Assembly: GCA_040776805.1 (NCBI GenBank) | Contig: JAXGZS010000004.1 | Location: forward strand, 151,215 to 215,214 | From: Clostridiales bacterium | Lineage (GTDB): Bacteria; Bacillota; Dehalobacteriia; UBA7702 | Reading direction: 5' to 3' | Length of the DNA stretch: 64,000 bases | Shown here: positions 1 to 64,000 of the stretch, one piece after another | How the letters are laid out: each line of letters begins with the position of its first letter | Position numbering within the stretch: the first letter of the stretch is position 1 | Made by a program: the position numbers and the translations under genes | Notes under the pieces: generated by a model | Seen by the model: the letters and a program-made list of their open reading frames with translations, nothing else | Database searches by the model: none | Told to the model about the DNA's origin: nothing

Positions 1-353
1 GTCTTGAGGATAAAGCCAATTGCTACCCCTACCAGCTTTCCGGCGGCCAGCAACAGCGCGTTTCCATCGTGCGGGCTTTGGCCATGAATCCCAAAATCCT
101 GTTTTTTGACGAACCCACCTCGGCCTTGGATCCCGAACTGACCATTGAAGTGTTAAAGGTCATTCGCGCTTTGGCCGAAGAAAAAATGACGATGGTCATT
201 GTCACCCATGAAATGGCCTTCGCCTCCGCCGTGGCCGACCGGGTGATCTTCATGGACGGCGGCGTGGTGGTAGAGGAAGGCTCTCCCGATGAAGTCTTCG
301 GCAACCCGAAACAGGAGCGCACAAAACAATTTTTAGAAAAATACGCGGAATAA
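1..353 (+). CDS. amino-acid ABC transporter ATP-binding protein (GlnQ/HisP-like), 3' portion; 5' end lies outside the window
   Basis: Reading frame is open from the window edge. Translation contains the ABC signature LSGGQQQRV, a Walker B motif ([12 protein letters not shown]) and an H-loop (IVTHEM). Stop at 353. Confidence 0.85.
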
Positions 354-368
354 TCCTTAACATACTGC

Positions 369-403
369 GGCCTGTTGTGAACGATTCACAACAGGCCGTT
401 TTT
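369..403 (+). terminator. rho-independent terminator after the ABC transporter gene
   Basis: Stem ggcctgttgtgaa / tcacaacaggcc with a 4-nt loop, followed by gttttt. Confidence 0.7.
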
Positions 404-1193
404 AAATTTCCACTTCTTTTTCGGGAGAAAGGCTGATTTTACCGCCAATGCGCAGAGAGCTGATTTCACCGTCCTTTTGCTCCGCCTCGGCTTCAAGGAC
501 GCCTCCCGGTTCCCGGAAGCAAAACAGATGGGATCCCGCCGCTCCCTTTTGCGCCAAAGCGGCCGCCACCGCCGCGCTCCCCGAAGCACAGCTGTTTTCG
601 TAAAACAGCGTATCGGTGGCGGCCACATAAACCACCGGCGTCAGGACCGCGGTTTTCGCGTCGTAAAACATCAGCCCCGCCGCGGCGGCTTGATATTGCG
701 CCGAAACCCCTTGCAGATACCTTTTGTCTGCTGCCGGGGAATCAGCGGCGAAAGGTTGATCGGTAATCACATGGACAATACCGTCAAATAATACGGCTTC
801 CGCTGTACCGCCTCGAAAAGGTATCGGGATCATGCGCTTCGGCAGCGGCATGGCCGCGACAGCTGTGTTATTTTCCGTGTCAACCAAAACCGGCAGGGGC
901 TTATTCACGCCACTGATCTCCGTCATCACCCGCGTTTCTCCACGTCTGCCCTGTTCTATGGCATAAAAAAGAGCCGCGCTGCGCAAAGCGTTGCCGCAGA
1001 ATTCGCCGCCCATCATGGCGAGGCGCACATCACCGCCGTACTGAGGCATTGTCAAAAAGCCCACCTGCTCCGCACCGTTGATCAGGGTCAAGAGTTTTCC
1101 GGCAAGAGACGTGTAGGCTTCCTTTTTGACCGGCGTCTTTACCAATACTGTGATGTTACCGGCGGGATCCGCTACCCGTAGGATTATTTTCAT
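402..1193 (-). CDS. DapF/PhzF-fold epimerase- or isomerase-like protein (two-cysteine diaminopimelate epimerase fold)
   Basis: 263-aa ORF with the motifs GGEFCGNALRS and ENSCASGSAAVAAA. These resemble the two catalytic Cys regions of the DapF fold. Specific function not assignable from sequence. Confidence 0.5.
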   Translation of the reverse strand: MKIILRVADPAGNITVLVKTPVKKEAYTSLAGKLLTLINGAEQVGFLTMPQYGGDVRLAMMGGEFCGNALRSAALFYAIEQGRRGETRVMTEISGVNKPLPVLVDTENNTAVAAMPLPKRMIPIPFRGGTAEAVLFDGIVHVITDQPFAADSPAADKRYLQGVSAQYQAAAAGLMFYDAKTAVLTPVVYVAATDTLFYENSCASGSAAVAAALAQKGAAGSHLFCFREPGGVLEAEAEQKDGEISSLRIGGKISLSPEKEVEI

Positions 1194-1340
1194 CTCTTAC
1201 CACCTCACGATCTTTCCTTTATTTTAGCAAAAAGCTAAAAAATGTACAATACCTTTCATTTTCATGTAGCATTTTCCTTTTTTTTATGCTAAAATCGGAA
1301 CAGACAAATGGTTGTGACGTATCACAAGAAAGGGGAAAAA

Positions 1341-2735
1341 ATGAAACTCAAAAAACAACTTTTATTGTTCGCAGTATCTCTATTCTCACTATTATGGCTG
1401 GCCACAGGTGTTGGCGCAACCGTTACCGCGGAAACCGTCGCCGCAGCGGCAACGGCAGATTACACGCTGTTTTACGACAGCGAAGATGGCAAAATGTACA
1501 CGAGTGTTAACGAAAGCGGCAAGGGTACCACCGTCTACAGCGGCCAGAGCGACAAATGGAGTTCCGCCTATGACGCTGATTCAGACAGCTACATCCTGAC
1601 CTTAAAAGGCTTCTCTTTCACGACTTCGGCTCCTGACGCTCTGATTTTGCTCAAGGATACCAAGCTCTGCCTGGCCCAGGGCACCACCAACAGCCTCACC
1701 AGTACCTACAATGATGATGAATACGAAAGCACCGGCCTTTTGGCTTGCTACGACTTAACCATCTACAGCAACGGAAACGGTACCGGGAAGCTTGTCATCC
1801 AAGGGGGAACCTGCGACAACGACCAAGATAACTATTCCGACGGGATCTTCTGCGCCGGTACCCTGGCGGTAGAGAGCGGTGCCGTTGCGGCCTACGGCGG
1901 CGCTGATGCTGAATCATCGGGGATCGCCACCGTCGCCTTCCAATACTTTAGCGGAGATATCGTTGCCAAGGGCGGCTACAGCTTGTTTTTCCTCTCCAAT
2001 GAGCTGCCCCAGGTGATCAGCTATATCCCCGGAACCCTCTTCTACGGCGGCAGCAATGCCCAAAGCGTCTCTCAGCTTAGTGTTGAAAACGGCAGTGACG
2101 ATGACACCCTCTTTGATGATTATGCGTATCTCCATATTTATCATACCTTAAGCGACCTTCCCTATACTGCCTGGTATTATCAGAATATTACCACTCTGTT
2201 TGGAGAAAAAATCGTCACCGGTTATGCCAACAGCGATGGATTAAGCTATCAAATCAAACCTGCTAACTCCATTACGAGAGCGGAATTTGTAACGATTTTG
2301 GCGAGACTGATGGAAAGTGAAACCGATCTGGAACAATACGCCGGAAATTATTCCTTTACCGATGTTCCCGAATGGGCCTCAAAATATGTGGGTTGGGCCA
2401 AAGCGATGGGTTATGTAAACGGCATAGAGGAAACCCTCTTCGGCTCCAGCCGGAATATCACCAGAGAACAGATGGCCGCCATTCTCTACCGCGCCATCGT
2501 TGATATGGAACTAACCTCCAACTACAGCAATCCCGCCGTTACCTTCACCGATGAAAATAACATTGCCGATTACGCCAAAGACGCCGTTGCCGCCATGCAG
2601 AAAGACGGCATCATCAACGGCTACAGCAACGGCGACGGCAGCTTCCGCTTTATGCCCCAAGGCAATGCCACTAGAGCCGAAGCTTTCACGATGATCTACA
2701 ACTTCATCGACGCTTACATTGACCTTGAAGGATAA
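1341..2735 (+). CDS. S-layer-homology (SLH) domain cell-surface protein with signal peptide
   Basis: ATG at 1341 sits 8 nt after an AGGGG Shine-Dalgarno. N-terminus is MKLKKQLLLFAVSLFSLLWLATGVGA. The C-terminus carries three SLH-like repeats (ITRAEFVTILARLM, NITREQMAAILYRAI, NATRAEAFTMIYNF). An extended -10 (TGcTAAAAT) lies at about 1283-1296. Confidence 0.8.
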   Translation: MKLKKQLLLFAVSLFSLLWLATGVGATVTAETVAAAATADYTLFYDSEDGKMYTSVNESGKGTTVYSGQSDKWSSAYDADSDSYILTLKGFSFTTSAPDALILLKDTKLCLAQGTTNSLTSTYNDDEYESTGLLACYDLTIYSNGNGTGKLVIQGGTCDNDQDNYSDGIFCAGTLAVESGAVAAYGGADAESSGIATVAFQYFSGDIVAKGGYSLFFLSNELPQVISYIPGTLFYGGSNAQSVSQLSVENGSDDDTLFDDYAYLHIYHTLSDLPYTAWYYQNITTLFGEKIVTGYANSDGLSYQIKPANSITRAEFVTILARLMESETDLEQYAGNYSFTDVPEWASKYVGWAKAMGYVNGIEETLFGSSRNITREQMAAILYRAIVDMELTSNYSNPAVTFTDENNIADYAKDAVAAMQKDGIINGYSNGDGSFRFMPQGNATRAEAFTMIYNFIDAYIDLEG

Positions 2736-2751
2736 AAATAAGAATGCGTGC

Positions 2752-2783
2752 AAAAGTGCCTCCGACTGTTGTTCGGAGGCGCT
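2752..2783 (+). terminator. rho-independent terminator after the SLH protein gene
   Basis: Stem gcctccg / cggaggc with a 9-nt loop, then gcttttt. Confidence 0.65.
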
Positions 2784-2823
2784 TTTTGTACCTTAACCGA
2801 TCTTGCTGTTTTTCCAATGAACC

Positions 2824-3057
2824 GTGCTATGCCAAGGACGAATGAATGCAGGCGAATCACTGAAGAAAGAAGGGAATAAAGATGAAAAGGAAATCGCGCC
2901 CTACGCGAAAGAGGCCGTGGCCGCCTTGAGCCAAGGCTACGTCATCTATGGCGGCGGCAACAACGGCGACGGCCTTCACTTCTATCCCCAAAAGAACGCA
3001 ACCCGCGCCGAGGCCATGACCATGGTCAACCGCTTCTATTTTAACTACGCTAAATAA
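2824..3057 (+). pseudogene. orphan SLH-domain fragment, a partial duplicate of the third SLH repeat of the upstream gene
   Basis: 77-aa ORF ending EIAPYAKEAVAALSQGYVIYGGGNNGDGLHFYPQKNATRAEAMTMVNRFYF. This parallels NIADYAKDAVAAMQKDGIINGYSNGDGSFRFMPQGNATRAEAFTMIYNF of the 1341-2735 gene. It has no signal peptide and no convincing RBS, and it sits directly after a terminator. Confidence 0.4.
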
Positions 3058-3069
3058 AACCACGATAAA

Positions 3070-3115
3070 AGCTCCCCCGGGAATATTCCCCCGGGGGAGT
3101 CGTTCGTTATTTTTC
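3070..3115. terminator. bidirectional rho-independent terminator
   Basis: Stem ctcccccggg / cccggggag with loop aatatt. A T-rich run follows on the plus strand and cttttat on the minus strand. It sits between two converging genes. Confidence 0.65.
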
Positions 3116-3154
3116 TTTGATTTGCGGATCGCGGCATGTTCACAGGATCTGAGT

Positions 3155-4586
3155 TTAAGACGGCCCTGATATCCTCGTTTTTATCCGCTGCCGCAGATCT
3201 ATCCAGGCCGGCGGCCGCAGAATCGCGATGGCAATGACATAGATCGCAATTCCCAACAAAACCTGAAGCAAGATACCGCCGATGGTGGCTTTGATGACGG
3301 TCCCTGTCAAACGCAGGATCAGGTACATGATGGTCGCAGCCACACAGTATTTTACGGAGCCATGCAACAGCTTGCGGAGATCAAACTGTCTCGAAACCAC
3401 AATGACTTGATAGATGGCGGCGGCGATTTCCGTCAGAATGGCGCCGATCACCGCGCCAAAGAGGCCGATCTTCCAAATCAGCAAAATCCCCGTCACCACG
3501 TTGACCGCCAGAGCGCAAAGCACGGCAAAGGTATACTGTTTCATCTGATTGGTGGGTAAAAGATAGAGAGAACCGATGATGCAGGTCAAACCCATGGGAA
3601 GCATCATCAAAGCATGCAACTCCAACAATCTCCCGGTCGTCTCGTATTGAGTGCCAAAAAATATGGGGGCAAATTCGGGGCCAATGACCGATAGACCAAG
3701 GGCAAGGGGTAGAACGATGAGAAGGCTGTATTGAAGCGCTGTTTTCAGGTAATCCTCTGCCTTCTCGATCTCTCCCTGGGCATAAGTATAGGAGGAGCGG
3801 GGCATCATCACAGTGCCGATGGAGATGATTAACGACACAAACAAACGCACAATTTTATCAGAATTTTCAAAAAACCCGCAAGCCTCCACGCCGCACATCA
3901 AACCCAGCAAGGATTTATTCAAAACAGAATAAATCTGCACCGCGGCAAAGGATACAAAAAAGACCAAAGCCCACTTCATGTAGGCCCGAATACACAGTGA
4001 CTTCCTCCTTACTTTTACAATGGAAGAACTCACGAGAGGCAGCAACGAAAGATTGCCCAAGACTTCGCTGGCGGACAGAATAACGATATAGATCAAAATG
4101 TCTTCTTTTGTGCGAACCAGTAAAAAGATCAGAATCATCCGGCGACCTTAACGAGGATATTGCGAAGCGCCGTTACCTTGAAATTTTCCGGCCCACAAAA
4201 AGCCAGGAAGTATCCAAAGCACAGGCGATGATCAACAGGGATTGTCCTAAAAGATAATTGCGATAGGATGGCGCCGCGGCCAAAACCACCCCGAACATCA
4301 AAAGAGCCAGGCAGACCAGGCCAATCTTAAGCAGCATGATCTCCCAAAACGTGCGGGAGCACTTTTCCAAGTCGTCCCGGCATTGAGCGATACAGCGGCT
4401 GCCGTAAGTCGCCAGACCAAAATTGGCAAATAAAACAAAGTACTGGGTAATGGAATTTGTATACGAAACCATGCCGATCCCCGATGGTTCCAATACCCTG
4501 GAAACATAGGGTATGATAACCAGCGGAATCAGCACTGCTGAAAACTGATATAGAATTGTATACAAATAGTTTCTGATAACTTTCAT
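3155..4586 (-). pseudogene. Wzx-like (PST/MATE-type) polysaccharide flippase, split by a frameshift near 4140-4175
   Basis: The N-terminal ORF 4173-4586 begins MKVIRNYLYTILYQFSAVLIPLVIIPYVSRVLEPSGIGMV, a typical flippase N-terminus. The adjacent ORF 3155-4138 continues in another frame with multiple transmembrane helices. Together they total about 465 aa. This could be a true pseudogene or a sequencing indel. Confidence 0.55.
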
Positions 4587-4606
4587 TTTTATCCAGTATG
4601 AATCTA

Positions 4607-5578
4607 TTATGGTTTCAAGGAAAAGTGCCAGTATATTCTATACACTATGGCATGAATCAGCCTGCTGCGCAACAACAACCAAAGACTGATTCTGGCTTTT
4701 ATCGGGAATGCTTTCACTATTTTGGGGGTTTCCAGGGCTCTTACTTTTTCCACAACCTTTTGATAGAATTCATCCAATTGAGGTTTTGTATCTTTTCCGC
4801 GCAAAAGAATCGTATAAACCATCAGATGTACATACATCTCTTTACGCTGGCAGATTTCTTTTAAATCCGGGAATTGTTCCGCAATAAACGCCGTGCTCGC
4901 CTTGGTTGCGTTCACATAGCTGATTTCAAAAGCGTCCCCTTTTGTAATACTCCCCTGACGTTGTCTATAATAGTATTTTGGTGAAGAATCGTATACGATG
5001 CAGTTTGCCCTGGCAATGATTTTGGGAGTCACCAGAATGTCTTCAGCAAGGACACCGGAAGGGAAACGAATGCTCTGCAATAGATTGACATCAAATAATT
5101 TTCTGCACAAACTTTCGTCAAAATACCCAAAATCAACGATTTTTTCAAGGGCTTCTTGGGCGTTCATTTTTAAATAGGTATCGCCGACCCCTTCCTTTTG
5201 CGAACACTTTTCATAGACAAACCAGGTTCCGCAAATCGAAATCTGCGCGTTTTCTTTTTTCATATTATGGTACAACAGCTCCAGCATATCGGGAGCAATA
5301 TAATCATCGCTATCCACAAAGGTCACATATTGGCCCCGGGCAACGGCCAAAGCATGGTTTCTGGCATCGGAGATACCTTGATTCTCCTGATGAAGGACAC
5401 GAATCCGTTTATCCTGGGAGGCGTAGCGGTCACAGATTTCGCCGCTGTGATCCGGCGAACCATCATCCACAAGAATCAACTCAAATTCCCGGTACGTTTG
5501 GGCAAGGATAGAATCAATACACTCTTCCAGGTATTTCTCCACATTATAAACCGGCACAATGATACTGATCAAAACCAT
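4607..5578 (-). CDS. family 2 glycosyltransferase
   Basis: ATG at 5578 follows an AGGAAAGGA Shine-Dalgarno. Sequence SIIVPVYNVEKYLEECIDSILAQTYREFELILVDDGSPD ... FVDSDD shows the GT-A DxD signature. Confidence 0.8.
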   Translation of the reverse strand: MVLISIIVPVYNVEKYLEECIDSILAQTYREFELILVDDGSPDHSGEICDRYASQDKRIRVLHQENQGISDARNHALAVARGQYVTFVDSDDYIAPDMLELLYHNMKKENAQISICGTWFVYEKCSQKEGVGDTYLKMNAQEALEKIVDFGYFDESLCRKLFDVNLLQSIRFPSGVLAEDILVTPKIIARANCIVYDSSPKYYYRQRQGSITKGDAFEISYVNATKASTAFIAEQFPDLKEICQRKEMYVHLMVYTILLRGKDTKPQLDEFYQKVVEKVRALETPKIVKAFPIKARISLWLLLRSRLIHAIVYRIYWHFSLKP

Positions 5579-5637
5579 TTGTTCCTTTCCTCGTTGTCCT
5601 TTTATAGCTTGGCTTGAACTGTTTCGCTTCCGTCGCC

Positions 5638-7068
5638 TCAACGTTTTTTGTTTGCCGCAAGCAGAAACCGCCGAACCGTCTTAGCCTGGGTACGGTTACA
5701 GAATAGGTAGCATAGATAAAGGATAGCCACACTTAGAAATGACCAGAGAGCGGGCAATTTCAGGGAAACGGCAATGAAAACCGCGGCGAAGATCAACTCC
5801 GTGGCGAGAACCGTCCTGCTTTGCCCCGGCAGGTACCGGGAAAGATAGCACGTGGAGAGTACATAGCGGCTGACCACCCCGATCAGCATGGCAAAAACAA
5901 TGGCATCCACGCTTTTCAGCAGATAACCGCCGATGACAGAGAGCAGAAAGCTCAGGGAAAAGGCCACCAAATTAACGTAAAGCAGCGCCTTTTCTTTGCG
6001 CAGCACCTTAAAATAGGTGGTGCAAAGCAGCTGCATCTTACCGTCGAAAAGGCAGAGAGGCAGCAATACCGCCAGATATTCGAGACTTACCGCATATTGA
6101 GGCAACCAAAGGGAGAGAACCACCTTGATGGGGATATAAAAAACCAGGATCAAGGGAAGCAAAATGCTGAGAATGCCGTCAAGCTCCCTATAATAGCGCT
6201 TCTGGGCAGCGGCGTCGATCTGGCGCAGGGCGGGAAAGAGCACCATACTGACTTGGGCAATAAAAACGAGGAAAAAGTTGGTCAGGGTTAGAGAAAAAGA
6301 CACTTTACCGAAAGATTCGATGCCCCAGAGGGAGTCAATAATGATGCGGCCAATCCCCAAAATCAGGATCCCGGCGAGGTTGGCCAGGAGCAGTTTGACA
6401 CCAACGGAGACATTCTTCATGATCTCTTTTAAGCCTTTGCGCCAGCCCACAAAGGCAGAAAAGACGATATCACGACCACAATAGAGGTAAAAAACCACGG
6501 AGCCAGTGAGACATAGCAAATAAAAACAGATAAAAACTTGAAAGCGATCCACGCCCCAGATGATCAGGCCGAAAAGGCAAAGGATAAAAGCGCCTTTATT
6601 GAGCATCTCCGCTTGGGAAAAAATGCGAGTACGGTTTACGGCTTGGAAGACGTAGCCGATAAAATAGGAGCCGTTAAAAAAGACCATAAGAATGGCGGAG
6701 GCCGCAAAAACAAAAGTGCGGTTGACGTCCTGCAGGCAAAAGATACCGATTATGACGATGACCGCCGCAAGCATGACCTGAAACAACGTCCAAATTTTCA
6801 GTTCCGTCCCCAATAGGGCGTGATCCAAGCTTTCATAGCAATAGCCGCCAAACCGAAGGTAGACACCGTCATTAAGCCCAAAATGAAAAAGCCCGGCGTA
6901 GCTGGCATAAAAAAGGAATAGCTGCCAATAGCCATATTCCGTCACATTAAGAACCTTCGGCAATACCAAAGCCATCAGAAGACTCAAAACCAGTGCCACA
7001 CCTTGGGCGAGAAAAGCGAAGACCATATTCTTTTTTAAGACTTTTTGATCCAGTTTTCGTTCCGTCAT
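5638..7068 (-). CDS. polysaccharide biosynthesis protein / oligosaccharide flippase (Wzx, PST family), intact
   Basis: 476 aa and polytopic. N-terminal YGYWQLFLFYASYAGLFHFGLNDGVYLRFGG is characteristic of PST-family flippases. Confidence 0.7.
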   Translation of the reverse strand: MTERKLDQKVLKKNMVFAFLAQGVALVLSLLMALVLPKVLNVTEYGYWQLFLFYASYAGLFHFGLNDGVYLRFGGYCYESLDHALLGTELKIWTLFQVMLAAVIVIIGIFCLQDVNRTFVFAASAILMVFFNGSYFIGYVFQAVNRTRIFSQAEMLNKGAFILCLFGLIIWGVDRFQVFICFYLLCLTGSVVFYLYCGRDIVFSAFVGWRKGLKEIMKNVSVGVKLLLANLAGILILGIGRIIIDSLWGIESFGKVSFSLTLTNFFLVFIAQVSMVLFPALRQIDAAAQKRYYRELDGILSILLPLILVFYIPIKVVLSLWLPQYAVSLEYLAVLLPLCLFDGKMQLLCTTYFKVLRKEKALLYVNLVAFSLSFLLSVIGGYLLKSVDAIVFAMLIGVVSRYVLSTCYLSRYLPGQSRTVLATELIFAAVFIAVSLKLPALWSFLSVAILYLCYLFCNRTQAKTVRRFLLAANKKR

Positions 7069-7080
7069 TTTTCACACTTT

Positions 7081-7923
7081 TTATTTCAGAACCGTAAGAA
7101 AGCGCTTTAGCGCATCTTCCCAAGGGGGCAAAATGGAAAATCCGTTTTCCGTTAGCTTGTGCTGATCAAGACGGGAATTCAAGGGCCGCTTTGCCGCGGT
7201 GGGGTAATCCTTTGTTAAAATCGGTTTTACCTTCGCCGTCAATCCCGAAAGTTCCATGATTTTTACGGCAAAATCGTACCAGCTGCAAACACCGCTGTTG
7301 GCGGCGTGGTAGACACCGTACTTTTCCGTGGCCGCCATGTCCAGAAGGAGAACGGCCAGATCGGGCGTATAGGTCGGCGCGCCGATTTGATCGCTAACCA
7401 CGGAAAGCGCTTCCCTTTCCTTGCCCAGGCGGGTCATGGTCTTGACAAAATTGTTGCCATTCCGTCCGAAAACCCAGGAAATCCGCACAATAAAATAGCG
7501 GTCAAGCAGGGAGGTCACCATGTCTTCACCGAGAGATTTGGTCAGGCCATAGTAATTGACGGGAGCTTTCGCTTCCGTCACCTTATGGGGACGGTCGCCC
7601 ATACCGTCAAAAACGTAGTCGGTGCTGATATAAATCAACTTGGCCCCGACTTCCGCCGCGGCGGCAGCCACATATTTTGTGCCGTTGACGTTCACGTCAT
7701 AACACCACTCTTTTTCACTTTCCCCTTGATCCACGGCGGTATAAGCGGCACAGTGGATGATAACCTCGGGAGACAGGCGGTGAACATCGGCTTTTACCGC
7801 CGCTTCGTCACAGAGATCACAGTCACTGATATCGCTGCCGATCATCGTCAGGCCGCGTTTTTCGCCTTCCTTGACCACATCATAGCCTAGCTGACCTTTT
7901 GCACCGGTCACCAAAATCTTCAT
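7081..7923 (-). CDS. rfbD: dTDP-4-dehydrorhamnose reductase
   Basis: MKILVTGAKGQLG Rossmann N-terminus and the RmlD-like length (280 aa). Confidence 0.85.
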   Translation of the reverse strand: MKILVTGAKGQLGYDVVKEGEKRGLTMIGSDISDCDLCDEAAVKADVHRLSPEVIIHCAAYTAVDQGESEKEWCYDVNVNGTKYVAAAAAEVGAKLIYISTDYVFDGMGDRPHKVTEAKAPVNYYGLTKSLGEDMVTSLLDRYFIVRISWVFGRNGNNFVKTMTRLGKEREALSVVSDQIGAPTYTPDLAVLLLDMAATEKYGVYHAANSGVCSWYDFAVKIMELSGLTAKVKPILTKDYPTAAKRPLNSRLDQHKLTENGFSILPPWEDALKRFLTVLK

Positions 7924-7929
7924 GGTTTA

Positions 7930-8949
7930 TCACCTGTTACCGTACATTTTTTCATAGTAGTTTTGGTACTCCCCGGCCAGAATCTCTTCCCACCAGTCCC
8001 GATGTTCCAAATACCAGCCAATCGTCTTGGCGATACCGTCGCTGAACGCGGTCTGCGGCAGCCAGTCCAGCTCGTTATGGATCTTTGTGGGGTCGATGGC
8101 GTAGCGCATATCGTGTCCGGGGCGGTCTTTTACGTAAGTAATGAAACTTTCCGGCTTATCAAGAGCTTTTAAGATCGTTTTCACCACATCGATATTGGCC
8201 TTTTCATTATGGCCGCCGATGTTATAGACTTCCCCTATCCTGCCCTTTCTCATCACCAGATCGATGGCACGGCAGTGGTCCTCCACATAAAGCCAATCGC
8301 GGACGTTTTTGCCGTCGCCGTAAACCGGCAGGTTCTCATCGTTTAAGGCTCTCACAATCATCAGCGGAATCAGCTTTTCCGGAAAATGATAGGGGCCGTA
8401 ATTATTGGAACAGCGGCTGATGGAAACCGGCAGGCCGTAGGTGCGGTGATAGGCCAGTACCAGCAAATCAGCGGCAGCCTTCGATGCCGAATAGGGACTG
8501 CTGGTATGGAGAGGCGTTTCCTCGGTGAAAAAGAGGTCCGGCCGATCCAGGGGCAAATCGCCGTAAACTTCATCGGTGGATACCTGATGAAAGCGGTCGA
8601 TGCCGTATTTGCGGCAGGCGTCCAACAATACCTGGGTACCTAAAACATTGGTTTGCAGAAAGATTCCGGGATCCTCCACGGAGCGGTCCACATGGCTCTC
8701 GGCAGCAAAATTGACCACCATATCGAATTCTTCCTCTTCAAACAGGGGAAATATGCTGTCTCTGTCGGCAATATCGCTTTTGACAAAACGGAAATTGCTT
8801 TGATCAAGTATGCCGTCGAGGTTTTTCAGATTCCCCGCATAAGTCAGCAGGTCCAGACAGACAATGCGGTCTTCAGGGTGATGGTGCTGCTGATCATAGA
8901 TGAAATTACTGCCGATGAAACCGGCACCGCCGGTGACAAGGATATTCAT
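7930..8949 (-). CDS. rfbB: dTDP-glucose 4,6-dehydratase
   Basis: MNILVTGGAGFIGSNF start, a YSASKAA catalytic motif and a 339-aa length. Confidence 0.9.
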   Translation of the reverse strand: MNILVTGGAGFIGSNFIYDQQHHHPEDRIVCLDLLTYAGNLKNLDGILDQSNFRFVKSDIADRDSIFPLFEEEEFDMVVNFAAESHVDRSVEDPGIFLQTNVLGTQVLLDACRKYGIDRFHQVSTDEVYGDLPLDRPDLFFTEETPLHTSSPYSASKAAADLLVLAYHRTYGLPVSISRCSNNYGPYHFPEKLIPLMIVRALNDENLPVYGDGKNVRDWLYVEDHCRAIDLVMRKGRIGEVYNIGGHNEKANIDVVKTILKALDKPESFITYVKDRPGHDMRYAIDPTKIHNELDWLPQTAFSDGIAKTIGWYLEHRDWWEEILAGEYQNYYEKMYGNR

Positions 8950-9515
8950 ACGTTATCTCCTTTAAAGATGAAATTGCAGTCACTGTCTTTTAACAGCGGC
9001 GCGTTTTGATCTTTCGCCGATAAAATCGGATCGCCAACGCCCCAATCAACCCCGATGAAAGGATCGTCAAAGCGAATGCTGCGGTCGCAATCGGGGCAAT
9101 AGGGATTGTCCACTTTATAGAGAAAGATCACATCTTCGCTGAGGGTAACAAAGCCGTGGCCAAAACCGCGAGGCAGCAGCAACTGCCGGTGGTTTTCGGC
9201 GGTCAGTTCCACGCCGACCCACTGTCCGTAATAGGGCGAACCTTTTCGCAGATCCACTGCCACGTCCATCACAGCGCCTTGTACCACCCGCACCACCTTG
9301 GCCTGGGCCATAGGCTCCTGCTGAAAGTGGATGCCCCGGACAGTCCCCTTTTTTGCTGTAAAGCTCTCATTATCCTGCACAAAACGAAAATGTAAACCCT
9401 GGTGTTCCCATGCTGCGGTGGACCAGGTTTCCGTAAAATAACCGCGATGATCTCCGAAAACCTTCGGTTCTATGATATAAACGCCGGGCAGCGCTGTTTC
9501 GATCCGTTCCATCAT
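8946..9515 (-). CDS. rfbC: dTDP-4-dehydrorhamnose 3,5-epimerase
   Basis: LPGVYIIEPKVFGDHRGYFTETWS is an RmlC cupin motif. Length 189 aa. Confidence 0.9.
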   Translation of the reverse strand: MMERIETALPGVYIIEPKVFGDHRGYFTETWSTAAWEHQGLHFRFVQDNESFTAKKGTVRGIHFQQEPMAQAKVVRVVQGAVMDVAVDLRKGSPYYGQWVGVELTAENHRQLLLPRGFGHGFVTLSEDVIFLYKVDNPYCPDCDRSIRFDDPFIGVDWGVGDPILSAKDQNAPLLKDSDCNFIFKGDNV

Positions 9516-9521
9516 AACCTC

Positions 9522-10406
9522 TCAATATCTGATTTTTCCTTCGGCCACGCGTTTTAAATGTTCGCCGTAAGGTGATTTGCCGTAGCGGCACGCCGATTCC
9601 TTCAGGGTTTCTTCACTGATCCAGCCGTTGATATAAGCAATCTCTTCCGGTGCGGAAATCTTAATGCTCTGGCGCATTTCAATCATGCGCACGAAATCCG
9701 CCGCTTCACTCAAAGAATTGACGGTGCCCGTATCAAACCAGGCAAAACCGCGACCCATCAACTCTACGTTCAATGCTTGATTCTCTAAATAGAGCCGGTT
9801 TAAGTCGGTGATCTCCAGTTCTCCCCTGGGGGAGGGTTTCACCTTTTTGGCCAGTTTGGCCACACGGTTATCGTAAAAATAAAGCCCGGTGAGGCAATAG
9901 TTGGATTTGGGGTTTTGCGGTTTCTCTTCCACCGATAAGACTTTGCCGTGTTCATCGAATTCCACAATCCCGAAACGCTCCGGATCCGAGACGTAATAAC
10001 CGAAGACCGTCGCAATGCCTTTTTCGGCATTCCCCACGGCGTTTCTCAGCATGGAACGAAAACCGTTGCCGTAAAAGATATTATCCCCTAAAATCATGGC
10101 ACAGCAGTCGTCGCCGATAAACTCTTCCCCGATCAAAAAGGCTTGGGCCAATCCGTCGGGAGAGGGCTGCACCTGATAGGAAAGGCGAACGCCGTATTGA
10201 GTGCCGTCGCCCAAAAGTTTTTCAAAATTCGGCAGATCCTCCGGGGTAGAGATGATCAAAATATCCCGAATCCCCGCCAGCATAAGGGTGGATAGAGGGT
10301 AATACACCATGGGTTTATCGTATACCGGCAACAGCTGTTTCGATGTTACCATGGTGAGGGGGTAAAGTCGCGTACCGGCGCCACCGGCTAAAATGATACC
10401 TTTCAT
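9522..10406 (-). CDS. rfbA: glucose-1-phosphate thymidylyltransferase
   Basis: [18 protein letters not shown] nucleotidyltransferase motif. Length 294 aa. Confidence 0.9.
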
Positions 10407-11365
10407 TGTTTCTCTCCCGTTTGCGTATGATGACGGTCATTCCCAAAACAAATTAACCATATATCACAGATTAAACTTTTCCAGCGAATGGTACCATAAC
10501 TGCCATACAATTTCAGCAGGGACAGCAGCTTTCTGTGTCGGATCAACTGCATTCGCTGTTGATGAAACGCATGCTTTGCTTTGATTTTTTCGTTCCCTTC
10601 CAATAAGGGTAAATCAGCGGCCAAAAGCTCCGAAAGTATGCGATCATAATGGACCATTTCCGTAAGTTTTCGTCTCAAATTCAATAGTTTCTTAATGCGG
10701 TGTTCTTCTCCGGCAGTATTATTCCCATGCCTCCGGTGATCGCAACCGCAATACTTATACTCAAAAAAACATCCTTTTTCCGCGGCAAAAAGCGCAAAAA
10801 TGAGATCATGGGGCACGGACAACTGACGGTAATACGAAGATGTCTCCTCAAAAAAGGAACGGCGCAACGCCATCGTCATCCCAGGCCAACGATAAGAATA
10901 CAAAATATCATCGGTGGAAACGGACTCTAATTCTTCGCTCAACGACGACGACTCAATCATGAAACCGTGGAGTGGCTGATCGTTTTCATCAATCACACCA
11001 AAATTGCAGCTGAGCACCGCAACTTCGGGATGAGTAGAAAAAACAGTGGCCATTTTCTCAATTTTATCCTCCCGCCACAGGTCATCCTGATCCGATAAGA
11101 AAATCAGCTCTGCGGAGGATAAAGAAATCGCGTAATAAAAATTTTGGACATAACCGAGGTTTGTCGCATTGCGGTATAGCTTCCAATTCGCTTCAAGGCG
11201 GCGGGAAGTGATAAAATCGTTGATGATGGCCACGGAATCATCATTGGAACCGTCATCGCAAATGATAACCTCATCTGCTTTTCGGCTTTGGTTATAAATA
11301 GAAGCCAATTGCTTTTCAATGAACCTCTCACCGTTATAGACCGCGATGACAACAGCGATGTGCAT
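10403..11365 (-). CDS. family 2 glycosyltransferase (rhamnosyltransferase-like)
   Basis: [25 protein letters not shown] ... [10 protein letters not shown] ... LSDQDD are GT-A motifs. The start overlaps the rfbA end. Confidence 0.75.
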
Positions 11366-11368
11366 GGA

Positions 11369-12862
11369 TCAGATCTCCTTCCGGCGAATGCTAAAAGATG
11401 ACCCCAAGAATATCAAGAAAGTGGTTCCCCATAACAGCCAAACCGCGAAAATGCTCATCCAGGGAGTAAAAAAGGATAGAAAAACCGGGGTCAAAGTGTT
11501 TCCATAGACCATAAAGCTACAGGGTGTTTGATATTTCAGGAAAAATGCCTCAATGATTCCAAAACCAACGCCCCAGAGTAAAGAAAGAAACACGATCCCG
11601 AAAAGATGAAAATCATAATAAGCATCGCTGAACAAATTACCTGTATTCAAATACGGGCGCACCAAATAATTCTCTGCATTCTCTATCTTTTCCGTCAAAC
11701 TGTCACTGCGGAGAATCACGTTAAAGGGTACCAATTCACGAATTCCCATGGCATAGCTTTTAGAAAAACGTACCGCCTGATCAAAATTATCATGACCCAC
11801 GGTCAGGTATGTATAAAAAAACAATACTTTAGGAGGCAACTGAAAGATGGGCGGTGCCGCTGTGCCGGTCTGGCTTTCTGTATTGTTATTTTCCTCGCCT
11901 AACCCGTTCATCTCTCCGTTTTCCGGCTGGCTGATCTCCTGTTGCTGATTTCCGTTATTATCATTACTGATTTCGATTTGTTTCGGTTGTAGAAGGGCAT
12001 TTAAAGATTCATCTGTTAAGTTTCTGGCAACGCTGCCGACCTCATAACCGGCAAACATGATGACAAAACAAAGCACCAGAACCCAAAGTTTTCTGCCGTT
12101 GAGAAAAAAGACGGCCGCAGACAAAGATAATGCCGCAACCATAAAGGTACCTCGCGATACGATTAAAGTCGGCATTAAAAAAACGAGATAAATAATGGCA
12201 GACCACAGTAGGATTTTTTTGATACGACTGAGCTTTTGTTTTTTCAAACAATAATAACATAGGCCGGAAGCAATGGTCCCCGCATAGATAAAGATATTAA
12301 ATCGCGTATAAAAATCAGTATAAGCGGCGGGTGAATCAGAGAAGAAGGGCAGATATCCCTTTATATAAATATTTATAATAAAAGCGAGGAGGCTCATGAC
12401 AGTTGCCGCCATACAAAGGGCAAAAAGCCGGTTCTCTTTCAATCCAAAAATAATACGGCCTTCACCCTTAAAAACCGTCCAATCATGCATATTGAATTTT
12501 TTCGATAAAGCGGGAAAGAGGTCCCTCCCCAGTTGCAGGCCACAAATTAAGCAGAGGTAACCAACTCCTGAATACCACCAGCTCCTGGCGATCCAATCCA
12601 CCTGGTACTCCGTTAGCTGAAAGCTTGCCAGCCCTAATGTAAAAAGCCAGATTCCGGAAAAAAGAGCCTGAAAGCTAAAATAATTTTTATGATCTTTCCA
12701 AACAAAGTAACCGTATAAAACAACTGCTGAAACTAAAAAAAGCAGGCCGACTAGATAACGGTGTTCTTCTATGATGAAGGGAGCAGAACCAAAAAGTATG
12801 ATGCTCCAGATAATAACAGGGAGTAGTTTTTTCAATCCATTTTTAAGATTCATCTCTTCCAC
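11369..12862 (-). CDS. polytopic membrane protein, probable O-antigen/repeat-unit polymerase (Wzy-like)
   Basis: 497 aa with about 10 hydrophobic helices. A large N/Q/E-rich low-complexity loop (NDNNGNQQQEISQPENGEMNGLGEENNNTESQ) is present. Its position among glycosyltransferases and a flippase supports the call. Confidence 0.5.
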   Translation of the reverse strand: MEEMNLKNGLKKLLPVIIWSIILFGSAPFIIEEHRYLVGLLFLVSAVVLYGYFVWKDHKNYFSFQALFSGIWLFTLGLASFQLTEYQVDWIARSWWYSGVGYLCLICGLQLGRDLFPALSKKFNMHDWTVFKGEGRIIFGLKENRLFALCMAATVMSLLAFIINIYIKGYLPFFSDSPAAYTDFYTRFNIFIYAGTIASGLCYYCLKKQKLSRIKKILLWSAIIYLVFLMPTLIVSRGTFMVAALSLSAAVFFLNGRKLWVLVLCFVIMFAGYEVGSVARNLTDESLNALLQPKQIEISNDNNGNQQQEISQPENGEMNGLGEENNNTESQTGTAAPPIFQLPPKVLFFYTYLTVGHDNFDQAVRFSKSYAMGIRELVPFNVILRSDSLTEKIENAENYLVRPYLNTGNLFSDAYYDFHLFGIVFLSLLWGVGFGIIEAFFLKYQTPCSFMVYGNTLTPVFLSFFTPWMSIFAVWLLWGTTFLIFLGSSFSIRRKEI

Positions 12863-13673
12863 TTTTTTCTCTTTTCACCTGATTGATTTTTTTCTTTATA
12901 ATTCTACGGATATATTTCAAAAAGTAAAATACTCTCAAAAAGCAATAAAAACCTTTGGAAAGAATCCTTTGCTCTTTCAGTTCACGGCTGTATCTCACTT
13001 CACCTTCGTGCATTTCTTTTAAATGCGAGGACAAACCGGAGCTGGCGTAAAACGGTTTAAAGGGATCAATTTTGAGCAGAAAAACAGGAATATGATAATA
13101 ACCAAAGCCTTCTGCACAAACACGAAAGCAAAACCCGGCATCCTCCATATAGTGAACCCCTTCCTCAAATCCACCGACTTTTTCAAATACGGTCTTGCGC
13201 ACCAATATACTGGAGGTGGAAGGGAACGATTTCAGACAAAGATCTTTGACCTTCACGCGGTATAATGTATCTATTTTACGATGGAGAATCCTCAAAGGAA
13301 TATCATCGTTGTTGCAGCCAAGGAAATCGATTTCTGGATGAGTTTCCAGGATATTCCACTGAGTCTCGATCTTTTCCGGTAACCAAAGATCATCCGCGTC
13401 AATAAACGCAATCCAGCGGCCGGAGGCCGCCCTAACGCCATCGTTACGGGCAGCGGCAACACCGCCGTTTTCTTTGTTTATAAGACGGATACAAACCTCT
13501 TTATGAGCTTCACAGTACGCAGTGATAACGTCACGAGAACGATCCGTGGAGCCATCGTTAACAATAATAATTTCTTTCAGCAGAGACGCGGCTGTTTGTT
13601 TACGCACAGAGTCCAATACTTGTACAATGGTTTTTTCGCTATTATATACAGGTATTACAACTGAAATATCCAA
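12843..13673 (-). CDS. family 2 glycosyltransferase
   Basis: MDISVVIPVYNSEKTIVQVLDSV ... IVNDGSTD ... FIDADD. Confidence 0.8.
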   Translation of the reverse strand: MDISVVIPVYNSEKTIVQVLDSVRKQTAASLLKEIIIVNDGSTDRSRDVITAYCEAHKEVCIRLINKENGGVAAARNDGVRAASGRWIAFIDADDLWLPEKIETQWNILETHPEIDFLGCNNDDIPLRILHRKIDTLYRVKVKDLCLKSFPSTSSILVRKTVFEKVGGFEEGVHYMEDAGFCFRVCAEGFGYYHIPVFLLKIDPFKPFYASSGLSSHLKEMHEGEVRYSRELKEQRILSKGFYCFLRVFYFLKYIRRIIKKKINQVKREKSGRDES

Positions 13674-13757
13674 CGGTTTACCTTTCTATTTACGGCATGA
13701 TCATAGAGCGCCACAATCATAGGGTGCCCATCTGAGGAGCGACGGAGGCCCTCACGG

Positions 13758-14912
13758 TCATGACTGTTTTTCTCCGGCAAGGATATGCTTTATCCCCTGA
13801 TAAAATTTCTTTTCGAAACAATCATAGGAGAATTGCTCTTCAAACAATTTACGGCAATTTTCCCGCATCAAATGGCACTCCCCTGTCAAAGACTGGAGAA
13901 GCTCTAAGGCCGTCTCTTCCGCCGTTCCGGCCCAGGCAACCCCTACCCGATAGCGGCGAATGAAGTCAGCGGTATCACCGCTGATGGTGTTGACCACCGG
14001 CAAACCGCATTCAAAACAATCGATGCTCTTCATGGTCAAACCAATACAAACCGTATCCTTTAGTATATTGAGACCAAAATGACATTGATCAAAGATTTTC
14101 TGCTTTTCCTCCATATCATACAGCTCACCGTAAAATTTCACAGTGGCGCCGGCTTTTTTTAAGCCGTCGAGAAAAGCGTCTTTGTTCTCACCGTTGCCGA
14201 TCACATGTACGGTAACCGGCATCTTGGCGGCAAGCGCCTGCACAAGACCGCATATGCGGGGAATGTCGATGATATTATTGATGGAACCCAAATAAGCGAG
14301 GCTAATCTGCTGTGGGGGCAAAGAGGGCTCGCTGGAGAACGGGCGTATCTGCCGGGAAAGGTAGAGGGTAGATAGTTTCCCCTCCAAAGCGGAAGTGTCG
14401 ATTACCGAATGAAAAAGGTCGCATTCGGTGAAAACATGCTCCGCGCAGCTGAGATATCGGTCTCTCAGATTTTTCCAGCACCGGCAGGGAAATAGATGCA
14501 TCGCGTTTTTGATCGGCAATGTTTCCGGCCATAGGTCAAGAATGTCAAAAATCACCTTGACATTGGCATGGCGTGCCTTATATTCTGCTGTCCGTTTTAC
14601 CAGAGAATTCGGCGGCACGATCACATAGAGGAGATCGGGATCAAAGGTTTCCGCTTTTTTCAACGCTTCTCTGGCAAAAATACGGTGAGAGTTGATTCTG
14701 GCAAAGGATAAGTTCCGCCGGTAGGGTTTCGTCGGAATAAAAACGAGATCGTCCCTGTGATCCGTTCTCCGCTCCCGCTGCAAATGGCGAAAATCCGATT
14801 CGATGTAAATCGGATGATACCCCAAAGCGGCCAATTGCTCGCCCGCCGCCATCATTCTCTCTTCGTAAAATTCAAAACAGGTGATCAACACCGCAGTCTT
14901 TTTTGCATCCAT
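13758..14912 (-). CDS. GT-B fold glycosyltransferase (GT4-like)
   Basis: 384 aa. The C-terminal half has a nucleotide-sugar binding-like region (FYGELYDMEEKQKIF ... GLPVVNT). Confidence 0.55.
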   Translation of the reverse strand: MDAKKTAVLITCFEFYEERMMAAGEQLAALGYHPIYIESDFRHLQRERRTDHRDDLVFIPTKPYRRNLSFARINSHRIFAREALKKAETFDPDLLYVIVPPNSLVKRTAEYKARHANVKVIFDILDLWPETLPIKNAMHLFPCRCWKNLRDRYLSCAEHVFTECDLFHSVIDTSALEGKLSTLYLSRQIRPFSSEPSLPPQQISLAYLGSINNIIDIPRICGLVQALAAKMPVTVHVIGNGENKDAFLDGLKKAGATVKFYGELYDMEEKQKIFDQCHFGLNILKDTVCIGLTMKSIDCFECGLPVVNTISGDTADFIRRYRVGVAWAGTAEETALELLQSLTGECHLMRENCRKLFEEQFSYDCFEKKFYQGIKHILAGEKQS

Positions 14913-14921
14913 TTTCCGTTC

Positions 14922-15953
14922 TTACTCCGTACCACTGGTAGATTTATCGGTTGCGCCGGTGAAAGCATCGTCGCCATAAATGGCCGTATGGATACGCTTC
15001 GCCGCCTCATCCAAATTATAAATATAATACCAGACGCCATCGCTGTCAATGCCGCCCCAAAGATCCGTTTCATAGGTGGCATCGGGAACCGTATATTGTT
15101 CGATGCTGAAATCCGTGAGGGCGATGGGGGAAAGACCAAGAATCTCACTGTAGCTCAGGGAGGTTTCCGCCGTACCCAAAAACTGACGGATAAAATGAGG
15201 ATAATCCGTCTTCGACATTGATTTGATCTTGCCAAAAGCCGCGGACAGCACCTTTTGCTGCCGGGTGGCGCGAGCATTGTCGCTGTCTATCTTGCGAATG
15301 CGGGAATAGGAAACGGCCTGCTCACCGGTGAGGTTCACCTCGCCGGCAGCGGCAATCGTGGTTGTTCCGGGAAAATACTGCAGCGCCAAAGCGTTGGCCA
15401 TATCCACCTCCGCCTGGCTCAAGGTCAAAGTGACGCCGCCCACCGCGTTGATGATCGTCGCCAATTGGCTAAAGTTGACGGTGATGTATTCTTTGATGTC
15501 GAGATTAAACGTCTCATTCAGGGTCTTAATCGCCAAAGCAGGGCCGCCGTAGGCATAAGCGGCGTTGATTTTATTTTCGCCGTGTCCATCGATGGACACT
15601 TTGCTGTCCCTTAAGATCGAGGTCATTTTGATGATGTTCTTATCCTGATCCAAGGTAAGAATGATGATCGTGTCACTGCGCCCGGAATCGGCGCTGGTAT
15701 CCCTGGTATCGACGCCAAAGAGGGCGATATTCGTAATACCGCCGACACTGACCTCTTCTCGAACGCCCAATTCTTCATCATCATTGGTAAAACTCACCGT
15801 GTTCAAATTGCCAAATAAATAGAAAAACGCGCCGCCTGCCGCAATGCTCATCATCAAAACAATCAGTAATATGATCATGATTGTTTTTAAAATCCGGTTT
15901 TGTCTTTTCCTGTTTTTTACCGTTCGTTTTTTATCAGACATCTTCTTTCCCAT
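14922..15953 (-). CDS. LytR-CpsA-Psr (LCP) family cell-wall glycopolymer ligase
   Basis: An N-terminal transmembrane anchor, then NIALFGVDTRD...SDTIIILTLD...KMTSILRDS...INAAYAYGGP, which is the LCP signature. Confidence 0.85.
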   Translation of the reverse strand: MGKKMSDKKRTVKNRKRQNRILKTIMIILLIVLMMSIAAGGAFFYLFGNLNTVSFTNDDEELGVREEVSVGGITNIALFGVDTRDTSADSGRSDTIIILTLDQDKNIIKMTSILRDSKVSIDGHGENKINAAYAYGGPALAIKTLNETFNLDIKEYITVNFSQLATIINAVGGVTLTLSQAEVDMANALALQYFPGTTTIAAAGEVNLTGEQAVSYSRIRKIDSDNARATRQQKVLSAAFGKIKSMSKTDYPHFIRQFLGTAETSLSYSEILGLSPIALTDFSIEQYTVPDATYETDLWGGIDSDGVWYYIYNLDEAAKRIHTAIYGDDAFTGATDKSTSGTE

Positions 15954-16141
15954 CTTAGCGTTGGATTTTTATGTAAAAACGTCAGTTTTATTTCAGTATA
16001 CTTGAATTATTCTGAATAATCAACCGAAATAGAGGAATTGCGAAAAAAATTACAGCAATATTACAGTAAAATCACCATAAAATCACCCCGCCTTATGCTT
16101 CTATTTGTGCACAAGACAGGGTGATTTCTCTGCCGCTGTTT

Positions 16142-16354
16142 TCATCCCCTCCCTTTTCTTTTCGCGTCCCGCTCCCGCACAGCGTCGATAACAACGTCTT
16201 CCAGAGCGTTGTTGATACTGGCGGTCACCGGCTTTTCATCTTCTCTCAGTTGCTTTGTGACCTGGTCAAAACAGTGGTTGCAGTAATATTCCTCCCGCAC
16301 AAGATAGGCTTTGCCGGGAGCAATGCGCTGGCTGCAATTTTTACAAATCAACAT
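16142..16354 (-). CDS. small zinc-ribbon protein (CxxC ... CxxC)
   Basis: 70 aa, MLICKNCSQRI...YYCNHCFD. A strong AAGGAGG Shine-Dalgarno lies 7 nt upstream of the ATG. Confidence 0.55.
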   Translation of the reverse strand: MLICKNCSQRIAPGKAYLVREEYYCNHCFDQVTKQLREDEKPVTASINNALEDVVIDAVRERDAKRKGRG

Positions 16355-16642
16355 AAAACAGCCTCCTTTTTTGTTTATTTTTCCGCAAAGGAACCGGTTT
16401 TATGTCATGATTTAACGATTCCGTATAGGGAAAAAATGTTATCCCCGCGAAAGGCATAAAACCATGAACAATCCACAAATCGTCCTATTTGTCGAATTGA
16501 AAGATCCGAACTTCTATGTTAAACTTATATTTTAAAGGAAAAATTTGCGGATATAAAAACCCTTGGTTTTTTTGCCGGTTTTCGATACTGCTTCGCTTCA
16601 CACCAGGCAAACCGCCTTACGATCCAGAAAAGGAGAAAAACG

Positions 16643-17389
16643 ATGATTTTACCGTTTCAACATATCAAAAACGGCCGCGAACTCGGCGGCCTGACCGCCG
16701 CTGACGGCAAAAAGACAAAATGCCGCCTGCTTTTGCGCACAGGAGAGCTCTTTGCCGCCGATGAGAAGGAAATTCTATCCTTGCGTGAGGATTATAAGAT
16801 CAAAACCGTCATTGATTTCAGAGATATCAGCGAATGTGAAATACGCCCCGATAAAGAGATCCCCGGCGCCGTCTACCACCAGATTCCCATCTTACCGCCG
16901 CAGCCGCAAGAGATCCGCGAAAATCTGATGACCAGGCTCATGCATGAACCCAAAGCCACGTTTTTACGGATCTATGAACACATCGCCGAAAACAGTGACG
17001 CCGCCGCCGCTTACCAAAAATTCTTCCAGGTCGTCCTTGAAAATCGGGGCGTCCCCCTGCTCTACCATTGCCGCCAGGGGAAAGACCGTACCGGCATTGC
17101 CTCCATTCTGCTTTTATCCGCCCTCGGCGTGCCGAAAGAAGAGGTGCTCAAGGATTATTTTCTCACCAACGAACTGTTAAAAGCCGATTATGAAGCGCTG
17201 AAAGCCCAGGGTACCCCGGAAGAGCAGCTAGAAAAGGCCAGGGATATCTTATTTGTCATGGAGGAGTGCGTCCATAGCTATCTTGGGCTGTTGAAAAAAA
17301 ATTGGGGCAGTGTGGACGGATATCTCCAAGGCGCCCTCTGCCTGGGGAAAGGAGATTTAAAGACACTCCGCGCCATTTATACCGAATGA
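16643..17389 (+). CDS. protein-tyrosine phosphatase (CX5R dual-specificity/PTP superfamily)
   Basis: Active-site loop YHCRQGKDRTGIAS. An AAAGGAGAAAAAC Shine-Dalgarno precedes the start. Confidence 0.8.
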   Translation: MILPFQHIKNGRELGGLTAADGKKTKCRLLLRTGELFAADEKEILSLREDYKIKTVIDFRDISECEIRPDKEIPGAVYHQIPILPPQPQEIRENLMTRLMHEPKATFLRIYEHIAENSDAAAAYQKFFQVVLENRGVPLLYHCRQGKDRTGIASILLLSALGVPKEEVLKDYFLTNELLKADYEALKAQGTPEEQLEKARDILFVMEECVHSYLGLLKKNWGSVDGYLQGALCLGKGDLKTLRAIYTE

Positions 17390-17445
17390 GCGCTAAAAAA
17401 ACTTGTCCCCGTCATTCATGAATTTCATCCACTTTATCAAAGAAA

Positions 17446-17506
17446 GGGTGTCCTTTGGGCTTTTTACGCCTTGCGGGACACCCCGTTCCGTTCCGGGTGC
17501 TTTTTC
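17446..17506 (+). terminator. putative terminator after the tyrosine phosphatase gene
   Basis: Two overlapping GC-rich hairpins (gggtgtcc...ggacaccc and caccccg...cgggtg) followed by cttttt. Confidence 0.45.
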
Positions 17507-17539
17507 CGATAATACCAGTAACAAAAAAGAGGCCTTTTT

Positions 17540-17555
17540 CATATTGTACAATATG
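17540..17555. promoter_or_regulatory. perfect 16-bp palindrome CATATTGTACAATATG, a candidate operator overlapping the promoter of the Cys-rich gene
   Basis: The sequence is its own reverse complement. It lies 24-39 nt upstream of the 17579 ATG and is embedded in an AT-rich, promoter-like stretch. Confidence 0.4.
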
Positions 17556-17578
17556 AAAATCATTAAAGGAGGCCCCAA

Positions 17579-17923
17579 ATGAGCAGAAAATGTTGCGGAA
17601 ATTGTTCCTCGAATTCCTGCGGCTGCAACAGATGCGGATGTGGGTGTGGTAATGGCTGTGATTGTGGCTGCGGATGTGGGTGTGGTAATGGCTGTGATTG
17701 CGGCGGCGGCTGTGGATGCGGCAACTGCACAGGTTGCTTTGGCTGCTGCGATTACAGTTGTGTCTTAAGTTCCATCTATAATGTCTATACGCTCCAATAC
17801 CTCGCGTCAATCTTGTACGCTTTCTTAGGTTGCGGGTTCACAGGTCCGTGCAGCCCCTGTTGTCCCTGCGGCATACCGGGACCCGGTCCCTGCCCCTGTA
17901 ACAGCGGCGTCGCCGCCCAGTAA
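17579..17923 (+). CDS. cysteine/glycine-rich repeat protein with a (CG)n-type array and a C-terminal hydrophobic segment; candidate metal-binding protein
   Basis: AAAGGAGG Shine-Dalgarno 7 nt upstream. 114 aa, about 30% Cys. CGCGCGNGCDCG occurs twice from a 36-nt tandem duplication at 17634-17705. A hydrophobic stretch IYNVYTLQYLASILYAFLG follows, and the protein ends CSPCCPCGIPGPGPCPC. Confidence 0.6.
   Translation: MSRKCCGNCSSNSCGCNRCGCGCGNGCDCGCGCGCGNGCDCGGGCGCGNCTGCFGCCDYSCVLSSIYNVYTLQYLASILYAFLGCGFTGPCSPCCPCGIPGPGPCPCNSGVAAQ
17777..17803 (+). repeat. left copy of a roughly 27-bp direct repeat (atgtctatacgctccaatacctcgcgt) inside the Cys-rich ORF
   Basis: About 22 of the first 24 nt match the copy at 18816-18843. 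Both copies encode the peptide NVYTLQYL. Confidence 0.7.
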
Positions 17924-17932
17924 AGCAAGGCC

Positions 17933-18238
17933 ATGGAAGCGGAAAAGACCGTTGACTTAAACCCTTTTGGTGACGGTATCTCCGGTGCAGGCACACCTTG
18001 GGCAGATACATTCCGCCTTGAGGGGCCGAGCGAAAACATTCCTTGGGACAGTGCAAATGGCTGCGCCGGGCGATGGCAGGGCAATCCTTATGATGATATC
18101 TCCTGGGATTGTACTCCCTGGTGGTATATCCCCTGCCATAACGGCGCGCCATGGTACGCACAGTTTTTGGTTAGCGTCTATGCTTATGAGACCTGTGTCC
18201 ATTCGCTATGCTGTCTTTTCCGTCGCCCGGAGGGTTGA
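17933..18238 (+). CDS. hypothetical Trp/Pro/Gly-rich small protein, possibly co-transcribed with the Cys-rich gene
   Basis: 101 aa ORF that starts 10 nt after the upstream stop. Sequence includes PWADTF...PWDSANGCAGRWQGNPYDDISWDCTPWWYIPCHNGAPWY. It lies between the Cys-rich gene and the terminator at 18282. The Shine-Dalgarno is weak. Confidence 0.35.
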   Translation: MEAEKTVDLNPFGDGISGAGTPWADTFRLEGPSENIPWDSANGCAGRWQGNPYDDISWDCTPWWYIPCHNGAPWYAQFLVSVYAYETCVHSLCCLFRRPEG

Positions 18239-18281
18239 CAATGCTGCCCGTGTCAAAAAGGAAATGAGGAGATATGATGAC

Positions 18282-18309
18282 AAAAACCCGGCTTTGCCGG
18301 GTTTTTTTA
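18282..18309 (+). terminator. rho-independent terminator
   Basis: aaaaa cccggc ttt gccggg ttttttt. Confidence 0.8.
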
Positions 18310-18430
18310 TAGTAACTCGAATTTCAGCGCGTTTATCCCAAAAATCAATGGTGTATCAAAAGGAGCGCTCTTGAAAAAAAAGCGTTTTTCTGATAAGATA
18401 ATATTATACTAACGTTAAGGAAGGTTCACC

Positions 18431-18814
18431 ATGAATATCTATGAATCCGGAGAAGATTATCTGGAAACGATCCTGATGTTAAAAGAACGCAACGGCAATG
18501 TCCGCTCCATCGATATCGCCCACGAAATGAATTTCAAAAAGCCCAGCGTTAGCTACGCGATGAAACAGTTTCGGGAAAACGGTTACATTTTTGTGGATGA
18601 GGACGGCTTTATCCATTTGACGGAAAGCGGAGAACAGATCGCCAAGCGGGTTTACGAACGCCACCGTGTTTTGACGCAGCTTTTGCTTTTCCTCGGTGTG
18701 TCAAAGGAAAACGCCAAAAAAGACGCGTGTAAAATTGAGCACGACCTCAGTGAGGAGACCTTTGATTGCATCAAGGGCTATCTCATGAAAAGCGGGGTCA
18801 AAATCAAGCTTTAA
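18431..18814 (+). CDS. DtxR/MntR-family metal-dependent transcriptional regulator (short MntR-like form without an SH3-like domain)
   Basis: 127 aa. An N-terminal winged-helix region EDYLETILMLKERNGNVRSIDIAHEMNFKKPSVSYAMKQF is present. Metal-site-like residues are conserved (D/E near position 10, H in YERHRVL, E..EH in KIEHDLSEE). AAGGAAGG Shine-Dalgarno upstream. Confidence 0.8.
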   Translation: MNIYESGEDYLETILMLKERNGNVRSIDIAHEMNFKKPSVSYAMKQFRENGYIFVDEDGFIHLTESGEQIAKRVYERHRVLTQLLLFLGVSKENAKKDACKIEHDLSEETFDCIKGYLMKSGVKIKL

Positions 18815-18815
18815 A

Positions 18816-18843
18816 ATGTCTATACGCTTCAATATCTATAGTC
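18816..18843 (+). repeat. right copy of the direct repeat (aatgtctatacgcttcaatatctatag), immediately after the regulator stop codon
   Basis: In frame it reads N V Y T L Q Y L stop. This duplicates a coding fragment of the Cys-rich gene. Confidence 0.7.
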
Positions 18844-18862
18844 TATCCGTAGGTGTACGCAA

Positions 18863-18890
18863 GAGTCCCCTCCATAGGGGACTCTTTTTT
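18863..18890 (+). terminator. rho-independent terminator
   Basis: gagtcccc tccata ggggactc tttttt. Confidence 0.8.
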
Positions 18891-18894
18891 ACAT

Positions 18895-19311
18895 TCAGGT
18901 GTGTGACGCGCCGAAAAAGCGCGCGATTTCAATTTTGGCGTTTTCGGCGGAATCGGCTCCGTGAATGATATTTTCCGAGGTGCAAAAGGCAAAGTCACCC
19001 CGGATGGTGCCGGCGGCGGCGTCCTCCACCTTCGTCGCCCCCATCAGGCTGCGCACACCCTTTACGGCGTTTTCCCCTTCCACGATCATGGCGAGGACCG
19101 GACCGGAGGTCATAAAGCGCAAAACTTCGGGAAAGAAGGGAAAATCGGCGATATGGGCGTAGTGTTCCCGTAAAACCGCCTCATCAAGGAGGATCATCTT
19201 TGCGTCGGTAATGCGGTATCCCTTGTTTTCAATTCTTGTGATCACCTGCCCCATCAAGCCCCTCTTGACGCAATCGGGTTTCAGCATCACATAGGTTTTT
19301 TCAATGGCCAT
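18895..19311 (-). CDS. ndk: nucleoside diphosphate kinase
   Basis: ERTYVMLKPD-like start (EKTYVMLKPDCVKRGL) and the NIIHGSD-like active-site region (NIIHGADS). Length 138 aa. Confidence 0.9.
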   Translation of the reverse strand: MAIEKTYVMLKPDCVKRGLMGQVITRIENKGYRITDAKMILLDEAVLREHYAHIADFPFFPEVLRFMTSGPVLAMIVEGENAVKGVRSLMGATKVEDAAAGTIRGDFAFCTSENIIHGADSAENAKIEIARFFGASHT

Positions 19312-19521
19312 GACGTTTTACCTCCTGAAAAAATCTGTATATGCTCCATTATAGCATCCACGTCAACCCCTTATAAAGCCGGCGACAGCGGAAAATATCT
19401 GCAAAACCCGCAAAAAGCGCTGAAAAATCAAAGCAGAGATATTTACTTGCTTGCCGCTGTTTTATATAATAAGATCATAAAGAAAAAACTTGGCACGAAC
19501 CGGCAAAAAGGAGGAAACCCC

Positions 19522-19980
19522 ATGTTAAAACCAGGAGACAACGCCCCGGACATTCAACTACTGGATCAGGACGCAAAACCAATCCGACTTTCGGACTTTA
19601 AGGGACAAAAAGTCGTGCTCTATTTCTATCCCCGGGACAACACCGCAGGCTGCACCCGGCAGGCCGTGGCATTCAGGGAGGCCTACGCAGACCTCCGGGA
19701 TCAAGGTGTTGTTTTGCTCGGCGTCAGCAAGGACAGCGTCGCTTCCCATCAAAAGTTTGCCGCCAAAAACAATTTGTCCTTCCCTCTCCTTGCCGACACG
19801 GAGCTTGACGCCATCAAAGCATACGATGTTTGGCAGGAAAAGAAAATGTACGGAAAAACCGCCATGGGCGTGGTGCGCACCACGTATCTCATCGACGAAA
19901 AGGGCATCATCGAAAAGGTCTATGAGAAGGTAAAACCAGATCAAAACGCCGCCGATGTATTGGCTTATTTGAAGGGGTAA
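19522..19980 (+). CDS. bcp: thioredoxin-dependent thiol peroxidase (Bcp-type peroxiredoxin)
   Basis: AAAGGAGG Shine-Dalgarno 8 nt before the ATG at 19522. Sequence contains FYPRDNTAGCTRQA, the peroxidatic Cys motif. Confidence 0.85.
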   Translation: MLKPGDNAPDIQLLDQDAKPIRLSDFKGQKVVLYFYPRDNTAGCTRQAVAFREAYADLRDQGVVLLGVSKDSVASHQKFAAKNNLSFPLLADTELDAIKAYDVWQEKKMYGKTAMGVVRTTYLIDEKGIIEKVYEKVKPDQNAADVLAYLKG

Positions 19981-20105
19981 CCTATGACAAACGCTATCAG
20001 TCTCCCCGGCGCCGCTTTGGCCATGGTAGTGCCGCAGAAAATGGGGAGGAGAACCTAAGATCAGGCGCTGCCCTAAGAAATGATGAGCTGCGAAACACAT
20101 AAAAG

Positions 20106-20154
20106 AACCGGCGTCCGGGTACATCTATGTATACAGGTGCCGGTTTTCTCTTTT
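20106..20154 (+). terminator. putative terminator after bcp
   Basis: aaccggc ... gccggtt stem with an internally structured loop, then ttttctctttt. Confidence 0.45.
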
Positions 20155-20253
20155 AGAGGATTTCAAATGAGTCTCTATCCCGGTATGGTTTGGCCTTTCG
20201 CCCCCTTCGTCTTTGCCCTTTGGCAAGGATATGGCGAAGTGTGGATTTTTGAT

Positions 20254-20281
20254 TTTCATGGACGGAAAAGTGTGCTATAAT
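20254..20281 (+). promoter_or_regulatory. candidate sigma-A promoter with an extended -10 (TGcTATAAT) for the antiporter gene
   Basis: tttcat -35-like hexamer, a 16-nt spacer, then tgcTATAAT at 20273-20281. Confidence 0.4.
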
Positions 20282-20325
20282 CAACAAAAATAGAAAAAAG
20301 AAGGAAGTACAGGGATTCAAACACG

Positions 20326-21369
20326 ATGAAGTATTTAAAATATCTTTTGATTTTTATTCCCATCAGCATCCTCAGTGAATTTTTGGGCTTTTCAGCGACG
20401 CTGATCTTCGTTTTCGCGGCCTTGGCCATCATCCCCCTGGCGGGATTTATGGGGGAAGCCACGGAGGAGATCTCCTTTTATACGGGGCCAAAAATCGGCG
20501 GCTTTCTCAACGCCACCTTTGGTAACGCCACGGAGCTGATCATCTCCTTCTTTGCTTTGAAAGCCGGCTTATTTGAGGTGGTCAAAGCCTCCATTGCCGG
20601 TTCGGTCATCGGCAATATCCTTTTGGTTCTCGGCGCCAGCATGTTAGCGGGGGGGATGAAATACAAATCCCAGCGCTTTAATATCAAAGTGGTGGAAATC
20701 AGCGCCAGTATGCTGCTGTTCGCCATCGTCGGCCTCTGTATCCCGGCGATTTTCACCCATACCGTCAGCGATGTTTTACTGAATACCTCTTACGAAAAGC
20801 TGAGCATCATCGTGGCGGTGATCATGTTTCTTATCTACCTGCTCAGCCTGTTCTTTTCCTTTTATACCCACAAAGATATCTATTCCACGGACCATTCCCA
20901 GGAAAGCAGCGCCAAATGGCCACTGAAAAAAGCCGTTACCGTTTTGGTGCTGGCCACGGCGGTGATTGCTTTGGAAAGCGAATTCCTCGTCGGCGCGGTG
21001 GAACCAATGACGGAGTCTCTCGGTTTAAGCGGCTTCTTTGTGGGGATCATCCTGATTCCCATCATCGGCAATGCCGCGGAACATACCACCGCCATCACCA
21101 TGGCGCTGAAAAATAAAATGGACGTGGCCGTGGAAATCGCCATCGGCTCCAGCCTGCAGATCATCCTCTTTGTGACGCCGGTACTTCTGTTTTTAAGCCT
21201 GCTCTTCACCCCGATGAGCATCATCTTCAATGAATTCGAATTGGTGGCTTTGGTGGTGGCGGTGCTCATCGCCAACCGCGTATCCAATGACGGCGAATCC
21301 AATTGGCTGGAAGGAATTCAGCTTTTGGCGGTGTACCTGATCATTGCCGTCGCCTTTTTCTTTGTATAA
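20326..21369 (+). CDS. Ca2+/H+ antiporter (CaCA family)
   Basis: 347 aa polytopic protein with two alpha-repeat signatures, GNATELIISFFALKAG and GNAAEHTTAITMALKNKMDVAVEIAIGSS. Confidence 0.85.
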   Translation: MKYLKYLLIFIPISILSEFLGFSATLIFVFAALAIIPLAGFMGEATEEISFYTGPKIGGFLNATFGNATELIISFFALKAGLFEVVKASIAGSVIGNILLVLGASMLAGGMKYKSQRFNIKVVEISASMLLFAIVGLCIPAIFTHTVSDVLLNTSYEKLSIIVAVIMFLIYLLSLFFSFYTHKDIYSTDHSQESSAKWPLKKAVTVLVLATAVIALESEFLVGAVEPMTESLGLSGFFVGIILIPIIGNAAEHTTAITMALKNKMDVAVEIAIGSSLQIILFVTPVLLFLSLLFTPMSIIFNEFELVALVVAVLIANRVSNDGESNWLEGIQLLAVYLIIAVAFFFV

Positions 21370-21577
21370 GCCGGCTTACCAATCATCGCCAGTGGTCAAA
21401 GGGGGTATCTCCCGTTATTTTAAAGAAAGTCTTTCGTTCAAGATAAGAAAAATAAGACCGTTTCCCGCTATTTACGAAAAAAACCGTCGTTTTTGCCTGG
21501 ACGATCGCCCTATTTTTTGGTATAATCAAGAAAAAGATGATCCTGTTTCGATACCAGAAGAATGGAGATGATACCAT

Positions 21578-22135
21578 ATGGAAAAAATTAAAATTATCGC
21601 CATCGTTGGTTCTCTGCGTAAAGAATCCTACAACCGCCAGTTGGCCCTGGCGGCCAAAGCAGTCATTGGGGAGCGGGCCGATTTTGAGTTGCTGGACTAC
21701 AGTGACGTGCCCCTGTTCAATGAGGATATCGAATACCCGGCCCCCGAAGCGGTGGGACGGGTCAGAGAGAAGATCAAAGCAGCCGACGGCGTTTGGTTTT
21801 TTACGCCGGAATACAACCACTTTTTCACCGGCGTGCTGAAAAATCTCCTCGATTGGCTTTCCCGCCCGGTCAGCGCCGGTGAGCCCCGGGTTGTCATCGG
21901 CAAACCGGCGGCGATCAGCGGTGCTACCCCCGGCATGAACGGCACGGCAATCGCCCAGGATCACCTGGTGACGCTGATCAGCTTTTTAAATTTGAAGGTG
22001 ATGAACGCACCGCGCCTCGTTATCCCCCATGTGATGCAGCAGCTGAACGAAATAGGAAAGTTGGAGCTCACCGTCAGCGCTCCTTATCTTGAAAAACAGG
22101 CCGCCGCTTTTCTTGACTTCATCCAGAACTCATAA
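21578..22135 (+). CDS. NAD(P)H-dependent FMN reductase (flavodoxin-like fold)
   Basis: MEKIKIIAIVGSLRKESYNRQLA ... GVWFFTPEYNHFFTGVLKN. A TGgTATAAT extended -10 lies at about 21521-21529. Confidence 0.75.
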   Translation: MEKIKIIAIVGSLRKESYNRQLALAAKAVIGERADFELLDYSDVPLFNEDIEYPAPEAVGRVREKIKAADGVWFFTPEYNHFFTGVLKNLLDWLSRPVSAGEPRVVIGKPAAISGATPGMNGTAIAQDHLVTLISFLNLKVMNAPRLVIPHVMQQLNEIGKLELTVSAPYLEKQAAAFLDFIQNS

Positions 22136-22180
22136 TGCATCATTCAAATAAAAAGAATATTTTTTTATCAACGTGAAACA

Positions 22181-22212
22181 GCCCGCCGCATACGGGCTCT
22201 TTTGCGTTTTCA
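22181..22212 (+). terminator. rho-independent terminator after the FMN reductase gene
   Basis: agcccg ccgcata cgggct cttttgcgttttc. Confidence 0.65.
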
Positions 22213-22224
22213 TCTCAATGAAAT

Positions 22225-22262
22225 TGCCGCCAACAGCATGAAACCATGCTGTTGGCGGCAAC
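22225..22262 (-). terminator. 17-bp perfect hairpin downstream of the flagellin gene, probable flagellin terminator
   Basis: ttgccgccaacagcatg aaac catgctgttggcggcaa. A TTTCATT tract follows on the minus strand. Confidence 0.5.
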
Positions 22263-22295
22263 GAAAGATCATTGATACCTTTTATAAGGAACGGG

Positions 22296-23501
22296 TTATT
22301 GTAATAACTGGAGAACGCCCTGGGGCTGTGTGTTCGCCTGAGCGAGCATGGACTGGGCAGCCTGGGTCAAGATGTTGTTCTTGGTCATTTCCATCATTTC
22401 TTTGGCCATGTCAACGTCGCGGATACGACTTTCAGCAGCAGTCAGGTTTTCAGAGGTGGTGCCTAAGTTGTTCACCGTGTGTTCCAAACGATTCTGCAGA
22501 GCACCGAGGTCGGCGCGAGTGCCGGAAACCAGGTTGATGGCGCTGTCGATGGAATCAATGGCCGCGTTGGCGTCATCCTGTGTGGCCACGGAAACGGAAC
22601 TGACACCGATGCCGATGGAGCTCATATCGTCAATGCCCAAGCGAACCTGCTGGTCGGAGCTGCCGTTGGCGCCGATCTGGAACATCAAAGTGCCGGCGTT
22701 GCCGGTAGCGGCCTGGGTCGTCGCGGCCATGGCGGAAGTACTGTCTTCTGCGGCAAAGGTAAGGGAACCGGACAGGGAAACGGTGGTATTCTTCGCAATG
22801 TTAGCGGCGGTTTTTTGCTCAGGAGTAGCTGCGTCATCTTTCAAGATGGCATCCGCAGCTTTTTGGATTGCATTGTTGATATCTTCAGCGGTATATGTAT
22901 TTTCGGTAGCATCCGTACCAAAGGTGACGGTGGCGGCGCCGGTGGTATCGGCAAAGGTAACAGCGATGCCTTTGGCGGCAGTGTTATCCACAGCAAATTC
23001 AACGGAGGCGTCTGTGGTCGTGGACATTACGGTGACCTGTGTCGAACCCATGAGGCCGGTGCCTTTGTTGGTGGCGGAAGTAGAGCCGTCCAGCAAATTG
23101 ATCTTATTGAAATGGGTGGAAGAGGCGATTCTGTCGATTTCGCTCTTTAACGAGGTCATTTCTTTGTTGAGATTTTCACGGTCAACGTCGTCCTGGTAAG
23201 TACCGTTGGAAGACTGCACCGCCAATTCACGCATTCTCTGTAAAATCGAATGGGTTTCGTTCAAGCCACCTTCAGCCGTTTGAATCAAGGAAATACCGTC
23301 TTGGGCGTTGGAAGTCGCCTGGTCCAAACCGCGGATCTGACCGCGCATTTTTTCAGAAATTGCCAAACCGGCGGCGTCGTCCCCGGCGCGGTTGATGCGG
23401 TAGCCGGAAGAGAGTTTTTCCAAGTTTTTGGCGACGGCGTTGTTGTTCGTTCCCAATTGTCTGTACGCATTCAATGCGCTGATGTTGTGTTGAATTCTCA
23501 T
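22296..23501 (-). CDS. fliC: flagellin
   Basis: Start taken at MRIQHNISALNAYRQL (ATG 23501), with GGAGG 8 nt upstream. The first M of the ORF would overlap the Shine-Dalgarno. Conserved N-terminal (RINRAGDDAAGLAISEKMRGQIRGL) and C-terminal (LAQANTQPQGVLQLLQ) flagellin regions are present. Confidence 0.9.
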   Translation of the reverse strand: MRIQHNISALNAYRQLGTNNNAVAKNLEKLSSGYRINRAGDDAAGLAISEKMRGQIRGLDQATSNAQDGISLIQTAEGGLNETHSILQRMRELAVQSSNGTYQDDVDRENLNKEMTSLKSEIDRIASSTHFNKINLLDGSTSATNKGTGLMGSTQVTVMSTTTDASVEFAVDNTAAKGIAVTFADTTGAATVTFGTDATENTYTAEDINNAIQKAADAILKDDAATPEQKTAANIAKNTTVSLSGSLTFAAEDSTSAMAATTQAATGNAGTLMFQIGANGSSDQQVRLGIDDMSSIGIGVSSVSVATQDDANAAIDSIDSAINLVSGTRADLGALQNRLEHTVNNLGTTSENLTAAESRIRDVDMAKEMMEMTKNNILTQAAQSMLAQANTQPQGVLQLLQ

Positions 23502-23703
23502 AATTTTTTCCTCCATGATTTTAATTCTGATGAAACTCGTCCTTGAGCTCCATTTCGTTATTGCGACGTTTCCCGGTTTTTTCAACGGATATCGCGCGTT
23601 ACCATTTTTAAACCAGTAATTTGTCTGCTCATTTTTATGTATCTGCTTTTTCCCTGAGGTTATTTAATTTTTAAAAAAAATATTTTTTTATTAAAAAATG
23701 TGA

Positions 23704-23737
23704 TAAAATAAAATAGTAGATACAATTTTGCCGATAT
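23704..23737 (+). promoter_or_regulatory. candidate sigma-28 (FliA/SigD) promoter for the flgM operon
   Basis: TAAA ... GCCGATAT, a perfect -10 at 23730-23737. The spacer is 17 nt (or 22 nt from the alternative TAAA) against the textbook 15 nt, so confidence is moderate. Confidence 0.4.
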
Positions 23738-23802
23738 AATAAGAAGAGAAATTACTATAAATAAATTTTAGAAAGTGAGGAAGCAGCATCGGTCACTTCA
23801 TC

Positions 23803-24195
23803 ATGGATGAGGAGACCTGCTCTGAAAAAACTGAAATGAAAATTAATCCCGCGGAAATCTTCACAAAAACTAATACGCAAAAGCTCAGCGATTATTCGGA
23901 CAAACAACAGCCGAATCATATTACGCAAGAGCAAAAAACACAAAAAACGTCACCCAATATAGACAAGGTTGAAATTAGCCACATACCCCAAAACAACGAA
24001 AGCACCGATCTTAAAAAGATCCCGGCTGAAATCGAAATGGCGAAACAAGAAATCATCAACAGCATAAAGAAACATCCGGATGTTGAAAAGTACCAAAGAA
24101 TCAAGGAACAGGTTCAATCCGGTAATTATGTGGTAGACGCAAAAGAAACAGCATTAGCAATGATCCACAAAGGGAGTTTTGACGAATTGGTTTAA
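23803..24195 (+). CDS. flgM: anti-sigma-28 factor FlgM (with an N-terminal extension)
   Basis: The C-terminus EKYQRIKEQVQSGNYVVDAKETALAMI matches the conserved FlgM C-terminal helix. Gene order is flgM-flgN-flgK-flgL. Confidence 0.7.
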   Translation: MDEETCSEKTEMKINPAEIFTKTNTQKLSDYSDKQQPNHITQEQKTQKTSPNIDKVEISHIPQNNESTDLKKIPAEIEMAKQEIINSIKKHPDVEKYQRIKEQVQSGNYVVDAKETALAMIHKGSFDELV

Positions 24196-24250
24196 GCAGC
24201 CGATCCGTTTTCATTCTATTTGGGTTTCATCAAGAATGGGGAAATTTTAA

Positions 24251-24733
24251 ATGATAAGCCAAGCTGACGCCAAAGATTATTTGGATTTAATGTGCCGATA
24301 CGTCGATTTTTACAAAGAGTTCACCGCCTTGGAAAAGCTCAAAGTGAAAGACCTCTCCCTCCATCAGCTGGAGCAGCTGGATCAACGTGTCCGAGAAGAA
24401 GAAGCCTTTTTGCTGCGAGCCAAAGGATTGGATCAAAAAAGAACCGCTTTTTTAAACACGTATCAGTTAAACGATAAAAAAATGAGCGAAATCATCCCCT
24501 TATTTCCGCAGCCTTATCAAAGGGATATCCAGCAGAAGTTCGATGAATTGTCCCGTATTCTGCTGGACTTAAAGCAAATCAACACACGCTGCAATACCAT
24601 GACGGAACTTCAGCTTCAGCGCATACAATTGAAGATCGCAGAAATGCAAGACGGATCAACGCGGCAAAACGCCCGTATCAAGATCACAAAAAAAGCAGGC
24701 AAAAAAGACGGCAAGCTATCACAGAAGGTTTAA
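24251..24733 (+). CDS. flgN: FlgN-family flagellar export chaperone
   Basis: 160 aa coiled-coil protein. Its position between flgM and flgK is as in Firmicutes generally. Confidence 0.6.
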   Translation: MISQADAKDYLDLMCRYVDFYKEFTALEKLKVKDLSLHQLEQLDQRVREEEAFLLRAKGLDQKRTAFLNTYQLNDKKMSEIIPLFPQPYQRDIQQKFDELSRILLDLKQINTRCNTMTELQLQRIQLKIAEMQDGSTRQNARIKITKKAGKKDGKLSQKV

Positions 24734-24749
24734 CAGGGGAGGTTAAGGA

Positions 24750-26327
24750 ATGCGCGCAACTTTTTCGGGATTTTATATCGCAAAGCAGGGGCTGAATGCT
24801 GCCCGTGCACAGCTGGAAATCACCGGTCAAAATATCACCAACGCAACCACAACAGGATATACCCGGCAAACCGTCGATACCTATGCCGTAGGCCCCTACA
24901 GCCAAAATACCCGCTATGCCCTGACCAAGGACGCCAATATCGGTCATGGAGTGCAGATCAGCGGAACCAGCCAGCTGCGCGACCCTTACCTGGACGTAAG
25001 GTATCGCCGGGAAAACGCCAAGGTCGGAGAGGCCGCGGCGCAATACGAAGGACTGACCGATTTGGGTTACCTCTTCGACAGCGCCACAGAGGATAGCTTC
25101 GACACCCAATTCAGCGATATCGTAACCCAGCTGCAAACCTTATCAAACAATCCTTCCGACACGGTTTCGGAAAGCCTGGTGAAGACTTCCATTTCCCAGC
25201 TGCTGCAGATGTTCAACAGTTATTCCTCACAGCTTGATTCCCTTAGAGAGCAGCATGTTGATAATTTACAAAACGGCACCCTTTTAACGGCAAACCAATG
25301 TTTATCCAGCATCGCAAAACTGAATCAAGCCATTAAAAGCGCTTCTCTTTCCGGCAATTCCGCTTTGGAATTAAAGGACGAAAGAAATTTGCTCCTGGAC
25401 CAGTTGTCTCAATATGTAAATATCGAGGTTTCTTATTCCCCGGTCAGTGTCGGCGGCGGTGTCAGCGTAGAAGAGCTCTCCGTGAACATGATTGCCCCCA
25501 ACGGCGACAAATTCAATCTGATCGACAACGAAAAATACAGACAGTTTGAAATGACGGAAAACGGCGATACCGTCGGTATCCGCCTGGTAGAATCAAATGG
25601 CGCCGCGGTGAAAAGCAGCGCCAACGGAAGCATCGACCTGACAGACGGTGATATTTCCGATCAATTGAATACCGGTTCCTTTTACGGCGAGTTAAAATTC
25701 ATCAACGGCGAGGGGGAATTCGGCGATCCGCCTTCTAAAGTACGGGGGCTGCCTTATTATCAAAAAATGCTCGATACGATTGCCTTGGAATTCGCGAATG
25801 TCATGAATGAAGCAAATCGCGGGGCAGACGGAACAGAAAAGCCGCTGTTCGCCTCAAGCGTTGATGGAGCAACCATCTCCGCCGGCAATATCACCATTTC
25901 CGAGGAGTGGTCGCAGGCCACCGGAAACTACATAACCACAACAAAAGAGATCGCCACCGGCGGTACCGAAAATACCGACGATAACTCAAATATTTTAAAC
26001 ATGATCGCCCTGTTCAGCCAAAAGAACGCCTTCCAAACGGAAAACGGATACGCCTTGTTCAGCGGTACATTCCAGGAATGCATCTCCAATATCTCCGCCA
26101 CCCAGGGTTTGGAAAAAAAGAGCGTCAGCAGTCAATATGATATTTATACCTCCAACATTGAGGACATCAATACCTTACGCCAATCCATCTCCTCCGTGGA
26201 CACCGATGAAGAAGCGATCAATCTGATCATGTACAATCAATCTTTAACCGCCTGTTCTCGTTTTATGACCACGCTGGACGAGGCCCTTGATACGATCATC
26301 AATAAGATGGGTGTCGTGGGCAGATAA
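24750..26327 (+). CDS. flgK: flagellar hook-associated protein 1
   Basis: Rod/hook N-terminal motif GLNAARAQLEITGQNITNATTTGY. Length 525 aa. Confidence 0.9.
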   Translation: MRATFSGFYIAKQGLNAARAQLEITGQNITNATTTGYTRQTVDTYAVGPYSQNTRYALTKDANIGHGVQISGTSQLRDPYLDVRYRRENAKVGEAAAQYEGLTDLGYLFDSATEDSFDTQFSDIVTQLQTLSNNPSDTVSESLVKTSISQLLQMFNSYSSQLDSLREQHVDNLQNGTLLTANQCLSSIAKLNQAIKSASLSGNSALELKDERNLLLDQLSQYVNIEVSYSPVSVGGGVSVEELSVNMIAPNGDKFNLIDNEKYRQFEMTENGDTVGIRLVESNGAAVKSSANGSIDLTDGDISDQLNTGSFYGELKFINGEGEFGDPPSKVRGLPYYQKMLDTIALEFANVMNEANRGADGTEKPLFASSVDGATISAGNITISEEWSQATGNYITTTKEIATGGTENTDDNSNILNMIALFSQKNAFQTENGYALFSGTFQECISNISATQGLEKKSVSSQYDIYTSNIEDINTLRQSISSVDTDEEAINLIMYNQSLTACSRFMTTLDEALDTIINKMGVVGR

Positions 26328-26358
26328 CTTTTACTTTAAGAAAGGACGAAACGAAGCA

Positions 26359-27678
26359 ATGAGAATAACCACCAGTATGATCGCGAAACAATATCAAAAG
26401 AGCTTAAACAGTTCTCTTAGCTCATTGAACTACTATAACAACCGTGCCACCACTTATCGCAAATTTGATAAGGTTTCGGAAGATCCCGTTGCCGCAATGA
26501 AGGCCTTTCGTTTACGCAGAGAATACGCCCAAAATACCGATTATCAGACGAATCTCAGCAATACACAAAGTTTGATTTCAACTGCCGAAAGTTCCATGAT
26601 GTCCATCAACAGCATGGTACAGGAAGTGACTTCTACCGATTGCCTGCAGGCCATCAACAGCACTTCCGGCGCGGACGAACGCAGCATCATCGCCACCAAA
26701 CTGCGGAAAGTACAGGAATCCATCGTTTCCGTCATCAACACCAAATTTGCCGACACCTATTTATTCGCGGGAACGTTATCCTCCTCCACACCCTTTTCCA
26801 TCGGCGCCAACGGCGAACTTTTATATCGGGGCGCCGATGTAACCACCGGTGAATTGGTCAACGAGGACGGTGCGATTGTCCGCTTCCAAAATGCGAAAAT
26901 CAGCTTTGGCGCTGATAACCAAGGCTTTTTAAACGGATATCAGCTTGAAGTGAATTTGGCCTCGCCACCTGCGGGAACGGCCTTTGAGATTGACGATGCC
27001 AACAAAAAGATTGTACTCAATCTAAATGAAGGCGCAACCCTCAGCGATTTAAAAGACACCTTAACCGCCGCGGGAGCACAAACAGTCAACGGCAATACCG
27101 TTGATTTTTCCAAAGTAACCATAGACGGCGATTTAACCGCGGCGCTGAAGAGCGGGACCTCCCAATCCATCAGCAATACCGTGGACTTAACAGCCCTTGC
27201 CAACGAAAAAACATACGTTGATCTCGGTTTGGGCCTGCGCTTTGACAGCAGCGGTAAAATCATCGAGCAGAGCGCCTTTAACACCTCGCTTCCTGGCATC
27301 TCCTTTTTGGGCTATGGTGAAAACGCAGACGGAATACCGAATAACATCTATACCTTGATCGGTAAAATCGCAGACGGCCTTGAAAGCGCCGATTACTCCT
27401 ATGAAGACATTGAGCCGTATATTAAAAACCTTGAACAACAGCAAGAAAAACTGATGACCAGCGTCACCACCATCGGCGTCCAAAGCAATTTTCTTTCGAG
27501 CACCCAAACAAGACTGGAAAATTCGGAACTGAACTTAAACGAAAAGATTTCCGATGTGGAATACATCGACCCCGCAGAAGCAATTATGGACTTTAAAATG
27601 CAAGAATACTCTTATCGCGCCGCCCTACAGATGGGAACCCTCATTTTGCAGCCAACGTTCCTGGATTTCATGAGTTAA
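26359..27678 (+). CDS. flgL: flagellar hook-associated protein 3
   Basis: ATG at 26359 after AAAGGA. Flagellin-like N- and C-termini. Length 439 aa. Confidence 0.85.
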   Translation: MRITTSMIAKQYQKSLNSSLSSLNYYNNRATTYRKFDKVSEDPVAAMKAFRLRREYAQNTDYQTNLSNTQSLISTAESSMMSINSMVQEVTSTDCLQAINSTSGADERSIIATKLRKVQESIVSVINTKFADTYLFAGTLSSSTPFSIGANGELLYRGADVTTGELVNEDGAIVRFQNAKISFGADNQGFLNGYQLEVNLASPPAGTAFEIDDANKKIVLNLNEGATLSDLKDTLTAAGAQTVNGNTVDFSKVTIDGDLTAALKSGTSQSISNTVDLTALANEKTYVDLGLGLRFDSSGKIIEQSAFNTSLPGISFLGYGENADGIPNNIYTLIGKIADGLESADYSYEDIEPYIKNLEQQQEKLMTSVTTIGVQSNFLSSTQTRLENSELNLNEKISDVEYIDPAEAIMDFKMQEYSYRAALQMGTLILQPTFLDFMS

Positions 27679-27700
27679 TCAAGTGTTGAGGTAAATACAA

Positions 27701-28315
27701 GTGGAACAATTAATAGAGATGCGAACAACTCCTATTCAATTGGAATGGCGTATTCAACACGCAAAATATGAAGTCAAAACAAAAGCCAGTTCCCTTGAAA
27801 TTGAAAGAACCCCCGGTTCTTTTACGATTTCAAACAAAAGCGGAAGGTTACTGTTGGATACGTACGATGCAAGAAGCAGTATCGGTCTGAAAACGGTTGG
27901 GGATTCTGTGCGCCAAAGCGCGGAATTGGGAATCCAAGCCGCCTATGACGCGACTGTAAATTTTGCGGAAGAAGGCAATATGATGATGGATTATTTTCAG
28001 CATGACAACGTTATGGCGGATATTGCCGCCCAGCGCATGGACTCTTCCGTGGAGACGGCTTTGGGCTTCTCCCCCGCTGTCCCCGTGAATATCACCTGGG
28101 AACCGCAGGATTTTTCCATGCGTTATGAGATGGACAAACTGAATTTTGAATGGCATACCAATCAAACGCCGGAAGTCGAGTATGTACCGAGTAAAATTGA
28201 GTACTATGTTTCCTCTTATCCGAAGATTGAGTTTACGTATGTCGGCAAACCCATTTACGTGCCGCCCAGTGCGGAGCCGGGATATGAAAAAGAACCCTTT
28301 GATATGCTGGTATAA
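27701..28315 (+). CDS. conserved protein of unknown function in the flgL-fliW junction (YviE-like position)
   Basis: 204 aa. Same location as B. subtilis yviE, between flgL and fliW. No recognisable catalytic motifs. Confidence 0.5.
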   Translation: MEQLIEMRTTPIQLEWRIQHAKYEVKTKASSLEIERTPGSFTISNKSGRLLLDTYDARSSIGLKTVGDSVRQSAELGIQAAYDATVNFAEEGNMMMDYFQHDNVMADIAAQRMDSSVETALGFSPAVPVNITWEPQDFSMRYEMDKLNFEWHTNQTPEVEYVPSKIEYYVSSYPKIEFTYVGKPIYVPPSAEPGYEKEPFDMLV

Positions 28316-28331
28316 ATAAAGGATGTAAAAC

Positions 28332-28757
28332 ATGAATCAAATAAAGCCTGGGTTTGAACATATTGATCAATCCGATATCATACATTTTCCCGAGGGAATT
28401 CCGGGATTTGAAAATATCAAAGACTACGTATTATTCGCCGAAGAGGATGTCTCTTTTATTATGACATTGCAGTCGGCAACAGCGAAACACCCCTCTTTTG
28501 TCGTGGTGGATCCCTATTGTGTTTTGACCGACTATAAACCGATCTTATCCGAAGCCGATAAAAAATTCTTTCAGGTTCGCCATACGGAAGAATTAAAATT
28601 CCTGTTGGTCGCCATATTGACCGACAATATCCAAGACAGCGTCATTAATCTAAAAAGTCCCATCGCGATTCATCCCGAAAAGAACAGAGCAAAACAGGTA
28701 ATCCTCGAAAATAGTGACTATCCCATTCGTTTTCATCTGTTTAGCCAGACAAAATAG
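28332..28757 (+). CDS. fliW: flagellar assembly factor FliW
   Basis: IIHFPEGIPGFENIKDYVLF ... FVVVDP motifs. Length 141 aa. Immediately upstream of csrA. Confidence 0.85.
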   Translation: MNQIKPGFEHIDQSDIIHFPEGIPGFENIKDYVLFAEEDVSFIMTLQSATAKHPSFVVVDPYCVLTDYKPILSEADKKFFQVRHTEELKFLLVAILTDNIQDSVINLKSPIAIHPEKNRAKQVILENSDYPIRFHLFSQTK

Positions 28758-28768
28758 GAGGATTTGTT

Positions 28769-29029
28769 GTGCTTGTCATTACCAGAAGAAATGATGAATC
28801 TGTCATGATTGGAGATCAAATCGAGATCATTGTATCCGAAATCAATTCGGATAAGGTTAAGTTATGCATCAAGGCCCCCAAAGAGATCCCCATTATGCGC
28901 AGAGAATTACTGGAGCTTTGCGGCTTGAATCAAGAAGCCAGCAATGTTCCCAGCAAACATAATCTTGATACGTTCAAAGCGTTGGCCAACGCCTTAAAAA
29001 AATCGCCCAAAAACAACGACGAACCATAA
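28769..29029 (+). CDS. csrA: carbon storage regulator CsrA (with a C-terminal extension)
   Basis: MLVITRRNDESVMIGDQIEIIV ... CIKAPKEIPIMRRE. Confidence 0.9.
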   Translation: MLVITRRNDESVMIGDQIEIIVSEINSDKVKLCIKAPKEIPIMRRELLELCGLNQEASNVPSKHNLDTFKALANALKKSPKNNDEP

Positions 29030-29080
29030 AAACAGCTTTCTACGACCAAATATTTCATCGTAGAAAGCTGTTTTTTATTT
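29028..29080. terminator. bidirectional rho-independent terminator (12-bp perfect stem)
   Basis: aaaa cagctttctacg ... cgtagaaagctg tttttt, between converging csrA and protease genes. Confidence 0.8.
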
Positions 29081-29163
29081 CGGCGCGATCCTCTGTGGGA
29101 AGGTAAATTCTCCGCAGCATCGTCCCTTTTTAACGCGGCGTTTATCCTTTATGCTCTTGGCAT

Positions 29164-31684
29164 TTAGCTTTTATTTTCTATCGTCATTATCAATCGATAG
29201 ATGATCGTAGCCACCTCTGCTCTGGTGGCATGATCTTGCGGGCAGAACTGTACGCTGGTCTTGCCGTTCACGATGCCGGCCCGCTGCATCAAGGTAACGC
29301 TTTCCTTGGCCCAGGACGAAATACGCTCATCATCGGCAAAGGCGATTTTATCATACTTCAGCGGTATTTGAATGGAATTCTTCTGTAAATAACGCTGGAG
29401 CATCGTTACAAGGGCTTCTCTCGTAATGGGCGCATTAGGAGAAAACTTATTGTTTCCGGTACCGTTGGTGATGCCCTCTGCCACCCCCCAAATCACTCCA
29501 TCAGTATACCAGACGTTGTCGGCAACATCACTAAATTGATTTCCGCTTTGCTCCACCGGAGATCCGCCGGCATAACGGTATAAAACGGTTACAAACATGG
29601 CCCGGGTCATTTGATCATTGGGGGCGAAGCGACGATCCCCCACACCAAAAAAAAGCTGCTGTTTGACGACGAAATTCACGCCCGGCGTATACCAGGCGTC
29701 CTCTTTTACGTCGTCAAAGACCATTAGCCAGCCGGCATAAAGCGTCGTATCCGCTTTGACAGCGGTATCGAAATCATATGGGTGATTCCACTCTTTATCA
29801 CTGTACCAGCCGGTAAACCCATAGCCGCTGCGCTGAGGAGCGGTGGGAGCTGTGACATTGCTTCCGTTGGCTACCACTCTGGTCGTTACCGAGCTGCCGC
29901 CGCAGGAGTCAAAATAGACGTTACAATATGAGGAAGCGACTTTCAACGCGTCTACACGGCCGTAACCATAAATGAAATCAAAGCCCGTATTACCGAGATC
30001 TACCGCCTTATTTAACAGTACTGTACGAATTTCCGCCGCGCTTAAAGATGGAAATCTGGATTTCACAAGGGCCGCCACCGCCGCCACATGGGGAGAGGCG
30101 GCGCTGGTACCGTAAAAGGGGCTGGAGAACCCTCCCGCACCGGTCACGGCAACCCCATCCACACCGCAAATATCGGGTTTTTCCCGTGTTCCCGAAATCA
30201 TCGTGACCGGGCCCCGGGAGGAGAAGTCTTCGATGGAATTGGGTGTCGCCACATTGATGGCGCCGCAAGCCAATACGCCGGGAACCGCGGGATGTCCAAA
30301 AATAGAATCCTGTGCCACCAGATTATCAGTTAAGGAATACGCGTTGCCATCATAGTAAAGATACACTTCCAAAATGTCTGCGCTGTTTCCCAAGGCGGCA
30401 TGAACATAAAAATCCGCCAGAATATCTTTGCCGGAAGAATTATCATAATAAATGATTTCCGTTGGAATACCCGTTGTTGTATTATGATCAACGGAACAGC
30501 CCAGCATAGCGCCGGTATGGTAATTTGTCAACGCGATATCATAATCACTGGTTACGTTTCCTATGGGATCGTTCCATTGCAAAATAACCGTTACCCCCGA
30601 GTTTGCCGGGATGACCATATATAAGTCTTCGTCATCCGAGGCGCCGTGACTAAAATCGTGAAAATCGTAAGCGCTGCGATAAAAATTCCCTTGATAATGA
30701 TTTTTACCGTAATTTCCGGCAGAAGAAACGAAGAGAACCTTTCCCTGATCGGAGATTTTTTTTACATGTTGCGCAACCACGCCGTCTTCAAAGAAGGGTT
30801 CGCTAATCCAACCGATATCATCACATATGATATCACAACCGGCTGCAACGAGATCGTCAATGCCGCGGTTAAAAGCGAGGACGTTCGTCCCGCAATCATG
30901 AAAATACAATTTTGCGCCCGGGGCGATATCATGGATAATCTCCAGCATTGCTGTGCCTTCGTCCCCGCTGCAAGTATTGCTCAAAACCGAAACAGAGCTG
31001 GGCAGATCACCTTTGGCGACTGCCGCTGAAAGATGATCAACACCGTCGGAAATCACCCCGATTTTCACGCCGGTTCCGTCCACACCATAGGTACTTCTCA
31101 TTTGGGCGGCTTTTAAGATACTGTCCCCGGCAGTAACCACAGATCCCGCGTTAACTTTGGGACGGACGACCTCCGTCACACTGCAAACCGCGTCAAGGGC
31201 GGCGACCGCTGCCAATTGATCCACAGCGACCCAGGCGGCCGCCAAACCGCTTGCTTCATCATAATCTTCCAGTGACAAGAGATAAGGCTCTAAGGCTTCC
31301 AGGTTATCCCCGCTACATAGCCTTATGTATACATAAACGCCGGTTTCCCTTGAAGCCGAAGCACCGTTGCTGATGGGCTTTTCGCTGATTTGCCCCTGCT
31401 CTTTCATTTCCTTCCATACATCGGACATTGTCTTGCCCTCGGGTAAATAAGCGTCATTCACAAGAGGCTGCAAGGTGCTGGACAATTTCGCCGCAGAAGA
31501 GTCGGCGTTCTTCCATTTCCTCTGCCATAAACGGCAAAAAGGTGCTCTCCTCCGCAGCTTTGACTGATGGTAATGACAAAGCGGAAAACTGATTGAGGGA
31601 GATTGCGGCGGACAATCCCGCCGGAAGCAACAACCAACCAAATGCAATCATTGTCATTCCCAAAAACCAAAACCATTGTTTCAT
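29164..31684 (-). CDS. SLH-anchored subtilisin-like serine protease (S8). The signal peptide (ORF 31454-31774) is out of frame with the body (ORF 29164-31647), so a frameshift lies within 31454-31647
   Basis: The body has the S8 catalytic regions (GVKIGVISDGVD; HGT...; SGTSAASPHVAAVAAL) and three C-terminal SLH repeats. A separate frame upstream encodes MKQWFWFLGMTMIAFGWLLLPAGLSAA with a GGGGGA Shine-Dalgarno. Confidence 0.6.
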
Positions 31685-32104
31685 GATGTATCCCCCGTTA
31701 GCCTGTAAATCATTGGCCTTTTGAAGAAGAATCGGCGCCGCCGAAATGGCTCTGTCATCAGCGCCGCAAAGCAATCAAAAACCGCTCTATTCCCCTGGTT
31801 CTGCCGGCCTTTTTAAATAATTGTTCGTACTCTCATCTTACGAAAGCATAACACAAAAAAACCCGCAAGTAAACATTTTTATCAGAAATCTGCCTCGCTC
31901 CCTTAGGCATCCCGGGACGATACGAACGACAAGCATCAAGACAATTTCAGACAGGATACCACCGTATTATCCAAGTTCACGGGTGCTTTAAACTTGGCAT
32001 AAAAGAATCCGCACGGCTACTTTCCGATTACCGTCTGCTGCAGACAGGGCAAAAGGAAACCGGTCAGCCCAAATCGAAAAAATGAATTTTTGTATTTTCC
32101 GTCC

Positions 32105-32184
32105 GGTTTTGCTTTATCAAAAAGGGAGGGCCGGTTTTCACCGGCCCGGAGGGCGGCAGAGGCCGGGGGATAGGATCCCGGCCT
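32105..32184 (-). terminator. tandem GC-rich hairpins plus a U-tract downstream of the giant surface-protein gene
   Basis: gaggccggg...cccggcctc, then gggccgg ttttca ccggccc followed on the minus strand by TCCCTTTTTG. Confidence 0.55.
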
Positions 32185-32212
32185 CTACCGGAGGGTAGAT
32201 GCTCTTTTAGGC

Positions 32213-35200
32213 TTAGTGAGGCCAAACGATGTTCGGCTTCAATGCCGTCCAGGTTTCGGTTCCGTCTTCGTTGCGTTCGTAATAGTGGCTGTTCGTCGCT
32301 TCCTGCATTGCCAGGTAATACCATTTCGTCGTATCCATGTTATCGGGCCAGACGATCATACCTAAGAGCAGCGCTTCCGGAGAAGCAGGAATACGATTCA
32401 ACACATTATTGATCAACGTAACCGCTTCAGCACGGGTGATGTAGAGATCGGGCCGGAACGAATGGTCTTCATAGCCTTTAACCCAACCGTTGTTGGCGGC
32501 AATATTGATTTCGTCTTCCGCCCAATGCCCTGCAATATCCGTAAAATCGGTGGGCGTTGTATCACCGCTGCCGTCAAACCTGGCGGCGATGGCGGCAAAT
32601 TCCGCTCTGGTGATGTATCCGTTGGGATGGAACGTATTATCCGGATAACCCTTTACAATATTCAGTGCACGCAGAGTCAGTACTGCTGTGCTGTACCAAG
32701 CTCCATCGGGGACATCGCTGAAAGAATTGGAGCTTGTAGAATAGGCATCGCTGGCTTTTTCTGTCAGCAAGCGGTAGAAGATCGTCGCAACCTCGGCACG
32801 GGTGATATTTCTTCCCGGTCCAACGTTCCCGTCCGGATAACCGATGATATACGCGAAGTGATCTTCATCGTTGAGTAAGGGGTTGATGGTAAAATCAGCG
32901 GGAATGACAGTAACATCGTAGTTGCTGTTTTCGGTGTAGCCCGCGGTGATGACTCCGGTGTAGGTACCGGCGTCTTCCGCCGAGTTCGTGCGGTAATAGA
33001 AAACAGTACCAAGATCACCTGCATTGACCAAACCGTCAATGGTACCGCCAAAGCTCGGATCGGCTTCGCCGACGAATTTATCGGCATCGTTTACGGTAAT
33101 CGTCACAGGTTTCATCGTTACAATCAAGGTGCCGCTGTTCACAGTAACATATGGGTACGTACCTTCCGTAGTGATATCATAATCAGCAAGGTTAACGGCG
33201 AAACCGACGTTGGTGATGCTGCCGGTAACGGTGACGGTGATTTCATCGCCGTTCGGTAAGAAGTATTTGCCTTCCCCGTCCGCCGTAACCGGCGCGCCGT
33301 CACAAGTAATGGTGAAACCATCGTCGCTGTGGGAAGCGCCGTCATAGGTCCAGCTGTTGCTGTTTGCCGTAATCACGATGATGTTATCGTTTTCGATGAT
33401 GATCGGCATGGAGATCGTGAAGTCACCGGGAACGATTGTAACATCGTAATTGGTGTTGGCGGTATAGTCGGCGGTCAGCACATCGTCATAGGTGCCGACG
33501 GCTTCGTCACTGTTGGTACGGGAATAGCTAACGGTGCCCAAATCATCACCGTTCACGAGGCCGTTCACGGTACCGCTGAAAGTAGGATCAGGATCACCCA
33601 CCGTTTTCCCTGCGTCATTTACGGTAATCGTAACCGCTTTTGCCGTCACGGTCAGGACACCGTCGGTGGCGGTAACGTCGCTGTAGTTTCCTTCATTTTC
33701 CAGGGTGTAAGCGACGCTGTTGGCCGCAGTACCGACGTCGGTGATGCTGCCGGTAACGGTGACGGTAATTTCATCACCGGTGGGTAAGAAGTATTTGCCG
33801 TCCCCGTCCGCCGTGACTGCCGCGCCGTCGTAGGTAACGGTGAAACCGTCGTCGCTGTGGGAAGCGCCGTCATAGATCCAGCTGTTGCTGTTTGCCGTAA
33901 TCACGATGGGGTTTTCATCGGCAGTGATCGTGAAGTCTCCGGGGACAACCGTTACATCGTAATTGGTGTTGGCGGTATAGTCGGCGGTCAGTACGTCGTC
34001 ATAGGTGCCGACGGCTTCGTCGCTGTTGGTGCGGGAATAGCTGACGGTGCCCAAATCATCACTGTTCACGAGACCGTCCACAGTACCGCTGAAGGCGGGA
34101 TCCGCCGTGCCGTACACTTTATCCGCGTCGTTTACGGTAATCGTAACTTCTTTTGCCGTCACGGTCAGGACACCGTCGGTGGCGGTAACGTCGCTGTAGT
34201 TTCCTTCATTTTCCAGGGTGTAAGCGACGCTGTTGGTCGCAGTACCGACGTCGGTGATGCTGCCGGTAACGGTGACGGTGATTTCATCACCGGTGGGTAA
34301 GAAGTATTTGCCGTCCCCGTCCGCCGTGACTGCCGCGCCGTCGTAGGTAACGGTGAAACCGTCGTCGCTGTGGGAAGCGCCGTCATAGATCCAGCTGTTG
34401 CTGTTTGCCGTAATCACGATGGGGTTTTCATCGGCAGTGATCGTGAAGTCTCCGGGGACAACCGTTACATCGTAATTGGTGTTGGCGGTATAGTCGGCGG
34501 TCAGTACGTCGTCATAGGTGCCGACGGCTTCGTCGCTGTTGGTGCGGGAATAGCTGACGGTGCCCAAATCATCACCGTTCACGAGGCCGTCCACGGTACC
34601 GCTGAAAGTAGGATCAGGATCACCCACCGTTTTCCCTGCGTCATTTACCGTAATCGTAACTTCTTTTGCCGTCACGGTCAGGACACCGTCGGTGGCGGTA
34701 ACGCCGCTGTAGTTTCCTTCATTTTCCAGGGTGTAAGCGACGCTGTTGGCCGCAGTACCGACGTCGGTGATGCTGCCGGTAACGGTGACGGTGATTTCAT
34801 CACCGGTGGGTAAGAAGTATTTGCCGTCCCCGTCCGCCGTGACTGCCGCGCCGTCGTAGGTAACGGTGAAACCGTCGTCGCTGTGGGAAGCGCCGTCATA
34901 GATCCAGCTGTTGCTGTTTGCCGTAATCACGATGGGGTTTTCATCGGCAGTGATCGTGAAGTCTCCGGGGACAACCGTTACATCGTAATTGGTGTTGGCG
35001 GTATAGTCGGCGGTCAGTACGTCGTCATAGGTGCCGACGGCTTCGTCGCTGTTGGTGCGGGAATAGCTGACGGTGCCCAAATCATCACCGTTCACGAGGC
35101 CGTCCACGGTACCGCTGAAGGCGGGATCCGCCGTGCCGTACACTTTATCCGCGTCGTTTACCGTAATCGTAACCGCTTTTGCCGTCACGGTCAGGACACC

Positions 35201-35701
35201 GTCGGTGGCGGTAACGTCGCTGTAGTTTCCTTCATTTTCCAGGGTGTAAGCGACGCTGTTGGTCGCAGTACCGACGTCGGTGATGCTGCCGGTAACGGTG
35301 ACGGTGATTTCATCACCGGTGGGTAAGAAGTATTTTCCGTCCCCGTCCGCCGTAACCGCCGCGCCGTCGTAGGTAACGGTGAAACCGTCGTCGCTGTGGG
35401 AAGCGCCGTCATAGATCCAGCTGTTGCTGTTTGCCGTAATCACGATGGGGTTTTCATCGGCAGTGATCGTGAAGTCTCCGGGGACAACCGTTACATCGTA
35501 ATTGGTGTTGGCGGTATAGTCGGCGGTCAGCACGTCGTCATAGGTGCCGACGGCTTCGTCGCTGTTGGTGCGGGAATAGCTGACGGTGCCCAAATCATCA
35601 CTGTTCACGAGGCCGTCCACGGTACCGCTGAAGGCGGGATCCGCTGTGCCGTACACTTTATCCGCGTCGTTTACGGTAATCGTAACTTCTTTTGCCGTCA
35701 C
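32213..35701 (-). CDS. C-terminal 1162-aa intact portion of the giant SLH-domain surface protein (5.5 copies of a 171-aa repeat plus three SLH repeats)
   Basis: The repeat unit TAKEVTITVNDADKVYGTADPAFSGTVDGLVNxDDLGTVSYSRTNSDEAVGTYDDVLTADYTANTNYDVTVVPGDFTIT... looks like an MBG-type adhesin-associated domain. The C-terminus carries NITRAEVATIFYRLL and ITRAEFAAIAARF SLH motifs. Confidence 0.75.
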   Translation of the reverse strand: MTAKEVTITVNDADKVYGTADPAFSGTVDGLVNSDDLGTVSYSRTNSDEAVGTYDDVLTADYTANTNYDVTVVPGDFTITADENPIVITANSNSWIYDGASHSDDGFTVTYDGAAVTADGDGKYFLPTGDEITVTVTGSITDVGTATNSVAYTLENEGNYSDVTATDGVLTVTAKAVTITVNDADKVYGTADPAFSGTVDGLVNGDDLGTVSYSRTNSDEAVGTYDDVLTADYTANTNYDVTVVPGDFTITADENPIVITANSNSWIYDGASHSDDGFTVTYDGAAVTADGDGKYFLPTGDEITVTVTGSITDVGTAANSVAYTLENEGNYSGVTATDGVLTVTAKEVTITVNDAGKTVGDPDPTFSGTVDGLVNGDDLGTVSYSRTNSDEAVGTYDDVLTADYTANTNYDVTVVPGDFTITADENPIVITANSNSWIYDGASHSDDGFTVTYDGAAVTADGDGKYFLPTGDEITVTVTGSITDVGTATNSVAYTLENEGNYSDVTATDGVLTVTAKEVTITVNDADKVYGTADPAFSGTVDGLVNSDDLGTVSYSRTNSDEAVGTYDDVLTADYTANTNYDVTVVPGDFTITADENPIVITANSNSWIYDGASHSDDGFTVTYDGAAVTADGDGKYFLPTGDEITVTVTGSITDVGTAANSVAYTLENEGNYSDVTATDGVLTVTAKAVTITVNDAGKTVGDPDPTFSGTVNGLVNGDDLGTVSYSRTNSDEAVGTYDDVLTADYTANTNYDVTIVPGDFTISMPIIIENDNIIVITANSNSWTYDGASHSDDGFTITCDGAPVTADGEGKYFLPNGDEITVTVTGSITNVGFAVNLADYDITTEGTYPYVTVNSGTLIVTMKPVTITVNDADKFVGEADPSFGGTIDGLVNAGDLGTVFYYRTNSAEDAGTYTGVITAGYTENSNYDVTVIPADFTINPLLNDEDHFAYIIGYPDGNVGPGRNITRAEVATIFYRLLTEKASDAYSTSSNSFSDVPDGAWYSTAVLTLRALNIVKGYPDNTFHPNGYITRAEFAAIAARFDGSGDTTPTDFTDIAGHWAEDEINIAANNGWVKGYEDHSFRPDLYITRAEAVTLINNVLNRIPASPEALLLGMIVWPDNMDTTKWYYLAMQEATNSHYYERNEDGTETWTALKPNIVWPH

Positions 35702-36725
35702 GGTCAGGACACCGTCGGTGGCGGTAACGTCGCTGTAGTTTCCTTCATTTTCCAGGGTGTAAGCGACGCTGTTCGCCGCAGTACCGACGTCGGTGATGCT
35801 GCCGGTAACGGTGACGGTGATTTCATCACGGTGGGTAAGAAGTATTTGCCGTCCCCGTCCGCCGTGACTGCCGCGCCGTCGTAGGTAACGGTGAAACCGT
35901 CGTCGCTGTGGGAAGCGCCGTCATAGATCCAGCTGTTGCTGTTTGCCGTAATCACGATGGGGTTTTCATCGGCAGTGATCGTGAAGTCTCCGGGACAACC
36001 GTTACATCGTAATTGGTGTTGGCGGTATAGTCGGCGGTCAGTACGTCGTCATAGGTGCCGACGGCTCTGTCGCTGTTGGTGCGGGAATAGCTGACGGTGC
36101 CCAAATCATCACTGTTCACGAGACCGTCCACAGTACCGCTGAAGGCGGGATCCGCCGTGCCGTACACTTTATCCGCGTCGTTTACGGTAATCGTAACTTC
36201 TTTTGCCGTCACGGTCAGGACACCGTCGGTGGCGGTAACGTCGCTGTAGTTTCCTTCATTTTCCAGGGTGTAAGCGACGCTGTTGGTCGCAGTACCGACG
36301 TCGGTGATGCTGCCGGTAACGGTGACGGTGATTTCATCACCGGTGGGTAAGAGTATTTGCCGTCCCCGTCCGCCGTGACTGCCGCGCCGTCGTAGGTAAC
36401 GGTGAAACCGTCGTCGCTGTGGGAAGCGCCGTCATAGATCCAGCTGTTGCTGTTTGCCGTAATCACGATGGGGTTTTCATCGGCAGTGATCGTGAAGTCT
36501 CCGGGACAACCGTTACATCGTAATTGGTGTTGGCGGTATAGTCGGCGGTCAGTACGTCGTCATAGGTGCCGACGGCTTCGTCGCTGTTGGTGCGGGAATA
36601 GCTGACGGTGCCCAAATCATCACCGTTCACGAGGCCGTCCACGGTACCGCTGAAGGCGGGATCCGCCGTGCCGTACACTTTATCCGCGTCGTTTACCGTA
36701 ATCGTAACCGCTTTTTTTTTGATAT
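32890..36725 (-). repeat. 513-bp tandem repeat array, about 7 near-identical units plus one degenerate unit, in coding sequence
   Basis: The periodicity shows in the ORF track (33652, 34165, 34678, 35191 and so on). Units are above 95% identical at the nucleotide level. Confidence 0.9.
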
Positions 36726-38129
36726 CAAGAGTCCCCGGCACATAGTTAATATTGATATGACTTGTAACGTCCGTGGTACCATTCTTCACCGTTGCAGTTC
36801 CCTGAAACGTGCCATCATAGCTGCTTACATCGGTGCCTTCCGCCGTATAAGTAATTCCCGTAACAGTGTAGCCTGCGGGTAAACCCTCGACATCATAGTC
36901 CGTCAAGCTTTGCTGGCTTCCGTTATAGATTAAGCTGGAACTGTCTCCGATAATCACAATGGATTTACTGTAAGTATATTTAACGTCAATGGTGGATGTC
37001 GTATCGGCGGCGGTAACGGTAAACGTCACGGTGCCGTCGGCAGCCACCTGATAATCTGTGATGCCGGTAACGGTAACACCCGTGTAAGACCAGGTGCCTT
37101 CCGGTACCGTAGGTCCTGTGGTTGCGGGAGTAAAGGTGTAATCACCTTCCGGTAATCCGCTCAAGGTCGTTGGTACTGACTGGGCGTAATCGTATTGATT
37201 GGCAATGTCTCCATAAGCATGAGTAACATCAATGCCGCCGGATACGGTATAAGGTGTTGAGCTAAGACCAAAACCGCCGTCACCCATGAATAATATAACG
37301 GAAAGCGTAATCACGGTAGCATGGTCCATCGGGGCTTTGATGACAATCCAATGTTGATCATTATGAGGAATGGTTGTCCCCGCGTTAAGCACACGGACAT
37401 CGTTTTCATAAATCTGTAAATTTTTCCCGGTTTCAATGTCATAAACATCTGCTTCAATGTTGCCGATGATCTCGGTACCGTTAACAAGGACAGATTTCAA
37501 ATTGAGATCATACACTTGTTTTGCGGCATCAAGCGCGATGTATGTACTGCCGTTATACTGCCAGATGTACATTGCCTCGTTCTTGCCGTTGGTAGAGTGA
37601 CCATCAAGTTCATAGACATTGGTCTCCGTCAAAAATATACCTTCACCGGGATCCATAATCACTTCAGCTTTTGCGGGTAAAGATGAGAAAGTAAGTAGTA
37701 ATGTCATCACCAAAAGAATCGCGAAACTCGATTTCTTCATTTTGCTCCCCTCCTTCGTTTTTTTCAGCAAAATGGTTTCTCTTTGTCCATTGGGAAACTT
37801 TGCGGTTCTTTCATTTTTGCTTTTGTCGCCGGCATCTTTCTTGCCTTGTTGTACCATTTCCCCCTCACCGTTTTTACAGTGTTTTATGGGTTTTCCTGCG
37901 TCCGGGAAAAGTGTCATCTTTTTGTGAAACAATCGGCCATTCCTTTCGATAGGCTTGCGGTAAAATGATGACCACCCCCTTTTTTACGATATGCAAAGTT
38001 TCTATTATTATCATCATAATAATTGATAATAACGTTTTGCGCATGGCCCATAGGGTATCAATCCTTAAAAAAAAACAAACCGGATAAAAAAGTATCACGG
38101 CTTGTAAAATATTATGATGTACCGGTCGT

Positions 38130-38747
38130 TTAATAGAGTGGGTTAATCCATCCGTTTGAAATCATATAGAAGGCCAGCTCAACGGAATCGTTAAACCCTG
38201 TTTTCTTTAACATGTTTGCCACATGACGCTTCACAGTCATCTCACTGATATAAAGCTCCTTGGCAATCTCTTTGCGGGATTTATGCTTACATAACAGCTG
38301 GAGAACTTCCATTTCTCTGTCCGTCAGCGGCACCTCGCCTTGGGGCATGGGTATCGTCCGCGGTTTAGGGAAATAGGTCTGGCCATTCATTACCTTTAGA
38401 ACGATCTCTTTGAAAAAATCCAGGCTCTTACTCTTATCAATAAACGCGTCGGCGCCAGCTTCTCTTGCGCGCCGGGCGTAGGAAATTTCATCGAATCCCG
38501 ACATCACGATTATTTTCAAAGCTGGAAAGCGCTGGCGCAAATGCTTCGTCGCATCCAGACCAGAAGCGTTGGCCTCCGTACAGATATCAAGAAGGACAAG
38601 CTCCGGATGTTGTTGCTGACAGAACGCCTCGGCATAAGAGGCATTGGGGATTTCTCCGACAACGGAGAAATCCGGCATTTCACTAAACATTTTTATAAAA
38701 GAATCCCGTACGATTTTATGGTCGTCTACAATTAATACTTTGATCAA
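38130..38747 (-). CDS. response regulator, NarL/LuxR family (REC plus HTH)
   Basis: MIKVLIVDDHKIVRDS ... C-terminal LuxR-type helix-turn-helix (EMEVLQLLCKHKSRKEIAKELYISEMTVKRHVANMLKK). Confidence 0.85.
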   Translation of the reverse strand: MIKVLIVDDHKIVRDSFIKMFSEMPDFSVVGEIPNASYAEAFCQQQHPELVLLDICTEANASGLDATKHLRQRFPALKIIVMSGFDEISYARRAREAGADAFIDKSKSLDFFKEIVLKVMNGQTYFPKPRTIPMPQGEVPLTDREMEVLQLLCKHKSRKEIAKELYISEMTVKRHVANMLKKTGFNDSVELAFYMISNGWINPLY

Positions 38748-40012
38748 ATCAATTCATCTCCCTTGGGAATTCGGGCTACGAGGGTGAAGTGAGGAGTCGT
38801 TGTTACGGTCAATTCGCCGCCGAGCAACTGAAGTTTTCGTCGCATTTCCGTAATACCGCCCCCTTCCGTAATTTCACCGGTAGAGGGAATACCGTTATCG
38901 GTAATAACCAGCTTGATATCGGTATTCGTATGCAGACATTGGACTTCGATTTCATTGGCAAAACCATGTTTTACGGCGTTATTGACCGCTTCCCGGATAA
39001 TATTCACAAGCAGTTTCGGATGGGAGCATTGACTCAACATGGCGGCGGGAAAACGAATCGTTACGCCGATGCTTTGAAATGCTTTGGCAAGAGCCTGCAG
39101 CTTTTCTACCGGTAAAATATCCTGGCCTTCCGCCCTGATTTCAGCGAACAAATCCATGGAAAATTGCGCCAATAAGTCCTCCTCCGGCAAACTGTTTTCT
39201 CTGAGGGCCCGCAACAATAAGGTAATCCGTTGACCCATCAGGTCGTGAATTTTTGTTTTGACCCGAATCAGCTCTTCATCACGGCGGATGGCAGCAAGAT
39301 CGTTCAGCGTAACCTTTAGTTTCTCACTGCTTTTTTGGAGCGCTTCGTTTTTTTCTTGCAATGCCTTCGTCAGCTGCCAGCGCTTTGTCACATCAATAGC
39401 GGTGATCTGAAAGTAGTCCTTGCCCTGGAGCATAACGGAGCTTTTATAAAACATCCAGGCAGTGCCATCAGGCAAACCGTAAACCATTTGATTTTCGATA
39501 AAGTTCGTTTCGATTCCCGGCAATACCTTTTCTTCTTTCAACAAATTGTGAAAATGTTCTCCGTCGCGCCAAATTTTGCCGGTCAATGATAACATCAAAT
39601 GTCTCATTTTATTGTTCAGGAGAATGATATTGTCATTTGTTTCACAGAAAAGCACGCCGGCGGGAAGCGCGTCAATGGCCTCTTTGATGGACCAAACGGA
39701 AATCGTTTCCCTTAACGCTTCATGACCTTTCCTTAAAAAATAAATTGATCGAGTCAAAAAGTAACCCAGGGAAACGGCATAAAAAACAGAAAAAAGAGGT
39801 GCGGGAAGCGTTTCCAAAATCGGCAGCGTCAACAAAGCCATAAAAGGAATCGGGAACACTCTTAGATTTTCCTGACGGAAACCAAGATAAACAGCGGTGA
39901 CGGTTAAAAGGGCAAAGACGACATAGCGGCAGACGGTGAGGGTAAAAGACGGTATATAGAAATCGCTTTGAACCTGCGGAATCAACAGAACGTCGATGAC
40001 GGTTTGTAGCAA
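38744..40012 (-). CDS. sensor histidine kinase, HisKA_3 (NarX/DegS-type) with an N-terminal membrane domain and a PAS-like region
   Basis: H-box KIHDLMGQRITLL, N-box REAVNNAVKHGFA and a G-rich ATP lid (GGGITEMRRKLQLLGGEL). About 4 transmembrane helices at the N-terminus. Confidence 0.8.
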   Translation of the reverse strand: MLQTVIDVLLIPQVQSDFYIPSFTLTVCRYVVFALLTVTAVYLGFRQENLRVFPIPFMALLTLPILETLPAPLFSVFYAVSLGYFLTRSIYFLRKGHEALRETISVWSIKEAIDALPAGVLFCETNDNIILLNNKMRHLMLSLTGKIWRDGEHFHNLLKEEKVLPGIETNFIENQMVYGLPDGTAWMFYKSSVMLQGKDYFQITAIDVTKRWQLTKALQEKNEALQKSSEKLKVTLNDLAAIRRDEELIRVKTKIHDLMGQRITLLLRALRENSLPEEDLLAQFSMDLFAEIRAEGQDILPVEKLQALAKAFQSIGVTIRFPAAMLSQCSHPKLLVNIIREAVNNAVKHGFANEIEVQCLHTNTDIKLVITDNGIPSTGEITEGGGITEMRRKLQLLGGELTVTTTPHFTLVARIPKGDELI

Positions 40013-40163
40013 GATGAGTAACTCAAGGACATTTCGCCGCAGCTTTGGATAACCTGTACGGCCGTACCATTGATATAACTGGAAGGAAGCGGTTTAAAAA
40101 ATCACGCAGAGAAAGGCCGCAAAAAATAAAATGGCCCGCAACGTTCCGGCATATGCATAAAGT

Positions 40164-41897
40164 TCAGTCATCGGCCGCACCTCCTTTGGGAAAATGCAGG
40201 GAGATGCTCGTGGCCACATCCAAATCCTTGGTGGTAACCGTGCCGCCGGCCGCAGAAATGGTCGCAAAGAGGGCTGGTTCCGGGTGGAATACCAAACCCT
40301 TCAAAAACAACATCAGTTTCAATATCAGCTTACCATCTTCTTCCAGGATCTGCGCCAATAAGGTCTGGCAGTCGTTCTTCAGCGCCCAGGCAAGGACTGC
40401 ATAATAAAAGTCATAGATCAAAGTACTGTAGCGAACATCGAAAAGGCCCTGCAAATTGCAACTATTCATCGCTTTAATGCCTGCATACTGCCCAAACTCA
40501 GCCAATTCGTCAAGATAAATCACCAATTCATCCGCTTCCATGGTCTTGGATTCCTCTTCCCAAAAAAACAGATTACAACGGCGTTTGATATAACAGGCCA
40601 ATAAGGCTAATTTCGCAGAGGCTTGGGGAGCGGTCTCGTCTTTGGGAAACGTACGGATCATGGCGGACATTTCTTTGAGCTTTTCATTGATTTCTTCTTC
40701 CAGCTTATAGAAAAGCGTCGTTCTCGCCTCGAGAGCGGCGAGTCGGCCTTCACATTCACCTTTCTTTTTCAACATCGCGTTGACCGCTTTCAATCTTGCG
40801 ATGGAGTCTTGCGATTCCTTTTGGAGACGGTTAATCGCGCCAATATCCGCATGCCAAACTACGTAACCGCATCTGATCGGCGCGGCGGAAACCATGAGGT
40901 TTTCATCAAGGGGAAAGGACGTGGCGATGTTGTTGATGATCTTTTGCCGCATTTCATCCGGCAGCCGCTTCACACCGCTGGCCGCAAGCACCAGCTGCCC
41001 CGTTCGGTCAATGATACTCATTTGCAGCGGAGATCTGGCAAACAACTTTTCATACTTTGTATTATTCGGAATAAGGCCGGACTGCAGGCAAGATTCATAG
41101 AAGAACATCACCAACACGCTTGCTACAAAGACGAAATCAAATACGTGGAAAAAAGACAAATGCGCACTATAACCGATGGTATAGGCGATAATCAAGATCA
41201 GCATCAACAATGGACGCACAATAAACAATTTGCCTGCGCTTTTTTTGTATCTGACAAGTAAAGAAATCATGGCAACGACGATCATAAGCAGCGTAAAGAT
41301 GCAGATAAAAGCATAACCGGGTCCGTAACGATAATGACTCGACCAGCCGTCAAGGGAATCAAACTGAAATACCAGCATATGATAATCGTTCGTCAAAACA
41401 AGGGCAAGAAGAAAAAGATTCATCAGAACAAAAATCCACCAAATACCGGGAGGATGCTCTTTTTCAGGGGTATCAATGCAAAGTACTAACCACAAAAACA
41501 ACAGCGGTAACATAAAGATAAAAAAGAAATCAAAATACCAGGAATAACGAAGCATCGTAGTGCTTTCAAAAAGGTAGGAGTTACATTGGTGCAGAATAAT
41601 CCAACCGAGTAAGATAAACTCATTCAACAGGATGATTTTCTCCGGACTCTTCATGTTGCTGCGGTGCAGCATGGAACCGGACCAGAGAATGAGGATGATC
41701 ATGAAAAGCAAAGCCAGAAAAAGGTCGGTCATATGCCTTTGCTGTAAAGCAATTTGATCGATGATAGCCGAAGCTGCGACAGAAACAGCGGGCTTACCCA
41801 CAGATGCCGTATTTTCATCAAGAGTGAAATAAGCAAATAAAAAGAGTGCGCAAACGACAATAAAAACCAAAGCAGAGAACACTTTCGGGTTTTTCAT
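40164..41897 (-). CDS. large polytopic membrane protein with a degenerate histidine-kinase-like C-terminal domain that lacks the phospho-acceptor His (pseudokinase paralogue of the adjacent HK)
   Basis: ATG at 41897 after AAAGGAG. About 10 transmembrane helices, then a region alignable to the neighbouring kinase. Where the kinase has IHDLMGQ, this protein has INEKLKEM. The C-terminus keeps a G-box-like AAGGTVTTKDLDVATSISLHFP. Confidence 0.5.
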   Translation of the reverse strand: MKNPKVFSALVFIVVCALFLFAYFTLDENTASVGKPAVSVAASAIIDQIALQQRHMTDLFLALLFMIILILWSGSMLHRSNMKSPEKIILLNEFILLGWIILHQCNSYLFESTTMLRYSWYFDFFFIFMLPLLFLWLVLCIDTPEKEHPPGIWWIFVLMNLFLLALVLTNDYHMLVFQFDSLDGWSSHYRYGPGYAFICIFTLLMIVVAMISLLVRYKKSAGKLFIVRPLLMLILIIAYTIGYSAHLSFFHVFDFVFVASVLVMFFYESCLQSGLIPNNTKYEKLFARSPLQMSIIDRTGQLVLAASGVKRLPDEMRQKIINNIATSFPLDENLMVSAAPIRCGYVVWHADIGAINRLQKESQDSIARLKAVNAMLKKKGECEGRLAALEARTTLFYKLEEEINEKLKEMSAMIRTFPKDETAPQASAKLALLACYIKRRCNLFFWEEESKTMEADELVIYLDELAEFGQYAGIKAMNSCNLQGLFDVRYSTLIYDFYYAVLAWALKNDCQTLLAQILEEDGKLILKLMLFLKGLVFHPEPALFATISAAGGTVTTKDLDVATSISLHFPKGGAADD

Positions 41898-42194
41898 GAT
41901 TTTCACACTCCTTTCAGGCATAATGCCCCAGGATGATTTTAATCGGTTTACAGAAAATCAAACAGAAATGGCAAAAACTTTGCCCCGGATTTACCAAGGC
42001 TTTCTTTCAGATGTGCTTTCTTTTCCCCTATTCTACCACGATCCTGCTTTTCCTGTCCAGCTTCGTATGGCTGCCCCGCCTATTTCATTGCCGTTGCTCC
42101 TTTTTTGCGATGATTGCCCTCAAAAACAAGCGCCAATCGATTCCATCATCGCCAGCCCCTGTGACATACTCTCTTCTTACTCATGATCAAAGAG

Positions 42195-42240
42195 AAAAAA
42201 CGCGAAGCAGCGGGATCATCCGGCTGCTTCGCGTTTTTTC
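42195..42240. terminator. bidirectional rho-independent terminator (A-run, 10-bp perfect stem, T-run)
   Basis: aaaaaa cgcgaagcagc ... gctgcttcgcg tttttt. Confidence 0.8.
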
Positions 42241-42396
42241 GATATGGTGCTGATTGGCTTCCTATTTGAATCAAGCCCAAAGCCAACGGAAAACTTTTGC
42301 TTTTTATGACGGCAGTCCCCGTTAAGAAGTATCCCAATGAAAAGTATATGAAATGAGCAAAGCTCGTTACGTCTTATCTATGCAGAAAAAACCAAA

Positions 42397-43131
42397 TTAA
42401 TCGAACTCCACCTTTGCTTGGTCGTCAAAGGGATTCGTTCTTATCGCAAAGGAGAACAGATAAGAATATTCCTTTTTCAGGTGCCGCATATAAATAAGCC
42501 ATTCCAATAACAACCACTCATATACTCTCGCCGTGTCACCTTTGATATGGAGGATATCGTTTTCAGAGAGTTGATACAGATCGTCGCGGTTGGTAAGCTC
42601 TTCTTGCAGGTGAAAAAGGGACATCATAAGTTCAGAAAAAAACTCGTGTTCTAAAAGAGTAGGATTCTCAATGATTTTCAGCAAAAACTCTCTATGTTTC
42701 CCTAAAAATTCTCTGAGAAAAACGAGGTCGATATTTTTAAGATCAGGATTGTATCCGTTCACTATATTGATCGCGTTTTCAAAATCTCTATGTACCCAGT
42801 GATTGTTAAGGATCAGTTTTTCCTTGATCCCATTAATATTTATATCACTTTTCGTCATGTTAGCCAGTAGTTGATTTCCTATTTCGCTGAAAAATACGCC
42901 GATCAGCATATTGATTTTTCTTAAAGTATTTTTCTTTTCTCTTTCTTCAATGATTTTATGAAAAATGAGACTTACAAATACGATTTCAACAGGCAAAAAG
43001 GCAATGTCGCCAAGGAAAAAGATCAGGACATGGTGTAGATCTTTAAAAATCAAATAATGCAAAGAGTACAAAACAGCAGATAATAAAAGGAGTATGATCG
43101 CCATGACTGTTATCTCGCGTTTTATTTTCAT
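42397..43131 (-). CDS. hypothetical membrane-anchored protein, AT-rich (about 35% GC against about 50% in the flanks)
   Basis: 244 aa with two N-terminal transmembrane helices and a soluble alpha-helical domain. No recognisable motif. It is compositionally atypical and lies next to the tRNA cluster. Confidence 0.5.
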   Translation of the reverse strand: MKIKREITVMAIILLLLSAVLYSLHYLIFKDLHHVLIFFLGDIAFLPVEIVFVSLIFHKIIEEREKKNTLRKINMLIGVFFSEIGNQLLANMTKSDININGIKEKLILNNHWVHRDFENAINIVNGYNPDLKNIDLVFLREFLGKHREFLLKIIENPTLLEHEFFSELMMSLFHLQEELTNRDDLYQLSENDILHIKGDTARVYEWLLLEWLIYMRHLKKEYSYLFSFAIRTNPFDDQAKVEFD

Positions 43132-43335
43132 CTCATTTTCCCCCTTAACAAAAGAAATGTATCACACATAGATAACATCTGTCAACCGATGTCAACAAGG
43201 CTGAAATGATCTGCGACCGACAATCGCGGATACCCGACCCCATCGGCGTTTGATGAGCGGTGTTGCCCCTGCACGAGACAAACAAAAGGCACCCCACAAA
43301 AGTGAGGTGCCTCATTGGATCCAGCGTCACGCTGG

Positions 43336-43411
43336 TGGTTGCGGAGACAGGACTTGAACCTGCGACCTCCGGGTTATGAGCCCGACGAGCTGCCAGCTGC
43401 TCTACTCCGCG
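43336..43411 (-). tRNA. tRNA-Met (CAU), initiator type
   Basis: Minus-strand cloverleaf CGCGGAG...CTCATAA...CTCCGCAACCA. It has a C1xA72 mismatch and three consecutive G-C pairs at the base of the anticodon stem, both hallmarks of the bacterial initiator tRNA. CCA is encoded. Confidence 0.8.
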
Positions 43412-43449
43412 TTATATAAAGGACAGAACAGGTCTACCCTATTGAACAA

Positions 43450-43534
43450 TGGTGGGGAGAGATGGATTCGAACCATCGAAGTCGTCGACAACAGATTTAC
43501 AGTCTGCCCCCTTTGGCCGCTCGGGAACCTCCCC
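43450..43534 (-). tRNA. tRNA-Tyr (GUA)
   Basis: 85 nt with a long variable arm. Anticodon loop CTGTAAA. Acceptor GGGGAGG/TCTCCCC. CCA is encoded. Confidence 0.8.
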
Positions 43535-43567
43535 TTATGATATCGCTAACATCGTATGTTATCAACA

Positions 43568-43643
43568 TGGTGCCGACAGAGAGACTTGAACCCCCAACCT
43601 ACTGATTACAAATCAGTTGCGCTGCCAATTGCGCCATGTCGGC
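43568..43643 (-). tRNA. tRNA-Thr (UGU)
   Basis: Acceptor GCCGACA/TGTCGGC, U8, D-stem GCGC/GCGC, anticodon stem ACTGA/TCAGT and loop TTTGTAA (anticodon TGT). T-loop TTCAAGT. CCA is encoded. Confidence 0.7.
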
Positions 43644-43871
43644 ATGAAACGCAAGTATTATTATACCTTCGTTCAGGGGATTTGTCAAGAACTTTATCCG
43701 CGCTTCCGCAAAAAATATTTTTTGTCGAGATCACACGAAAAGATTCTTCATAAAAACGGTTAATCGTTGCCTTACAATGGGAAAAAGCCTCCGCCTAGGG
43801 CCAAATGTCCGTTCATCCGTCTCTTGCCTTGGTTGATTCCCGGTTGCCTTTCCCGCATATTGCTCCTTACG

Positions 43872-44357
43872 TTACAAACTTTTTGGCTGGTGAGCATAGG
43901 ATTTTATTTCCATCGCTCCCGTACTGCTGTAAAACCACACGGTTCTGCCGTAATTGGAACCGGTATCCTCCGCAATAATCGGTACCTTCAAGGATTTGAG
44001 CACATTCTTGGTGGATTCCACATTGCGATTGCCAATATTACCGATTTCGTTATCTCCTGACACCTGGAACATACTGGCCCCCCCGGCGATTTTCGCAACC
44101 AGCCGGATCTTATTGCAACCCAGCTTGATCATTTCGTGATACATCATCGGGATACAGATGTCCGCGTACTTATATTTGTTATCGGCGGCGTTTTTTTGAT
44201 TGTCGCAGGGCAGCATAATGTGGGCAAGTCCCGCTATTTTCAAGAAAGAGTCATACATGCAAATACCGACACATGAGCCAAGGGCGTAGGTTACCAAAAC
44301 ATCGGGAGCGCTTGCGACTTTCATGTCCGATATACCAACGGTGATAACATTGTTCAT
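43872..44357 (-). CDS. cheD: chemoreceptor glutamine deamidase CheD
   Basis: VTYALGSCVGICMYD catalytic Cys region. Length 161 aa. Confidence 0.85.
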   Translation of the reverse strand: MNNVITVGISDMKVASAPDVLVTYALGSCVGICMYDSFLKIAGLAHIMLPCDNQKNAADNKYKYADICIPMMYHEMIKLGCNKIRLVAKIAGGASMFQVSGDNEIGNIGNRNVESTKNVLKSLKVPIIAEDTGSNYGRTVWFYSSTGAMEIKSYAHQPKSL

Positions 44358-44968
44358 AATGTGATGCCCAACCTCTGCATAATGATTTCTAATGATGTGA
44401 TATTCGGCACCAACAGCATATTCGCGGTAATGGTTTGCTCCTCACTTAAAAAATTATCCTGAATAAAGATGATATGGTCGGAAACGCTGGCCATTTCGAT
44501 GGCCGGCACACTCATCAGCGCCCCCACCATGTCCACACAAAGAGCCGGAACCGAGGTTTTGATGTTCAGTTTTGAAAGGGCGGCGATGGAATTGATATAA
44601 GAGGAAATCAATATATTGCCGATCTCCGAGAATGCCGACTGCTCCATTTCCGACAGGTGATCGCATTCCGCTTCACAGGGGCAGCCAATCCCTTTGAGGA
44701 TCACCGGGGCATAGGAGCATTGAATTAAAAACATCATAAGCCCCTTAATGTCCCCTTCTAATTTGCTTAGGACACAGATACTAATATTCTCAGGCCCGCC
44801 AAGGGACGCAACAGCCTGATTCACATCGACAATATTCACCTTGGGGACATCCATGGCAACGGTATCGCCAAGGATACTTGCCAGCGCTGTCGCCGCGTTG
44901 CCCGAACCGATATTGCCGATTTCTTTCAATACATCAATATGGATTTCATTCAGCTGGTTTAAGTTCAT
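44354..44968 (-). CDS. cheC: CheY-P phosphatase CheC
   Basis: ATG at 44968 (GGGAG Shine-Dalgarno). Two ExxN-type CheC repeats (EIGNIGSGNAATALA and EIGNILISSYINSIA). Confidence 0.8.
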   Translation of the reverse strand: MNLNQLNEIHIDVLKEIGNIGSGNAATALASILGDTVAMDVPKVNIVDVNQAVASLGGPENISICVLSKLEGDIKGLMMFLIQCSYAPVILKGIGCPCEAECDHLSEMEQSAFSEIGNILISSYINSIAALSKLNIKTSVPALCVDMVGALMSVPAIEMASVSDHIIFIQDNFLSEEQTITANMLLVPNITSLEIIMQRLGITL

Positions 44969-45009
44969 GCTGGTCTCCCTCATTGTTATGCTGACGCCTT
45001 GGCTGAAAA

Positions 45010-45723
45010 TCACCTCAGGTTGTTGACGGTCTGCATGATTTCATCGGAAATTTGGATCATTCTCGTATTGAGCTGAAAAGCCTTTTGCAATTGAATCACC
45101 TCCACCATTTCATCGGCAATATCCACCGCGGAAGATTCAAGATATCCCGTTTGAATCCGGGGATTCTCAACCGCCGTGGGATTCCCCGAGGTTGCCGTGG
45201 CGCTGAATAAACAGTTTCCGTTGACTACCAGACCGTCGACATTGGCAAAGGTAAATACGCCGATTTTTGCGGCAATTTCCCCTTGATCGTATTGATTGGG
45301 GTCAACTTCAATGGGATTCCCCGCCGCGTCCACAACGTTCCCCCCTCCGGCATAAGCCAGATAGAATTTCCCATCGGTCTGCTGGGATAGGCTAAAATTC
45401 CCGTTTTTGGTATATTGGATCCCATCCTTCGTCATCACCCCGAAGAAGGATCTGGCATCGAAAACCGCAAAATCGAGGTCGCGGCCTGTGGCACAGGGCG
45501 TGCCTTGCGTATGCAAAACATCGGTTTTGCTGACTTTTGCGCCGTGACCGGCCTTTAGCTCTTGATTATCTGTGCGCAAGTTGCTATACAGCAGATCCTC
45601 AAAAGTCACTCTCTGGGCTTTATATCCGTTGGTGGAAACATTTGCGATATTGTTGGCCGCAACGTCCAATCCACGCTGGCTCTGAATGGCTCCGGTTGCC
45701 CCGGTATAAAACGAAGTAATCAC
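45010..45723 (-). CDS. flgG: flagellar basal-body rod protein (FlgG/FlgF family)
   Basis: The conserved N-terminus of rod proteins, GLDVAANNIANVSTNGYK, and C-terminus LNTRMIQISDEIMQTVNNL. Confidence 0.75.
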   Translation of the reverse strand: MITSFYTGATGAIQSQRGLDVAANNIANVSTNGYKAQRVTFEDLLYSNLRTDNQELKAGHGAKVSKTDVLHTQGTPCATGRDLDFAVFDARSFFGVMTKDGIQYTKNGNFSLSQQTDGKFYLAYAGGGNVVDAAGNPIEVDPNQYDQGEIAAKIGVFTFANVDGLVVNGNCLFSATATSGNPTAVENPRIQTGYLESSAVDIADEMVEVIQLQKAFQLNTRMIQISDEIMQTVNNLR

Positions 45724-45735
45724 AGCATTCCCTCC

Positions 45736-46467
45736 TTATACTTGACCAATTTGGGTCGTGGCTTTTTCCAAAACCGAATCATACATTTTTAACGCTTGGG
45801 AGCAGGACTGCAATTCCCGCTGAGTCGCAAGGGCGTTGGTCATTTCCTCGGCGACGTCCACGTTAGAACCTTCCAGGGTCTGCCATTGAATCTTGGCGTC
45901 GATCAATTGTCCGCCGCCGTTGGCCGTATAATAACCGCTGGTGGCTTCGGTCAAGGTATTGTAATCCGCGAAGTTATAGATCGCCAAACCGTCGATCAAC
46001 CGGTTGCCGACATAAATATTTCCTTGTTCATCCGCGGTGAAATCATCGGTTCCCACCCTAATGGGGCCCTTTGTCCCCATGACGCGCCCTACGCCCTCCT
46101 GCACCAGGTAACCGTCGGCGTCGATATTAAAATCACCTTTTCTCGTATAAACCAAGCCGTTTTGCCCCTGGATGGCAAAAAATCCTTCTCCTTGAATCGC
46201 AAAATCCAAGTTACGGCCGGTACTTTCCATAGACCCCTGGGTATGAATGGTCACCGTGTCTCCTACGGTTCTCCCCAGAGCCATGGTACCGATGGACGTG
46301 GTTTGCCCATCCACACGCTGAATCAGCATTTCACCAAAGGTCTCGCTAACAACCGTCTGTTTTTTATACCCCTGAGTCTTGGCATTGGTGATGTTGTTCC
46401 CGATGCTGTTTAAGGTCTTGTTTTGGGTCATCATCCCCGAAGCCAACTGATAAAAACCTCTCACCAT
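45736..46467 (-). CDS. flagellar basal-body rod protein (FlgF/FlgG family)
   Basis: LNSIGNNITNAKTQGYK N-terminus and ELQSCSQALKMYDSVLEKA C-terminus. Confidence 0.75.
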   Translation of the reverse strand: MVRGFYQLASGMMTQNKTLNSIGNNITNAKTQGYKKQTVVSETFGEMLIQRVDGQTTSIGTMALGRTVGDTVTIHTQGSMESTGRNLDFAIQGEGFFAIQGQNGLVYTRKGDFNIDADGYLVQEGVGRVMGTKGPIRVGTDDFTADEQGNIYVGNRLIDGLAIYNFADYNTLTEATSGYYTANGGGQLIDAKIQWQTLEGSNVDVAEEMTNALATQRELQSCSQALKMYDSVLEKATTQIGQV

Positions 46468-46495
46468 TTGAGATTACCTCCTTCTTGACAAATCT

Positions 46496-47284
46496 TCAAA
46501 GTACGCTTAAACCGGTCTTCGTTTCCGCCAGCTTTTTCAATCTTTTGACCGCCTGAAAGCGAACTTGCGAAACGCGCTGGGTGTCCGTATTCATAATTTC
46601 CGCAATTTCCTTTACCGTCAAATCCTCTTTGTAAAACAAAGCCAATACCAACTGTTGTTCCTGGTTCAGCTTTTTGATTCCTTCGGTCAATACCTCGCTG
46701 AACTCTTGGGTCGAAAGAATCTCCGCCGGATCGTCCTGGGGACCGGAGGAAATTTCCGTATGTTTTTCCTCCATGGTTGATGAATCAAGCACCATTTGAT
46801 TCAAAGAGATGGTACTGACCGGTTTTATTTCCAAGAGGTTCTTCTCATACTCTTCCATGGTCATCTGCAGATGATTTGCCATTTCCTCGCGGGTAGGTTC
46901 CCTGGTAAGCTTGGCTTCCAGCTCTTCCCTGGCAGTGGAAAACCTTTTGGAAATCTCATAGATCTTGCGGACGTATCCGTTTTGCTTGTTGATATAATCC
47001 AGCATGGAACCTTTTATGCGGTAAGAAATAAAGGTTTCAAACTTGACGTTTCTGTCAATATCGAACCGGTCAATGGCATTGATCAGGGCAATGACGCCTT
47101 CTCCCACCAATTCATCAACAGAATCAAAATATCGATAACGACGATACACATTCATCGCGATTTTCTTAACCACAGGCATATAGTGAAGAACCAATTGATT
47201 CCTGATTTCCGGTGATTTTGTCCGCTGATATAGAACCCACCATTCCGCTATTTTTTTTTCCATTTCATCTTGATGATCTGCCAT
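46496..47284 (-). CDS. fliA: RNA polymerase sigma factor for the flagellar regulon (sigma-28, FliA/SigD)
   Basis: Region 2 (LVLHYMPVVKKIA...DELVGEGVIALINAIDRFD...FETFISYRIKG) and a region 4 helix-turn-helix (LTVKEIAEIMNTDTQRVSQV). Confidence 0.85.
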   Translation of the reverse strand: MADHQDEMEKKIAEWWVLYQRTKSPEIRNQLVLHYMPVVKKIAMNVYRRYRYFDSVDELVGEGVIALINAIDRFDIDRNVKFETFISYRIKGSMLDYINKQNGYVRKIYEISKRFSTAREELEAKLTREPTREEMANHLQMTMEEYEKNLLEIKPVSTISLNQMVLDSSTMEEKHTEISSGPQDDPAEILSTQEFSEVLTEGIKKLNQEQQLVLALFYKEDLTVKEIAEIMNTDTQRVSQVRFQAVKRLKKLAETKTGLSVL

Positions 47285-47317
47285 CCAACTTCACCTGCCT
47301 TCTCGGCAACTGTTCTT

Positions 47318-49381
47318 TTACGCATCCAATGCGACTGTTCCGATCGCCTGTATCTGTACGCCCGCATCCAACTCATTATAAGAAAGAACCACCGCGTTTT
47401 GGGAAAACTGTTCCACCATTTTACTGAAATAAATGCGTACCACAGGGGAGGCCAAAACAACCGGAATCGAAACCGCGTCCTTCACTTTTTTGATCTGATC
47501 GATTAAATTCATCATGATTTGCTGCATCAAATCAGGTGAAAGGTTAAAATTCGTTCCCTGTTCCGTGGTTTTAAGGGCGTTGATAATAACTTTTTCTACT
47601 TCCGCGTCTAAAACAATCACGCGTATTTGGCCGCCTTCGGACCATTTTCGGGTAATGGTGCGCTTTAAGGATTGGCGAATATACTCTGTCAGCACCTCAA
47701 TATCTCTCGCGCTTGCCACATGGCTGGCAATGGTCTCCATAATCAATTCCATGTCACGAATAGGCACCCCCTCTTTCAGCAGGTTCCCCAGTACTTTTTG
47801 GAAATTGCTGAAAGAGATCATATTGGGAATGACGTCCTCCACCGTGGACGAGCCGTTCTTTTTTAGGGTTTCGATCAGTTGATTCACGTCTTGCCGGGAA
47901 AGGATTTCATGGGCGTGTTTTCGGATCGTTTCCGAAAGGTGCGTTACGATCACCGATAACGGATCAATGACGGTGTAACCGTAGATTTCCGCCAAATCTC
48001 TTTTATCCGAGGTAATCCATTTGCCGGGAATGCCGTAAGCGGGCTCAATGGTATCGATACCGTCAATTTCGCCGGTTAAATTACCGGGATCCAAGGCCAG
48101 AAAATAATCCACTAAAATCTCGCCGCGGGTCACTTCTTCGCCCCGGAGTTTGATCACATAATGATTGGGATTCAGCCCCGCGTCGTCTCTTAAGCGCACC
48201 GCCGGGATGACCATCCCCATATCCAGGGCAAACTGTTTGCGGAACATCACCAACCGTTCCACAAAGTTACTGCCACAGCCCTGATCCACCAAGGGGATGA
48301 CGCTATAGCCAAAATTCATTTCGATGACGTCGATGGGCAGCAGTTCATATACATTGTCAATATCTCTGAAATAATCCGTTTCATCGGGATATGCGCTTTC
48401 CTCGGCCTCTTCGTCGGCAGCTGCTTTCTCTTGGGAGAGCTCTTCCCCCATTTTCCTTCTCAATGTGGTGCCCAGGGCAATCATGATAATGGACAGAATG
48501 ATCATTTGCGGTTTCGGCATTCCCGGGATGAACATAAGGAATGCCATGGCGGCCCCGGCAATCATCAACACCAGGGGCTGGGCGGAGAATTGCTTGGTGA
48601 CGTCAGCCCCCAAGCTGGAGTCGGAGGCAGCTCTGGTGACGATCATACCGGTGGCGGTGGAGATCAGCAAGGCCGGGATCTGGCAGACCATGCCGTCGCC
48701 CACAGAGGCGATGGTATAAATGCTCAGGACTTCTGAAAAGGTATGGTCACCTTGGACCAAACCAATGAGGATACCGCCTAAGAAGTTAATGACAGTGATG
48801 ACGATGGCCATGATCGCATCGCCTTTTACAAACTTCGTCGCGCCGTCCATGGCGCCGTAAAATTCCGCTTCTTTTTGAATATTATAACGGCGCTGCCTTG
48901 CCATATCTTCGGAAATCAAACCGGAGCTCAAATCGGCGTCAATGGCCATTTGCTTCCCGGGCATGGCGTCTAAGGTAAATCTTGCGGAAACTTCGGCAAC
49001 GCGTTCGGCGCCCTTGGTAATGACAATGAACTGGACAATGACGATGATCAAGAAAACAACGAAACCGACCACAACGTTGCCGCCTAAAACGAAATTACCG
49101 AAGGTGGCAATCACCTGTCCCGCGTTGCCCTCCTGAGATAAAATCAAACGGGTTGAGGATATATTCAAGCCCAAACGGAACAAAGTAGTGATCAACAGCA
49201 TGGACGGAAAAATAGAGAATTGCAAGGCCTCTTTGATATACATCGTGACCAGCAGGATAATGAGGGATAACGATATATTGAAAATGAACATAAAGTCCAA
49301 TATAAAGGCGGGCAGCGGGATGATGATAAAGGCAACAATCAAAATAACAAAGACCGATATCAGGTGATTTTTCACTTTCAT
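47318..49381 (-). CDS. flhA: flagellar biosynthesis protein FlhA
   Basis: 687 aa. An N-terminal polytopic region with FHxxG-like motifs and a large cytoplasmic domain. Sits in the canonical position after flhB. Confidence 0.9.
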   Translation of the reverse strand: MKVKNHLISVFVILIVAFIIIPLPAFILDFMFIFNISLSLIILLVTMYIKEALQFSIFPSMLLITTLFRLGLNISSTRLILSQEGNAGQVIATFGNFVLGGNVVVGFVVFLIIVIVQFIVITKGAERVAEVSARFTLDAMPGKQMAIDADLSSGLISEDMARQRRYNIQKEAEFYGAMDGATKFVKGDAIMAIVITVINFLGGILIGLVQGDHTFSEVLSIYTIASVGDGMVCQIPALLISTATGMIVTRAASDSSLGADVTKQFSAQPLVLMIAGAAMAFLMFIPGMPKPQMIILSIIMIALGTTLRRKMGEELSQEKAAADEEAEESAYPDETDYFRDIDNVYELLPIDVIEMNFGYSVIPLVDQGCGSNFVERLVMFRKQFALDMGMVIPAVRLRDDAGLNPNHYVIKLRGEEVTRGEILVDYFLALDPGNLTGEIDGIDTIEPAYGIPGKWITSDKRDLAEIYGYTVIDPLSVIVTHLSETIRKHAHEILSRQDVNQLIETLKKNGSSTVEDVIPNMISFSNFQKVLGNLLKEGVPIRDMELIMETIASHVASARDIEVLTEYIRQSLKRTITRKWSEGGQIRVIVLDAEVEKVIINALKTTEQGTNFNLSPDLMQQIMMNLIDQIKKVKDAVSIPVVLASPVVRIYFSKMVEQFSQNAVVLSYNELDAGVQIQAIGTVALDA

Positions 49382-49388
49382 TATTGCG

Positions 49389-50447
49389 CTATTTCTCCTG
49401 TTTCAGTGAATATACCCACGCCAGAATTTCTGCGAGGGCAGAATAGTATTCCGGCGGAATTTCCCGGTTTAGTTCAACATTTTCATACAAAGCCCTTGCC
49501 AACAAGGGATTTTCGGTGATGGGAACAGCAACCTTTTCCGCTTCCGCAACGATGCGCAAAGCCACATAATCCTGTCCCTTGGCAACGACCACGGGGGCCG
49601 TACTTTTTTCAGCGTTATATTTTAAGGCAATGGCATAATGGGTGGGGTTACGCACCACGACATCGGCGCTGAGCACCTGTTGTATCATGCGCGACATAGA
49701 GATTTTTCTCTGTGCTTCCTTAATTTTGCCCTTGATCAAAGGATCCCCTTCTGTGTGCTTATATTCTTCTTTGATTTCGTGCTTGGTCATCTTGATGTTC
49801 TTTTCGTATTCCCATTTTTGATAGAGATAATCAAATATGGCAAGACCCAAAAAGATCACCGCCACCTTCATGGCAATCACCAGTATGGCGTTGAGGATAA
49901 AACTCACAGCTTCGAAGATATCGACATACATGAGCTGCTTTGCCTGGCCGATGATATCGCTGATGCCTGCGTAAAGGACGTAAGCGATGATGACCACCTT
50001 GGCCATGGACTTAATCAGTTCCACCACCGACCGCAGGGAAAACAGACGCTTCACGCCTTTTAAAGGACTTAGCCGGTTGAACTTCACTTTGATGTTCTCA
50101 TAGGCAAAGAGGAACTTTGTCTGGCCTCCTGTGGCAATGATGCTGACGACCATGGCGATTAACATCACCGGCCCCGCAGAGATCAGCAAGAGGACGAAGG
50201 CGTCTAACAAAACAGCGATGACGACGGGAACGGTCAGCGTCTCAACATACGAAATTTGATGGATGATGTGATACAAAAAGTCGGTAAAATTTTCATATAA
50301 GTAAGGAAACGTAATTCTCAAAGTTAAGAAAATCAACAGGATGGACGCTGCATTGACCACATCCTTACTTTGAAAGATATTTCCCTTTTTTCGCTCGTCT
50401 TTCCTTCGCTTGGGGGTCGCTTTTTCTGTTTTACTCTCAGAGGCCAT
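49389..50447 (-). CDS. flhB: flagellar biosynthesis protein FlhB
   Basis: NPTH autocleavage motif (VVVRNPTHYAIAL). Length 352 aa. Confidence 0.9.
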   Translation of the reverse strand: MASESKTEKATPKRRKDERKKGNIFQSKDVVNAASILLIFLTLRITFPYLYENFTDFLYHIIHQISYVETLTVPVVIAVLLDAFVLLLISAGPVMLIAMVVSIIATGGQTKFLFAYENIKVKFNRLSPLKGVKRLFSLRSVVELIKSMAKVVIIAYVLYAGISDIIGQAKQLMYVDIFEAVSFILNAILVIAMKVAVIFLGLAIFDYLYQKWEYEKNIKMTKHEIKEEYKHTEGDPLIKGKIKEAQRKISMSRMIQQVLSADVVVRNPTHYAIALKYNAEKSTAPVVVAKGQDYVALRIVAEAEKVAVPITENPLLARALYENVELNREIPPEYYSALAEILAWVYSLKQEK

Positions 50448-50473
50448 CGCATCCCCCTCCCGTTACGGTGTTT

Positions 50474-51232
50474 TCAAATACCAAAAATCAACTGTATTTC
50501 GTCGAACATTTTCGTGGTCATCAACTCTAAAAATGTGGATAAGGACGGCACCAGCACCATAATCGCAATAAAGCCCATGAGAATTTTAAACTGAATATTG
50601 ACGATAAACACATTGATTTGCGGCACAGCCTTCATCAACAGGCCAACCCCCATTTCCACAATCATTTCCACCGCCAAAATCGGCATGGCCAACTTCACGG
50701 CATAAATCAAAATAATGGAAAACAGGCCGACGAGTTCTTCGAAGATACCGCTGGAAAAGGCAATGCTCCCGTAAGGCGAAATGGTCCCAAGCTGGCAAAA
50801 TATTTTGATCATCGTAATGTGCGCGTTGGCCGCGAAGAAAAGGAGCATATACATACAGTTCATGATGGAGGCAGTCACCGGCATGGAGATATTGCTTTGG
50901 GGGTCATACATGTTTGCCATGGCAATACCCATTTGAAAGTCGATCACTTCGCCGCCGATGATAAAGACCGCCATAAAAAGCTGTATAATATAACCGACAA
51001 TAAAGCCGACCAGCAACTCTTTTACCAACATCACGCAGTAAACGATGACACTGTTGATCTCGATGACTTTGTCGGGAATCGTGGCATAGGTGAACAGCGT
51101 GAGCAGCAACGCCATGCCGATTTTCAAGATCACCGGGAGGTTCTTTCGGCCAAAGATAGGGTTAAACAGGATACAGCCGGTCATTCTCATCAATACAAAA
51201 GAGAACAGGGTTAAATTAAAATCCAAAACCAT
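50474..51232 (-). CDS. fliR: flagellar biosynthesis protein FliR
   Basis: 252 aa, six transmembrane helices. Position after fliQ. Confidence 0.85.
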   Translation of the reverse strand: MVLDFNLTLFSFVLMRMTGCILFNPIFGRKNLPVILKIGMALLLTLFTYATIPDKVIEINSVIVYCVMLVKELLVGFIVGYIIQLFMAVFIIGGEVIDFQMGIAMANMYDPQSNISMPVTASIMNCMYMLLFFAANAHITMIKIFCQLGTISPYGSIAFSSGIFEELVGLFSIILIYAVKLAMPILAVEMIVEMGVGLLMKAVPQINVFIVNIQFKILMGFIAIMVLVPSLSTFLELMTTKMFDEIQLIFGI

Positions 51233-51244
51233 CGCTGTACTCCA

Positions 51245-51511
51245 TCAACCGATTTCGGTGATTGTGTCAAAGATGTAATATACAAAGTCGGACATGGACT
51301 CCATCATCCATGAGCCCAACAATACCAAGATCACCGCGATCGCAATTAGTTTGGGGACAAAGGTCAAGGTCTGCTCATGAATTTGGGTGGCAGCCTGAAA
51401 AACGGAAATGATCAGGCCCACCGCCATACTGATGATCAATACCGGAGCCGCCATTTTCACCGCAATCACCATTGCGTGCTGGATAACGCTCATCACACCT
51501 GAAATGTCCAT
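51245..51511 (-). CDS. fliQ: flagellar biosynthesis protein FliQ
   Basis: 88 aa, two transmembrane helices. Sequence MSVIQHAMVIAVKMAAPVLIISMAVGLIISVFQAATQIHEQTL. Confidence 0.85.
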   Translation of the reverse strand: MDISGVMSVIQHAMVIAVKMAAPVLIISMAVGLIISVFQAATQIHEQTLTFVPKLIAIAVILVLLGSWMMESMSDFVYYIFDTITEIG

Positions 51512-51550
51512 GGGATACCTCCTTGCTGTTTATTCTCTGAGACAGGATCG

Positions 51551-52309
51551 CTATAGATTAAAACTGGAGAATAAAGTTTGAAAGAGTAATCCCCAACCGT
51601 CAACCAAGACAAACAGCAGCAACTTAAAGGGCAGTGAAATCATGACCGGCGGCAGCATAATCATACCCATTGACATCAGCGTGCTGGCTACGATCATATC
51701 GATGATCAGGAAGGGAATATAAATCAGAAAACCTATGATAAACGCGCGCTTTAATTCACTGGTCATAAAGGCGGGGGTCACAACGGTCATCGATAGCTCT
51801 TCAGCGTTTTCCACTTTTTCCGTATCGGACAACCGAACGAAGAGTTCCAAATCCTCTTTTTTAGTTTGTTTCAGCATGAACTCCTTAAGGGGAACAGCCG
51901 CCTGGCTCAAAAACGCTGTCTCACTGATTTCCTCTTGCTGATAAGGCTGATAAGCGGTTTCGTTGATTTCGTTAATCACCGGCGACATGATAAAGAGAGA
52001 TAGAAATATGGCAATGGCAATGAGCACCTGGTTGGGAGGGGTTTGCTGTAACCCCAAGGCATTGCGTAAAAAAGATAAGACGATGATAATCCGGGTAAAG
52101 CAGGTGGTCATTATCAGGAGTGACGGCAATAAGGCGATGAGGGTCAAGGTGAGAATAATCTCAACGGTGTCCATCGAATCCCCGTTGACATTGACCTCTA
52201 CATTCCCGGCGGCCAAAACCGAATCCGGGAAAATCGACAAAAAGAGCAAGGACAAACTGACTATGGCCAAAATATACTTTGTCGTGAACAGTACCTTATC
52301 TTTATTCAT
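51551..52309 (-). CDS. fliP: flagellar biosynthesis protein FliP
   Basis: Start taken at MNKDKVLFTTKYILAIVSLSLLFLS (signal-peptide-like). Conserved PSLLIMTTCFTRIIIVLSFLRNALG region. Confidence 0.8.
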   Translation of the reverse strand: MNKDKVLFTTKYILAIVSLSLLFLSIFPDSVLAAGNVEVNVNGDSMDTVEIILTLTLIALLPSLLIMTTCFTRIIIVLSFLRNALGLQQTPPNQVLIAIAIFLSLFIMSPVINEINETAYQPYQQEEISETAFLSQAAVPLKEFMLKQTKKEDLELFVRLSDTEKVENAEELSMTVVTPAFMTSELKRAFIIGFLIYIPFLIIDMIVASTLMSMGMIMLPPVMISLPFKLLLFVLVDGWGLLFQTLFSSFNL

Positions 52310-52679
52310 CTTTTTTACTTCTATCGTCCGTATGGCCAACCTTCGCACCCACCTTGTCTTTTACCGTTTGCTTCAGAATATTTAAAAAGTCATTCGGCTC
52401 AAGAGACGGTATTGTCGGTTGATAATCGGACAGTTCCTGTAAAATTTCAATATTGTTATTTGCGAAGCCAATCAAATAATATTTTTCGCAGACTTCTATT
52501 ACCGCAAGTCCTTTATCCTGGCCTAACGCCGCGCGTTCCAAAACCTTGATGTTGTTGGAACTCGCCGCCATATTTACCTTTCTCGCCAAGTACCTACTGA
52601 ACTTATAGCTCAGGTACAAGACGACAATAATCGCCAAAACAGAAAAAATTAATGGTAATACCTCTTGAAAAAAGCTCAA
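52302..52679 (-). CDS. fliO: flagellar protein FliO/FliZ
   Basis: 125 aa with a single N-terminal transmembrane helix. Immediately upstream of fliP. Confidence 0.7.
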   Translation of the reverse strand: MSFFQEVLPLIFSVLAIIVVLYLSYKFSRYLARKVNMAASSNNIKVLERAALGQDKGLAVIEVCEKYYLIGFANNNIEILQELSDYQPTIPSLEPNDFLNILKQTVKDKVGAKVGHTDDRSKKDE

Positions 52680-52712
52680 TGTTCCCTCACCCTTTATCTC
52701 TTAATCAGCGGC

Positions 52713-53078
52713 TTAACCCAAAATTTTCGCAACCGTTTTCATGATTCTTTCCGGCTTGAAGGGTTTTACGATAAAATCTTCCGCCCCAAATTTCAGCGCT
52801 TCCAAAACCATATTTTCCTGTCCCATCGCGGAACACATCACGATTTTACAATCGTGATTGATTTCTTTGATCGCCTTCAGCGCCTCAAGCCCATCCATAT
52901 TCGGCATCGTTATGTCCAATAACGTCAAATCCGGTTTTTCCTGCTGATACAACGCAACGGCCTCTTCCCCGTCCTTTGCTTCAATAATGTCGGTATACCC
53001 GTTTTGCTGCAAAGTATTTTTGATCATCATTCTCATAAAAGCCGCGTCATCCACCAACATAATTTTCTTACTCATCAT
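52713..53078 (-). CDS. cheY: chemotaxis response regulator CheY
   Basis: KIMLVDDAAFMR...DLTLLDITMPNMDG...IVMCSAMG...GAEDFIVKPF. Length 121 aa. Confidence 0.9.
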   Translation of the reverse strand: MMSKKIMLVDDAAFMRMMIKNTLQQNGYTDIIEAKDGEEAVALYQQEKPDLTLLDITMPNMDGLEALKAIKEINHDCKIVMCSAMGQENMVLEALKFGAEDFIVKPFKPERIMKTVAKILG

Positions 53079-53093
53079 TGTCCTCCCATTTCG

Positions 53094-54194
53094 TTAAAGA
53101 ATTTTCATTAAATCATTATTGCTGATTATTTCGGATACCCTAACGCCGTAACAGTCTTCGACCACCACCACTTCGCCCCTGGAAACCTGCTGGCCGTTGA
53201 CGAAAATATCAACCATGGCGCCGGCTTGCTTGTCCAGTTCAATGATGGTACCGGGGGAAAAGGTCAGAATATCTTTGATTTGTTTTTTGGTGCGTCCAAG
53301 CTCCACGGAAATCTGCAATGGAATCGACATGATTAAATTCAGATTATTGGCTTGTTCTTCCGAAAGCGCCGACTCCGACGGGCGAAACTCGCTGAATTCA
53401 ACATTCTGAACATGATAGCGGGCCTCCGCGGGGGATATTTTATGGCCACTGCTATGCCCCGGATCCCAGTTGGCGTTTATGCCGGACTGCGCTTGGGTTT
53501 CCTGGCGCGGTTGGGGGGCAGGAGCTTCCGGCTGGGGCTGGGGCTGCATTTCGGCTTGCGTTTCGGGCTGCGCGGCTTCGACAAGATCATCGTTGCGCAA
53601 AGAGCCGATCAGCTCTCTGGCCAAAGGCGTGCTGAGCACACTGATAAATTCACTTTCCAAAACTCCCTCAATGGAGAGATGAAAACAGATGGAGACCACC
53701 GTCGAATCATCGGGATAATACTCCTTTTTGAAGCTGTTGCTGCTCTCAATTTGAAAGGAGCTGGGAGGTGAAATATTAACAGAGCGGTCTAAAAGCTGAG
53801 ACAGGGCTGTCGCGGAGGAGCCCATCATTTGGTTCATGACTTCGCATATCGCACTGTTGCTGATTTCATCCAAGACAAATTTCTCATCGGAAGGGTCTCT
53901 CTGCAGAAGCAGGTCAACAATGGCCTGTACATCCGATTCCTTGAGAATCATCATGTTGGTTCCCAATAAGCCGCCGGTATAATTGATTTCTACCGCAACG
54001 GCCGGCTCAAAGGATTCAAAATAAAAGTCCCTCGCTTTTTGCACCTCAACAGAGGGAGTCGTAATAACGACGCGTTTATCTAACATCGTGGACATGGACG
54101 TCGCCGAAGCCCCCATGCTGATATTTAGGATCTCCCCGATGGCGTCAATCTCCATCTCCGTAAATAACTCGTTATGATCTGCCAAACCTCTCAC
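53094..54194 (-). CDS. fliY: flagellar motor switch phosphatase FliY (CheC-like N-terminus plus FliN C-terminus)
   Basis: N-terminal CheC-like EIDAIGEILNISMGASATSMSTML repeats and C-terminal FliN/SpoA domain (IIELDKQAGAMVDIFVNGQQVSRGEVVVV). Confidence 0.85.
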   Translation of the reverse strand: MRGLADHNELFTEMEIDAIGEILNISMGASATSMSTMLDKRVVITTPSVEVQKARDFYFESFEPAVAVEINYTGGLLGTNMMILKESDVQAIVDLLLQRDPSDEKFVLDEISNSAICEVMNQMMGSSATALSQLLDRSVNISPPSSFQIESSNSFKKEYYPDDSTVVSICFHLSIEGVLESEFISVLSTPLARELIGSLRNDDLVEAAQPETQAEMQPQPQPEAPAPQPRQETQAQSGINANWDPGHSSGHKISPAEARYHVQNVEFSEFRPSESALSEEQANNLNLIMSIPLQISVELGRTKKQIKDILTFSPGTIIELDKQAGAMVDIFVNGQQVSRGEVVVVEDCYGVRVSEIISNNDLMKIL

Positions 54195-55198
54195 CCTTCC
54201 CTTACTTGCTCAATTCTAACAGCGTAGTTGTTTTTATGTTTGCCCATTGTTGCGGTAAACCAAGGCAGGTCTTCAATCTTAATATCGATCGAACCATCCA
54301 TAACCTCCTTATTTAACAACAAAACATCACCTTTTTGAAGACTTAATAATTCCTGCAATTTGATTTCTGTTTCACCCAATACCCCGGTGACCGTCAGCGG
54401 CGCGTCACGCAAGGAGTGCATGATCATATTTTTGCGTTTGTTGTCCTGCTCAAAATCTTGCCTTGTTTTTTCCTTCACATATTTCATATCAAACAGTTTA
54501 AAAAGAAATTCCATGACTTTAGAGGGCAGGCATACGTTGATATTGTCCTTCAAACCTTCAATCGCGGTTTCAATGACAATGATCACGGTGGTTTCCTCGG
54601 GGGGAATAAACTGGATTAGCCTGGAATTGGTTTCGATCATCTCCAGATGGTGTCCAATTTCTCCGTAATTACGCCAAACATTGGTCAACTGCTGGGTCAC
54701 TTGATGAAACATGTGCTCCATCAAAGAGATCTCAATGCTGGTGAATTCTCGGCTAAGGTTGTAATAACTGCCGTCTCCGCCCAGGAGCCGGTCGATGATG
54801 GAAAAGGATAGGGGTCGGGCGACTTCGATAATGAATTGATTGTCGTCATCGCTGATTTCATCGCTCTCAATGCCGATGATCCCCATTAAAACCGAATCGT
54901 TTAAGGCGTTGTTGTAATCACGAAATTCTTCTTCCTCAATCTGCACAATTTCCATGACGCAACCCACTCTCAGCATGCTGGTGAGCTGCAATTCAAAGAA
55001 TTTGATAAAATTGCCGAAAATGGTATTCAGGGACCTTAGCTGTTCTCTTGTGAATTTTTTGGGGGAACGAAAATCGTAATCCCTGACCTTGATCATTGAC
55101 TGCTCTTCGATTTCCTGGAGATCCATTTCCCCGCTTTGTAAATTCCCTAAAAGTTCGTCAATTTGTTTTTGAGATAAAACTTCAACCATTCCTGTCAC
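54191..55198 (-). CDS. fliM: flagellar motor switch protein FliM
   Basis: N-terminal LSQKQIDELL CheY-P-binding-like motif. Length 335 aa. Overlaps the fliY start. Confidence 0.85.
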   Translation of the reverse strand: MTGMVEVLSQKQIDELLGNLQSGEMDLQEIEEQSMIKVRDYDFRSPKKFTREQLRSLNTIFGNFIKFFELQLTSMLRVGCVMEIVQIEEEEFRDYNNALNDSVLMGIIGIESDEISDDDNQFIIEVARPLSFSIIDRLLGGDGSYYNLSREFTSIEISLMEHMFHQVTQQLTNVWRNYGEIGHHLEMIETNSRLIQFIPPEETTVIIVIETAIEGLKDNINVCLPSKVMEFLFKLFDMKYVKEKTRQDFEQDNKRKNMIMHSLRDAPLTVTGVLGETEIKLQELLSLQKGDVLLLNKEVMDGSIDIKIEDLPWFTATMGKHKNNYAVRIEQVREG

Positions 55199-55219
55199 CT
55201 AACTCTGCCTTACAATGGA

Positions 55220-56020
55220 TTATTCCGCTTCTAACGTATCGCTTGATACCGGATATTCACCGTATACTTCCTTATAAATATCTTCCAATGACTTATCGTC
55301 GGCGCCATTTTCAATGATAATGACTTCCACCCGTCTGTTGATAATCCGCGTCGCTTCCGTTCCGTCGTGGGGCACCAGGGGCTTAAATTCCCCGTGGCCG
55401 GTGGAGGTTAACTTTTCCGGCGCCAGCAAACCCTTGCATTGCATATAATACAATACATTGACGGCACGGTCGGAGGAGAGCTGCCGGTCAAAAAGGCTCT
55501 GCCTTTCGGAATAAACCGTTCCCGCCCTGGCGGTATGGCCTTCAAAGCGGATGGCGCCGACCTTTGCTGTTACATTCACCAAGGCGTCGCCCAATACATC
55601 CAGTATTTTTTTGCCCTCCCACTTGATGTAAGCGCTGTTTCCATCGAATAAGATATTGTTACGGAAAGTAATAAAGGTATAACCGTCACCGTCATACAGT
55701 TGAATATCACTTTCCAGCTGGTTTTCAATCACATAGGCATTCAGATAGGCGTACAAATCGTCAAAGTTTCTAATTTCATCGGCAGATCTGGGTACTTTCA
55801 ATGCCGAGGAACCGTCCCCCAAAGAATCGTACATGCCTCCGGATAGATTGCCGGTATCAACAATCTGAATTTGAGATAGATCATCCACACTGGTGAAGGC
55901 TTCCACAATCATTTTCCACTTTTCTTCGTTAATACTGGACATCGCGAAAAGCAAAACAAAAAAGGTTAATAATAAAGTAACCATATCCGCATAGGTATCC
56001 ATCCAGTTCGGCCCCGCCAA
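55220..56020 (-). CDS. motB: flagellar motor protein MotB (OmpA-like C-terminus)
   Basis: WMDTYADMVTLLLTFFVLLFAMSS plug/transmembrane region including the conserved Asp. C-terminal OmpA-like domain. Confidence 0.85.
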   Translation of the reverse strand: MAGPNWMDTYADMVTLLLTFFVLLFAMSSINEEKWKMIVEAFTSVDDLSQIQIVDTGNLSGGMYDSLGDGSSALKVPRSADEIRNFDDLYAYLNAYVIENQLESDIQLYDGDGYTFITFRNNILFDGNSAYIKWEGKKILDVLGDALVNVTAKVGAIRFEGHTARAGTVYSERQSLFDRQLSSDRAVNVLYYMQCKGLLAPEKLTSTGHGEFKPLVPHDGTEATRIINRRVEVIIIENGADDKSLEDIYKEVYGEYPVSSDTLEAE

Positions 56021-56098
56021 TCCTTGCCGCGTTTTTCTGCGTTTCGTAACGTCTCCCCCCTTAAAAGTGATGTCGTCTTCTTGACCACCGGTCTTTCG

Positions 56099-56941
56099 TT
56101 ACCTCCTCGACCGTCTCCCGCCTCTGCTTCTATCTCTTACCGGCTCATCTTCGCTTCTTCTTTCGCGGTTGTTCACAAAAACATTCAGTCTTTCTTCCGT
56201 TATGCGGGGATTGACCCCCGCGTGAATGGACAAAATGCCTTCTAAAACCACTTCTTTGCAGATCATTTCTTCGTAGTGCCGGCATTGCAGCCGGCTGGTG
56301 ATGGGAACCAATACGAGGTTTGCCAAAAGAACGCCATATAATGTTGTAATCAAGGCCACGGACATCCCGAGGCCCAGCGTTGACGCGGCATCCGCCGCGC
56401 CGGTATCGGTTAAGCTTTTCAACATGTTAATCAAGCCGATTAACGTACCGATCATACCGAAGGCGGGGGCGAAAGTCGCGGCCCGCTCATAAATCTGCCA
56501 CCCCTTTGTATGCCGCTCTTCCAAACAATCCAGTTCGGATTCTAAAATGGTTCTGGCCTCCGTGGGTTCGATTGCATCCACGATCAGCAATACGCTGCGT
56601 TTCATAAATTCATCTTTTTCGACATTGGCTTTGCCCTCCAAAGCCAGAAGACCTTTTCTTTTGGCTTCGATGGCGTAATCAATCACCTTATCAATATAAA
56701 CCTGGGGCTGATATTCTTTCTTTGCCAGAATAATTTTCATGTGCTTGGGAATATATTTGAAAGTGCTCATCGGAAAGGCCATAAAAGTCGCCGCGGCGGT
56801 TCCGCCAAAAGTAATCGCCATGCTGGAATAGCTGATAAAGTTTGACAGTTTCCCACCGTCGGAAATACCGTAAGCCATCAGACTAATTCCAACGACAAGC
56901 CCTATGATAATCGTTAGATCCATACCAAGTCTTCTTTTCAT
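56099..56941 (-). CDS. motA: flagellar motor stator protein MotA
   Basis: Four transmembrane helices. Conserved FAPAFGMIGTLIGLINML. Confidence 0.85.
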   Translation of the reverse strand: MKRRLGMDLTIIIGLVVGISLMAYGISDGGKLSNFISYSSMAITFGGTAAATFMAFPMSTFKYIPKHMKIILAKKEYQPQVYIDKVIDYAIEAKRKGLLALEGKANVEKDEFMKRSVLLIVDAIEPTEARTILESELDCLEERHTKGWQIYERAATFAPAFGMIGTLIGLINMLKSLTDTGAADAASTLGLGMSVALITTLYGVLLANLVLVPITSRLQCRHYEEMICKEVVLEGILSIHAGVNPRITEERLNVFVNNRERRSEDEPVRDRSRGGRRSRR

Positions 56942-57210
56942 TCCACGTCACGTTTCTTTTCAGACAGCAAACACTCGCCTTTTGCTGTCTGATCCTGATC
57001 TCCTATTTTGATGTTTAATTGCTTTTCCGCACCAAAAACCATGCGGTTATATTGAATTACTTTCTCGATAATTTCTTCACAGCTATTGGAAACCAAAAAA
57101 TACTTTCCGTTGGTGAGAGAAACTTTTGTTTCCGGTATGGATTCCAACGTTTCAATCATATTACAATTCAAATAAAAGGGTCTGCCGTTAATATCGATCA
57201 ATGCGATCAT
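56938..57210 (-). CDS. flbD: flagellar protein FlbD
   Basis: ATG at 57210 (AGGTGGA Shine-Dalgarno). MIALIDINGRPFYLNCNMIETLESIPETKVSLTNGKYFLV. Position between flgE and motA. Confidence 0.75.
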   Translation of the reverse strand: MIALIDINGRPFYLNCNMIETLESIPETKVSLTNGKYFLVSNSCEEIIEKVIQYNRMVFGAEKQLNIKIGDQDQTAKGECLLSEKKRDVE

Positions 57211-57267
57211 AATGAATCCACCTGCTTTACATGACGTATTTTCCCTTATCAACATAGGAATCTTGGC

Positions 57268-57310
57268 AGTTTAACCAGTTTCGGCAACCCCCTTACCAAC
57301 CCTGTAAAGG
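57268..57310 (-). other. 10-bp perfect GC-rich stem-loop without a U-tract, between flgE and flbD (candidate partial terminator or mRNA stability element)
   Basis: cggcaacccc ttaccaaccctgtaaa ggggttgccg. On the minus strand it is followed by aaactgg, so there is no poly-U. Confidence 0.4.
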
Positions 57311-57327
57311 GGTTGCCGAGCAAACAC

Positions 57328-58959
57328 TTAGCGCTTCAAATTAACAAGTTCCTCCAACATTTCATCGCCCACCGTAATAATACGGGAATTTGCCTGGAAG
57401 CCCCTTTGGGCCATAATCATATCCGCATCATTGGCCAAATCCACGTTTGAGTTTTCCAAACCACTGGAAACAAGGGTACCGACGACACCTTCCCCCGGCA
57501 CATAATAATTGATCTCACCGGTATTGTTATCAGCTCTCAAATAAGAGCTACCATCTAGCGTCAAGGCCTGGGGATTGGGAATACCCGCCAAAAGAATCTG
57601 GCCGATTTCAATGATGTTATTATCATATTCCCCGGTAATGACACCGTTTGCATTGATGGAAATGCCGCTGAGCTCCATGACATCGCTCATTTCCGTATCA
57701 TAAAGACCGTCGCCGTCGGAATCCACCAGGGAACCGGGTATGGTGATCCGTTGCAAACCGTGGGAGGTATCACAGCTGGTCTGCACGGAAACATCTTCAC
57801 CGTTGATGGCTTTCATGGAGGTAACCCCCGTGGCCAAACTGCTTGCGGCCGCCCCGTCTACGATAATTTGGCTAAGGTCAACATCGGAAGAGATCACTCC
57901 TGTGCCGACTTCCGCCGTCATGTTCTGCAAGGCGTTCTGTAAATCAGCCGCGTCAATGCTGCTGAGATTTGAGGTGACCGTAATGATTTTGCTGCCCACA
58001 TTAACCGTTGCTTCAGCCGCGCCAGTCGCCGACGAATCGTAGACTGTTTGAATTTTATAACCATTAAAATACGCGCCGTTCACATCACCAAAGCTGATTT
58101 TCACATCATTGACCGTGATTTCCGCGCCTTTGGACGGGATGGTTTCAAAAATAATATCACCGACCTCATGGGCCGCTTCCCCGCCGGCGGCCGCTGTTTT
58201 AAAAGCATGGTTTTCGGTTACGGTATCGGCGCCGGAAACTGTAATGGCAGCCAAATTATTTTTGATCGCCTGGGGCAAATCATTGGACCCTGCGGCAGCC
58301 GTCATATTCCGCAAAGCGGTTTCCAATTGAGCGGCGGTTAACGCGGCATCGGAAGTAACGGTGATGGTCTTATCATTTGCATTGATTTCCGCTGTCGGCG
58401 TTGTGGCTGCCGCATCGGTAGCGGTTACGAGTTTATAACCGTTAAAGTAAGATCCGTTGACGTCGCCGAAATTCACGCTAAGGTCTCCGTTTAGATTTAA
58501 CGTCGACGCGGTGGGGGCGACAGATTCCGTATATCTTGCAATGGGATAGCCGCAAATAAAGTATCTATTGCCATCCACTAAGTTACCGCTGCCGTCAAAG
58601 TTTAAGTTCCCCACACGGGTATAGCATGTTTCGCCGTTGTTATCCTGGGCGACAAAATAACCTTCGCCGCTGATATAGAGATCCGTGGCCTTGCCGGTGG
58701 ACACATAACCGCCCCTGGTATGCAACACGTCGATGGTGCTGATCACCGTGCCGTAACCGATTTGGGAGGCATTGCCGCCGCCGGAGGCAGCCGTCGCGTC
58801 GGAGGAAGCCGTTAACGTTTGGTAAAAAGTATCTTGAAACGTGACCCTTTGGGCTTTATAACCGTAGGTGTTGACATTTGCGATATTGTTCCCGATCACG
58901 TCCATTTTGCTTTGATGGGCCTTCAATCCGGAAACACCTGAAAATAATGCTCTGAGCAT
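57328..58959 (-). CDS. flgE: flagellar hook protein FlgE
   Basis: SGLKAHQSKMDVIGNNIANVNTYGYK N-terminus and MAQRGFQANSRIITVGDEMLEELVNL C-terminus. Length 543 aa. Confidence 0.9.
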   Translation of the reverse strand: MLRALFSGVSGLKAHQSKMDVIGNNIANVNTYGYKAQRVTFQDTFYQTLTASSDATAASGGGNASQIGYGTVISTIDVLHTRGGYVSTGKATDLYISGEGYFVAQDNNGETCYTRVGNLNFDGSGNLVDGNRYFICGYPIARYTESVAPTASTLNLNGDLSVNFGDVNGSYFNGYKLVTATDAAATTPTAEINANDKTITVTSDAALTAAQLETALRNMTAAAGSNDLPQAIKNNLAAITVSGADTVTENHAFKTAAAGGEAAHEVGDIIFETIPSKGAEITVNDVKISFGDVNGAYFNGYKIQTVYDSSATGAAEATVNVGSKIITVTSNLSSIDAADLQNALQNMTAEVGTGVISSDVDLSQIIVDGAAASSLATGVTSMKAINGEDVSVQTSCDTSHGLQRITIPGSLVDSDGDGLYDTEMSDVMELSGISINANGVITGEYDNNIIEIGQILLAGIPNPQALTLDGSSYLRADNNTGEINYYVPGEGVVGTLVSSGLENSNVDLANDADMIMAQRGFQANSRIITVGDEMLEELVNLKR

Positions 58960-59042
58960 AAATAAAAGTCCTCCTCTTTTTTAGAGGAACTGCTGCGGTT
59001 TCTCTGTCGTTCAAAACCGCTTTGCTTCCCGTAAGGGACCGG

Positions 59043-59447
59043 CTAAATGATCACAGTTCCATCTATATTCGTTACAACATTTTCTTTCATACTTTGATGA
59101 TTCATAATTGTCACCACTGTTTTACTGGGAACGTTTACAATAAATGAATTGTCGTTTCCCAGGATAAGCGCGTTTTTGACTCCTTTTTCCGCCGCTTTGT
59201 CCACGGCTTCCGAAAGCGTGTTCATTTGCTCCGCCGACATTTCAATATCCCGGTCTTGTAAGCGCTGAGCCGCATGTTTCGAAAATACCAGGTTTGTTTC
59301 GGCCGACTGAAGCTTTTGCTGTAAAAGTTCGCCGAAAGCGCTTTGCCCGTTCTGCGTTGACGTTTCTTTTCGCGACGCTTGCTGGTTCGACAGCGGTGTA
59401 CTGCTGATATTGGATATATAGTTTTGATTGATCCATATATCACCCAT
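59043..59447 (-). CDS. small conserved flagellar operon protein (the family found between flgD and flgE in Firmicutes)
   Basis: 134 aa. Position and C-terminal LILGNDNSFIVNVPSKTVVT motif. Confidence 0.55.
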   Translation of the reverse strand: MGDIWINQNYISNISSTPLSNQQASRKETSTQNGQSAFGELLQQKLQSAETNLVFSKHAAQRLQDRDIEMSAEQMNTLSEAVDKAAEKGVKNALILGNDNSFIVNVPSKTVVTIMNHQSMKENVVTNIDGTVII

Positions 59448-59555
59448 GGAAATGGTTACCCTCCTTTTTGATTGATTGACTGATTACTGTTTCAGTGAGT
59501 AGGTTCGATTATAAAAACACCGCTTTACAAGTTTTCCGGAATCTGCACAGCTTGC

Positions 59556-59978
59556 TCATTCCGACGCGGGTAATTCATTGAGCACTTCCATAATGGACGA
59601 CATAGCGTAACTGCGGTCATTTACCGTAACCTTACAATCTCCATCCATAAACTGCACGCTTTGGACAACGCCCTGATCCTGGGAGTAGTTGCCGTTATTA
59701 TCGTAGGCGGCCACAATCACATTTTTCCCCACCATGGACGCTCCGTACTGCGCGTAAACCAGTTCCGTCATCGTTTGCATGGTCTCCAAAGTGGTGAACT
59801 GCGCCATCTGCGAGATAAATTCCGTATCCGACGTGGGATTCATCGCATCCTGATTGGTGAGCTGCGCCACCAAAAGATTCAAAAAGTCCTGGGTGTTTAA
59901 GGTACTACTGCTTGAGGTGGAGGTCGTACCGGTGGACGACGCCGCTGCAGCGGTTGTGCCATAAGCATTAATTTCCAT
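59556..59978 (-). CDS. flgD: flagellar hook capping/assembly protein FlgD
   Basis: QDFLNLLVAQLTNQD ... FISQMAQFTTLE. Length 140 aa. Confidence 0.85.
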   Translation of the reverse strand: MEINAYGTTAAAASSTGTTSTSSSSTLNTQDFLNLLVAQLTNQDAMNPTSDTEFISQMAQFTTLETMQTMTELVYAQYGASMVGKNVIVAAYDNNGNYSQDQGVVQSVQFMDGDCKVTVNDRSYAMSSIMEVLNELPASE

Positions 59979-61644
59979 ATTCCTGATTCCTTTCTGTAAA
60001 GTACTTTTCGCTGAGCATATTCAGCGTCTTTAGAAAGTGTTCTGCATTCAGCTCTTGTTGTTCTTCGTTTTCCTCAGCCTGCTGATCCTCGGCGGAATAG
60101 GGGTTATGCTGACCTCCCTGTTCGTCCTTGGATAATTGCTGTTGGGCTGACTTTTGCTCCTGGGGCAAAGAAAGCTGAACTTCCTGTTGCATGTGGGACT
60201 GCAGCAGCGCCTTAATATCATCGGCGTTGGCCAAAATGATGCTCTGCGTTTTCGCGCTGGCCGCACAAATTTCCACGATTAAGATACTGTTTTCCACCGT
60301 CATCTTCACATTGACCTTGCCCAAATCTTTGGGATATAATTGCATTTCAAAAGCCTTGCTGTTCTGATCAAAATGAGCGTTTATTTGGTGCGACAGCTGA
60401 GTTCGAACTGCGTTTTGGGTTTGGTCTGTAGATTTGACTTGGCTTTGGCCCAAGGTTTGCACTGGCGCCGTGTTCGGTAAGGCGGTATCACCCACGCTTT
60501 GCCTTTGCTCCCTGATTTCCGCCGGTTCCCCGTTTTGCGCCGGGGTCAAAACGATGCTGTCTACCGTGGTTTGCGGCGGGATAAAAACACCGTTGGCTGC
60601 CGTGGTTTGCGCTTGAGTGAAAACTGCGCTGGCGGCGCTGGTTTGCGGTTGTGTTGAAACGCCGCTGGCTACCGTGGTTTGCGATTTGCCGTATCCCGGG
60701 CCGCGGTTCTGTGCTACCGCCTCAGCGGGAAATCCTATCTTCATTGATTGCAACGTTTCATTCTGAGAAGGGTTTTTCGGTCGCCCTGGCAGCGGCGTTG
60801 ACCCCATGGCCGCGGCTGCGGACATCACCGGCGCCGATCCTTGATTGCCGCGAGCTTGTTCTACTTCGGAAACCGGCGCCGTCACCCTTTGCGACAGCGG
60901 ATGGAAACTGTTTTGCGTTTCCCCAAAGACACTCACCCCTTGCCGGACGGCGTTTAATCCCGCCAATGTCGGGGGTTCGCTGGCCGACGGAGACGACGCT
61001 ATGGCTGTAGTTTGACCTTGCTCTGTGTTGAACAAAGGATTCTGCGTGAGACTGCTCCCTTGCAACATCCCGGCTGTTTGCGGCAAAAAGGCCAAACCGG
61101 TCAGGGAGAGGGATCTTTGTCCTGTTGGCAATGGGGACTCTGCATAAACATTAGCCGCCTGGGCTCTCTGATCCTCCGTGATGTTTACGCCGGGGAAATC
61201 GCTCCCGATAGCGGGAAAACCAAGGTTTTCACTGTTTACCGCCTTAGGGTTTACCGTCAACCCCTCTGTTTCTGCCTTAGGGTCTTGCGTTAACCCCTCT
61301 GCGTTCATGGCAGCCGGCAGCAGGGGCAAATCCGCCACGTGGGGCCCCATGGATTTTCCTTGAACCATTGGTATGAACCAATCGCTTACAGCGAGAAGCT
61401 GTTGGTTTACGGCCCCGCTCCCAAGAGCGGTTTGCTCCCCATTGGCCTCCGCGCCTGTTTTACCTTCCTCACTCTGGCCACAATCCTTTTTACCACAAAT
61501 TCCTGGGGTTACAGCGGAAAGGCTTTGTTCCTTCAGCATTTTGGGAAAGAGATCGGATTTTTGGCCGGCTTCACCGACCACTGCCGGATTTACGGCTGCT
61601 GTTTGCGTTATACTGTTGCATTGTATCTGCTCCACTTTTCTCAC
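59968..61644 (-). CDS. fliK: flagellar hook-length control protein FliK
   Basis: Long Q/P/T-rich central region. C-terminal FliK domain (LYPKDLGKVNVKMTVENSILIVEICAASAKTQSIILANADDIKALL). Confidence 0.8.
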   Translation of the reverse strand: MRKVEQIQCNSITQTAAVNPAVVGEAGQKSDLFPKMLKEQSLSAVTPGICGKKDCGQSEEGKTGAEANGEQTALGSGAVNQQLLAVSDWFIPMVQGKSMGPHVADLPLLPAAMNAEGLTQDPKAETEGLTVNPKAVNSENLGFPAIGSDFPGVNITEDQRAQAANVYAESPLPTGQRSLSLTGLAFLPQTAGMLQGSSLTQNPLFNTEQGQTTAIASSPSASEPPTLAGLNAVRQGVSVFGETQNSFHPLSQRVTAPVSEVEQARGNQGSAPVMSAAAAMGSTPLPGRPKNPSQNETLQSMKIGFPAEAVAQNRGPGYGKSQTTVASGVSTQPQTSAASAVFTQAQTTAANGVFIPPQTTVDSIVLTPAQNGEPAEIREQRQSVGDTALPNTAPVQTLGQSQVKSTDQTQNAVRTQLSHQINAHFDQNSKAFEMQLYPKDLGKVNVKMTVENSILIVEICAASAKTQSIILANADDIKALLQSHMQQEVQLSLPQEQKSAQQQLSKDEQGGQHNPYSAEDQQAEENEEQQELNAEHFLKTLNMLSEKYFTERNQEYGN

Positions 61645-61671
61645 CTCCTTTCGCCATTGGCTTTTATATGG

Positions 61672-62112
61672 TTAAGAAGCAGTGCAAGTCCGATTGACGT
61701 ACTCTTCCACTTCCAACTCCTGCTGCTTATGAAGGAGCGCATTGTACTCCTCCCTTTGTTTTTCCTGTAGCTTTTCCAGGCCCGAAATATCGGTTTTCAA
61801 AGCGATCATTTCATCTTTTTTAAGGGCAATTTGCCCCTCAACCTCTTCCTTGCGCCTGGTACAAGCATTGGTCTTTTGGGTGATATCGTGAAAATACATC
61901 TTGTAAACCATAACCTCTTGGGGGCCGATGCCGATGCTCATCTGCTCGTTCAATTCTTTGTTATACTTATGAAACATCTCATTGAGCTGTTGGATTTCCA
62001 TATCGATTTGCTTCAGTCGTTCTTGCAGCCGCATCATTTCATTAACCTGCACCTCGAGTAATTGCTGCTTCAGATTTAACACCTTTTCAAGAGAAAACAC
62101 AAACTTTTTCAT
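61672..62112 (-). CDS. fliJ: flagellar export chaperone FliJ
   Basis: ATG at 62112. Coiled-coil sequence FSLEKVLNLKQQLLEVQVNEMMRLQERL. Position between fliI and fliK. Confidence 0.75.
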   Translation of the reverse strand: MKKFVFSLEKVLNLKQQLLEVQVNEMMRLQERLKQIDMEIQQLNEMFHKYNKELNEQMSIGIGPQEVMVYKMYFHDITQKTNACTRRKEEVEGQIALKKDEMIALKTDISGLEKLQEKQREEYNALLHKQQELEVEEYVNRTCTAS

Positions 62113-62178
62113 ATTGTTTAACACCCTTTTATAAATTGAGGTAACATATCCGCCGCCAAACCAAATCGGACACGCCGG

Positions 62179-63477
62179 TTATATTTCACGCATTACATTC
62201 ATGGTATCTTCGAAGGAAACTTTTTCGTCGATTCGTTGTTTTAAGAAAGCATTGATCTCGTCAATTTTACCAACGGCTTCGTCTAACCGAAGATTCATGC
62301 CCGGTTTATAAGCGCCGATGGAGATCAAATCAGTGTTTTGTGTATAAATCGCGAGGAGATCCCGAATTCTGGCGGCAGCCTGTTTATGTTCCGGGGAGAC
62401 AATATCATTCATCAACCGGGAAATGCTGGCATTCACATCAATAGCAGGAAAGTGATTTTTATTGGCCAGGGAGCGGGTCAACACAATATGACCGTCGATG
62501 ATGCTGCGCACCGTATCGGAAATCGGCTCATTGGTATCGTCCCCTTCGACCAAAACGGTATAGATCCCGGTGATCGAGCCGTTTTTAAAGTTTCCGCTGC
62601 GCTCCAGTAATTTCGGCAGCTCCGCATAAATCGAAGGCGTATATCCTCTGGCAATCGGGGGTTCTCCCAAGGCCAGTCCCAGCTCTCTTTGGGCCATCGC
62701 GAATCTGGTCAGGGAGTCCATCATCAAAAGCACATCTTTTCCCCGGTCTTTGAAATACTCGGCGATTGCCGTCGCCACGGCGGCACATTTTAAGCGAAAC
62801 ATCGCCGGCTGGTCTGAGGTGGCCACCACCAACACGGAGCGCTTTAAACCTTCTTCCCCCAAATCCTTTTCGATGAATTCCGCGACCTCCCGGCCGCGTT
62901 CACCCACCAAGGCAATGACGTTGATGTCGGACTTCACATTCCGGGCGATCATACCCAAAAGCGTACTTTTGCCGACGCCGCTGCCGGCAAAAATCCCCAT
63001 TCGCTGGCCTTTGCCGATGGTCAGCAAACCATCGATGGTTTTAATTCCATAGTGTATCTGCTCTGTTATTCTGGGCCGATCCAGGGGATTGGTGCAACAG
63101 CCCTCCACATCATAGTATTCGTTCACGGCAAAGTCGCCCAAGCCGTCGATGGGCTTACCGGTAGAATCAATGGTTCTGCCGATCAAAAAATCTCCCACCG
63201 GCACCCGTAACTGATTGCCGGTAGATTCCACCAAACTCCCGGGGCCGATGCCCTTCACATCGCCATAGGCCATTAACAGTACATTTTGTTCTTTGAAGCC
63301 GACAACCTCCGCAGCGATGGTTTTATCCTCATCCAAGCTGGTAATGGTGCAAATATCGCCTGTTTTCGCATGGATTCCGGTGGTTTCAACGATCATGCCG
63401 ATAATATTTTTCACCTTTCCCATGGAGTGAAACAGGGGCAGCTGTAAAAAATCAGAATACGCTTGTTCTAACCTCAT
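62179..63477 (-). CDS. fliI: flagellum-specific ATP synthase FliI
   Basis: Walker A GSGVGKST and Walker B VLLMMDS. F1/V1 ATPase fold. Length 432 aa. Confidence 0.9.
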   Translation of the reverse strand: MRLEQAYSDFLQLPLFHSMGKVKNIIGMIVETTGIHAKTGDICTITSLDEDKTIAAEVVGFKEQNVLLMAYGDVKGIGPGSLVESTGNQLRVPVGDFLIGRTIDSTGKPIDGLGDFAVNEYYDVEGCCTNPLDRPRITEQIHYGIKTIDGLLTIGKGQRMGIFAGSGVGKSTLLGMIARNVKSDINVIALVGERGREVAEFIEKDLGEEGLKRSVLVVATSDQPAMFRLKCAAVATAIAEYFKDRGKDVLLMMDSLTRFAMAQRELGLALGEPPIARGYTPSIYAELPKLLERSGNFKNGSITGIYTVLVEGDDTNEPISDTVRSIIDGHIVLTRSLANKNHFPAIDVNASISRLMNDIVSPEHKQAAARIRDLLAIYTQNTDLISIGAYKPGMNLRLDEAVGKIDEINAFLKQRIDEKVSFEDTMNVMREI

Positions 63478-63501
63478 TTTTACCCCTTTCCCCGATAAGA
63501 T

Positions 63502-64000
63502 TTATTTCTGCAAAACCTTTTTAATTCTGTTCAATTGTGTGTCGATGCTAATATCGATGATCTCTGTGGGCAATTCAATGACGCAATCCGTATCTTCCAT
63601 TTCCTTGCTGGGTAAAAAGCGAATGCCTTTGGCGATTTGTTCGGATTTTTCGATAAATTCCGGATCATTATTTTTCAATGCCTCGAAAACGCCGTAAGAG
63701 AGGTAGCATTTCAACCATTCCTGGTGTTGATACTGTTCCAATGCCTGCCGGATCATGGTGCACATTTTCGTTTCGTCATCTTTCAGCGTTTGGTTCAGTA
63801 TTTTTTCTATCATGTTGATAGCCAAGAGGGTTAAATTGTCCTGTTGTTCTTCAATGACTTGATCTCTGCTCTCTTCCAAACGCGCGATCAGGCGCAGCAA
63901 TTCTTCGATATATTTCTCATTGCTTGCTTTTGCTTCCAAAACACTCTGTTGATAACCGGTTTTCTCCCCCGCGATCAGGCCTTCCGCATAGCCCTTTTCA
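63502..64000 (-). CDS. fliH: flagellar assembly protein FliH, C-terminal part; reading frame remains open to the window edge
   Basis: The listed ORF starts at a TTG, but the frame stays open upstream to position 64000. It encodes ...EKGYAEGLIAGEKTGYQQSV, typical of the FliH GYxxG region. Confidence 0.7.
   Translation of the reverse strand, partial: EKGYAEGLIAGEKTGYQQSVLEAKASNEKYIEELLRLIARLEESRDQVIEEQQDNLTLLAINMIEKILNQTLKDDETKMCTMIRQALEQYQHQEWLKCYLSYGVFEALKNNDPEFIEKSEQIAKGIRFLPSKEMEDTDCVIELPTEIIDISIDTQLNRIKKVLQK

Follow-up and report, generated by a model that had tools for sequence, protein, structure and literature searches.

We found that a cysteine- and glycine-rich open reading frame (gene A) in DNA from an uncultured Clostridiales bacterium forms a two-gene unit with a second small gene (gene B), and that the two probably encode lineage-specific structural proteins of the spore surface, that is, of the coat, crust or exosporium. 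The window, meaning the whole stretch of DNA that was analysed, is 64,000 nucleotides long. We put the probability of this reading at about 0.55; in it, the gene A product would be a non-homologous analogue of CdeC, CdeM, CotY and ExsY, cross-linked through its cysteines and made late in the mother cell. A spore-surface role is preferred over that of a manganese-regulated metal sponge because the conserved promoter looks like the sigma-K (late-sporulation) type. Overall, the evidence favours a structural protein cross-linked by disulfides, which a first-pass annotation of this DNA had offered as its second choice, here of the kind that builds the spore coat or exosporium. Within this reading we infer that sigma-K is used, that the protein is located on the spore, that its thiols form disulfides, and what part the core plays. 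The coordinates of all features are collected in Table 1.

Table 1. Features of the gene A locus, numbered from the first nucleotide of the window
Feature	Position	Strand	Basis and remarks
Predicted sigma-K-type promoter of gene A	17518..17548	+	-35 GTAAC (17518-17522), 17-nt spacer, -10 CATATTGTA (17540-17548)
Shine-Dalgarno sequence AAAGGAGG	17565..17572	+	Read from sequence; 6 nt 5' of the gene A ATG
Gene A, Cys/Gly-rich 114-aa product	17579..17923	+	ATG-started ORF, read from sequence
Tandem duplication in the N arm of gene A, 36 nt (12 aa, CGCGCGNGCDCG)	17633..17704	+	TRF and repeat search
Gene B, 101-aa Trp/Cys-containing product	17933..18238	+	tblastn and codon bias; 9 nt 3' of gene A
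Predicted intrinsic terminator closing the A-B operon (AAAAACCCGGC-UUU-GCCGGGUUUUU and U-tract)	18282..18308	+	RNA fold
Putative mntR promoter, sigma-70-like with TG extension	18371..18399		Upstream of mntR
mntR, short DtxR/MntR-family regulator	18431..18814	+	Pfam Fe_dep_repress and Fe_dep_repr_C
Degenerate second copy of gene A core DNA, candidate recombination scar	18812..18847	+	81% identical to 17777-17812

The gene A product contains 29 Cys (25.4%, rather than the 30% or so first estimated), 25 Gly (22%), 6 charged residues and no His. It consists of an N arm (residues 1-52), an invariant core (residues 53-86; nt 17735-17836) and a C arm (residues 87-114). The Shine-Dalgarno sequence was rightly called canonical, and it shows no variation in 16 of 16 distinct homologues. 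The tandem duplication in the N arm is also real, although one base away from where it had first been placed: TRF reports it at 17633-17715 (period 36, 2.3 copies, 93% matches) and a repeat search pairs 17633-17668 with 17669-17704 (97%). The unit is present once in the related locus L008, where the protein has 102 aa, and twice, in diverged copies, in L007 and L019; because the copy number differs among these loci and the window, the arms evolve via gain and loss of repeats. A proline/cysteine tail (CSPCCPCGIPGPGPCPC) does end the protein, but it is confined to the window's genus and is not a feature of the family. Neither a signal peptide nor a convincing transmembrane segment was found in the gene A product, which fits deposition from the mother-cell cytoplasm.

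Homologues of gene A were found as 8 protein clusters, in 12 GTDB species genomes and on 4 metagenome contigs, the last being all that a scan of metagenomes added to the family. The proteins have 83-155 aa with 20-31% Cys, 17-38% Gly, 5-17 CxC motifs and at most one His. Every member starts with MSR or MSK and carries the invariant core CF.C.D.SCVLSSIYNVY.LQYLASIL..LG.G, with 5 Tyr and 3 Phe, between hypervariable Cys/Gly arms. Among 32 core codons compared across 15 species, the numbers of variable columns at codon positions 1, 2 and 3 are 9, 5 and 32, and the mean pairwise differences are 4.1, 1.4 and 17.0. Since third positions are saturated and the peptide is invariant, the plus frame is under strong purifying selection, and gene A is thus a real gene, conserved in 15 or more species. 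Low-complexity repeats can yield long ORFs on both strands, and gene A could in principle be a spurious product of its TGY/GGN-rich repeat, with the His-rich reverse-strand ORF (17412-17810) or nothing at all being expressed. This is extremely improbable given that the core protein stays invariant while the DNA diverges (17 of the 32 third positions differ in an average pair) and that conservation extends to the promoter, the ribosome-binding site and the start codon. The third positions of the reverse ORF, moreover, coincide with the plus-frame second positions, the most conserved ones, and the plus-frame codon pattern excludes this ORF as the expressed one, an outcome that had been allowed for at the start.

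As judged from database searches, the family is tiny, previously undescribed and without a curated family model, in agreement with the initial remark that it could not be recognised. Pfam-A searches with the window's protein (E up to 1) and nine family members (E up to 0.1) returned only a spurious match to TrAA12, NCBIfam gave no match to the gene A product, and a PDB sequence search gave chance matches only; no enzymatic or other known domain was found in the family with Pfam or NCBIfam. When 1.84 billion representative proteins were searched with a profile HMM, four clusters were returned, each belonging to the gene A family. Because this exhaustive search recovered only the family's own clusters, distant annotated relatives appear to be absent, and no homology to CotY/CotZ/ExsY or CdeC was detected in any of the Pfam, NCBIfam and HMM searches. 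All carriers are MAGs of uncultured 'Peptococcaceae/Clostridiales/Firmicutes' (Dehalobacteriia), whose sources are the gut, the rumen and anaerobic digesters. At the protein level, the window is 96% identical to the MAG 'Peptococcaceae bacterium UBA7702'. Look-ups for exact copies of the window's gene A and MntR proteins returned no record of either.

The upstream region of gene A is conserved together with the protein. All 16 distinct homologues share the architecture GT[A/C]AC-17 nt-CATAnnnTA-16/17 nt-AAAGGAGG-6-9 nt-ATG, in which the spacer between the -35 and -10 elements is constant in length and variable in sequence. Conserved blocks at a fixed distance with a free spacer between them are the signature of a promoter. 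The pattern GTMAC-N17-CATANNNTA has a single match in the 64-kb window, against 0.01 expected by chance, and it occurs once per locus in 22 of 22 related loci, about 30 nt 5' of the gene A ATG. Sigma-K promoters of C. difficile with mapped start sites have the form GTAACA...N...CATAnnnTA, examples being those of cdeC/CD1067 (GTAACAATTAAGATTATAAAAGCATAGTA) and CD3613 (GTAACAAAATCGCATCCATTTAAATATTGTA) as well as cotA, cotE and dpaA (Saujet 2013, Table S7). In C. difficile, 'AC' in the -35 element is the mark of sigma-K and 'ATA' that of sigma-E. The architecture upstream of gene A equals that of these mapped promoters. Taken together, the gene A promoter looks like a late mother-cell promoter of the sigma-K type, which sigma-K would be expected to use. 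GTAAC also resembles the -35 elements of ECF sigma factors, but the CATA...TA -10 element does not resemble theirs. Two other candidate elements were rejected. The sequence TACAAT, which overlaps the -10 element and could mark a sigma-A promoter, is not conserved beyond the window's clade, and a sigma-A promoter as the main promoter was dismissed for this reason. A 16-nt palindrome was considered as an MntR operator; partial versions of it occur in species without an MntR neighbour, and it is absent from other clades.

The first-pass annotation placed gene A about 500 bp upstream of a DtxR/MntR-family gene and overlooked both gene B and the terminator that lie between them. The C-terminal motif of gene B, G(A/P)xWYAQxLVxxYAY...(I/L)CCLF, is conserved. 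By tblastn, gene B was found directly 3' of the gene A homologues in L007, L008, L006/L010 and L011, with E-values of 1e-7 and 2e-5 (the window's genus and the L006/L011/L021 clade); L019 and L021 also carry it, as read from their sequences, and in L012, L013, L016 and L022 gene A is followed by weaker look-alikes. By codon position, the variability of gene B is 8/15/23 when close relatives are compared and, for the core, 13/7/22, a bias that supports the reading frame. A search for homologues of gene B gave one cluster, which is unannotated, and a possible paralogy of genes A and B is unproven (hhalign probability 1.6%, not significant). The predicted terminator has a dG of -17.9 kcal/mol and a z-score of -4.27 against shuffled sequences. 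Terminator hairpins also lie 3' of gene A or gene B in other species, and in four clades that lack gene B the terminator directly follows gene A. No RNA family was found between 17300 and 18950 with Rfam. The identification of the regulator holds: beyond its Pfam domains, the best NCBIfam matches of its product are MntR models, at scores below the equivalog cut-offs. Because a strong terminator follows gene B and mntR has its own predicted promoter, gene A is not expected to be co-transcribed with mntR. These results show that genes A and B form an independent two-gene operon, closed by a predicted terminator.

The pairing with MntR, on which the idea of a regulated metal-sequestering protein had been built, is not retained in other genomes either. 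Gene A homologues occur in about 10 distinct genomic contexts. In the window's genus, a PTP phosphatase gene is followed by A and B and then by MntR; the other arrangements are GidB-EamA, A and a PALP enzyme; YitT, A, B and a racemase; RapZ-YvcK-WhiA, A, B' and MntP; an AEC transporter, A, B' and a CsoR-family repressor; AsnB and A; and others. MntR adjoins gene A only in the window, L007 and L008, the last two being the only related loci in which the proposed co-localisation with a DtxR/MntR regulator was recovered, and it is missing from the roughly nine other contexts. Since the contexts differ to this extent, gene A has no conserved partner among its flanking genes and no conserved link to DtxR/MntR regulators.

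The main rival explanation is a cytoplasmic, metallothionein-like buffer or store for metals, in which the CxC motifs of the arms would form Zn, Cu or Cd thiolate clusters and expression would be tied to metal homeostasis. The density of Cys and of CxC motifs throughout the family agrees with this, as do the metal genes next to gene A, which occur in a total of three clades: MntR adjoins it in the window, L007 and L008, MntP in L013 and L022, and a CsoR-family repressor in L016. Metal-homeostasis genes thus make up 3 of about 20 flanking genes, for which we estimate a post hoc p of about 0.01-0.02. Given the MntP and CsoR neighbours in the two other clades, we continue to regard metal binding either as the leading rival or as a further property of the protein. 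The hint is weakened, however, because the mntP gene of L022 has its own candidate Mn riboswitch (RF00080, E 4e-4, sub-threshold), the CsoR gene is convergent, and Mn2+, a hard cation, is poorly bound by thiolates. In addition, seven other contexts hold no metal gene, and in the window gene A is insulated from mntR as described above. The protein itself is atypical for a metallothionein, with no His and with its aromatic core residues, and no metallothionein model in Pfam matches any member even at E<0.1. The conserved upstream element, finally, is a sporulation-type promoter and not a palindromic operator. For these reasons, the metallothionein-like reading, which the first-pass annotation preferred, now appears unlikely.

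Quite unlikely, in our view, is a small membrane-anchored protein with a non-coat function, in which the core would be a transmembrane helix, seated for example in the cell membrane or in the outer membrane of the forespore, and would carry an arm on either side. The core is indeed the most hydrophobic part of the protein, its invariance would suit helix-helix packing, and AlphaFold2 places helices at residues 54-65 and 69-84, though with pLDDT <50. The best 19-residue Kyte-Doolittle mean is nevertheless 1.36, which is under the usual transmembrane cut-off of 1.6 and leaves the membrane-spanning segment proposed earlier unsupported. Residues such as Ser, Asn, Gln and Thr, as well as 5 Tyr, occur in the segment, it lacks flanking positive charges and a signal sequence, and the AlphaFold2 model (built from a 6-sequence alignment; mean pLDDT 37, pTM 0.18) is too low in confidence to be used. 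The low-complexity Cys/Gly/Ser-rich stretches of gene A also resemble the core peptides of thiazole/oxazole-modified microcins (TOMMs), and one locus (L015) has a radical-SAM-like ORF some 3.7 kb upstream. A RiPP precursor, either a heterocycloanthracin-type TOMM or a SCIFF/ranthipeptide-type Cys-rich peptide, is very improbable all the same: the NCBIfam models for SCIFF and heterocycloanthracin gave no match, no YcaO cyclodehydratase or radical-SAM neighbour is conserved across the approximately 10 contexts, there is no linked transporter, and the conserved part of the protein is central and not an N-terminal leader.

A spore-surface role for gene A can be compared with several known systems. 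CdeC and CdeM are Cys-rich, morphogenetic exosporium proteins of C. difficile that are monocistronic, sigma-K-driven, lineage-restricted and repeat-containing, with unrelated flanking genes (PMC6101409). The gene A family likewise has short low-complexity Cys repeats (CNCCNCCRK and NGNNGGNNNNC in CdeC/CdeM), a narrow lineage, a sigma-K-type promoter and unrelated neighbours in its roughly 10 contexts. In contrast, CdeC and CdeM have no detectable sequence homology to gene A, contain about 9% Cys in 161-405 aa, and lack counterparts of both the invariant hydrophobic core and the gene B partner; for the gene A product, a place on the spore surface is a prediction. CotY/CotZ of the B. subtilis crust and ExsY/CotY of the B. 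cereus group exosporium are Cys-rich, self-assembling proteins of the late mother cell that form a disulfide-stabilised outermost layer (PMC6101409). Their chains of about 150-160 aa are folded and only moderately rich in Cys, whereas the gene A product has no Pfam match to their family and is mostly low-complexity and predicted to be disordered. The Cys density of the gene A family is 2-3 times that of known Cys-rich spore proteins, and its design of a core plus arms differs from theirs. The metallothioneins SmtA/BmtA and MymT share with the gene A product a small size, many CxC motifs and a plausible capacity for binding soft metals. They differ in that gene A has no match to their HMMs, no His ligands and no conserved metalloregulator partner, and has instead a large invariant aromatic/hydrophobic core, a sporulation-type promoter and, over a longer chain, a Cys content 2-3 times higher. 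In mammalian hair, the ultra-high-sulfur keratin-associated proteins have 20-35% Cys, are Gly-rich, change rapidly in repeat number and form a disulfide-cross-linked matrix. Here the analogy is one of function only; these proteins belong to eukaryotes and have no sequence relationship to gene A, and Pfam gave no Keratin_B2-type match.

If the gene A and gene B products are spore-surface proteins, the sigma-K-type promoter would drive both genes in the mother cell at a late stage of sporulation, and the consensus ribosome-binding site would allow efficient translation of gene A. Its product, having no signal peptide, would be laid down on the spore as it develops. The core, 30 invariant residues of aromatic/hydrophobic character (the motif given above, up to ..LG), may act as a module for self-assembly or docking, and the two low-complexity Cys/Gly arms, expanded and contracted by repeat slippage, would supply dozens of thiols. 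Once the spore leaves the reducing cytoplasm after lysis of the mother cell, these thiols would be converted into intermolecular disulfides, to which thiolate-bound metal or metal-thiolate bridges in the arms might be added. Rapid evolution is the usual pattern for spore coat proteins; an invariant core is contrary to this and counts against the spore-surface reading.

Whether these organisms form spores bears on the same reading. UBA7702 is an order within the class Dehalobacteriia (PMC10327494), and Dehalobacterium formicoaceticum, the sole isolate of the class, is spore-forming and has a full complement of genes for sporulation (PMC5597755). The placement in this order and the example of D. 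formicoaceticum point indirectly to a lineage that may form spores. Motif scans for SASP, SpoVS and AbrB/SpoVT in the window and about 165 kb of related loci gave no matches, and no sporulation gene was found by Pfam among 10 ORFs of the window and 10 ORFs of the loci, which encode S-layer, flagellar, polysaccharide, peroxiredoxin and Ca/Na exchanger functions instead. The window's genes include those for rhamnose and polysaccharide, for SLH-domain S-layer proteins and for a large flagellar regulon. The absence of sporulation genes from the window and these loci counts against the spore-surface reading, and sporulation of the MAGs that carry gene A would follow from what is known at the level of the class.

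The core DNA of gene A also shows traces of recombination. Its degenerate 36-nt second copy lies directly after the mntR stop codon, where it reads NVYTLQYL-stop; L008 has this copy as well, and in L007 it has decayed. The two copies in the window bracket 1035 bp that contain the 3' part of gene A, gene B and mntR. In L018, the gene A homologue is split inside the invariant core, its homology to L016 stopping at ...CAATATCT|ATAGT, and the break is followed by a terminator-like hairpin and a convergent gene for a 505-aa large serine recombinase (Resolvase, Recombinase and Zn_ribbon_recom domains). The interrupted L018 allele and the second core copy of the window have a common junction, ...CAATATCT|ATAGT (CTATAGT). 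A scan of viral contigs for the L018 junction sequence gave no matches. These observations hint that the gene A core may be a target of recombination and that the position of mntR could be a by-product of such an event. The sigK gene, which skin interrupts, is a known case of a mother-cell gene carrying a recombinase element of this kind. The similar arrangement in L018 might, weakly, suggest that gene A is a mother-cell gene as well.

A more elaborate form of the spore-surface reading, which we regard as rather doubtful, would make gene A an oxygen-triggered spore armour module of strict anaerobes whose core codons also serve as the attachment site of a serine recombinase. The aromatic core would polymerise, possibly together with the gene B product, and the poly-Cys/Gly arms would stay reduced in the gut, perhaps loaded with metal, until exposure to air turned them into a disulfide network and hardened the layer. 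In the mother cell, an element residing in the core would be cut out, just as sigK loses skin; the interrupted allele of L018 and the 36-nt copy at 18812-18847 are hints of this.

The surface layers of spores decide how anaerobes of guts and digesters survive oxygen and disinfectants and how they are transmitted from host to host, and the proteins of these layers, which are specific to their lineages, are for the most part unknown except in Bacillus and C. difficile. If metal binding should prove to be the function instead, gene A would represent a new type of bacterial metallothionein. If the spore-surface reading is true, the uncultured Dehalobacteriia-type Firmicutes would have in gene A their first candidate for a component of the coat or exosporium, and its family would rank among the most cysteine-dense bacterial proteins described. 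With an invariant 30-residue core and freely expanding Cys/Gly arms, the protein would offer a compact model of how self-assembly is combined with covalent cross-linking, and late sporulation genes of these MAGs could be annotated with the conserved promoter as a ready sigma-K motif.

The homologue of gene A, the gene for the Cys/Gly-rich protein, is interrupted at locus L018, where the reading frame is truncated within the invariant core after NVYTLQYL and homology to the related locus L016 stops at L018 position 2681. A convergent gene for a 505-aa large serine recombinase, with the Pfam domains Resolvase, Recombinase and Zn_ribbon_recom, directly follows the truncated gene, and no 3′ half of gene A was found in 5 kb of sequence. 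By analogy with skin in sigK, the L018 gene looks like the host of an inserted intervening element or prophage. In the window, a degenerate repeat of the core DNA immediately follows the stop codon of the regulator gene mntR and reads NVYTLQYL-stop, and it has the junction CAATATCT|ATAGT in common with the interrupted L018 allele. The 1035 bp between the two core-DNA copies comprise the 3′ part of gene A, the small downstream gene B and mntR. This repeat, which is kept in L008 and decayed in L007 (both of the window's genus), may be an att-site scar.

Features in the window and at related loci
Feature	Location	Strand	Remarks
Interrupted gene A homologue and recombinase gene	L018 2430-4216		Peptococcaceae MAG HRGM_Genome_4028
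Degenerate direct repeat of gene A core DNA, 36 nt	window 18812-18847		compare 17777-17812, 81% identical
Perfect 16-nt palindrome CATATTGTACAATATG	window 17540-17555		overlaps -10 element
Gene-B-like ORF downstream of gene A	L013 about 5320-5500; L022 about 10230-10420		in-frame TAG
MntP manganese exporter gene	L013 5796-6359; L022 10783-11346		adjoins gene A homologue
yybP-ykoY Mn riboswitch, sub-threshold	L022 10518-10696		23.4 bits, E 4e-4; precedes MntP gene
CsoR-family metal-sensing repressor gene	L016 4452-4751	-	convergent, adjoins gene A homologue
70-aa ORF with CxxC...CxxC	window 16142-16354	-	weak LIM/zinc-ribbon match, E 7e-4
Very large SLH-domain surface protein cluster	window 29164-37932	-	
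Additional SLH protein	window 1308-2735	+	

The L001/L009/L015/L017 clade has partial versions of the palindrome at the gene A promoter; in the other clades CATACCATATACCATGA or a similar sequence stands in its place. About 12 nt after the -10 element, all species have a second conserved block, ATGA(A/T)AA, which probably represents the start of transcription or the leader. Downstream, the gene-B-like ORFs of L013 and L022 carry the TAG at an identical place (G*GG), after a good Shine-Dalgarno/ATG but before the conserved C-terminal motif; it could mean that translation starts internally or reads through the stop codon, or that the ORF is decaying. Metal-homeostasis genes adjoin gene A homologues in two clades other than that of the window, and the presence of these MntP and CsoR neighbours may be due to chance or to a weak link with metals. 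The 70-aa ORF of the window, which is unannotated and 94-100% conserved in L007/L008, lies upstream of the gene for the tyrosine phosphatase; its product is a predicted small zinc-ribbon protein.

The remainder of the window is taken up by a dTDP-rhamnose/polysaccharide gene cluster at about 3-15 kb and, at 22-28 kb and 43-64 kb, by a large flagellar/chemotaxis regulon. The SLH cluster encodes a subtilase-SLH protein of 826 aa, a protein of 1161 aa that combines SLH with 6 MBG_2 repeats, and an MBG_2 protein of 488 aa. Together with the additional SLH protein, these surface proteins point to an organism with a Gram-positive envelope bearing an S-layer.

Follow-up and report, generated by a model that had tools for sequence, protein, structure and literature searches.

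SmtA/SmtB is a pair composed of a metallothionein and a metalloregulator, and for Salmonella and E. coli, illegitimate recombination at short homologies, without RecA, is described as a source of tandem duplications. The locus considered here invites comparison with both. It lies in a 64,000-nucleotide stretch of DNA (the whole stretch that was analyzed, referred to below as the window) and carries a short direct repeat, one copy of which (copy 1) is inside a gene for a Cys-rich protein, while the other (copy 2) follows the gene of a DtxR/MntR-family regulator. As in SmtA/SmtB, a small, very Cys-rich protein is encoded beside a metal-sensing repressor, and this adjacency is conserved in the clade that includes loci L102 and L106. 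Unlike in SmtA/SmtB, the regulator is of the DtxR/MntR and not of the ArsR/SmtB type, the Cys-rich gene has a σK-like promoter, its product has a hydrophobic core, and most of its homologs have no adjacent regulator. Copy 2 resembles the join points of the Salmonella and E. coli duplications in its head-to-tail orientation, its putative TA.AA microhomology and its derived, lineage-specific state, but differs from them in that just 26–35 nt of the putative second unit are left, so that a second, imprecise deletion has to be assumed. We argue below that copy 2 is probably a non-functional scar in the 3′ UTR of the regulator gene, left by a duplication of the microhomology type or by short-patch conversion, and that it is not the edge of a cassette.

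The Repeat Pair

Direct reading located copy 1, TATAATGTCTATACGCTCCAATACCTCGCGTCAATC, within the Cys-rich ORF and copy 2, TAAAATGTCTATACGCTTCAATATCTATAGTCTATC, at a position where its first base already belongs to the regulator stop codon (Table 1). A repeat search showed that the copies are identical at 29 of 36 nt and that their start-to-start distance is 1035 nt, i.e., 345 codons. The codons AAT GTC TAT ACG CTN CAA TAY CTN, in frame in both copies, encode NVYTLQYL. In copy 1, this peptide corresponds to codons 68–75 (N68–L75) of the Cys-rich ORF; in copy 2, it stands directly 3′ of the regulator TAA (18812–18814), in the same frame, and is followed by a TAG (18839–18841) at the place where the Cys-rich protein has Ala76. 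By tblastn, copy 2 matched copy 1 at 10 of 11 residues (NVYTLQYL-stop-SI versus NVYTLQYLASI). The spacer that holds copy 2 is non-coding and extends from the end of the regulator gene to the terminator.

The original prediction, made by inspection of the sequence, had reported a repeat that reads NVYTLQYL in both copies, with a stop after the second, and had placed between them the 3′ end of the Cys-rich gene, followed by the Trp-rich ORF, a terminator and the MntR-like gene. All of this was borne out by tblastn, the ORF list, Pfam and direct reading. The coordinates proposed for copy 2 (18816–18843) were ca. 1–4 nt off, and the match given as about 22 of 24 nt is really 21 of 24; neither correction is material.

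Table 1. Features mapped around the repeat pair (coordinates in the window)
Feature	Coordinates	Strand	Basis or remark
σK-like promoter of the Cys-rich gene (predicted)	17518..17548	+	GTAACA, then AC-N17-CATATTGTA
Cys-rich ORF, 114 aa	17579..17923	+	ORF list; homolog family; no matching family in Pfam or NCBIfam
Copy 1 (donor)	17777..17812	+	codons Y67–I78 of the invariant core, IYNVYTLQYLASI
Trp-rich ORF, 101 aa	17933..18238	+	homologs beside Cys-rich genes elsewhere
Intrinsic terminator-like hairpin, CCCGGC-TTT-GCCGGG and T run	18282..18308	+	ends the Cys-rich/Trp-rich unit; direct reading
Candidate σ70-like promoter of the regulator gene, TTGAAA-17-TAAGAT with TG	18371..18399	+	consensus match only
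DtxR/MntR-family metalloregulator, 127 aa	18431..18814	+	Pfam Fe_dep_repress, Fe_dep_repr_C
Copy 2 (TAA AAT GTC TAT ACG CTT CAA TAT CTA TAG TCTATC)	18812..18847	+	presumed 3′ UTR of the regulator gene
Hairpin terminator, AAGAGTCCCC...GGGGACTCTT and T run	18861..18892	+	where the regulator gene and ndk converge; folding
ndk (nucleoside diphosphate kinase)	18895..19311	-	Pfam; convergent to the regulator gene

Since a repeat this short, spotted by eye and post hoc, might be a chance similarity, the pair was compared with random expectation. A 23-nt pattern with ≤3 mismatches allowed occurs exactly twice in the 64 kb, and two occurrences were obtained in 0 of 100 dinucleotide shuffles. Pairs were also scored without gaps (+1/−2), at distances of ≤3 kb, against a null of 20 windows simulated with a Markov-1 model. 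The repeat pair scored 17; the best pair in the simulated windows scored 16, so that none of the 20 reached the observed value. In the real window, outside a large coding tandem repeat, three other pairs reach 17, and all three are short-period or low-complexity. The match is, in addition, in codon register. Of the repeat, 26 nt are solid and 35–36 nt probable. The identity rises to 31/35 when copy 2 is set against the ancestral-like copy 1 of the relative L010. An origin by chance is extremely improbable, and we conclude that the pair is beyond chance.

A gapped extension of the repeat to TGTACGC or CTTAGGT was also tried and rejected as non-significant (p of ca. 0.05–0.06 for TGTACGC by shuffling). 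By folding, the TGTAC/TGTACGC stretch is the outer stem of the terminator that separates the regulator gene from ndk. The stretch from GTCTATCC through the AAGAGTCCCC hairpin lies on the ndk side. A 513-nt repeat was noted in passing in the window; it was missed by TRF, whose maximum period is 500.

The Cys-Rich Gene, Its Trp-Rich Partner and the Regulator

A protein search among 5.8 billion proteins retrieved 8 homologs of the Cys-rich ORF. When 1.84 billion representatives were searched with a profile, no further convincing homolog emerged, and the family is thus very small. Each genome scanned has one Cys-rich locus. No papers were found in a literature search for the repeat peptide. At both termini the proteins are variable and rich in Cys and Gly; the hydrophobic core, SCVLSSIYNVYTLQYLASIL (C.D[YF]SCVLSSIYNVY[TV]LQYLASIL..LG.G), is invariant, and the repeat is situated in the middle of it. 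The residues 3′ of NVYTLQYL (ASIL..LG.G) are invariant in the 8 database homologs and in 12 genome loci. Because all homologs keep the core unchanged and extend it beyond the repeat, and because copy 2 is a fragment interrupted by TAG, copy 1 is the donor. The earlier proposal that the 3′ end of the Cys-rich gene was rewritten at the repeat fails on the same observation, as what follows copy 1 is the family core itself; judging from these alignments, copy 2 did not alter the Cys-rich protein.

The σK consensus of C. difficile and B. subtilis has AC in the −35 element and CATA... in the −10 element (PMC3789822). A GT[CA]ACA-N15-17-CATAnnnTA motif is present upstream of 18 of the 18 homologous genes that were read, and it has the σK form, for which AC at −35 and CATAnnnTA at −10 with a spacing of 16–17 nt were required. 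In the window, the motif overlaps a perfect palindrome, TTTTCATATTGTACAATATGAAAA, at positions 17536–17559. The motif is thus a predicted σK-like promoter, and since its form is kept at all 18 loci, the Cys-rich gene is probably a late mother-cell gene that encodes a component of the spore coat or exosporium.

The Trp-rich ORF, whose product has the core PWYAQxLVxxYAY...CCLF, has homologs 3′ of the Cys-rich gene in L009, L010, L102, L106, L108, L012 and L013. It is an old and conserved partner of the Cys-rich gene. In L012 and L013, which are distant Clostridiales MAGs, the Cys-rich and Trp-rich genes form a pair without the regulator; it follows that the Trp-rich ORF was not brought in together with the regulator. 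The ORF of the window is 13 codons shorter than the L010 form due to a TGA. The hairpin that ends the two-gene unit is kept in L009, L010 and L102. Paralogy between the Cys-rich and the Trp-rich protein was tested and is not supported (BLASTP E >3).

The regulator matches PF01325 with 44.7 bits (cut-off 26) and PF02742 with 57.5 bits (cut-off 27), and so has both the N-terminal winged-helix DNA-binding domain and the metal-binding/dimerisation domain. The NCBIfam MntR equivalog models score it under their cut-offs. Truncation of its C-terminus at the junction with copy 2 was rejected, the subfamily homologs being 119–137 aa long and the 127-aa protein of the window being full length. A scan of metagenome contigs with the regulator retrieved one close relative, L021; none of the other 79 matches (≤70% identity) is beside Cys-rich/Trp-rich genes, and none is trailed by the repeat motif. 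Exact-protein look-ups with the Cys-rich protein, the regulator and the phosphatase of the window returned no record. In one family-level clade, the Cys-rich/Trp-rich module is stably linked to a regulator of the DtxR/MntR type.

Copy 2 in Close Relatives

The genome and metagenome scans defined three species-level lineages, represented by the window, by L009/L021 (L009 is Peptococcaceae bacterium UBA7702) and by L010/L101. Between the tyrosine phosphatase gene and bcp, gene order is shared by all three, and they are the only ones to carry the junction with the ndk side. Over 13 kb, nucleotide identity is 89.9% between the window and L009, 87.0% between the window and L010, and 86.4% between L009 and L010, which makes L009 the closest relative of the window.

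L010/L101 also carry copy 2, in which a single TAT has become GAT. In L009/L021, the 26 positions of copy 2 are occupied by an unrelated sequence of the same length, GACCAGCCTACACAATAGAG[A/G]CTCTG, which is ca. 45–50% identical to copy 2; on either side of it, identity is ≥90%. No local source of this patch was found among the loci examined. When a second copy of the motif was sought across the loci with ≤5 mismatches, extra copies were detected in L010 and L101 only, and the motif was present once in each of 18 other loci. Since L009/L021 carry an unrelated patch of the same length in its place, copy 2 would seem to be dispensable. The original prediction had also raised the alternative of an old arrangement in which both copies have diverged equally; the close relatives do all share the gene order, so that none of them offers an empty site, but the copies are not equally diverged.

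Outgroups and the Cassette Interpretation

The outgroup loci L102 and L106 were reached through a search with the neighbouring phosphatase. In L102, the phosphatase and the regulator are 75% and 87% identical to those of the window at the amino acid level; in L106, which is on a 2.6-Mb contig, the values are 56% and 80%. Both loci keep the order phosphatase, Cys-rich, Trp-rich(-like), DtxR/MntR-like regulator. Copy 2 is absent from both: directly past the regulator stop codon come their own terminators and then other neighbours, with a PALP-domain gene for L102 and MttB for L106, ndk being found downstream of the regulator in the clade of the window only. Nucleotide homology between the window and L102 breaks off at 18812, right where copy 2 starts. 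Because L102 and L106 share the gene order without copy 2, the regulator was in place before the repeat, and the four-gene arrangement is older than the repeat; the latter cannot then be a footprint of the regulator's arrival. These comparisons show the donor, on the evidence of the alignments, to be the core of the resident Cys-rich gene, and copy 2 to be clade-specific and younger than the four-gene arrangement.

Elsewhere, the neighbourhood of the Cys-rich gene is different. In L001–L005, L008, L011 and L016, an EamA gene precedes the Cys-rich gene, which is convergent on an orthologous PALP gene, and there is neither a Trp-rich gene nor a regulator gene; the Cys-rich genes of these genomes are complete. 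Given this EamA/Cys-rich/PALP order, the neighbourhood has been reshuffled several times.

The original prediction took the repeat for the footprint of an insertion or duplication, or else for a site-specific recombination scar, and supposed that the regulator had arrived as a cassette. In this interpretation, the copies are the target duplication or the att scar of a ca. 1-kb cassette that brought in the regulator gene together with the Trp-rich ORF and a new tail for the Cys-rich gene. The layout is indeed like that of attL/attR or target-site repeats: two repeats in the same orientation, ca. 1 kb apart, bracket several genes, among them a regulator gene with its own promoter and terminator, and some genomes do place the Cys-rich gene straight against PALP, with no Trp-rich or regulator gene between. 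Yet those Cys-rich genes are complete and have their own tail (L001, L008 and L011), and no part of the host gene, which is intact and unchanged, is more conserved than copy 1, so that the presumed target has no foreign 3′ end. Relatives contain the bracketed genes without copy 2. L102 and L106 hold the presumed cassette genes and have no second repeat, L009/L021 have a different 26-nt patch in its place, and L012 and L013 have the Trp-rich partner and no regulator. An empty site, in which the Cys-rich gene would end with a stop right after NVYTLQYL, was found neither in the 8 homologs nor in the genome scan nor in the profile search of 1.84 billion representatives. Pfam searches over all ORFs between 12.8 and 26.3 kb revealed no recombinase, integrase or transposase; the matches there were to glycosyltransferases, LytR, tyrosine phosphatase, ndk, peroxiredoxin, a Ca exchanger and flagellar genes. 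Finally, the motif is absent from other contexts, and a scan of viral contigs with it gave 0 matches. We therefore regard a cassette as highly improbable. What stands of the earlier interpretation is the footprint of a duplication, which is neither a product of chance nor a member of any known RNA or protein-binding family; the insertion, the site-specific recombination scar and the arrival of the regulator as a cassette do not.

Origin of Copy 2

Compared with copy 1 of other genomes, copy 2 is identical at 31 of 36 positions in L009 and L010, at 30 of 36 in L102, and at 24–27 of 36 in more distant genomes. As the best match is to copy 1 of its own clade, copy 2 is the product of a local copying event, one that is recent in comparison with the split from L106. 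We propose that ca. 26–35 nt of the Cys-rich core were copied 1035 nt downstream, to the first bases past the regulator stop codon, and that this could have occurred by either of two routes.

By the first route, a 1035-nt unit that begins at codon 68 of the Cys-rich gene and ends with the regulator stop codon would have been duplicated head to tail at the microhomology TA(T/A)AA, and the second unit would then have been removed by an imprecise deletion that spared its start. The 1035-nt spacing puts copy 2 exactly where such a tandem unit would restart, and TA(T/A)AA, a candidate microhomology of 4–5 nt, is common to the left edges of both copies. The short outgroup stretches that follow the stop codon (TAAAACATCGAT for L106, TAAAAATATGAT for L102) are weakly like TATAATGTCTAT. 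No lineage with the full 1035-nt duplication was found.

By the second route, the patch would have been copied in one step through a template switch or ectopic conversion, aided by small similarities that existed beforehand, with TA.AA at the left edge and GTCTATC at the right. Short-patch ectopic conversion and template-switch mutation would match the short tract and the donor 1 kb away, and the presence of a different sequence of equal length at the same 26 nt in L009/L021 looks like replacement and not like insertion. Unlike in usual gene conversion, the flanking homology available to guide the event is minimal here (left, TA; right, GTCTATC). Whichever route was taken, the scar may later have drifted or been exchanged between lineages.

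A different source is conceivable, namely a second, recently duplicated Cys-rich gene near ndk, of which copy 2 would be the last remnant after a fusion by deletion or rearrangement. Copy 2 is located exactly where the synteny with L102/L106 ends and the ndk side begins, and elsewhere Cys-rich genes are convergent on varied neighbours, such as PALP in L001, L008 and L011. Against this, there is a single Cys-rich locus per genome, no other trace of such a gene was seen, and at synonymous sites copy 2 hardly differs from the resident copy 1, which means that the paralog must have been very young. We consider this source unlikely and favour a copy of the resident core.

Possible Function of Copy 2

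Copy 2 could also be a functional RNA element that couples, in cis or in trans, the expression of these genes. In its sense form, the 3′ UTR of the regulator gene would mimic the core of the Cys-rich mRNA or act as its decoy; in its antisense form, read-through from ndk would pair with 23–26 nt of the Cys-rich mRNA. The terminator hairpin between the two convergent genes has its T run on the + strand only, so that antisense read-through from ndk into copy 2 may be possible. From the regulator stop codon to the terminator, the window and L010 differ at 1 of ca. 46 nt, whereas 20–38% of the synonymous sites of flanking genes are different, as might be expected of a constrained element.

However, this conservation is part of a local block. 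The whole of positions 18640–18860 (ca. 220 nt) is ca. 97% identical between the window and L010, with L009 as the outlier, which suggests a local exchange by recombination as a simpler explanation than constraint. Copy 2 is, moreover, replaced in the closest relative, L009/L021, and absent from L102 and L106 despite the same genes. Screening of positions 17300–19000 with the Rfam 15 covariance models gave sub-threshold matches elsewhere and none at either copy, and predicted folding yielded the terminator only. Translation by read-through of the 8 codons past the stop was considered separately: between NVYTLQYL and PAYTIETL, substitutions are distributed 4:3:6 by codon position, with no clear coding signature, and the idea was dropped.

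On balance, a functional RNA element of either kind is improbable, and it is very unlikely that copy 2 has been kept as a young trans-acting regulator at the RNA level, born from a coding fragment and working as a perfect antisense of 23–26 nt to the invariant Cys-rich core or as a sense decoy. If true, such a reading would link housekeeping or metal-regulator transcription to the synthesis of a sporulation protein.

Significance

As a scar, copy 2 is the product of an ordinary kind of event and in itself matters little. It would provide a small, datable example, from a Peptococcaceae chromosome, of short coding pieces that end up in spacers close by, and it cautions that a direct repeat around a regulator gene need not signal a cassette. 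A by-product of the analysis is of greater value: an unannotated two-gene module that encodes a Cys-rich and a Trp/Cys-rich protein, each of which combines an invariant hydrophobic core with hypervariable Cys/Gly tails. The conserved promoter of the module, of the σK type, predicts that these proteins are new components of the spore coat or exosporium in uncultured Clostridia.

Gene Order around the Regulator

The DtxR/MntR-like regulator is an old, lasting neighbour of the Cys-rich and Trp-rich genes. The order tyrosine phosphatase, Cys-rich gene, Trp-rich partner ORF and regulator (see the table) is kept in loci in which identity of the phosphatase has fallen to 56%. The next gene past the regulator changes every time (ndk, PALP or MttB), and the 3′ end of the regulator is a recurrent synteny breakpoint. 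Upstream of the phosphatase, a conserved small ORF of 70 amino acids, of the CxxC type, is present in all relatives; the window copy has a weak LIM-like Pfam match that falls below the cut-off (E = 7e-4). In the outgroup locus L106, gene calling divided MttB, which belongs to the trimethylamine methyltransferase family, into two neighbouring ORFs (141 and 328 amino acids), a split that matches the pattern expected of a putative in-frame stop codon, possibly a candidate pyrrolysine codon.

Coordinates of features in the window and in homologous loci
Feature	Locus	Coordinates	Strand
Four-gene block, phosphatase to regulator	window	16643-18814	
	L102	6001-8104	
	L106	6001-8444	
70-aa CxxC-type ORF	window	16142-16354	minus
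	L102	889-1101	
	L106	5645-5857	
	L107, L108		
Cys-rich/Trp-rich pair	window	17518-18238	
	L001-L020, L102, L106, L108		
Palindrome	window	17536-17559	
36-nt tandem duplication	window	17633-17704	
TGA of Trp-rich ORF	window	18236-18238	
26-nt patch	L009	9235-9260	
	L021	1324-1349	
Counterpart of patch	window	18813-18838	
MttB gene, two ORFs	L106	8594-10063	minus
511-513-nt repeats	window	about 33300-36700	
ORFs of 511-513-nt repeat region	window	32213-35701; 36463-37932	minus
Short-period direct repeats	window	about 60470-60690	

Sequence Replacement and Length Variation

In L009 and L021, the lineage nearest to the window, the place of the short repeat of the Cys-rich core that begins at the regulator stop codon (copy 2) is taken by a 26-nt patch, exactly equal to it in length but only about 45-50% identical, between flanks with an identity of 90% or more. 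A search of all locus sequences compared found no donor of the patch. Within the patch lies GAGACTCT, a stretch similar to the neighbouring terminator's right arm.

The Cys-rich gene of the window carries an internal tandem duplication of 36 nt (97% identical) that codes for two copies of CGCGCGNGCDCG; since L010, of the sister lineage, has one unit fewer, the repeat number differs among relatives. The TGA that ends the Trp-rich ORF is shared with L009, while L010 and L101 have TAC at this position and continue for 13 further codons, YQCCPCQKGNEEI. Because the sequence past the TGA is still conserved in the window, the Cys-rich tail of its Trp-rich ORF may have been truncated recently.

Other repeats occur elsewhere in the window. 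One set consists of very long tandem repeats, with at least five almost identical units and a period of 511-513 nt, that code for the repeated MBG_2 domains of an SLH-domain cell-surface protein; TRF does not detect them because their period exceeds 500 nt. A further group of direct repeats has a short period (offsets 36, 72 and 108 nt) and ends in ...CTACCGTGGTTTGCG.

Putative Promoter Region and Family of the Gene Pair

A σK-like promoter, GT[CA]ACA-N15-17-CATAnnnTA, is kept ahead of the Cys-rich gene at each of the 18 loci examined. In the window, the putative −10 element and the 5′ UTR of this gene share bases with a palindrome, TTTTCATATTGTACAATATGAAAA, that is perfect over its 24 nt. Relatives retain most of the palindrome. 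It could act as an operator in addition to a promoter element.

The two genes make up a tiny, unannotated family pair; 1.84 billion representatives yield only about four clusters of it at 50% identity. In Cys-rich and Trp-rich proteins alike, the hydrophobic core is invariant and the Cys/Gly tails are hypervariable. The two proteins are probably novel spore-coat or exosporium components of uncultured Peptococcaceae/Clostridia.

Follow-up and report, generated by a model that had tools for sequence, protein, structure and literature searches.

Surface proteins of Clostridia that combine MBG_2 domains (PF18676) with S-layer homology (SLH) repeats (PF00395) are built from an N-terminal head, a stalk of MBG modules and three C-terminal SLH repeats. 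Examples are P0020-P0033 and the 'S-layer homology domain-containing protein' of Aminipila luticellarii (P0105) and Sedimentibacter saalensis (P0065), and many members of this group carry a VWA head (PF00092/PF13519). Surface genes broken by changes in run length are known from the contingency loci of Neisseria, Haemophilus and Campylobacter. Split genes are also produced by the residual indels of long-read consensus sequences, which are context-dependent according to three reports (PMC11649196, PMC6591954, PMC9262707). In a benchmark, every residual difference of PacBio-only assemblies was a deletion (PMC11649196), and nanopore consensus errors were concentrated in methylation motifs and homopolymers (PMC6591954). 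In the literature consulted, methylation-linked nanopore errors are mainly substitutions, and deletions at CCGG are not described.

The locus analysed here lies on the minus strand of a 64-kb window (the whole stretch of DNA under analysis) and, judging from its sequence, would encode an SLH-anchored fibrillar surface protein of ~1843 aa, which we predict to be a new member of the known MBG/SLH kind. Its features were as follows:

37747..37753, minus strand: Shine-Dalgarno-like GGAGGGG, 6 nt 5' of ATG 37740 (read directly)
32213..37740, minus strand: whole adhesin gene if intact, 1843 aa with 4 bases restored
37666..37740, minus strand: predicted signal peptide MKKSSFAILLVMTLLLTFSSLPAKA, cleavage before EV (by inspection)
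36961..37665, minus strand: N-terminal all-beta 'tip' domain, aa 26 to ~260 (~235 aa), orphan
36724..36960, minus strand: linker domain similar to the latter half of a repeat module (IYNGSQQ... motif; low-confidence model)
36712..36720, minus strand: A9 tract (plus-strand T9), in frame, codes for KKK at the unit 1 junction
36213..36723, minus strand: unit U1, 511 nt, two 1-nt deletions
35702..36212, minus strand: unit U2, 511 nt, two 1-nt deletions
33650..35701, minus strand: units U3-U6, 513 nt each, intact, 95.5-100% identical to U3
33116..33649, minus strand: diverged unit U7, 86% DNA identity, slightly longer (178 aa)
32880..33115, minus strand: eighth MBG_2 domain only (half-unit), 72% DNA identity
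32372..32869, minus strand: three SLH repeats, cell-wall anchor (PF00395, 118 bits, 3 stretches)
32128..32147, minus strand: terminator-like hairpin GGGCCGGT-GAAA-ACCGGCCC with a T-rich tail, ~65 nt past the stop

From its N-terminus, the protein comprises a predicted Sec signal peptide, the orphan beta-rich tip, seven two-domain modules, the eighth MBG_2 domain and the three SLH repeats. An earlier sequence-only reading had this anatomy right, from the signal peptide and N-terminal region through the repeat modules to the three SLH repeats, and it also recognised the four 1-nt deletions. The span of 32213-37932 proposed there is indeed the maximal ORF span on the minus strand, but the gene itself most likely starts at ATG 37740, which GGAGGGG precedes at 37753-37747; from there to the stop at 32213, the probable gene covers ~5.5 kb. 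Pfam searches found MBG_2 in both large ORF pieces and SLH in three stretches. PF18676 scored 242.9 bits in the C-terminal ORF (6 stretches), 53.4 in the N-terminal ORF and 60.1 in a single unit, above the gathering score of 25 bits used as the cut-off, which identified an MBG domain of the YGX type. Each intact unit consisted of this MBG_2 domain and a second beta domain of ~95 aa, and the AlphaFold2 model of one module (pLDDT 96.7) was all-beta, with two domains in tandem. The stalk, of the fibrillar-adhesin type, was made of seven modules of 171-178 aa plus one MBG_2 domain. As expected of SLH-anchored cell-wall proteins, which carry three tandem SLH repeats at one terminus, three such repeats were found, here at the C-terminus, together with a signal peptide, the latter judged by inspection. 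The SLH repeats would tie the adhesin non-covalently to a cell-wall polymer, presumably of the pyruvylated secondary type bound by such proteins, and a rhamnose/glycosyltransferase/LytR-CpsA-Psr cluster was present within the window.

Homologues with the same architecture measured 1300-2000 aa. When compared to the Clostridia MBG_2/SLH proteins, the adhesin was 50-58% identical in the SLH part and 30-40% in the modules, but its modules were near-identical in DNA, unlike theirs, and an orphan beta domain stood where many of them carry the VWA head. Profile searches assigned no Pfam or NCBIfam family to this tip, and a homology search revealed no close match to the head domain in any other sequence, while weak homologues were located at the N-termini of other wall-anchored proteins with MucBP, Flg_new or Cna_B stalks. 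The model of the tip (pLDDT 66) had NEAT domains as its best PDB match (E 4.7e-4, TM 0.42-0.49). Among all matches to the repeat part, Hungatella P0016 (1911 aa) and P0017 (2031 aa) ranked highest overall, with 40-41% identity over ~80% of the query. The Hungatella proteins, named 'doubled motif LPXTG anchor domain-containing protein' or 'MBG domain-containing protein', share the two-domain module with the adhesin, but P0016 and P0017 use a covalent sortase LPXTG anchor instead of SLH repeats and differ in their head domains. The module model also resembled the tandem beta-domain stalks of Gram-positive fibrillar adhesins (SraP binding region 4m00, L. reuteri Lar_0958 4ng0 and MUB 3i57). Its best solved-structure matches were adhesin or cadherin-like tandem modules, which were weak (E ~8e-3 or worse, TM 0.2-0.45) and without sequence relationship in the case of SraP, Lar_0958 and MUB, a likeness that does not support the inference of a ligand.

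We delimited the repeat units by lag-513 autocorrelation and blastn; Tandem Repeats Finder gave no output, solely due to its period limit of 500. Instead of the previously proposed array of about eight copies more than 95% identical, blastn distinguished six near-identical modules (94-99% at the DNA level) and two diverged ones (86% and 72%). The changes private to U3-U6 were almost all synonymous and included no indels, whereas those private to U1 and U2 amounted to four deletions, one odd GA to AG swap (in U2, at 36067-36068, changing E to R) and one synonymous change. As deposited, the first frame of the adhesin ends after 425 aa, at 36463, and the ORF list contained five same-strand pieces:

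36463-37932, minus strand: ORF piece, 489 aa
36215-36466, minus strand: ORF piece
35952-36212, minus strand: ORF piece
35704-35955, minus strand: ORF piece
32213-35701, minus strand: ORF piece, 1162 aa

The ORF list and a MAFFT alignment of U1-U6 both confirmed that four 1-nt deletions break the gene, and the alignment located all of them in units 1 and 2:

36503..36505 (plus-strand GGG), minus strand: deletion 1, CCCC to CCC 5' of GG (CCCCGG to CCCGG), U1 column 219
36352, minus strand: deletion 2, TT to T, U1 column 373, 12 nt upstream of the unit's ACCGGT
35992..35994, minus strand: deletion 3, CCCCGG to CCCGG as in U1, U2 column 219
35829..35830, minus strand: deletion 4, ACCGGT to ACCGT, a G lost inside CCGG, U2 column 385

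When the four bases were re-inserted as they occur in the four intact units, a single ORF of 1843 aa with only the terminal stop was obtained, in agreement with the ~1840 aa anticipated by the sequence-only reading.

The location of short-run lesions in a surface protein had raised the idea of an on/off switch of the adhesin through slipped-strand phase variation, as happens in contingency loci. However, the affected tracts were only C4, T2 and G2 (C4 to C3 twice, T2 to T1 and G2 to G1), and the hypermutability of contingency loci needs tracts far longer than these. In addition, no single event could undo four independent lesions, which add up to a net shift of -4, and the sole long simple-sequence tract of the gene, the A9 at 36712-36720, was in frame. 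With runs of 2-4 nt and four lesions that are not reversible as a unit, the adhesin does not qualify as a contingency locus, and phase variation, which these results did not support, is extremely improbable. We gave practically no weight to programmed ribosomal frameshifting or transcriptional slippage reading through the four sites: two of them would formally return to frame through a -1 slip on CCC, but the X_XXY_YYZ heptamer was absent at all four, four successive events would leave a negligible yield and the intact units identified the unshifted sequence as the norm.

The identical GGGG to GGG change reported for two adjacent units was found at column 219 of both U1 and U2. Duplication of a mutated unit, offered earlier as its possible origin, did not fit the alignment, in which U1 was nearest to intact U4 (4 differences), U2 to intact U6 (6 differences), and U1 and U2 differed from each other at 12 columns. 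Besides sharing the lesion at column 219, both units carried a second lesion at positions only 12 nt apart (columns 373 and 385), a coincidence expected by chance with a probability of ~0.002. Such shared columns in non-sister units suggest a recurrent, context-driven process rather than inheritance. The four lesions fell within 676 nt of the 5.5-kb gene (P about 0.007). As to signs of pseudogene decay, no stops appeared across the 1843 corrected codons, and U1 and U2 accumulated two substitution events versus four deletions.

A second broken gene, 28 kb apart from the adhesin and non-repetitive, was used as control:

3155..4637, minus strand: Wzx-type polysaccharide flippase with two 1-nt deletions (ORFs, Polysacc_synt profile and homologues)
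4188-4191, minus strand: CCGG of the flippase lesion at GGCCGG (two-correction model)
4139-4142, minus strand: CCGG of the flippase lesion at GCCGG^ATG (two-correction model)

The flippase required two 1-nt insertions for a readable frame; one event cannot join its two ORFs because the stops stand in the wrong order. The two-correction flippase reached a Polysacc_synt score of 97.7 bits, compared to 75-76 for the alternatives, and displayed the conserved G-x-E-[DN]-F-K-V-T-A-L-R-N...V-K-x-A-G-M of intact homologues (72% and 69% identity). Its lesions lay ~50 nt apart in a 1.5-kb gene (P about 0.07), and both genes were otherwise undecayed.

Taken over the two genes, the six lesions were all 1-nt deletions, with no insertions, and five of them were inside or directly adjoining CCGG, a context that, with the adjoining run and 1 nt on either side, makes up 3.7% of the window (binomial P 4e-7, or 9e-6 with the shared column-219 lesion counted once, for a motif chosen post hoc). 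Elsewhere in the window, about 357 CCGG sites, 31 CCCCGG among them, were apparently fine, and the motif was hit at 2 of 5 sites in the flippase versus none of ~300 in other genes. CCGG was over-represented in the window (observed/expected 1.75), which gave no hint of a CCGG restriction system. In addition, 31 long homopolymers (A/T of at least 7, G/C of at least 6, up to 9 nt) were located within ORFs of the window that stay open, and 50 other ORFs matched Pfam profiles end to end.

A possible, if rather doubtful, alternative is that these are genuine deletions of recent date, with the adhesin and the flippase as young pseudogenes fixed in the strain or population; the cell would then produce no more of the adhesin than a secreted, unanchored N-terminal fragment of 425 aa. 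The deposited sequence does show the deletions, the public protein set holds the adhesin pieces as separate products from one NCBI contig (P0001, 464 aa, and P0204, 327 aa), both genes serve surface or envelope functions, of a kind frequently lost in bacteria, and the correct long homopolymers elsewhere indicate that the assembly is not generally sloppy. However, the first lesion already kills the adhesin, so that three more within 676 nt would be needed, as well as a second flippase lesion 50 nt from the first, all arising without stop codons and almost without substitutions elsewhere. Real decay would also have to produce deletions in six cases out of six, five of them at CCGG, and to affect the non-sister units U1 and U2 at the same unit positions.

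The CCGG association and the recurrence at the same unit positions require something site-specific, which a mutational process that recurrently removes one base at CCGG would provide. Through cleavage at unprotected CCGG with imprecise end joining, or through methyltransferase- or repair-linked slippage, such a process, perhaps connected with restriction-modification or repair, would have knocked out both genes in this Clostridia lineage, and it would account for lesions being present only in non-essential genes. We consider it very unlikely. To our knowledge, no mechanism generates clean 1-nt deletions at CCGG, the incidence in the flippase and in other genes was too uneven for a process of this kind, over-represented CCGG does not fit restriction pressure and neither a methylase nor a nuclease gene was noticed in the window.

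We infer that the adhesin deletions are probably a consensus or assembly artefact and most likely absent from the organism's DNA. The assembly artefact had been among the options put forward at the outset, and it is the one best supported by the second broken gene, the exclusive presence of deletions, the CCGG context and the clustering. The near-identical repeats blamed for it are probably not the sole cause, because the flippase, also broken, is non-repetitive. The indels ran in one direction and were present in an unrelated gene as well (6/6 deletions, two genes), and their context was recurrent (5/6 at CCGG, post hoc; same unit positions in U1 and U2). In being deletion-only, context-dependent and gene-splitting, they resemble the residual indel errors of long-read consensus assemblies, but differ from them in that long homopolymers were not miscalled and the preferred context is CCGG. 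The 31 correct homopolymers weigh against an artefact, which in any case would differ from the classic under-calling of long homopolymers in noisy reads. The ~357 unaffected CCGG sites also weigh against it, as do the over-represented CCGG and the literature, with its mainly substitution-type methylation errors and no mention of deletions at CCGG, and so does the nature of both broken genes, whose surface functions are dispensable and belong to the class most often truly lost. Under the artefact reading, single-base deletions left over as errors in the consensus or assembly would occur chiefly where CCGG adjoins a short run of C or G and would gather in locally poor stretches, namely the adhesin repeat array and a short flippase stretch 28 kb off. 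A plausible cause would be a single-molecule long-read consensus that was left unpolished, or was impossible to polish, in those stretches, and DNA modification at CCGG may, speculatively, have contributed.

Once the artefact is accepted, the adhesin is most likely an ordinary gene, best annotated as one surface protein of ~1843 aa and not as a 464-aa protein plus fragments, and the flippase is best read as one protein of ~477 aa. If the CCGG-linked deletions hold genome-wide, they would point to a motif-specific error in this assembly and in others made alike, and such an error would inflate pseudogene counts, those of surface genes above all. If the lesions are real, they would record that two envelope functions were lost very recently, which would be of modest interest. 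The adhesin contributes a new head domain to an otherwise common design of stalk and anchor and leaves the knowledge of this kind of surface protein unchanged.

The ORF list gave five successive same-strand pieces at the adhesin locus:

36463-37932, minus strand, ORF piece of 489 aa
36215-36466, minus strand, ORF piece of 83 aa
35952-36212, minus strand, ORF piece of 86 aa
35704-35955, minus strand, ORF piece of 83 aa
32213-35701, minus strand, ORF piece of 1162 aa

The sequence-only reading had assigned the gene to 32213-37932. The gene is present but 37932 only bounds the longest possible ORF; the likely start is ATG 37740, the earliest in-frame ATG preceded by a ribosome-binding site (GGAGGGG at 37753-37747), which opens a typical signal peptide, MKKSSFAILLVMTLLLTFSSLPAKA. 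As deposited, translation from this ATG ends after 425 aa. A terminator-like hairpin was found 3′ of the adhesin stop. Autocorrelation of the gene showed a sharp peak at a 513-nt lag, while Tandem Repeats Finder reported no repeat, as this period exceeds its 500-nt limit. Using blastn with one unit as query, the unit borders were set as follows:

36723-36213, minus strand, U1, 511 nt
36212-35702, minus strand, U2, 511 nt
35701 to 33650, minus strand, U3-U6, 513 nt each, 95.5-100% identity to U3
33649-33116, minus strand, U7, diverged (86%)
near 33115-32880, minus strand, final half-unit, 72% identity

Therefore, of the about eight copies with more than 95% identity that had been described, six are near-identical and the other two (U7 and the half-unit) are diverged. 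Pfam searches placed an MBG_2 domain (PF18676) in each of the units and identified three C-terminal SLH repeats; NCBIfam added nothing to the adhesin beyond matches in the SLH region. In each 171-aa module, MBG_2 comes first and a domain of about 95 aa without a Pfam family comes second. AlphaFold2, given aligned homologous modules of other proteins, modelled the module as two tandem beta domains (pLDDT 96.7). The nearest solved structures, all of them weak matches, were likewise modules in tandem and came from Gram-positive adhesins and cadherins, including SraP (4m00; probability 0.97, TM 0.45) and Lar_0958 (TM 0.41).

The region of about 235 aa after the signal peptide matched no family in Pfam or NCBIfam. 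An exhaustive profile-free search retrieved only distant relatives (about 30% identity, E 1e-10 to 1e-4), each located at the N-terminus of another wall-anchored protein whose stalk is built of MucBP, Flg_new or Cna_B domains. The members of this unnamed domain family (36961-37665, minus strand, in the adhesin) include the protein-collection entries P0153, P0161, P0172, P0179, P0186, P0187 and P0195, and an eight-sequence alignment (A1) contained 20 invariant positions. The domain model was all-beta and of moderate quality (pLDDT 66). It weakly matched NEAT domains, too weakly for a haem-binding NEAT identity to be retained for the tip domain. Judging from the architecture, the adhesin would leave the cell through Sec, its SLH repeats would hold it on the wall polymer, and a stalk of about 16 beta domains would project the tip domain outward. 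The adhesin is an MBG-module, SLH-anchored surface protein of a known kind, and its head domain is uncharacterised. Among full-length proteins, those closest to its repeat part were Hungatella MBG proteins (40-41% identity), whose anchor is LPXTG, followed by many proteins of 1300-2000 aa that combine MBG_2 with SLH.

The MAFFT alignment of U1-U6 contained exactly four gap columns:

36503-36505, U1, column 219, CCCC to CCC
36352, U1, column 373, TT to T
35992-35994, U2, column 219, the same CCCC to CCC as in U1
35829-35830, U2, column 385, ACCGGT to ACCGT

Putting the four bases back produced a single 1843-codon ORF without internal stops, in which the restored junction of U1 contains DVTVVPGDFTITADENPIV. 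Together, the gaps and the restored ORF confirmed that four 1-nt deletions break the adhesin, as had been proposed. U1 and U2 share the lesion at column 219, and their other two lesions lie within 12 nt of each other in unit coordinates (probability of coincidence about 0.002). One earlier suggestion for the shared lesion was duplication of an already mutated unit. This explanation did not hold, since the nearest unit to U1 was the intact U4 (4 differences) and the nearest to U2 was the intact U6 (6 differences), with 12 differing columns between U1 and U2. The private changes of U1 and U2 comprised four deletions versus two substitution events. One of these two events was an odd GA to AG swap in U2 (36067-36068, columns 145-146), which changes the otherwise invariant SDEAVG to SDRAVG and resembles a deletion coupled with an insertion more than a pair of substitutions. 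Differences among U3-U6 were almost all synonymous or fell in a block common to U7.

Slipped-strand phase variation, also offered by the sequence-only reading, was discarded as highly improbable: the tracts affected measure just 2-4 nt, and a switch cannot be made from four lesions that together shift the frame by -4. Moreover, the sole tract of the gene long enough to slip, an A9 (plus-strand T9) at 36712-36720, was in frame. This tract encodes KKK exactly where the N-terminal region meets U1. Programmed recoding or frameshifting across these breaks was given practically no weight and rejected.

We then looked at the remaining genes of the window. Because a self-trained 3-periodic Markov frame scan proved too coarse by itself, 50 other ORFs were instead compared with Pfam, and all of them matched their profiles end to end. 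One further gene was broken:

3155-4637, minus strand, Wzx/Polysacc_synt flippase in two ORFs, split by a pair of 1-nt deletions separated by about 50 nt (CCGG at 4188-4191 and CCGG at 4139-4142)

A single frameshift was ruled out because the upstream frame reaches its stop before the last stop of the downstream frame, so that one event cannot join the two ORFs. The flippase with two 1-nt insertions scored 97.7 bits against Polysacc_synt, compared to 75-76 bits for the alternatives, and regained the G-x-E-[DN]-F-K-V-T-A-L-R-N...V-K-x-A-G-M pattern of two intact homologues (72% and 69% identity, 488 and 478 aa). Codon-by-codon comparison with the 72% homologue placed the missing bases at GGC-CG?-GAA and GCC-GG?-ATG. 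This homologue lies in a syntenic polysaccharide cluster of a related organism, on a 2.65-Mb contig (L081, ENA ERZ21831019 ctg34037l, 1-21467), with the same order of LytR-CpsA-Psr, glycosyltransferases, rmlACBD and flippase; beyond the flippase come four SLH paralogues, each of about 450 aa, and an IS (rve) element. A 107-aa ORF without a family match (2857-3180, minus strand) overlaps the flippase 3′ end. Cell-envelope functions were a strong theme of the window, which contains a rhamnose/glycosyltransferase/LytR-CpsA-Psr cluster plus two further SLH proteins. Of these two, one is a subtilase that carries a Listeria-Bacteroides repeat and is encoded immediately downstream of the adhesin gene. 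These loci and a tRNA cluster, which fills a 710-nt inter-ORF gap upstream of flagellar/chemotaxis genes, were:

402-15968, 1293-2735 and 29164-31647, cell-envelope loci (Pfam)
43336-43643, minus strand, three tRNA genes (Met-CAT, Tyr-GTA, Thr-TGT)

Searches of the N-terminal ORF against 5.8 billion proteins and scans of genome_contigs and metagenome_contigs found no independent copy of the adhesin gene beyond the source fragment. In the protein collection, the source contig was represented only by P0001 (464 aa, adhesin N-terminal) and P0204 (327 aa, flippase C-terminal); the 1162-aa C-terminal adhesin fragment had no identical entry and the flippase N-terminal fragment was absent. The window FlhA shared at most 70% identity with any species representative (best, a Clostridiales MAG; next, Sedimentibacter, 63%); the source organism belongs to a poorly sampled Clostridia lineage.

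All six lesions were 1-nt deletions and five lay inside or directly beside CCGG (CCCCGG twice, ACCGGT, GGCCGG and GCCGG^A). As CCGG sites, extended by the adjoining run and one flanking base at either end, make up 3.7% of the window, the association had a P of about 4e-7, or 9e-6 with the shared column-219 lesion counted once; the motif was picked post hoc, but the association holds after correcting for 256 tetramers. The other CCGG sites of the window, about 357, were apparently unaffected. CCGG was over-represented (362 sites vs 207 expected, ratio 1.75) and CTAG almost absent (6 vs 248 expected). The lesions were also clustered, four inside 676 nt of 5.5 kb in the adhesin gene (P about 0.007) and two inside 50 nt of 1.5 kb in the flippase gene (P about 0.07), and neither gene showed other decay. 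Context-specific consensus or assembly error in stretches of locally poor quality accounts for all five lesion patterns and is, in our judgement, the probable origin of the adhesin frameshifts. The patterns favoured the artefact that had been listed among the possible explanations, though probably not one due to the long near-identical repeats alone: the flippase stretch had no repeat elsewhere in the window and, therefore, repeat ambiguity does not explain its lesions.

Short reads alone would be unlikely to assemble the array, in which stretches of more than 270 nt are identical among six units, suggesting that long reads were used. The error reading also agrees with what has been published on single-molecule assemblies: in one benchmark, the residual differences of PacBio-only assemblies were all deletions (PMC11649196), errors in nanopore consensus sequences occur mostly at methylation motifs and homopolymers (PMC6591954), and indels in long-read assemblies split genes (PMC9262707). 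Against an artefact, 31 long homopolymers were called correctly in the window, which also dismissed generic long-homopolymer under-calling, and the nanopore errors linked to methylation are mostly reported as substitutions; our literature search found nothing relevant on CCGG-linked nanopore deletions. Real recent inactivation, making adhesin and flippase true pseudogenes, appeared unlikely though worth considering: it requires several improbable things at once, namely that more deletions followed close to the one that first inactivated the gene, that all share a single type and a single sequence context, and that neither gene was otherwise damaged. A real CCGG-targeted mutational process, to which the motif association could also be ascribed, seemed very unlikely. 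Altogether, the adhesin frameshifts are most likely not biological. If the lesions were real, they would represent an ordinary recent loss of function. The CCGG association of the deletions is the only unusual observation; it serves mainly as a quality flag for the assembly and would be of interest only in the unlikely case of a real mutational process.

Follow-up and report, generated by a model that had tools for sequence, protein, structure and literature searches.

A candidate receptor pseudokinase encoded ahead of a DesK-like histidine kinase and a LuxR-type regulator in a Clostridiales bacterium

Three genes that follow one another on the minus strand of a Clostridiales contig raise the question of whether they encode a plain two-component system or an arrangement in which a membrane receptor devoid of catalysis governs the kinase beside it. 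The original prediction had placed such a set (pseudokinase, kinase and regulator) in the window, i.e., the whole stretch of DNA analysed (64,000 nucleotides), and an ORF listing confirms it, with A, B and C read in that order. Gene A, the candidate receptor pseudokinase (40164-41897), was called as an ORF of 577 aa from the ATG at 41897, and an identical 577-aa protein (P0001) is present in NCBI; a start at the ATG at 41921 would lengthen the product to 585 aa, and residue numbers of A are counted from this upstream ATG throughout. Gene B (38744-40171), encoding a membrane histidine kinase of the HisKA_3 type, has a full orthologous frame of 475 codons that is broken at codon 26, its longest unbroken ORF being 38744-40012 (422 aa, TTG start). 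Gene C (38130-38747; 205 aa) encodes a response regulator, its first 4 bases being shared with the end of B. A consensus scan found a promoter-like site on the same strand (42030-42059; TGGACA, 18 nt and TAGAAT, with an upstream TG; 10 of 12 positions matching) about 110-130 bases upstream of A, which is weak evidence because the number of such sites in the region does not exceed the shuffled expectation. The module also adjoins a large surface-protein gene whose reading frame is broken by frameshifts.

The regulator is the most conventional part of the locus to read. In Pfam, C scores 71 bits with Response_reg and 57.3 bits with GerE, its NCBIfam matches are to NarL/UhpA-type models, and its sequence has the receiver residues D8/D9, D54, S83 and K105; it was thus rightly taken for a LuxR-type regulator, being an ordinary receiver (REC) joined to a GerE helix-turn-helix, with the receiver Asp present. 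In B, the motif KIHDLMGQ carries the HDxxGQ signature, whose phospho-acceptor His (H256 of the 422-aa ORF; 39245-39247, minus strand) is His in all 73 B relatives, alongside D257 (68), G260 (71) and Q261 (66). The N-box residues E341, N345 and H349 and the GGG of G2 are likewise conserved among these 73 relatives, and HATPase_c is matched at 29.2 bits (cut-off 26.4), so that both the H-box and the ATP site of B are intact. Its PDB and NCBIfam matches are DesK, DevS, UhpB and NarQ, those in the PDB including DevS/DosT and DesK (the latter over B residues 225-417, E 2.5e-4), and the next-closest proteins by the B profile carry PF07730 and PF02518. The Pfam HisKA_3 model itself (PF07730) gave no hit to B at E values of up to 1, although B bears the HDxxGQ signature. 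Together, B and C resemble DesK-DesR, LiaS-LiaR, UhpB-UhpA and NarX-NarL in the HDxxGQ motif, the DesK-like catalytic (CA) domain and the REC-GerE layout, although B, unlike the kinases of that group, falls below the HisKA_3 model.

Gene A is less conventional. A single anchor helix at its N terminus (residues 14-32) and a short external linker of about 30 aa lead into a seven-helix membrane domain (residues 67-281; 41079-41723, minus strand) on which hydropathy peaks and AF2 helices agree. This domain gives the sole Pfam match of A, to HisKA_7TM (PF16927; residues 69-275; 35.5 bits, gathering cut-off 28.6), which 18 of 24 relatives of A also match. Hydropathy and AF2 thus count eight transmembrane helices (1+7) where about ten had been predicted. 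Most relatives, at about 820 aa, are longer and have in the periplasm a solute-binding-like domain (SBP_bac_6-like, about 260 aa) where A in the window has just the linker. This domain is present in about 90% of A relatives, and the copy in the window is accordingly a short form. The short form is shared with L080, a relative whose A is 83% identical and whose gene B is intact, which argues that the short form is itself maintained.

The cytoplasmic part of A is where kinase-like features were sought. In the AF2 model it comprises, in order, a PAS-like domain, a long helix, a hairpin helix and an alpha/beta domain. The PAS-like domain (residues 287-359; 40845-41063, minus strand), delimited by AF2 secondary structure, Foldseek and hhalign, terminates at the junction 'ADIG' ('EDI[ST]' across the family). 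It is followed by a dimerisation-type (DHp-like) hairpin (residues 361-457; 40551-40841, minus strand; AF2 helices 361-423 and 431-457) and by a degenerate ATPase-type, CA-like domain (residues 458-585; 40167-40550, minus strand; AF2, Foldseek and hhalign), so that AF2 and Foldseek recover in A a DHp hairpin succeeded by a Bergerat-fold CA domain. In Foldseek searches, the full-length model matched YF1 (1.5e-9) and DesK (8e-8) and aligned to the LOV-kinase chimera 4gcz over 371 columns; DivL (4q20) and ChpT (4fmt) were also among the structural matches. The C-terminal domain came closest to the ATP-binding domain of DesK (3ehg; TM 0.74/0.76, rmsd 2.4 Å, E 3.8e-7), its best 50 matches were all kinase CA domains, and comparison with the CA domains of DesK, PhoQ, CpxA, HK853 and VanS gave TM values of 0.6-0.76 and E values of about 1e-7 to 1e-6. 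From these models, A is predicted to keep a DesK-type PAS, DHp and CA fold.

It could be objected that this likeness is a modelling artefact and that A is an unrelated seven-helix protein lying beside a two-component system. BLASTP of A against B finds no significant similarity, searches of Pfam, NCBIfam and PDB sequences give no match over the C-terminal 300 residues of A, and the profile of A found no kinase among PDB sequences. Nevertheless, the CA-like domain modelled alone is confidently predicted (pLDDT 90.7, pTM 0.86) and matches only kinase CA domains, with TM values around 0.7. Further, hhalign aligns the A and B profiles colinearly from PAS to CA (E 1.3e-4 and 5.7e-4), pairing 'ADIG' of A with 'IDVT' of B, and about 60 divergent genomes preserve the gene order; an artefact is therefore considered extremely improbable. 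The profile alignments also set the distance between the two proteins: with modest probabilities (54% and 30%) and about 14-17% identity, A and B are remote homologues only and not recent paralogues. The original prediction that the cytoplasmic part of A aligns with the kinase is thus sustained by a weak profile-profile alignment and not by BLASTP, and calling A a paralogue of the kinase was an overstatement.

If A has the fold of a histidine kinase, can it act as one? His occurs in its cytoplasmic part only at residues 357, 546 and 576; there is none in residues 358-545, so the dimerisation-type helices (361-457) are free of it, and among 73 relatives no column of helix 361-423 exceeds about 10% His. 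Where the kinase has its H-box, A has an acidic motif, L-[DE]-x-[DE]-[IM], at residues 407-411, the family residues at the candidate positions being D/E408, I/M411 and E/A412. The prediction that the acceptor His is replaced by Asn therefore holds as to the absent His, whereas the aligned residue is ambiguous (E408, I411 or N412). The ATPase region had been called degenerate as well, and this applies to the family as a whole (73 sequences). The N-box Asn is replaced by Trp512 (40386-40388), whose hhalign partner is N345 of B; of the 73 sequences, 49 have Trp at this position, 12 have Leu and a single one has Asn. At the position of the G1 Asp, 52 of 73 have Pro (the window has Leu), and G2 is absent, the 'EGGGI' of B aligning with a gap. 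Neither a conserved His nor intact N, G1 and G2 boxes, both of which were looked for by alignment, could be found, and none of 24 family members matches HisKA or HATPase in Pfam. Hence A lacks every catalytic hallmark of the HisKA_3-type kinase family: with no acceptor His, an N-box Asn that is mostly Trp, a replaced G1 Asp and a missing G2, this membrane protein of histidine-kinase fold cannot be a kinase or autophosphorylate.

What the family conserves instead lies in the DHp-like hairpin, the most conserved cytoplasmic part of A. Its second helix carries the family-invariant motif KRRCNLFF (residues 446-453; 40563-40586, minus strand), in which K, R, R and C account for 72 of 72 residues at their columns. 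Directly before KRRC, residue 444 is His in 38 of 73 relatives and Tyr in 33 (Tyr in the window), which invites the idea that A takes part in an unorthodox phosphoryl chemistry, for instance phosphotransfer via His/Tyr444 after phosphorylation in trans by the ATPase of B, much as has been proposed for FasB acting on FasC. Phosphotransfer proteins with dead CA domains do exist, such as Spo0B and ChpT, the latter among the structural matches above, and in the Fas system the kinase domain of one partner is dispensable while its His is phosphorylated (PMC12675982). However, the alignments put residue 444 on the second hairpin helix, unlike the His of kinases or of Spo0B and ChpT; since almost half of the family, the window included, has Tyr there, this residue cannot be a general acceptor; and all 73 B sequences keep a His of their own. 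Such chemistry is therefore very unlikely as the role of A, although the members with His444, roughly half of the family, may still engage in phosphoryl chemistry of this kind.

The genomic context of A points to a partnership. With KRRCNLFF as a search pattern, 72 reference loci were retrieved; B follows A in 61 of the 62 that could be evaluated, and C comes next in 56 of 57. The A-B-C order was also found in 6 of 6 loci looked up by exact protein, and the trio occurs in about 70 genomes. This synteny persists down to 23% identity of A and spans Clostridia, Anaerolineae and Lactobacillales, in a family whose size is about 1,700-3,000 clusters at 50% identity and for which no paper or curated model was found. 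Far from being missing from orthologous loci, A is thus kept together with B nearly everywhere, the one true exception being a reference genome (L053) in which A has neither B nor C adjoining. The genes usually overlap, which fits co-translation. The synteny shows a functional linkage, not a mechanism.

In agreement with such a linkage, the dead A, the A-B-C synteny and the overlapping genes favour an accessory-sensor arrangement over a plain two-component system, as originally proposed. It is thus considered probable, though by no means assured, that the region belongs to a widespread, uncharacterised three-gene module in which a non-catalytic receptor, A, gates the kinase B, with C as the regulator. 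In this scheme, A would be the signal-input subunit, most of its relatives presumably sensing through the periplasmic solute-binding-like domain. A and B would form a membrane complex via their membrane helices, their DHp hairpins or both; A would set the balance of B between kinase and phosphatase activity towards C, and C would then control transcription. Contact between A and B, and this direction of control, are likely by analogy with two streptococcal precedents, RocA-CovS and FasB-FasC, taken together with the synteny.

RocA-CovS/CovR is the closest functional model for an action of A on B. RocA of S. pyogenes, which spans the membrane with several helices and has a DHp-like and a degenerate CA domain, does not function as a kinase; it binds the true sensor kinase CovS (CsrS) in the membrane and raises phosphorylation of the regulator (PMC7028121, PMC6635533). 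Six helices are predicted for RocA, which lacks both a PAS and a periplasmic domain (PMC7028121), whereas A has eight helices and a PAS-like domain. RocA also retains a dispensable His in its DHp, and the hairpin of A has none. Moreover, rocA is not known to lie next to covRS, and CovR is of the OmpR type, whereas A, B and C are encoded by overlapping genes of a single operon whose regulator, C, is of the LuxR type. FasB-FasC-FasA, also of S. pyogenes, is closer in layout, with two adjacent kinase-like membrane proteins and one regulator in one operon; FasB and FasC bind each other but not themselves, and one of them is a proposed pseudokinase (PMC12675982). That proposed pseudokinase, FasC, keeps a functional His246 while its partner gives the ATPase, whereas here B has both and the hairpin of A has no His at all. 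In addition, the Fas proteins have no periplasmic binding domain, and the output promoter has a ComE-like FasA-binding site, not a LuxR-type one.

A third, non-kinase membrane sensor or modulator also accompanies LiaF-LiaS-LiaR and UhpC-UhpB-UhpA. However, these accessory proteins are not of kinase fold, LiaF being of the DUF4097 type and UhpC a transporter homologue, whereas A is, with DesK offering the structurally nearest CA domain. Kinase fold and replacement of the acceptor His are shared with DivL of Caulobacter, which serves another kinase's pathway as a regulator and not as a kinase, and which differs from A in its membrane and sensor architecture. DivL has a near-complete ATP-binding domain with Tyr at the His position, senses phosphorylated DivK and controls CckA, and is not known to share an operon with its partner.

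That DivL reportedly acts on DivK in Caulobacter gives a precedent for another reading, in which A acts on the regulator C and not on B, its dead DHp/CA part binding C or phosphorylated C as a scaffold, a sink or a reader of phosphorylation. The conservation of the hairpin suits this reading, DHp being the usual docking surface of regulators, as do DivL and ChpT among the structural matches. Nothing in the present data separates this reading from gating of the kinase; nonetheless, overlapping genes and co-translated membrane proteins make a membrane complex the simpler arrangement, and RocA, the closest functional precedent, works via the kinase (PMC7028121). An action on C is accordingly regarded as unlikely.

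The proposed gating of B by A can be extended to a bolder proposal, put forward tentatively and on balance doubtful. A would represent a large, unrecognised class of 'receptor pseudokinases', mainly clostridial but also represented in Anaerolineae, in which ligand sensing (by the periplasmic solute-binding-like domain and the seven helices) and catalysis are split between two kinase-fold membrane proteins that form an obligate pair; the KRRCNLFF helix, together with the acidic residue that stands where the His used to be, would constitute a new interface, which would imitate or read phosphorylation of the DHp of the partner.

Whether the module works in this genome is a separate matter, as the partner kinase, which had been taken as intact, is not. 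The orthologous start of B is the ATG at 40169-40171, and comparison with relatives reveals an in-frame TAA at codon 26 (40094-40096, minus strand): the window reads 'FLCVIF*TASFQ' where L080 (P0177) has 'FLCVIFQTASFQ'. The codon is CAA (Gln) in this closest relative, whose protein is 82% identical and 475 aa long, and Gln in five orthologues. Orthologues of B measure about 475-490 aa, a length over which the window has no unbroken frame; the sole restart is the TTG, which would lose the first of about five membrane helices. B in the window is thus broken, truncated or mis-sequenced, and the stop, if not an error of sequencing, would cost the protein its first membrane helix.

The module may therefore be defunct here, with B a fresh pseudogene, the short A a relic and no signalling. 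Beyond the loss of a conserved Gln and of a membrane helix, A is without the periplasmic domain of most of its relatives, and the neighbouring surface-protein gene is frameshifted too. Set against this, dN/dS is 0.16 for A (versus L080), 0.18 for B and 0.06 for C: all three genes are under purifying selection, and the values for A and B, taken against the nearest relative, mean that any inactivation is recent. Further, the short A is common to L080 with its intact B, a single base change could be an error of sequencing or assembly, and NCBI annotates B as a 422-aa product (P0176). Inactivity in this genome is thus a serious possibility, falling a little short of an even chance, and, given an A without periplasmic domain and a B with a recent CAA-to-TAA change, the module here is reduced and perhaps disabled.

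Elsewhere in the family the module may be larger. About half of the loci have further sensor genes upstream, whose products are a lipoprotein of the solute-binding kind and a membrane protein that has a DNA-binding end of the LuxR type, which suggests that the circuit may exceed three parts.

Genes A (membrane receptor pseudokinase; 40164-41897, or 40164-41921 from an upstream ATG), B (histidine kinase; 38744-40012 as listed) and C (response regulator; 38130-38747) were confirmed as open reading frames (ORFs) ordered head to tail on the minus strand, in agreement with the original prediction of a module made up of a membrane protein, a kinase and a LuxR-type regulator. The end of B and the beginning of C overlap by 4 bases, and no second copy of A or B is found within the 64-kb window. 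C encodes a standard REC+GerE regulator according to Pfam and NCBIfam, with D54 present upon residue check, and is the likely regulator partner of B.

The membrane part of A begins with an N-terminal anchor helix, which a linker of about 30 residues separates from seven further helices, as shown concordantly by hydropathy and AF2; this gives eight transmembrane helices and replaces the earlier figure of about ten. The sole Pfam match of A is HisKA_7TM (35.5 bits, cut-off 28.6), spanning residues 69-275 (numbered from the ATG at 41921, i.e., in the 585-aa form), and an NCBIfam search returned no match. The AF2 model of full-length A (pLDDT 79.5) places after the membrane part, in this order, a PAS-like domain (287-359), a 63-residue helix (361-423), a hairpin helix (431-457) and an alpha/beta domain, and Foldseek comparison of this model with the PDB retrieved PAS-kinase chimeras (4gcz, 1.5e-9), DesK (8e-8), ChpT and DivL. 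When residues 458-585 were modelled separately on a 22-sequence alignment (pLDDT 90.7, pTM 0.86), the best 50 Foldseek matches were all kinase ATP-binding (CA) domains, the closest being that of DesK (3ehg; TM 0.74/0.76, rmsd 2.4 Å over 122 columns). At the sequence level, BLASTP detected no significant similarity between A and B, and searches of PDB sequences using either phmmer with A or an HMM of 47 A-family cytoplasmic domains yielded coiled-coil noise only. Given the BLASTP result, the string-level alignment of A with B put forward earlier is not justified by pairwise similarity, but profile-profile alignment of the two families does recover the pairing suggested there by eye, of the PAS-end junction 'ADIG' of A ('EDI[ST]' in the family) with 'IDVT' of B. 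Two such runs gave weak, colinear alignments, the first over the hairpin plus the CA region (E 1.3e-4) and the second over 269 columns from the PAS to the C-terminus (E 5.7e-4).

Cytoplasmic A contains His at residues 357, 546 and 576 only. The residue matching the kinase phospho-acceptor His varies with the method between E408, indicated by equal spacing from the PAS junction and the hairpin loop, I411, indicated by ungapped extension of the hhalign result, and N412. The proposed replacement of this His by Asn at N412 is thus left ambiguous as to the exact residue, but the loss of the His itself holds, as none of the three columns has His in the window or any appreciable His in 73 relatives. 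In the family, residue 408 is D/E in 66/73 sequences, residue 410 is D/E in 69/73, and residue 412 is E or A; one may speculate that the conserved acidic residue at the likeliest former His position is a phospho-mimic. The ATPase region has degenerated, as had been proposed: N345, the Asn in the N-box of B, is paired with W512 of A, and of 73 sequences this column holds Trp in 49, Leu in 12 and Asn in just one; the column of the G1 Asp holds Leu in the window and Pro in 52/73; and the G2 motif 'EGGGI' of B aligns to a gap. Additionally, no HisKA or HATPase Pfam match was obtained among 24 A-family members. Because the acceptor His, the N-box Asn, the G1 Asp and G2 are lost family-wide, A is a pseudokinase, and the loss of catalytic residues is a trait of the family and not local decay. 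The features kept invariant by the family are KRRC within CYIKRRCNLFF, DELAE and Y503-D504. Residue 444, immediately N-terminal to KRRC, is His in 38/73 sequences and might have some phosphoryl role in this His-bearing half of the family; however, it is Tyr in 33/73 and in the window, and we rank such a role lower than control of B by A.

A profile search of 1.84 billion representative proteins retrieved 2,958 A-family clusters at E ≤ 1e-3, and 1,676 at E ≤ 1e-30. Typical members are about 810 aa long; after a lipoprotein-type signal peptide, the extra ~260 residues make up a periplasmic domain that matches SBP_bac_6 in 11 of 24 members. The full architecture comprises a solute-binding-like domain, seven helices, a PAS domain, a His-less dimerisation-type helical hairpin (DHp) and a lid-less CA domain. 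In the window's A, as in its 83% relative (P0002), only a short linker stands in place of the periplasmic domain, and by count about 1 in 10 of the best 150 profile matches are of this short form. No curated family model was found for the cytoplasmic part of A, and literature searches returned no description of the family, with HisKA_7TM mentioned in census work only. Neither the A family with its architecture nor its obligate linkage, within one operon, to a HisKA_3-type kinase and a LuxR-type regulator seems to have been described; the pseudokinase partner as an idea is already known and is not a new category.

A locus scan using one genome per species returned 72 loci, the window's own genome not among them. 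These belong mostly to Oscillospiraceae, Christensenellales, Lachnospiraceae and other Clostridia, with a minority from Anaerolineae, Granulicatella and Johnsonella (a few) and one from a metagenome-assembled genome (MAG) labelled Dysgonamonadaceae. Cultured isolates with an intact locus include Lawsonibacter hominis NSJ-51 (L032), Pseudoflavonifractor sp. AF19-9AC (L077), Anaerotignum lactatifermentans An390 (L035) and Granulicatella balaenopterae DSM 15827 (L068). Among loci with enough downstream sequence, strict distance thresholds placed B directly after A in 60/62 and C after B in 54/57; since three of the apparent misses, one concerning B (locus L065) and two concerning C (L016 and L075), are threshold artefacts, the corrected counts are 61/62 and 56/57, and orthologous loci almost always carry both A and B. 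Six loci found by exact protein also keep the A-B-C order, down to 23% A identity. The sole reference locus with an A-family gene followed by neither kinase nor regulator is L053 (5122-7491; 789 aa), from a termite-gut Oscillospiraceae MAG, in which the downstream genes lie on the opposite strand.

B matches HATPase_c in Pfam (29.2, cut-off 26.4) and aligns with DevS/DosT and DesK among PDB sequences. Across 73 B relatives the H-box His never varies, and conservation extends to the HDxxGQ, N-box and G2 motifs, all of which characterizes a predicted live kinase. Its earlier designation as a HisKA_3 kinase is consistent with these motifs, and the nearest outgroups of B from a profile search carry PF07730, but B itself does not reach the Pfam HisKA_3 model and its frame is interrupted in the window, a lesion that the original prediction overlooked. 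Orthologous B proteins have 475-490 aa and a start overlapping the end of A. In the window, this frame begins with an ATG (40169-40171) that lies within 'ATGACTGA' at the A stop codon, reads MTELYAYAGTLRAILFFAAFLCVIF, meets a TAA at codon 26 (40094-40096) and then goes on in the same frame. In the closest relative, at 82-83% identity (loci L080/L081, protein P0177), the corresponding sequence is ...FLCVIFQTASFQ..., and Gln also occupies the TAA position in five more distant B orthologues. The change is a CAA-to-TAA substitution: the frame is identical on either side of the stop, for which reason an indel error in the T-run there was rejected. Recoding of TAA as Gln was rejected as well, as we know of no bacterial genetic code that reassigns this codon. 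The 422-aa ORF annotated by NCBI (P0176) uses a TTG restart and lacks the first membrane helix. Given dN/dS values of 0.16 (A), 0.18 (B) and 0.06 (C) against the 82-83%-identical relative, the lesion is either recent or an error.

Directly downstream of C lies a very large surface protein gene (32213-37932, minus strand) with ~171-aa (513-nt) repeats and a C-terminal region resembling S-layer-homology (SLH) domains. Its repeat period is above the limit of Tandem Repeats Finder, hence none were reported by that program. Frameshifts within repeat units split the gene into five consecutive minus-strand ORFs (36463-37932, 36215-36466, 35952-36212, 35704-35955 and 32213-35701), which leaves two readings, gene decay or misassembly of the repeats, and both affect how much trust the TAA of B deserves.

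In bacteria, a two-component system is usually taken to be a single sensor kinase with a single regulator. To our knowledge, few pseudokinase partners have been worked out (e.g., RocA, DivL and FasC), each in a single pathogen or model species. The A-B-C trio occurs as one operon in dozens of genomes of gut and environmental anaerobes. The kinase fold of the membrane receptor A is dead, and the three genes are co-inherited, overlap in their reading frames and are under purifying selection. In such an arrangement, A would supply the sensory input and control B within a membrane complex. The best precedents for this control are RocA and FasB-FasC. RocA has no kinase activity itself, yet it binds CovS/CsrS via membrane helices and increases phosphorylation of the regulator (PMC7028121, PMC6635533); FasB and FasC are adjacent, kinase-like and partner one another (PMC12675982). 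By analogy with DivL, a structural match of A, the receptor may alternatively dock the regulator, a reading that we place below control of B by A. If A does gate B, the trio would be an abundant natural system in which to examine the control of a live kinase fold by a dead one, would account for B-type kinases without an obvious sensor domain of their own, and would provide hundreds of paired sequences for coevolution-based mapping of the kinase-pseudokinase interface. Regarding annotation, A should not be named a histidine kinase, and the entry for B in the window needs a flag for its interruption.

About half of the related loci carry two more genes upstream of A (L007:2970-5986; L077:2719-4611; L070:1937-3508; about 36 other loci). 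One encodes an SBP_bac_8 solute-binding lipoprotein (~454 aa), and the other a ~509-aa membrane protein that combines an external domain with a C-terminal GerE (LuxR-type) DNA-binding helix-turn-helix and would be a membrane-bound one-component regulator. Downstream of C, about 30 loci have a Band_7_1 (SPFH-type) gene with zinc-ribbon motifs (e.g., L001:12685-14796; L003:12710-14866; L020:10159-11598); DUF4428 often comes next, and TM2 or TPM_phosphatase genes do so in some cases. The Band_7_1 genes are a candidate target operon with a membrane-stress flavour. The window locus has no SBP_bac_8, GerE membrane protein, Band_7_1 or DUF4428 neighbours, and instead the module is flanked by a 244-aa protein upstream and the large repeat surface protein downstream. 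The 244-aa protein (42397-43131, minus strand) has no Pfam or NCBIfam match and shows hydrophobic N-terminal stretches by eye; its position is held by a different gene in the close relative L080. In 36 loci (L021:1960-2481 and 35 others), a conserved small protein of ~129 aa is encoded either upstream or downstream of the module; it has no Pfam match and resembles, by eye, a stand-alone receiver-like domain. The window also holds a stand-alone receiver-domain ORF, CheY-type-like by eye, at 52716-53093 (minus strand), and just upstream of the module, at 43872-46467 (minus strand), chemotaxis/flagellar genes that by eye resemble CheD, CheC and flagellar rod (FlgG-type) proteins.
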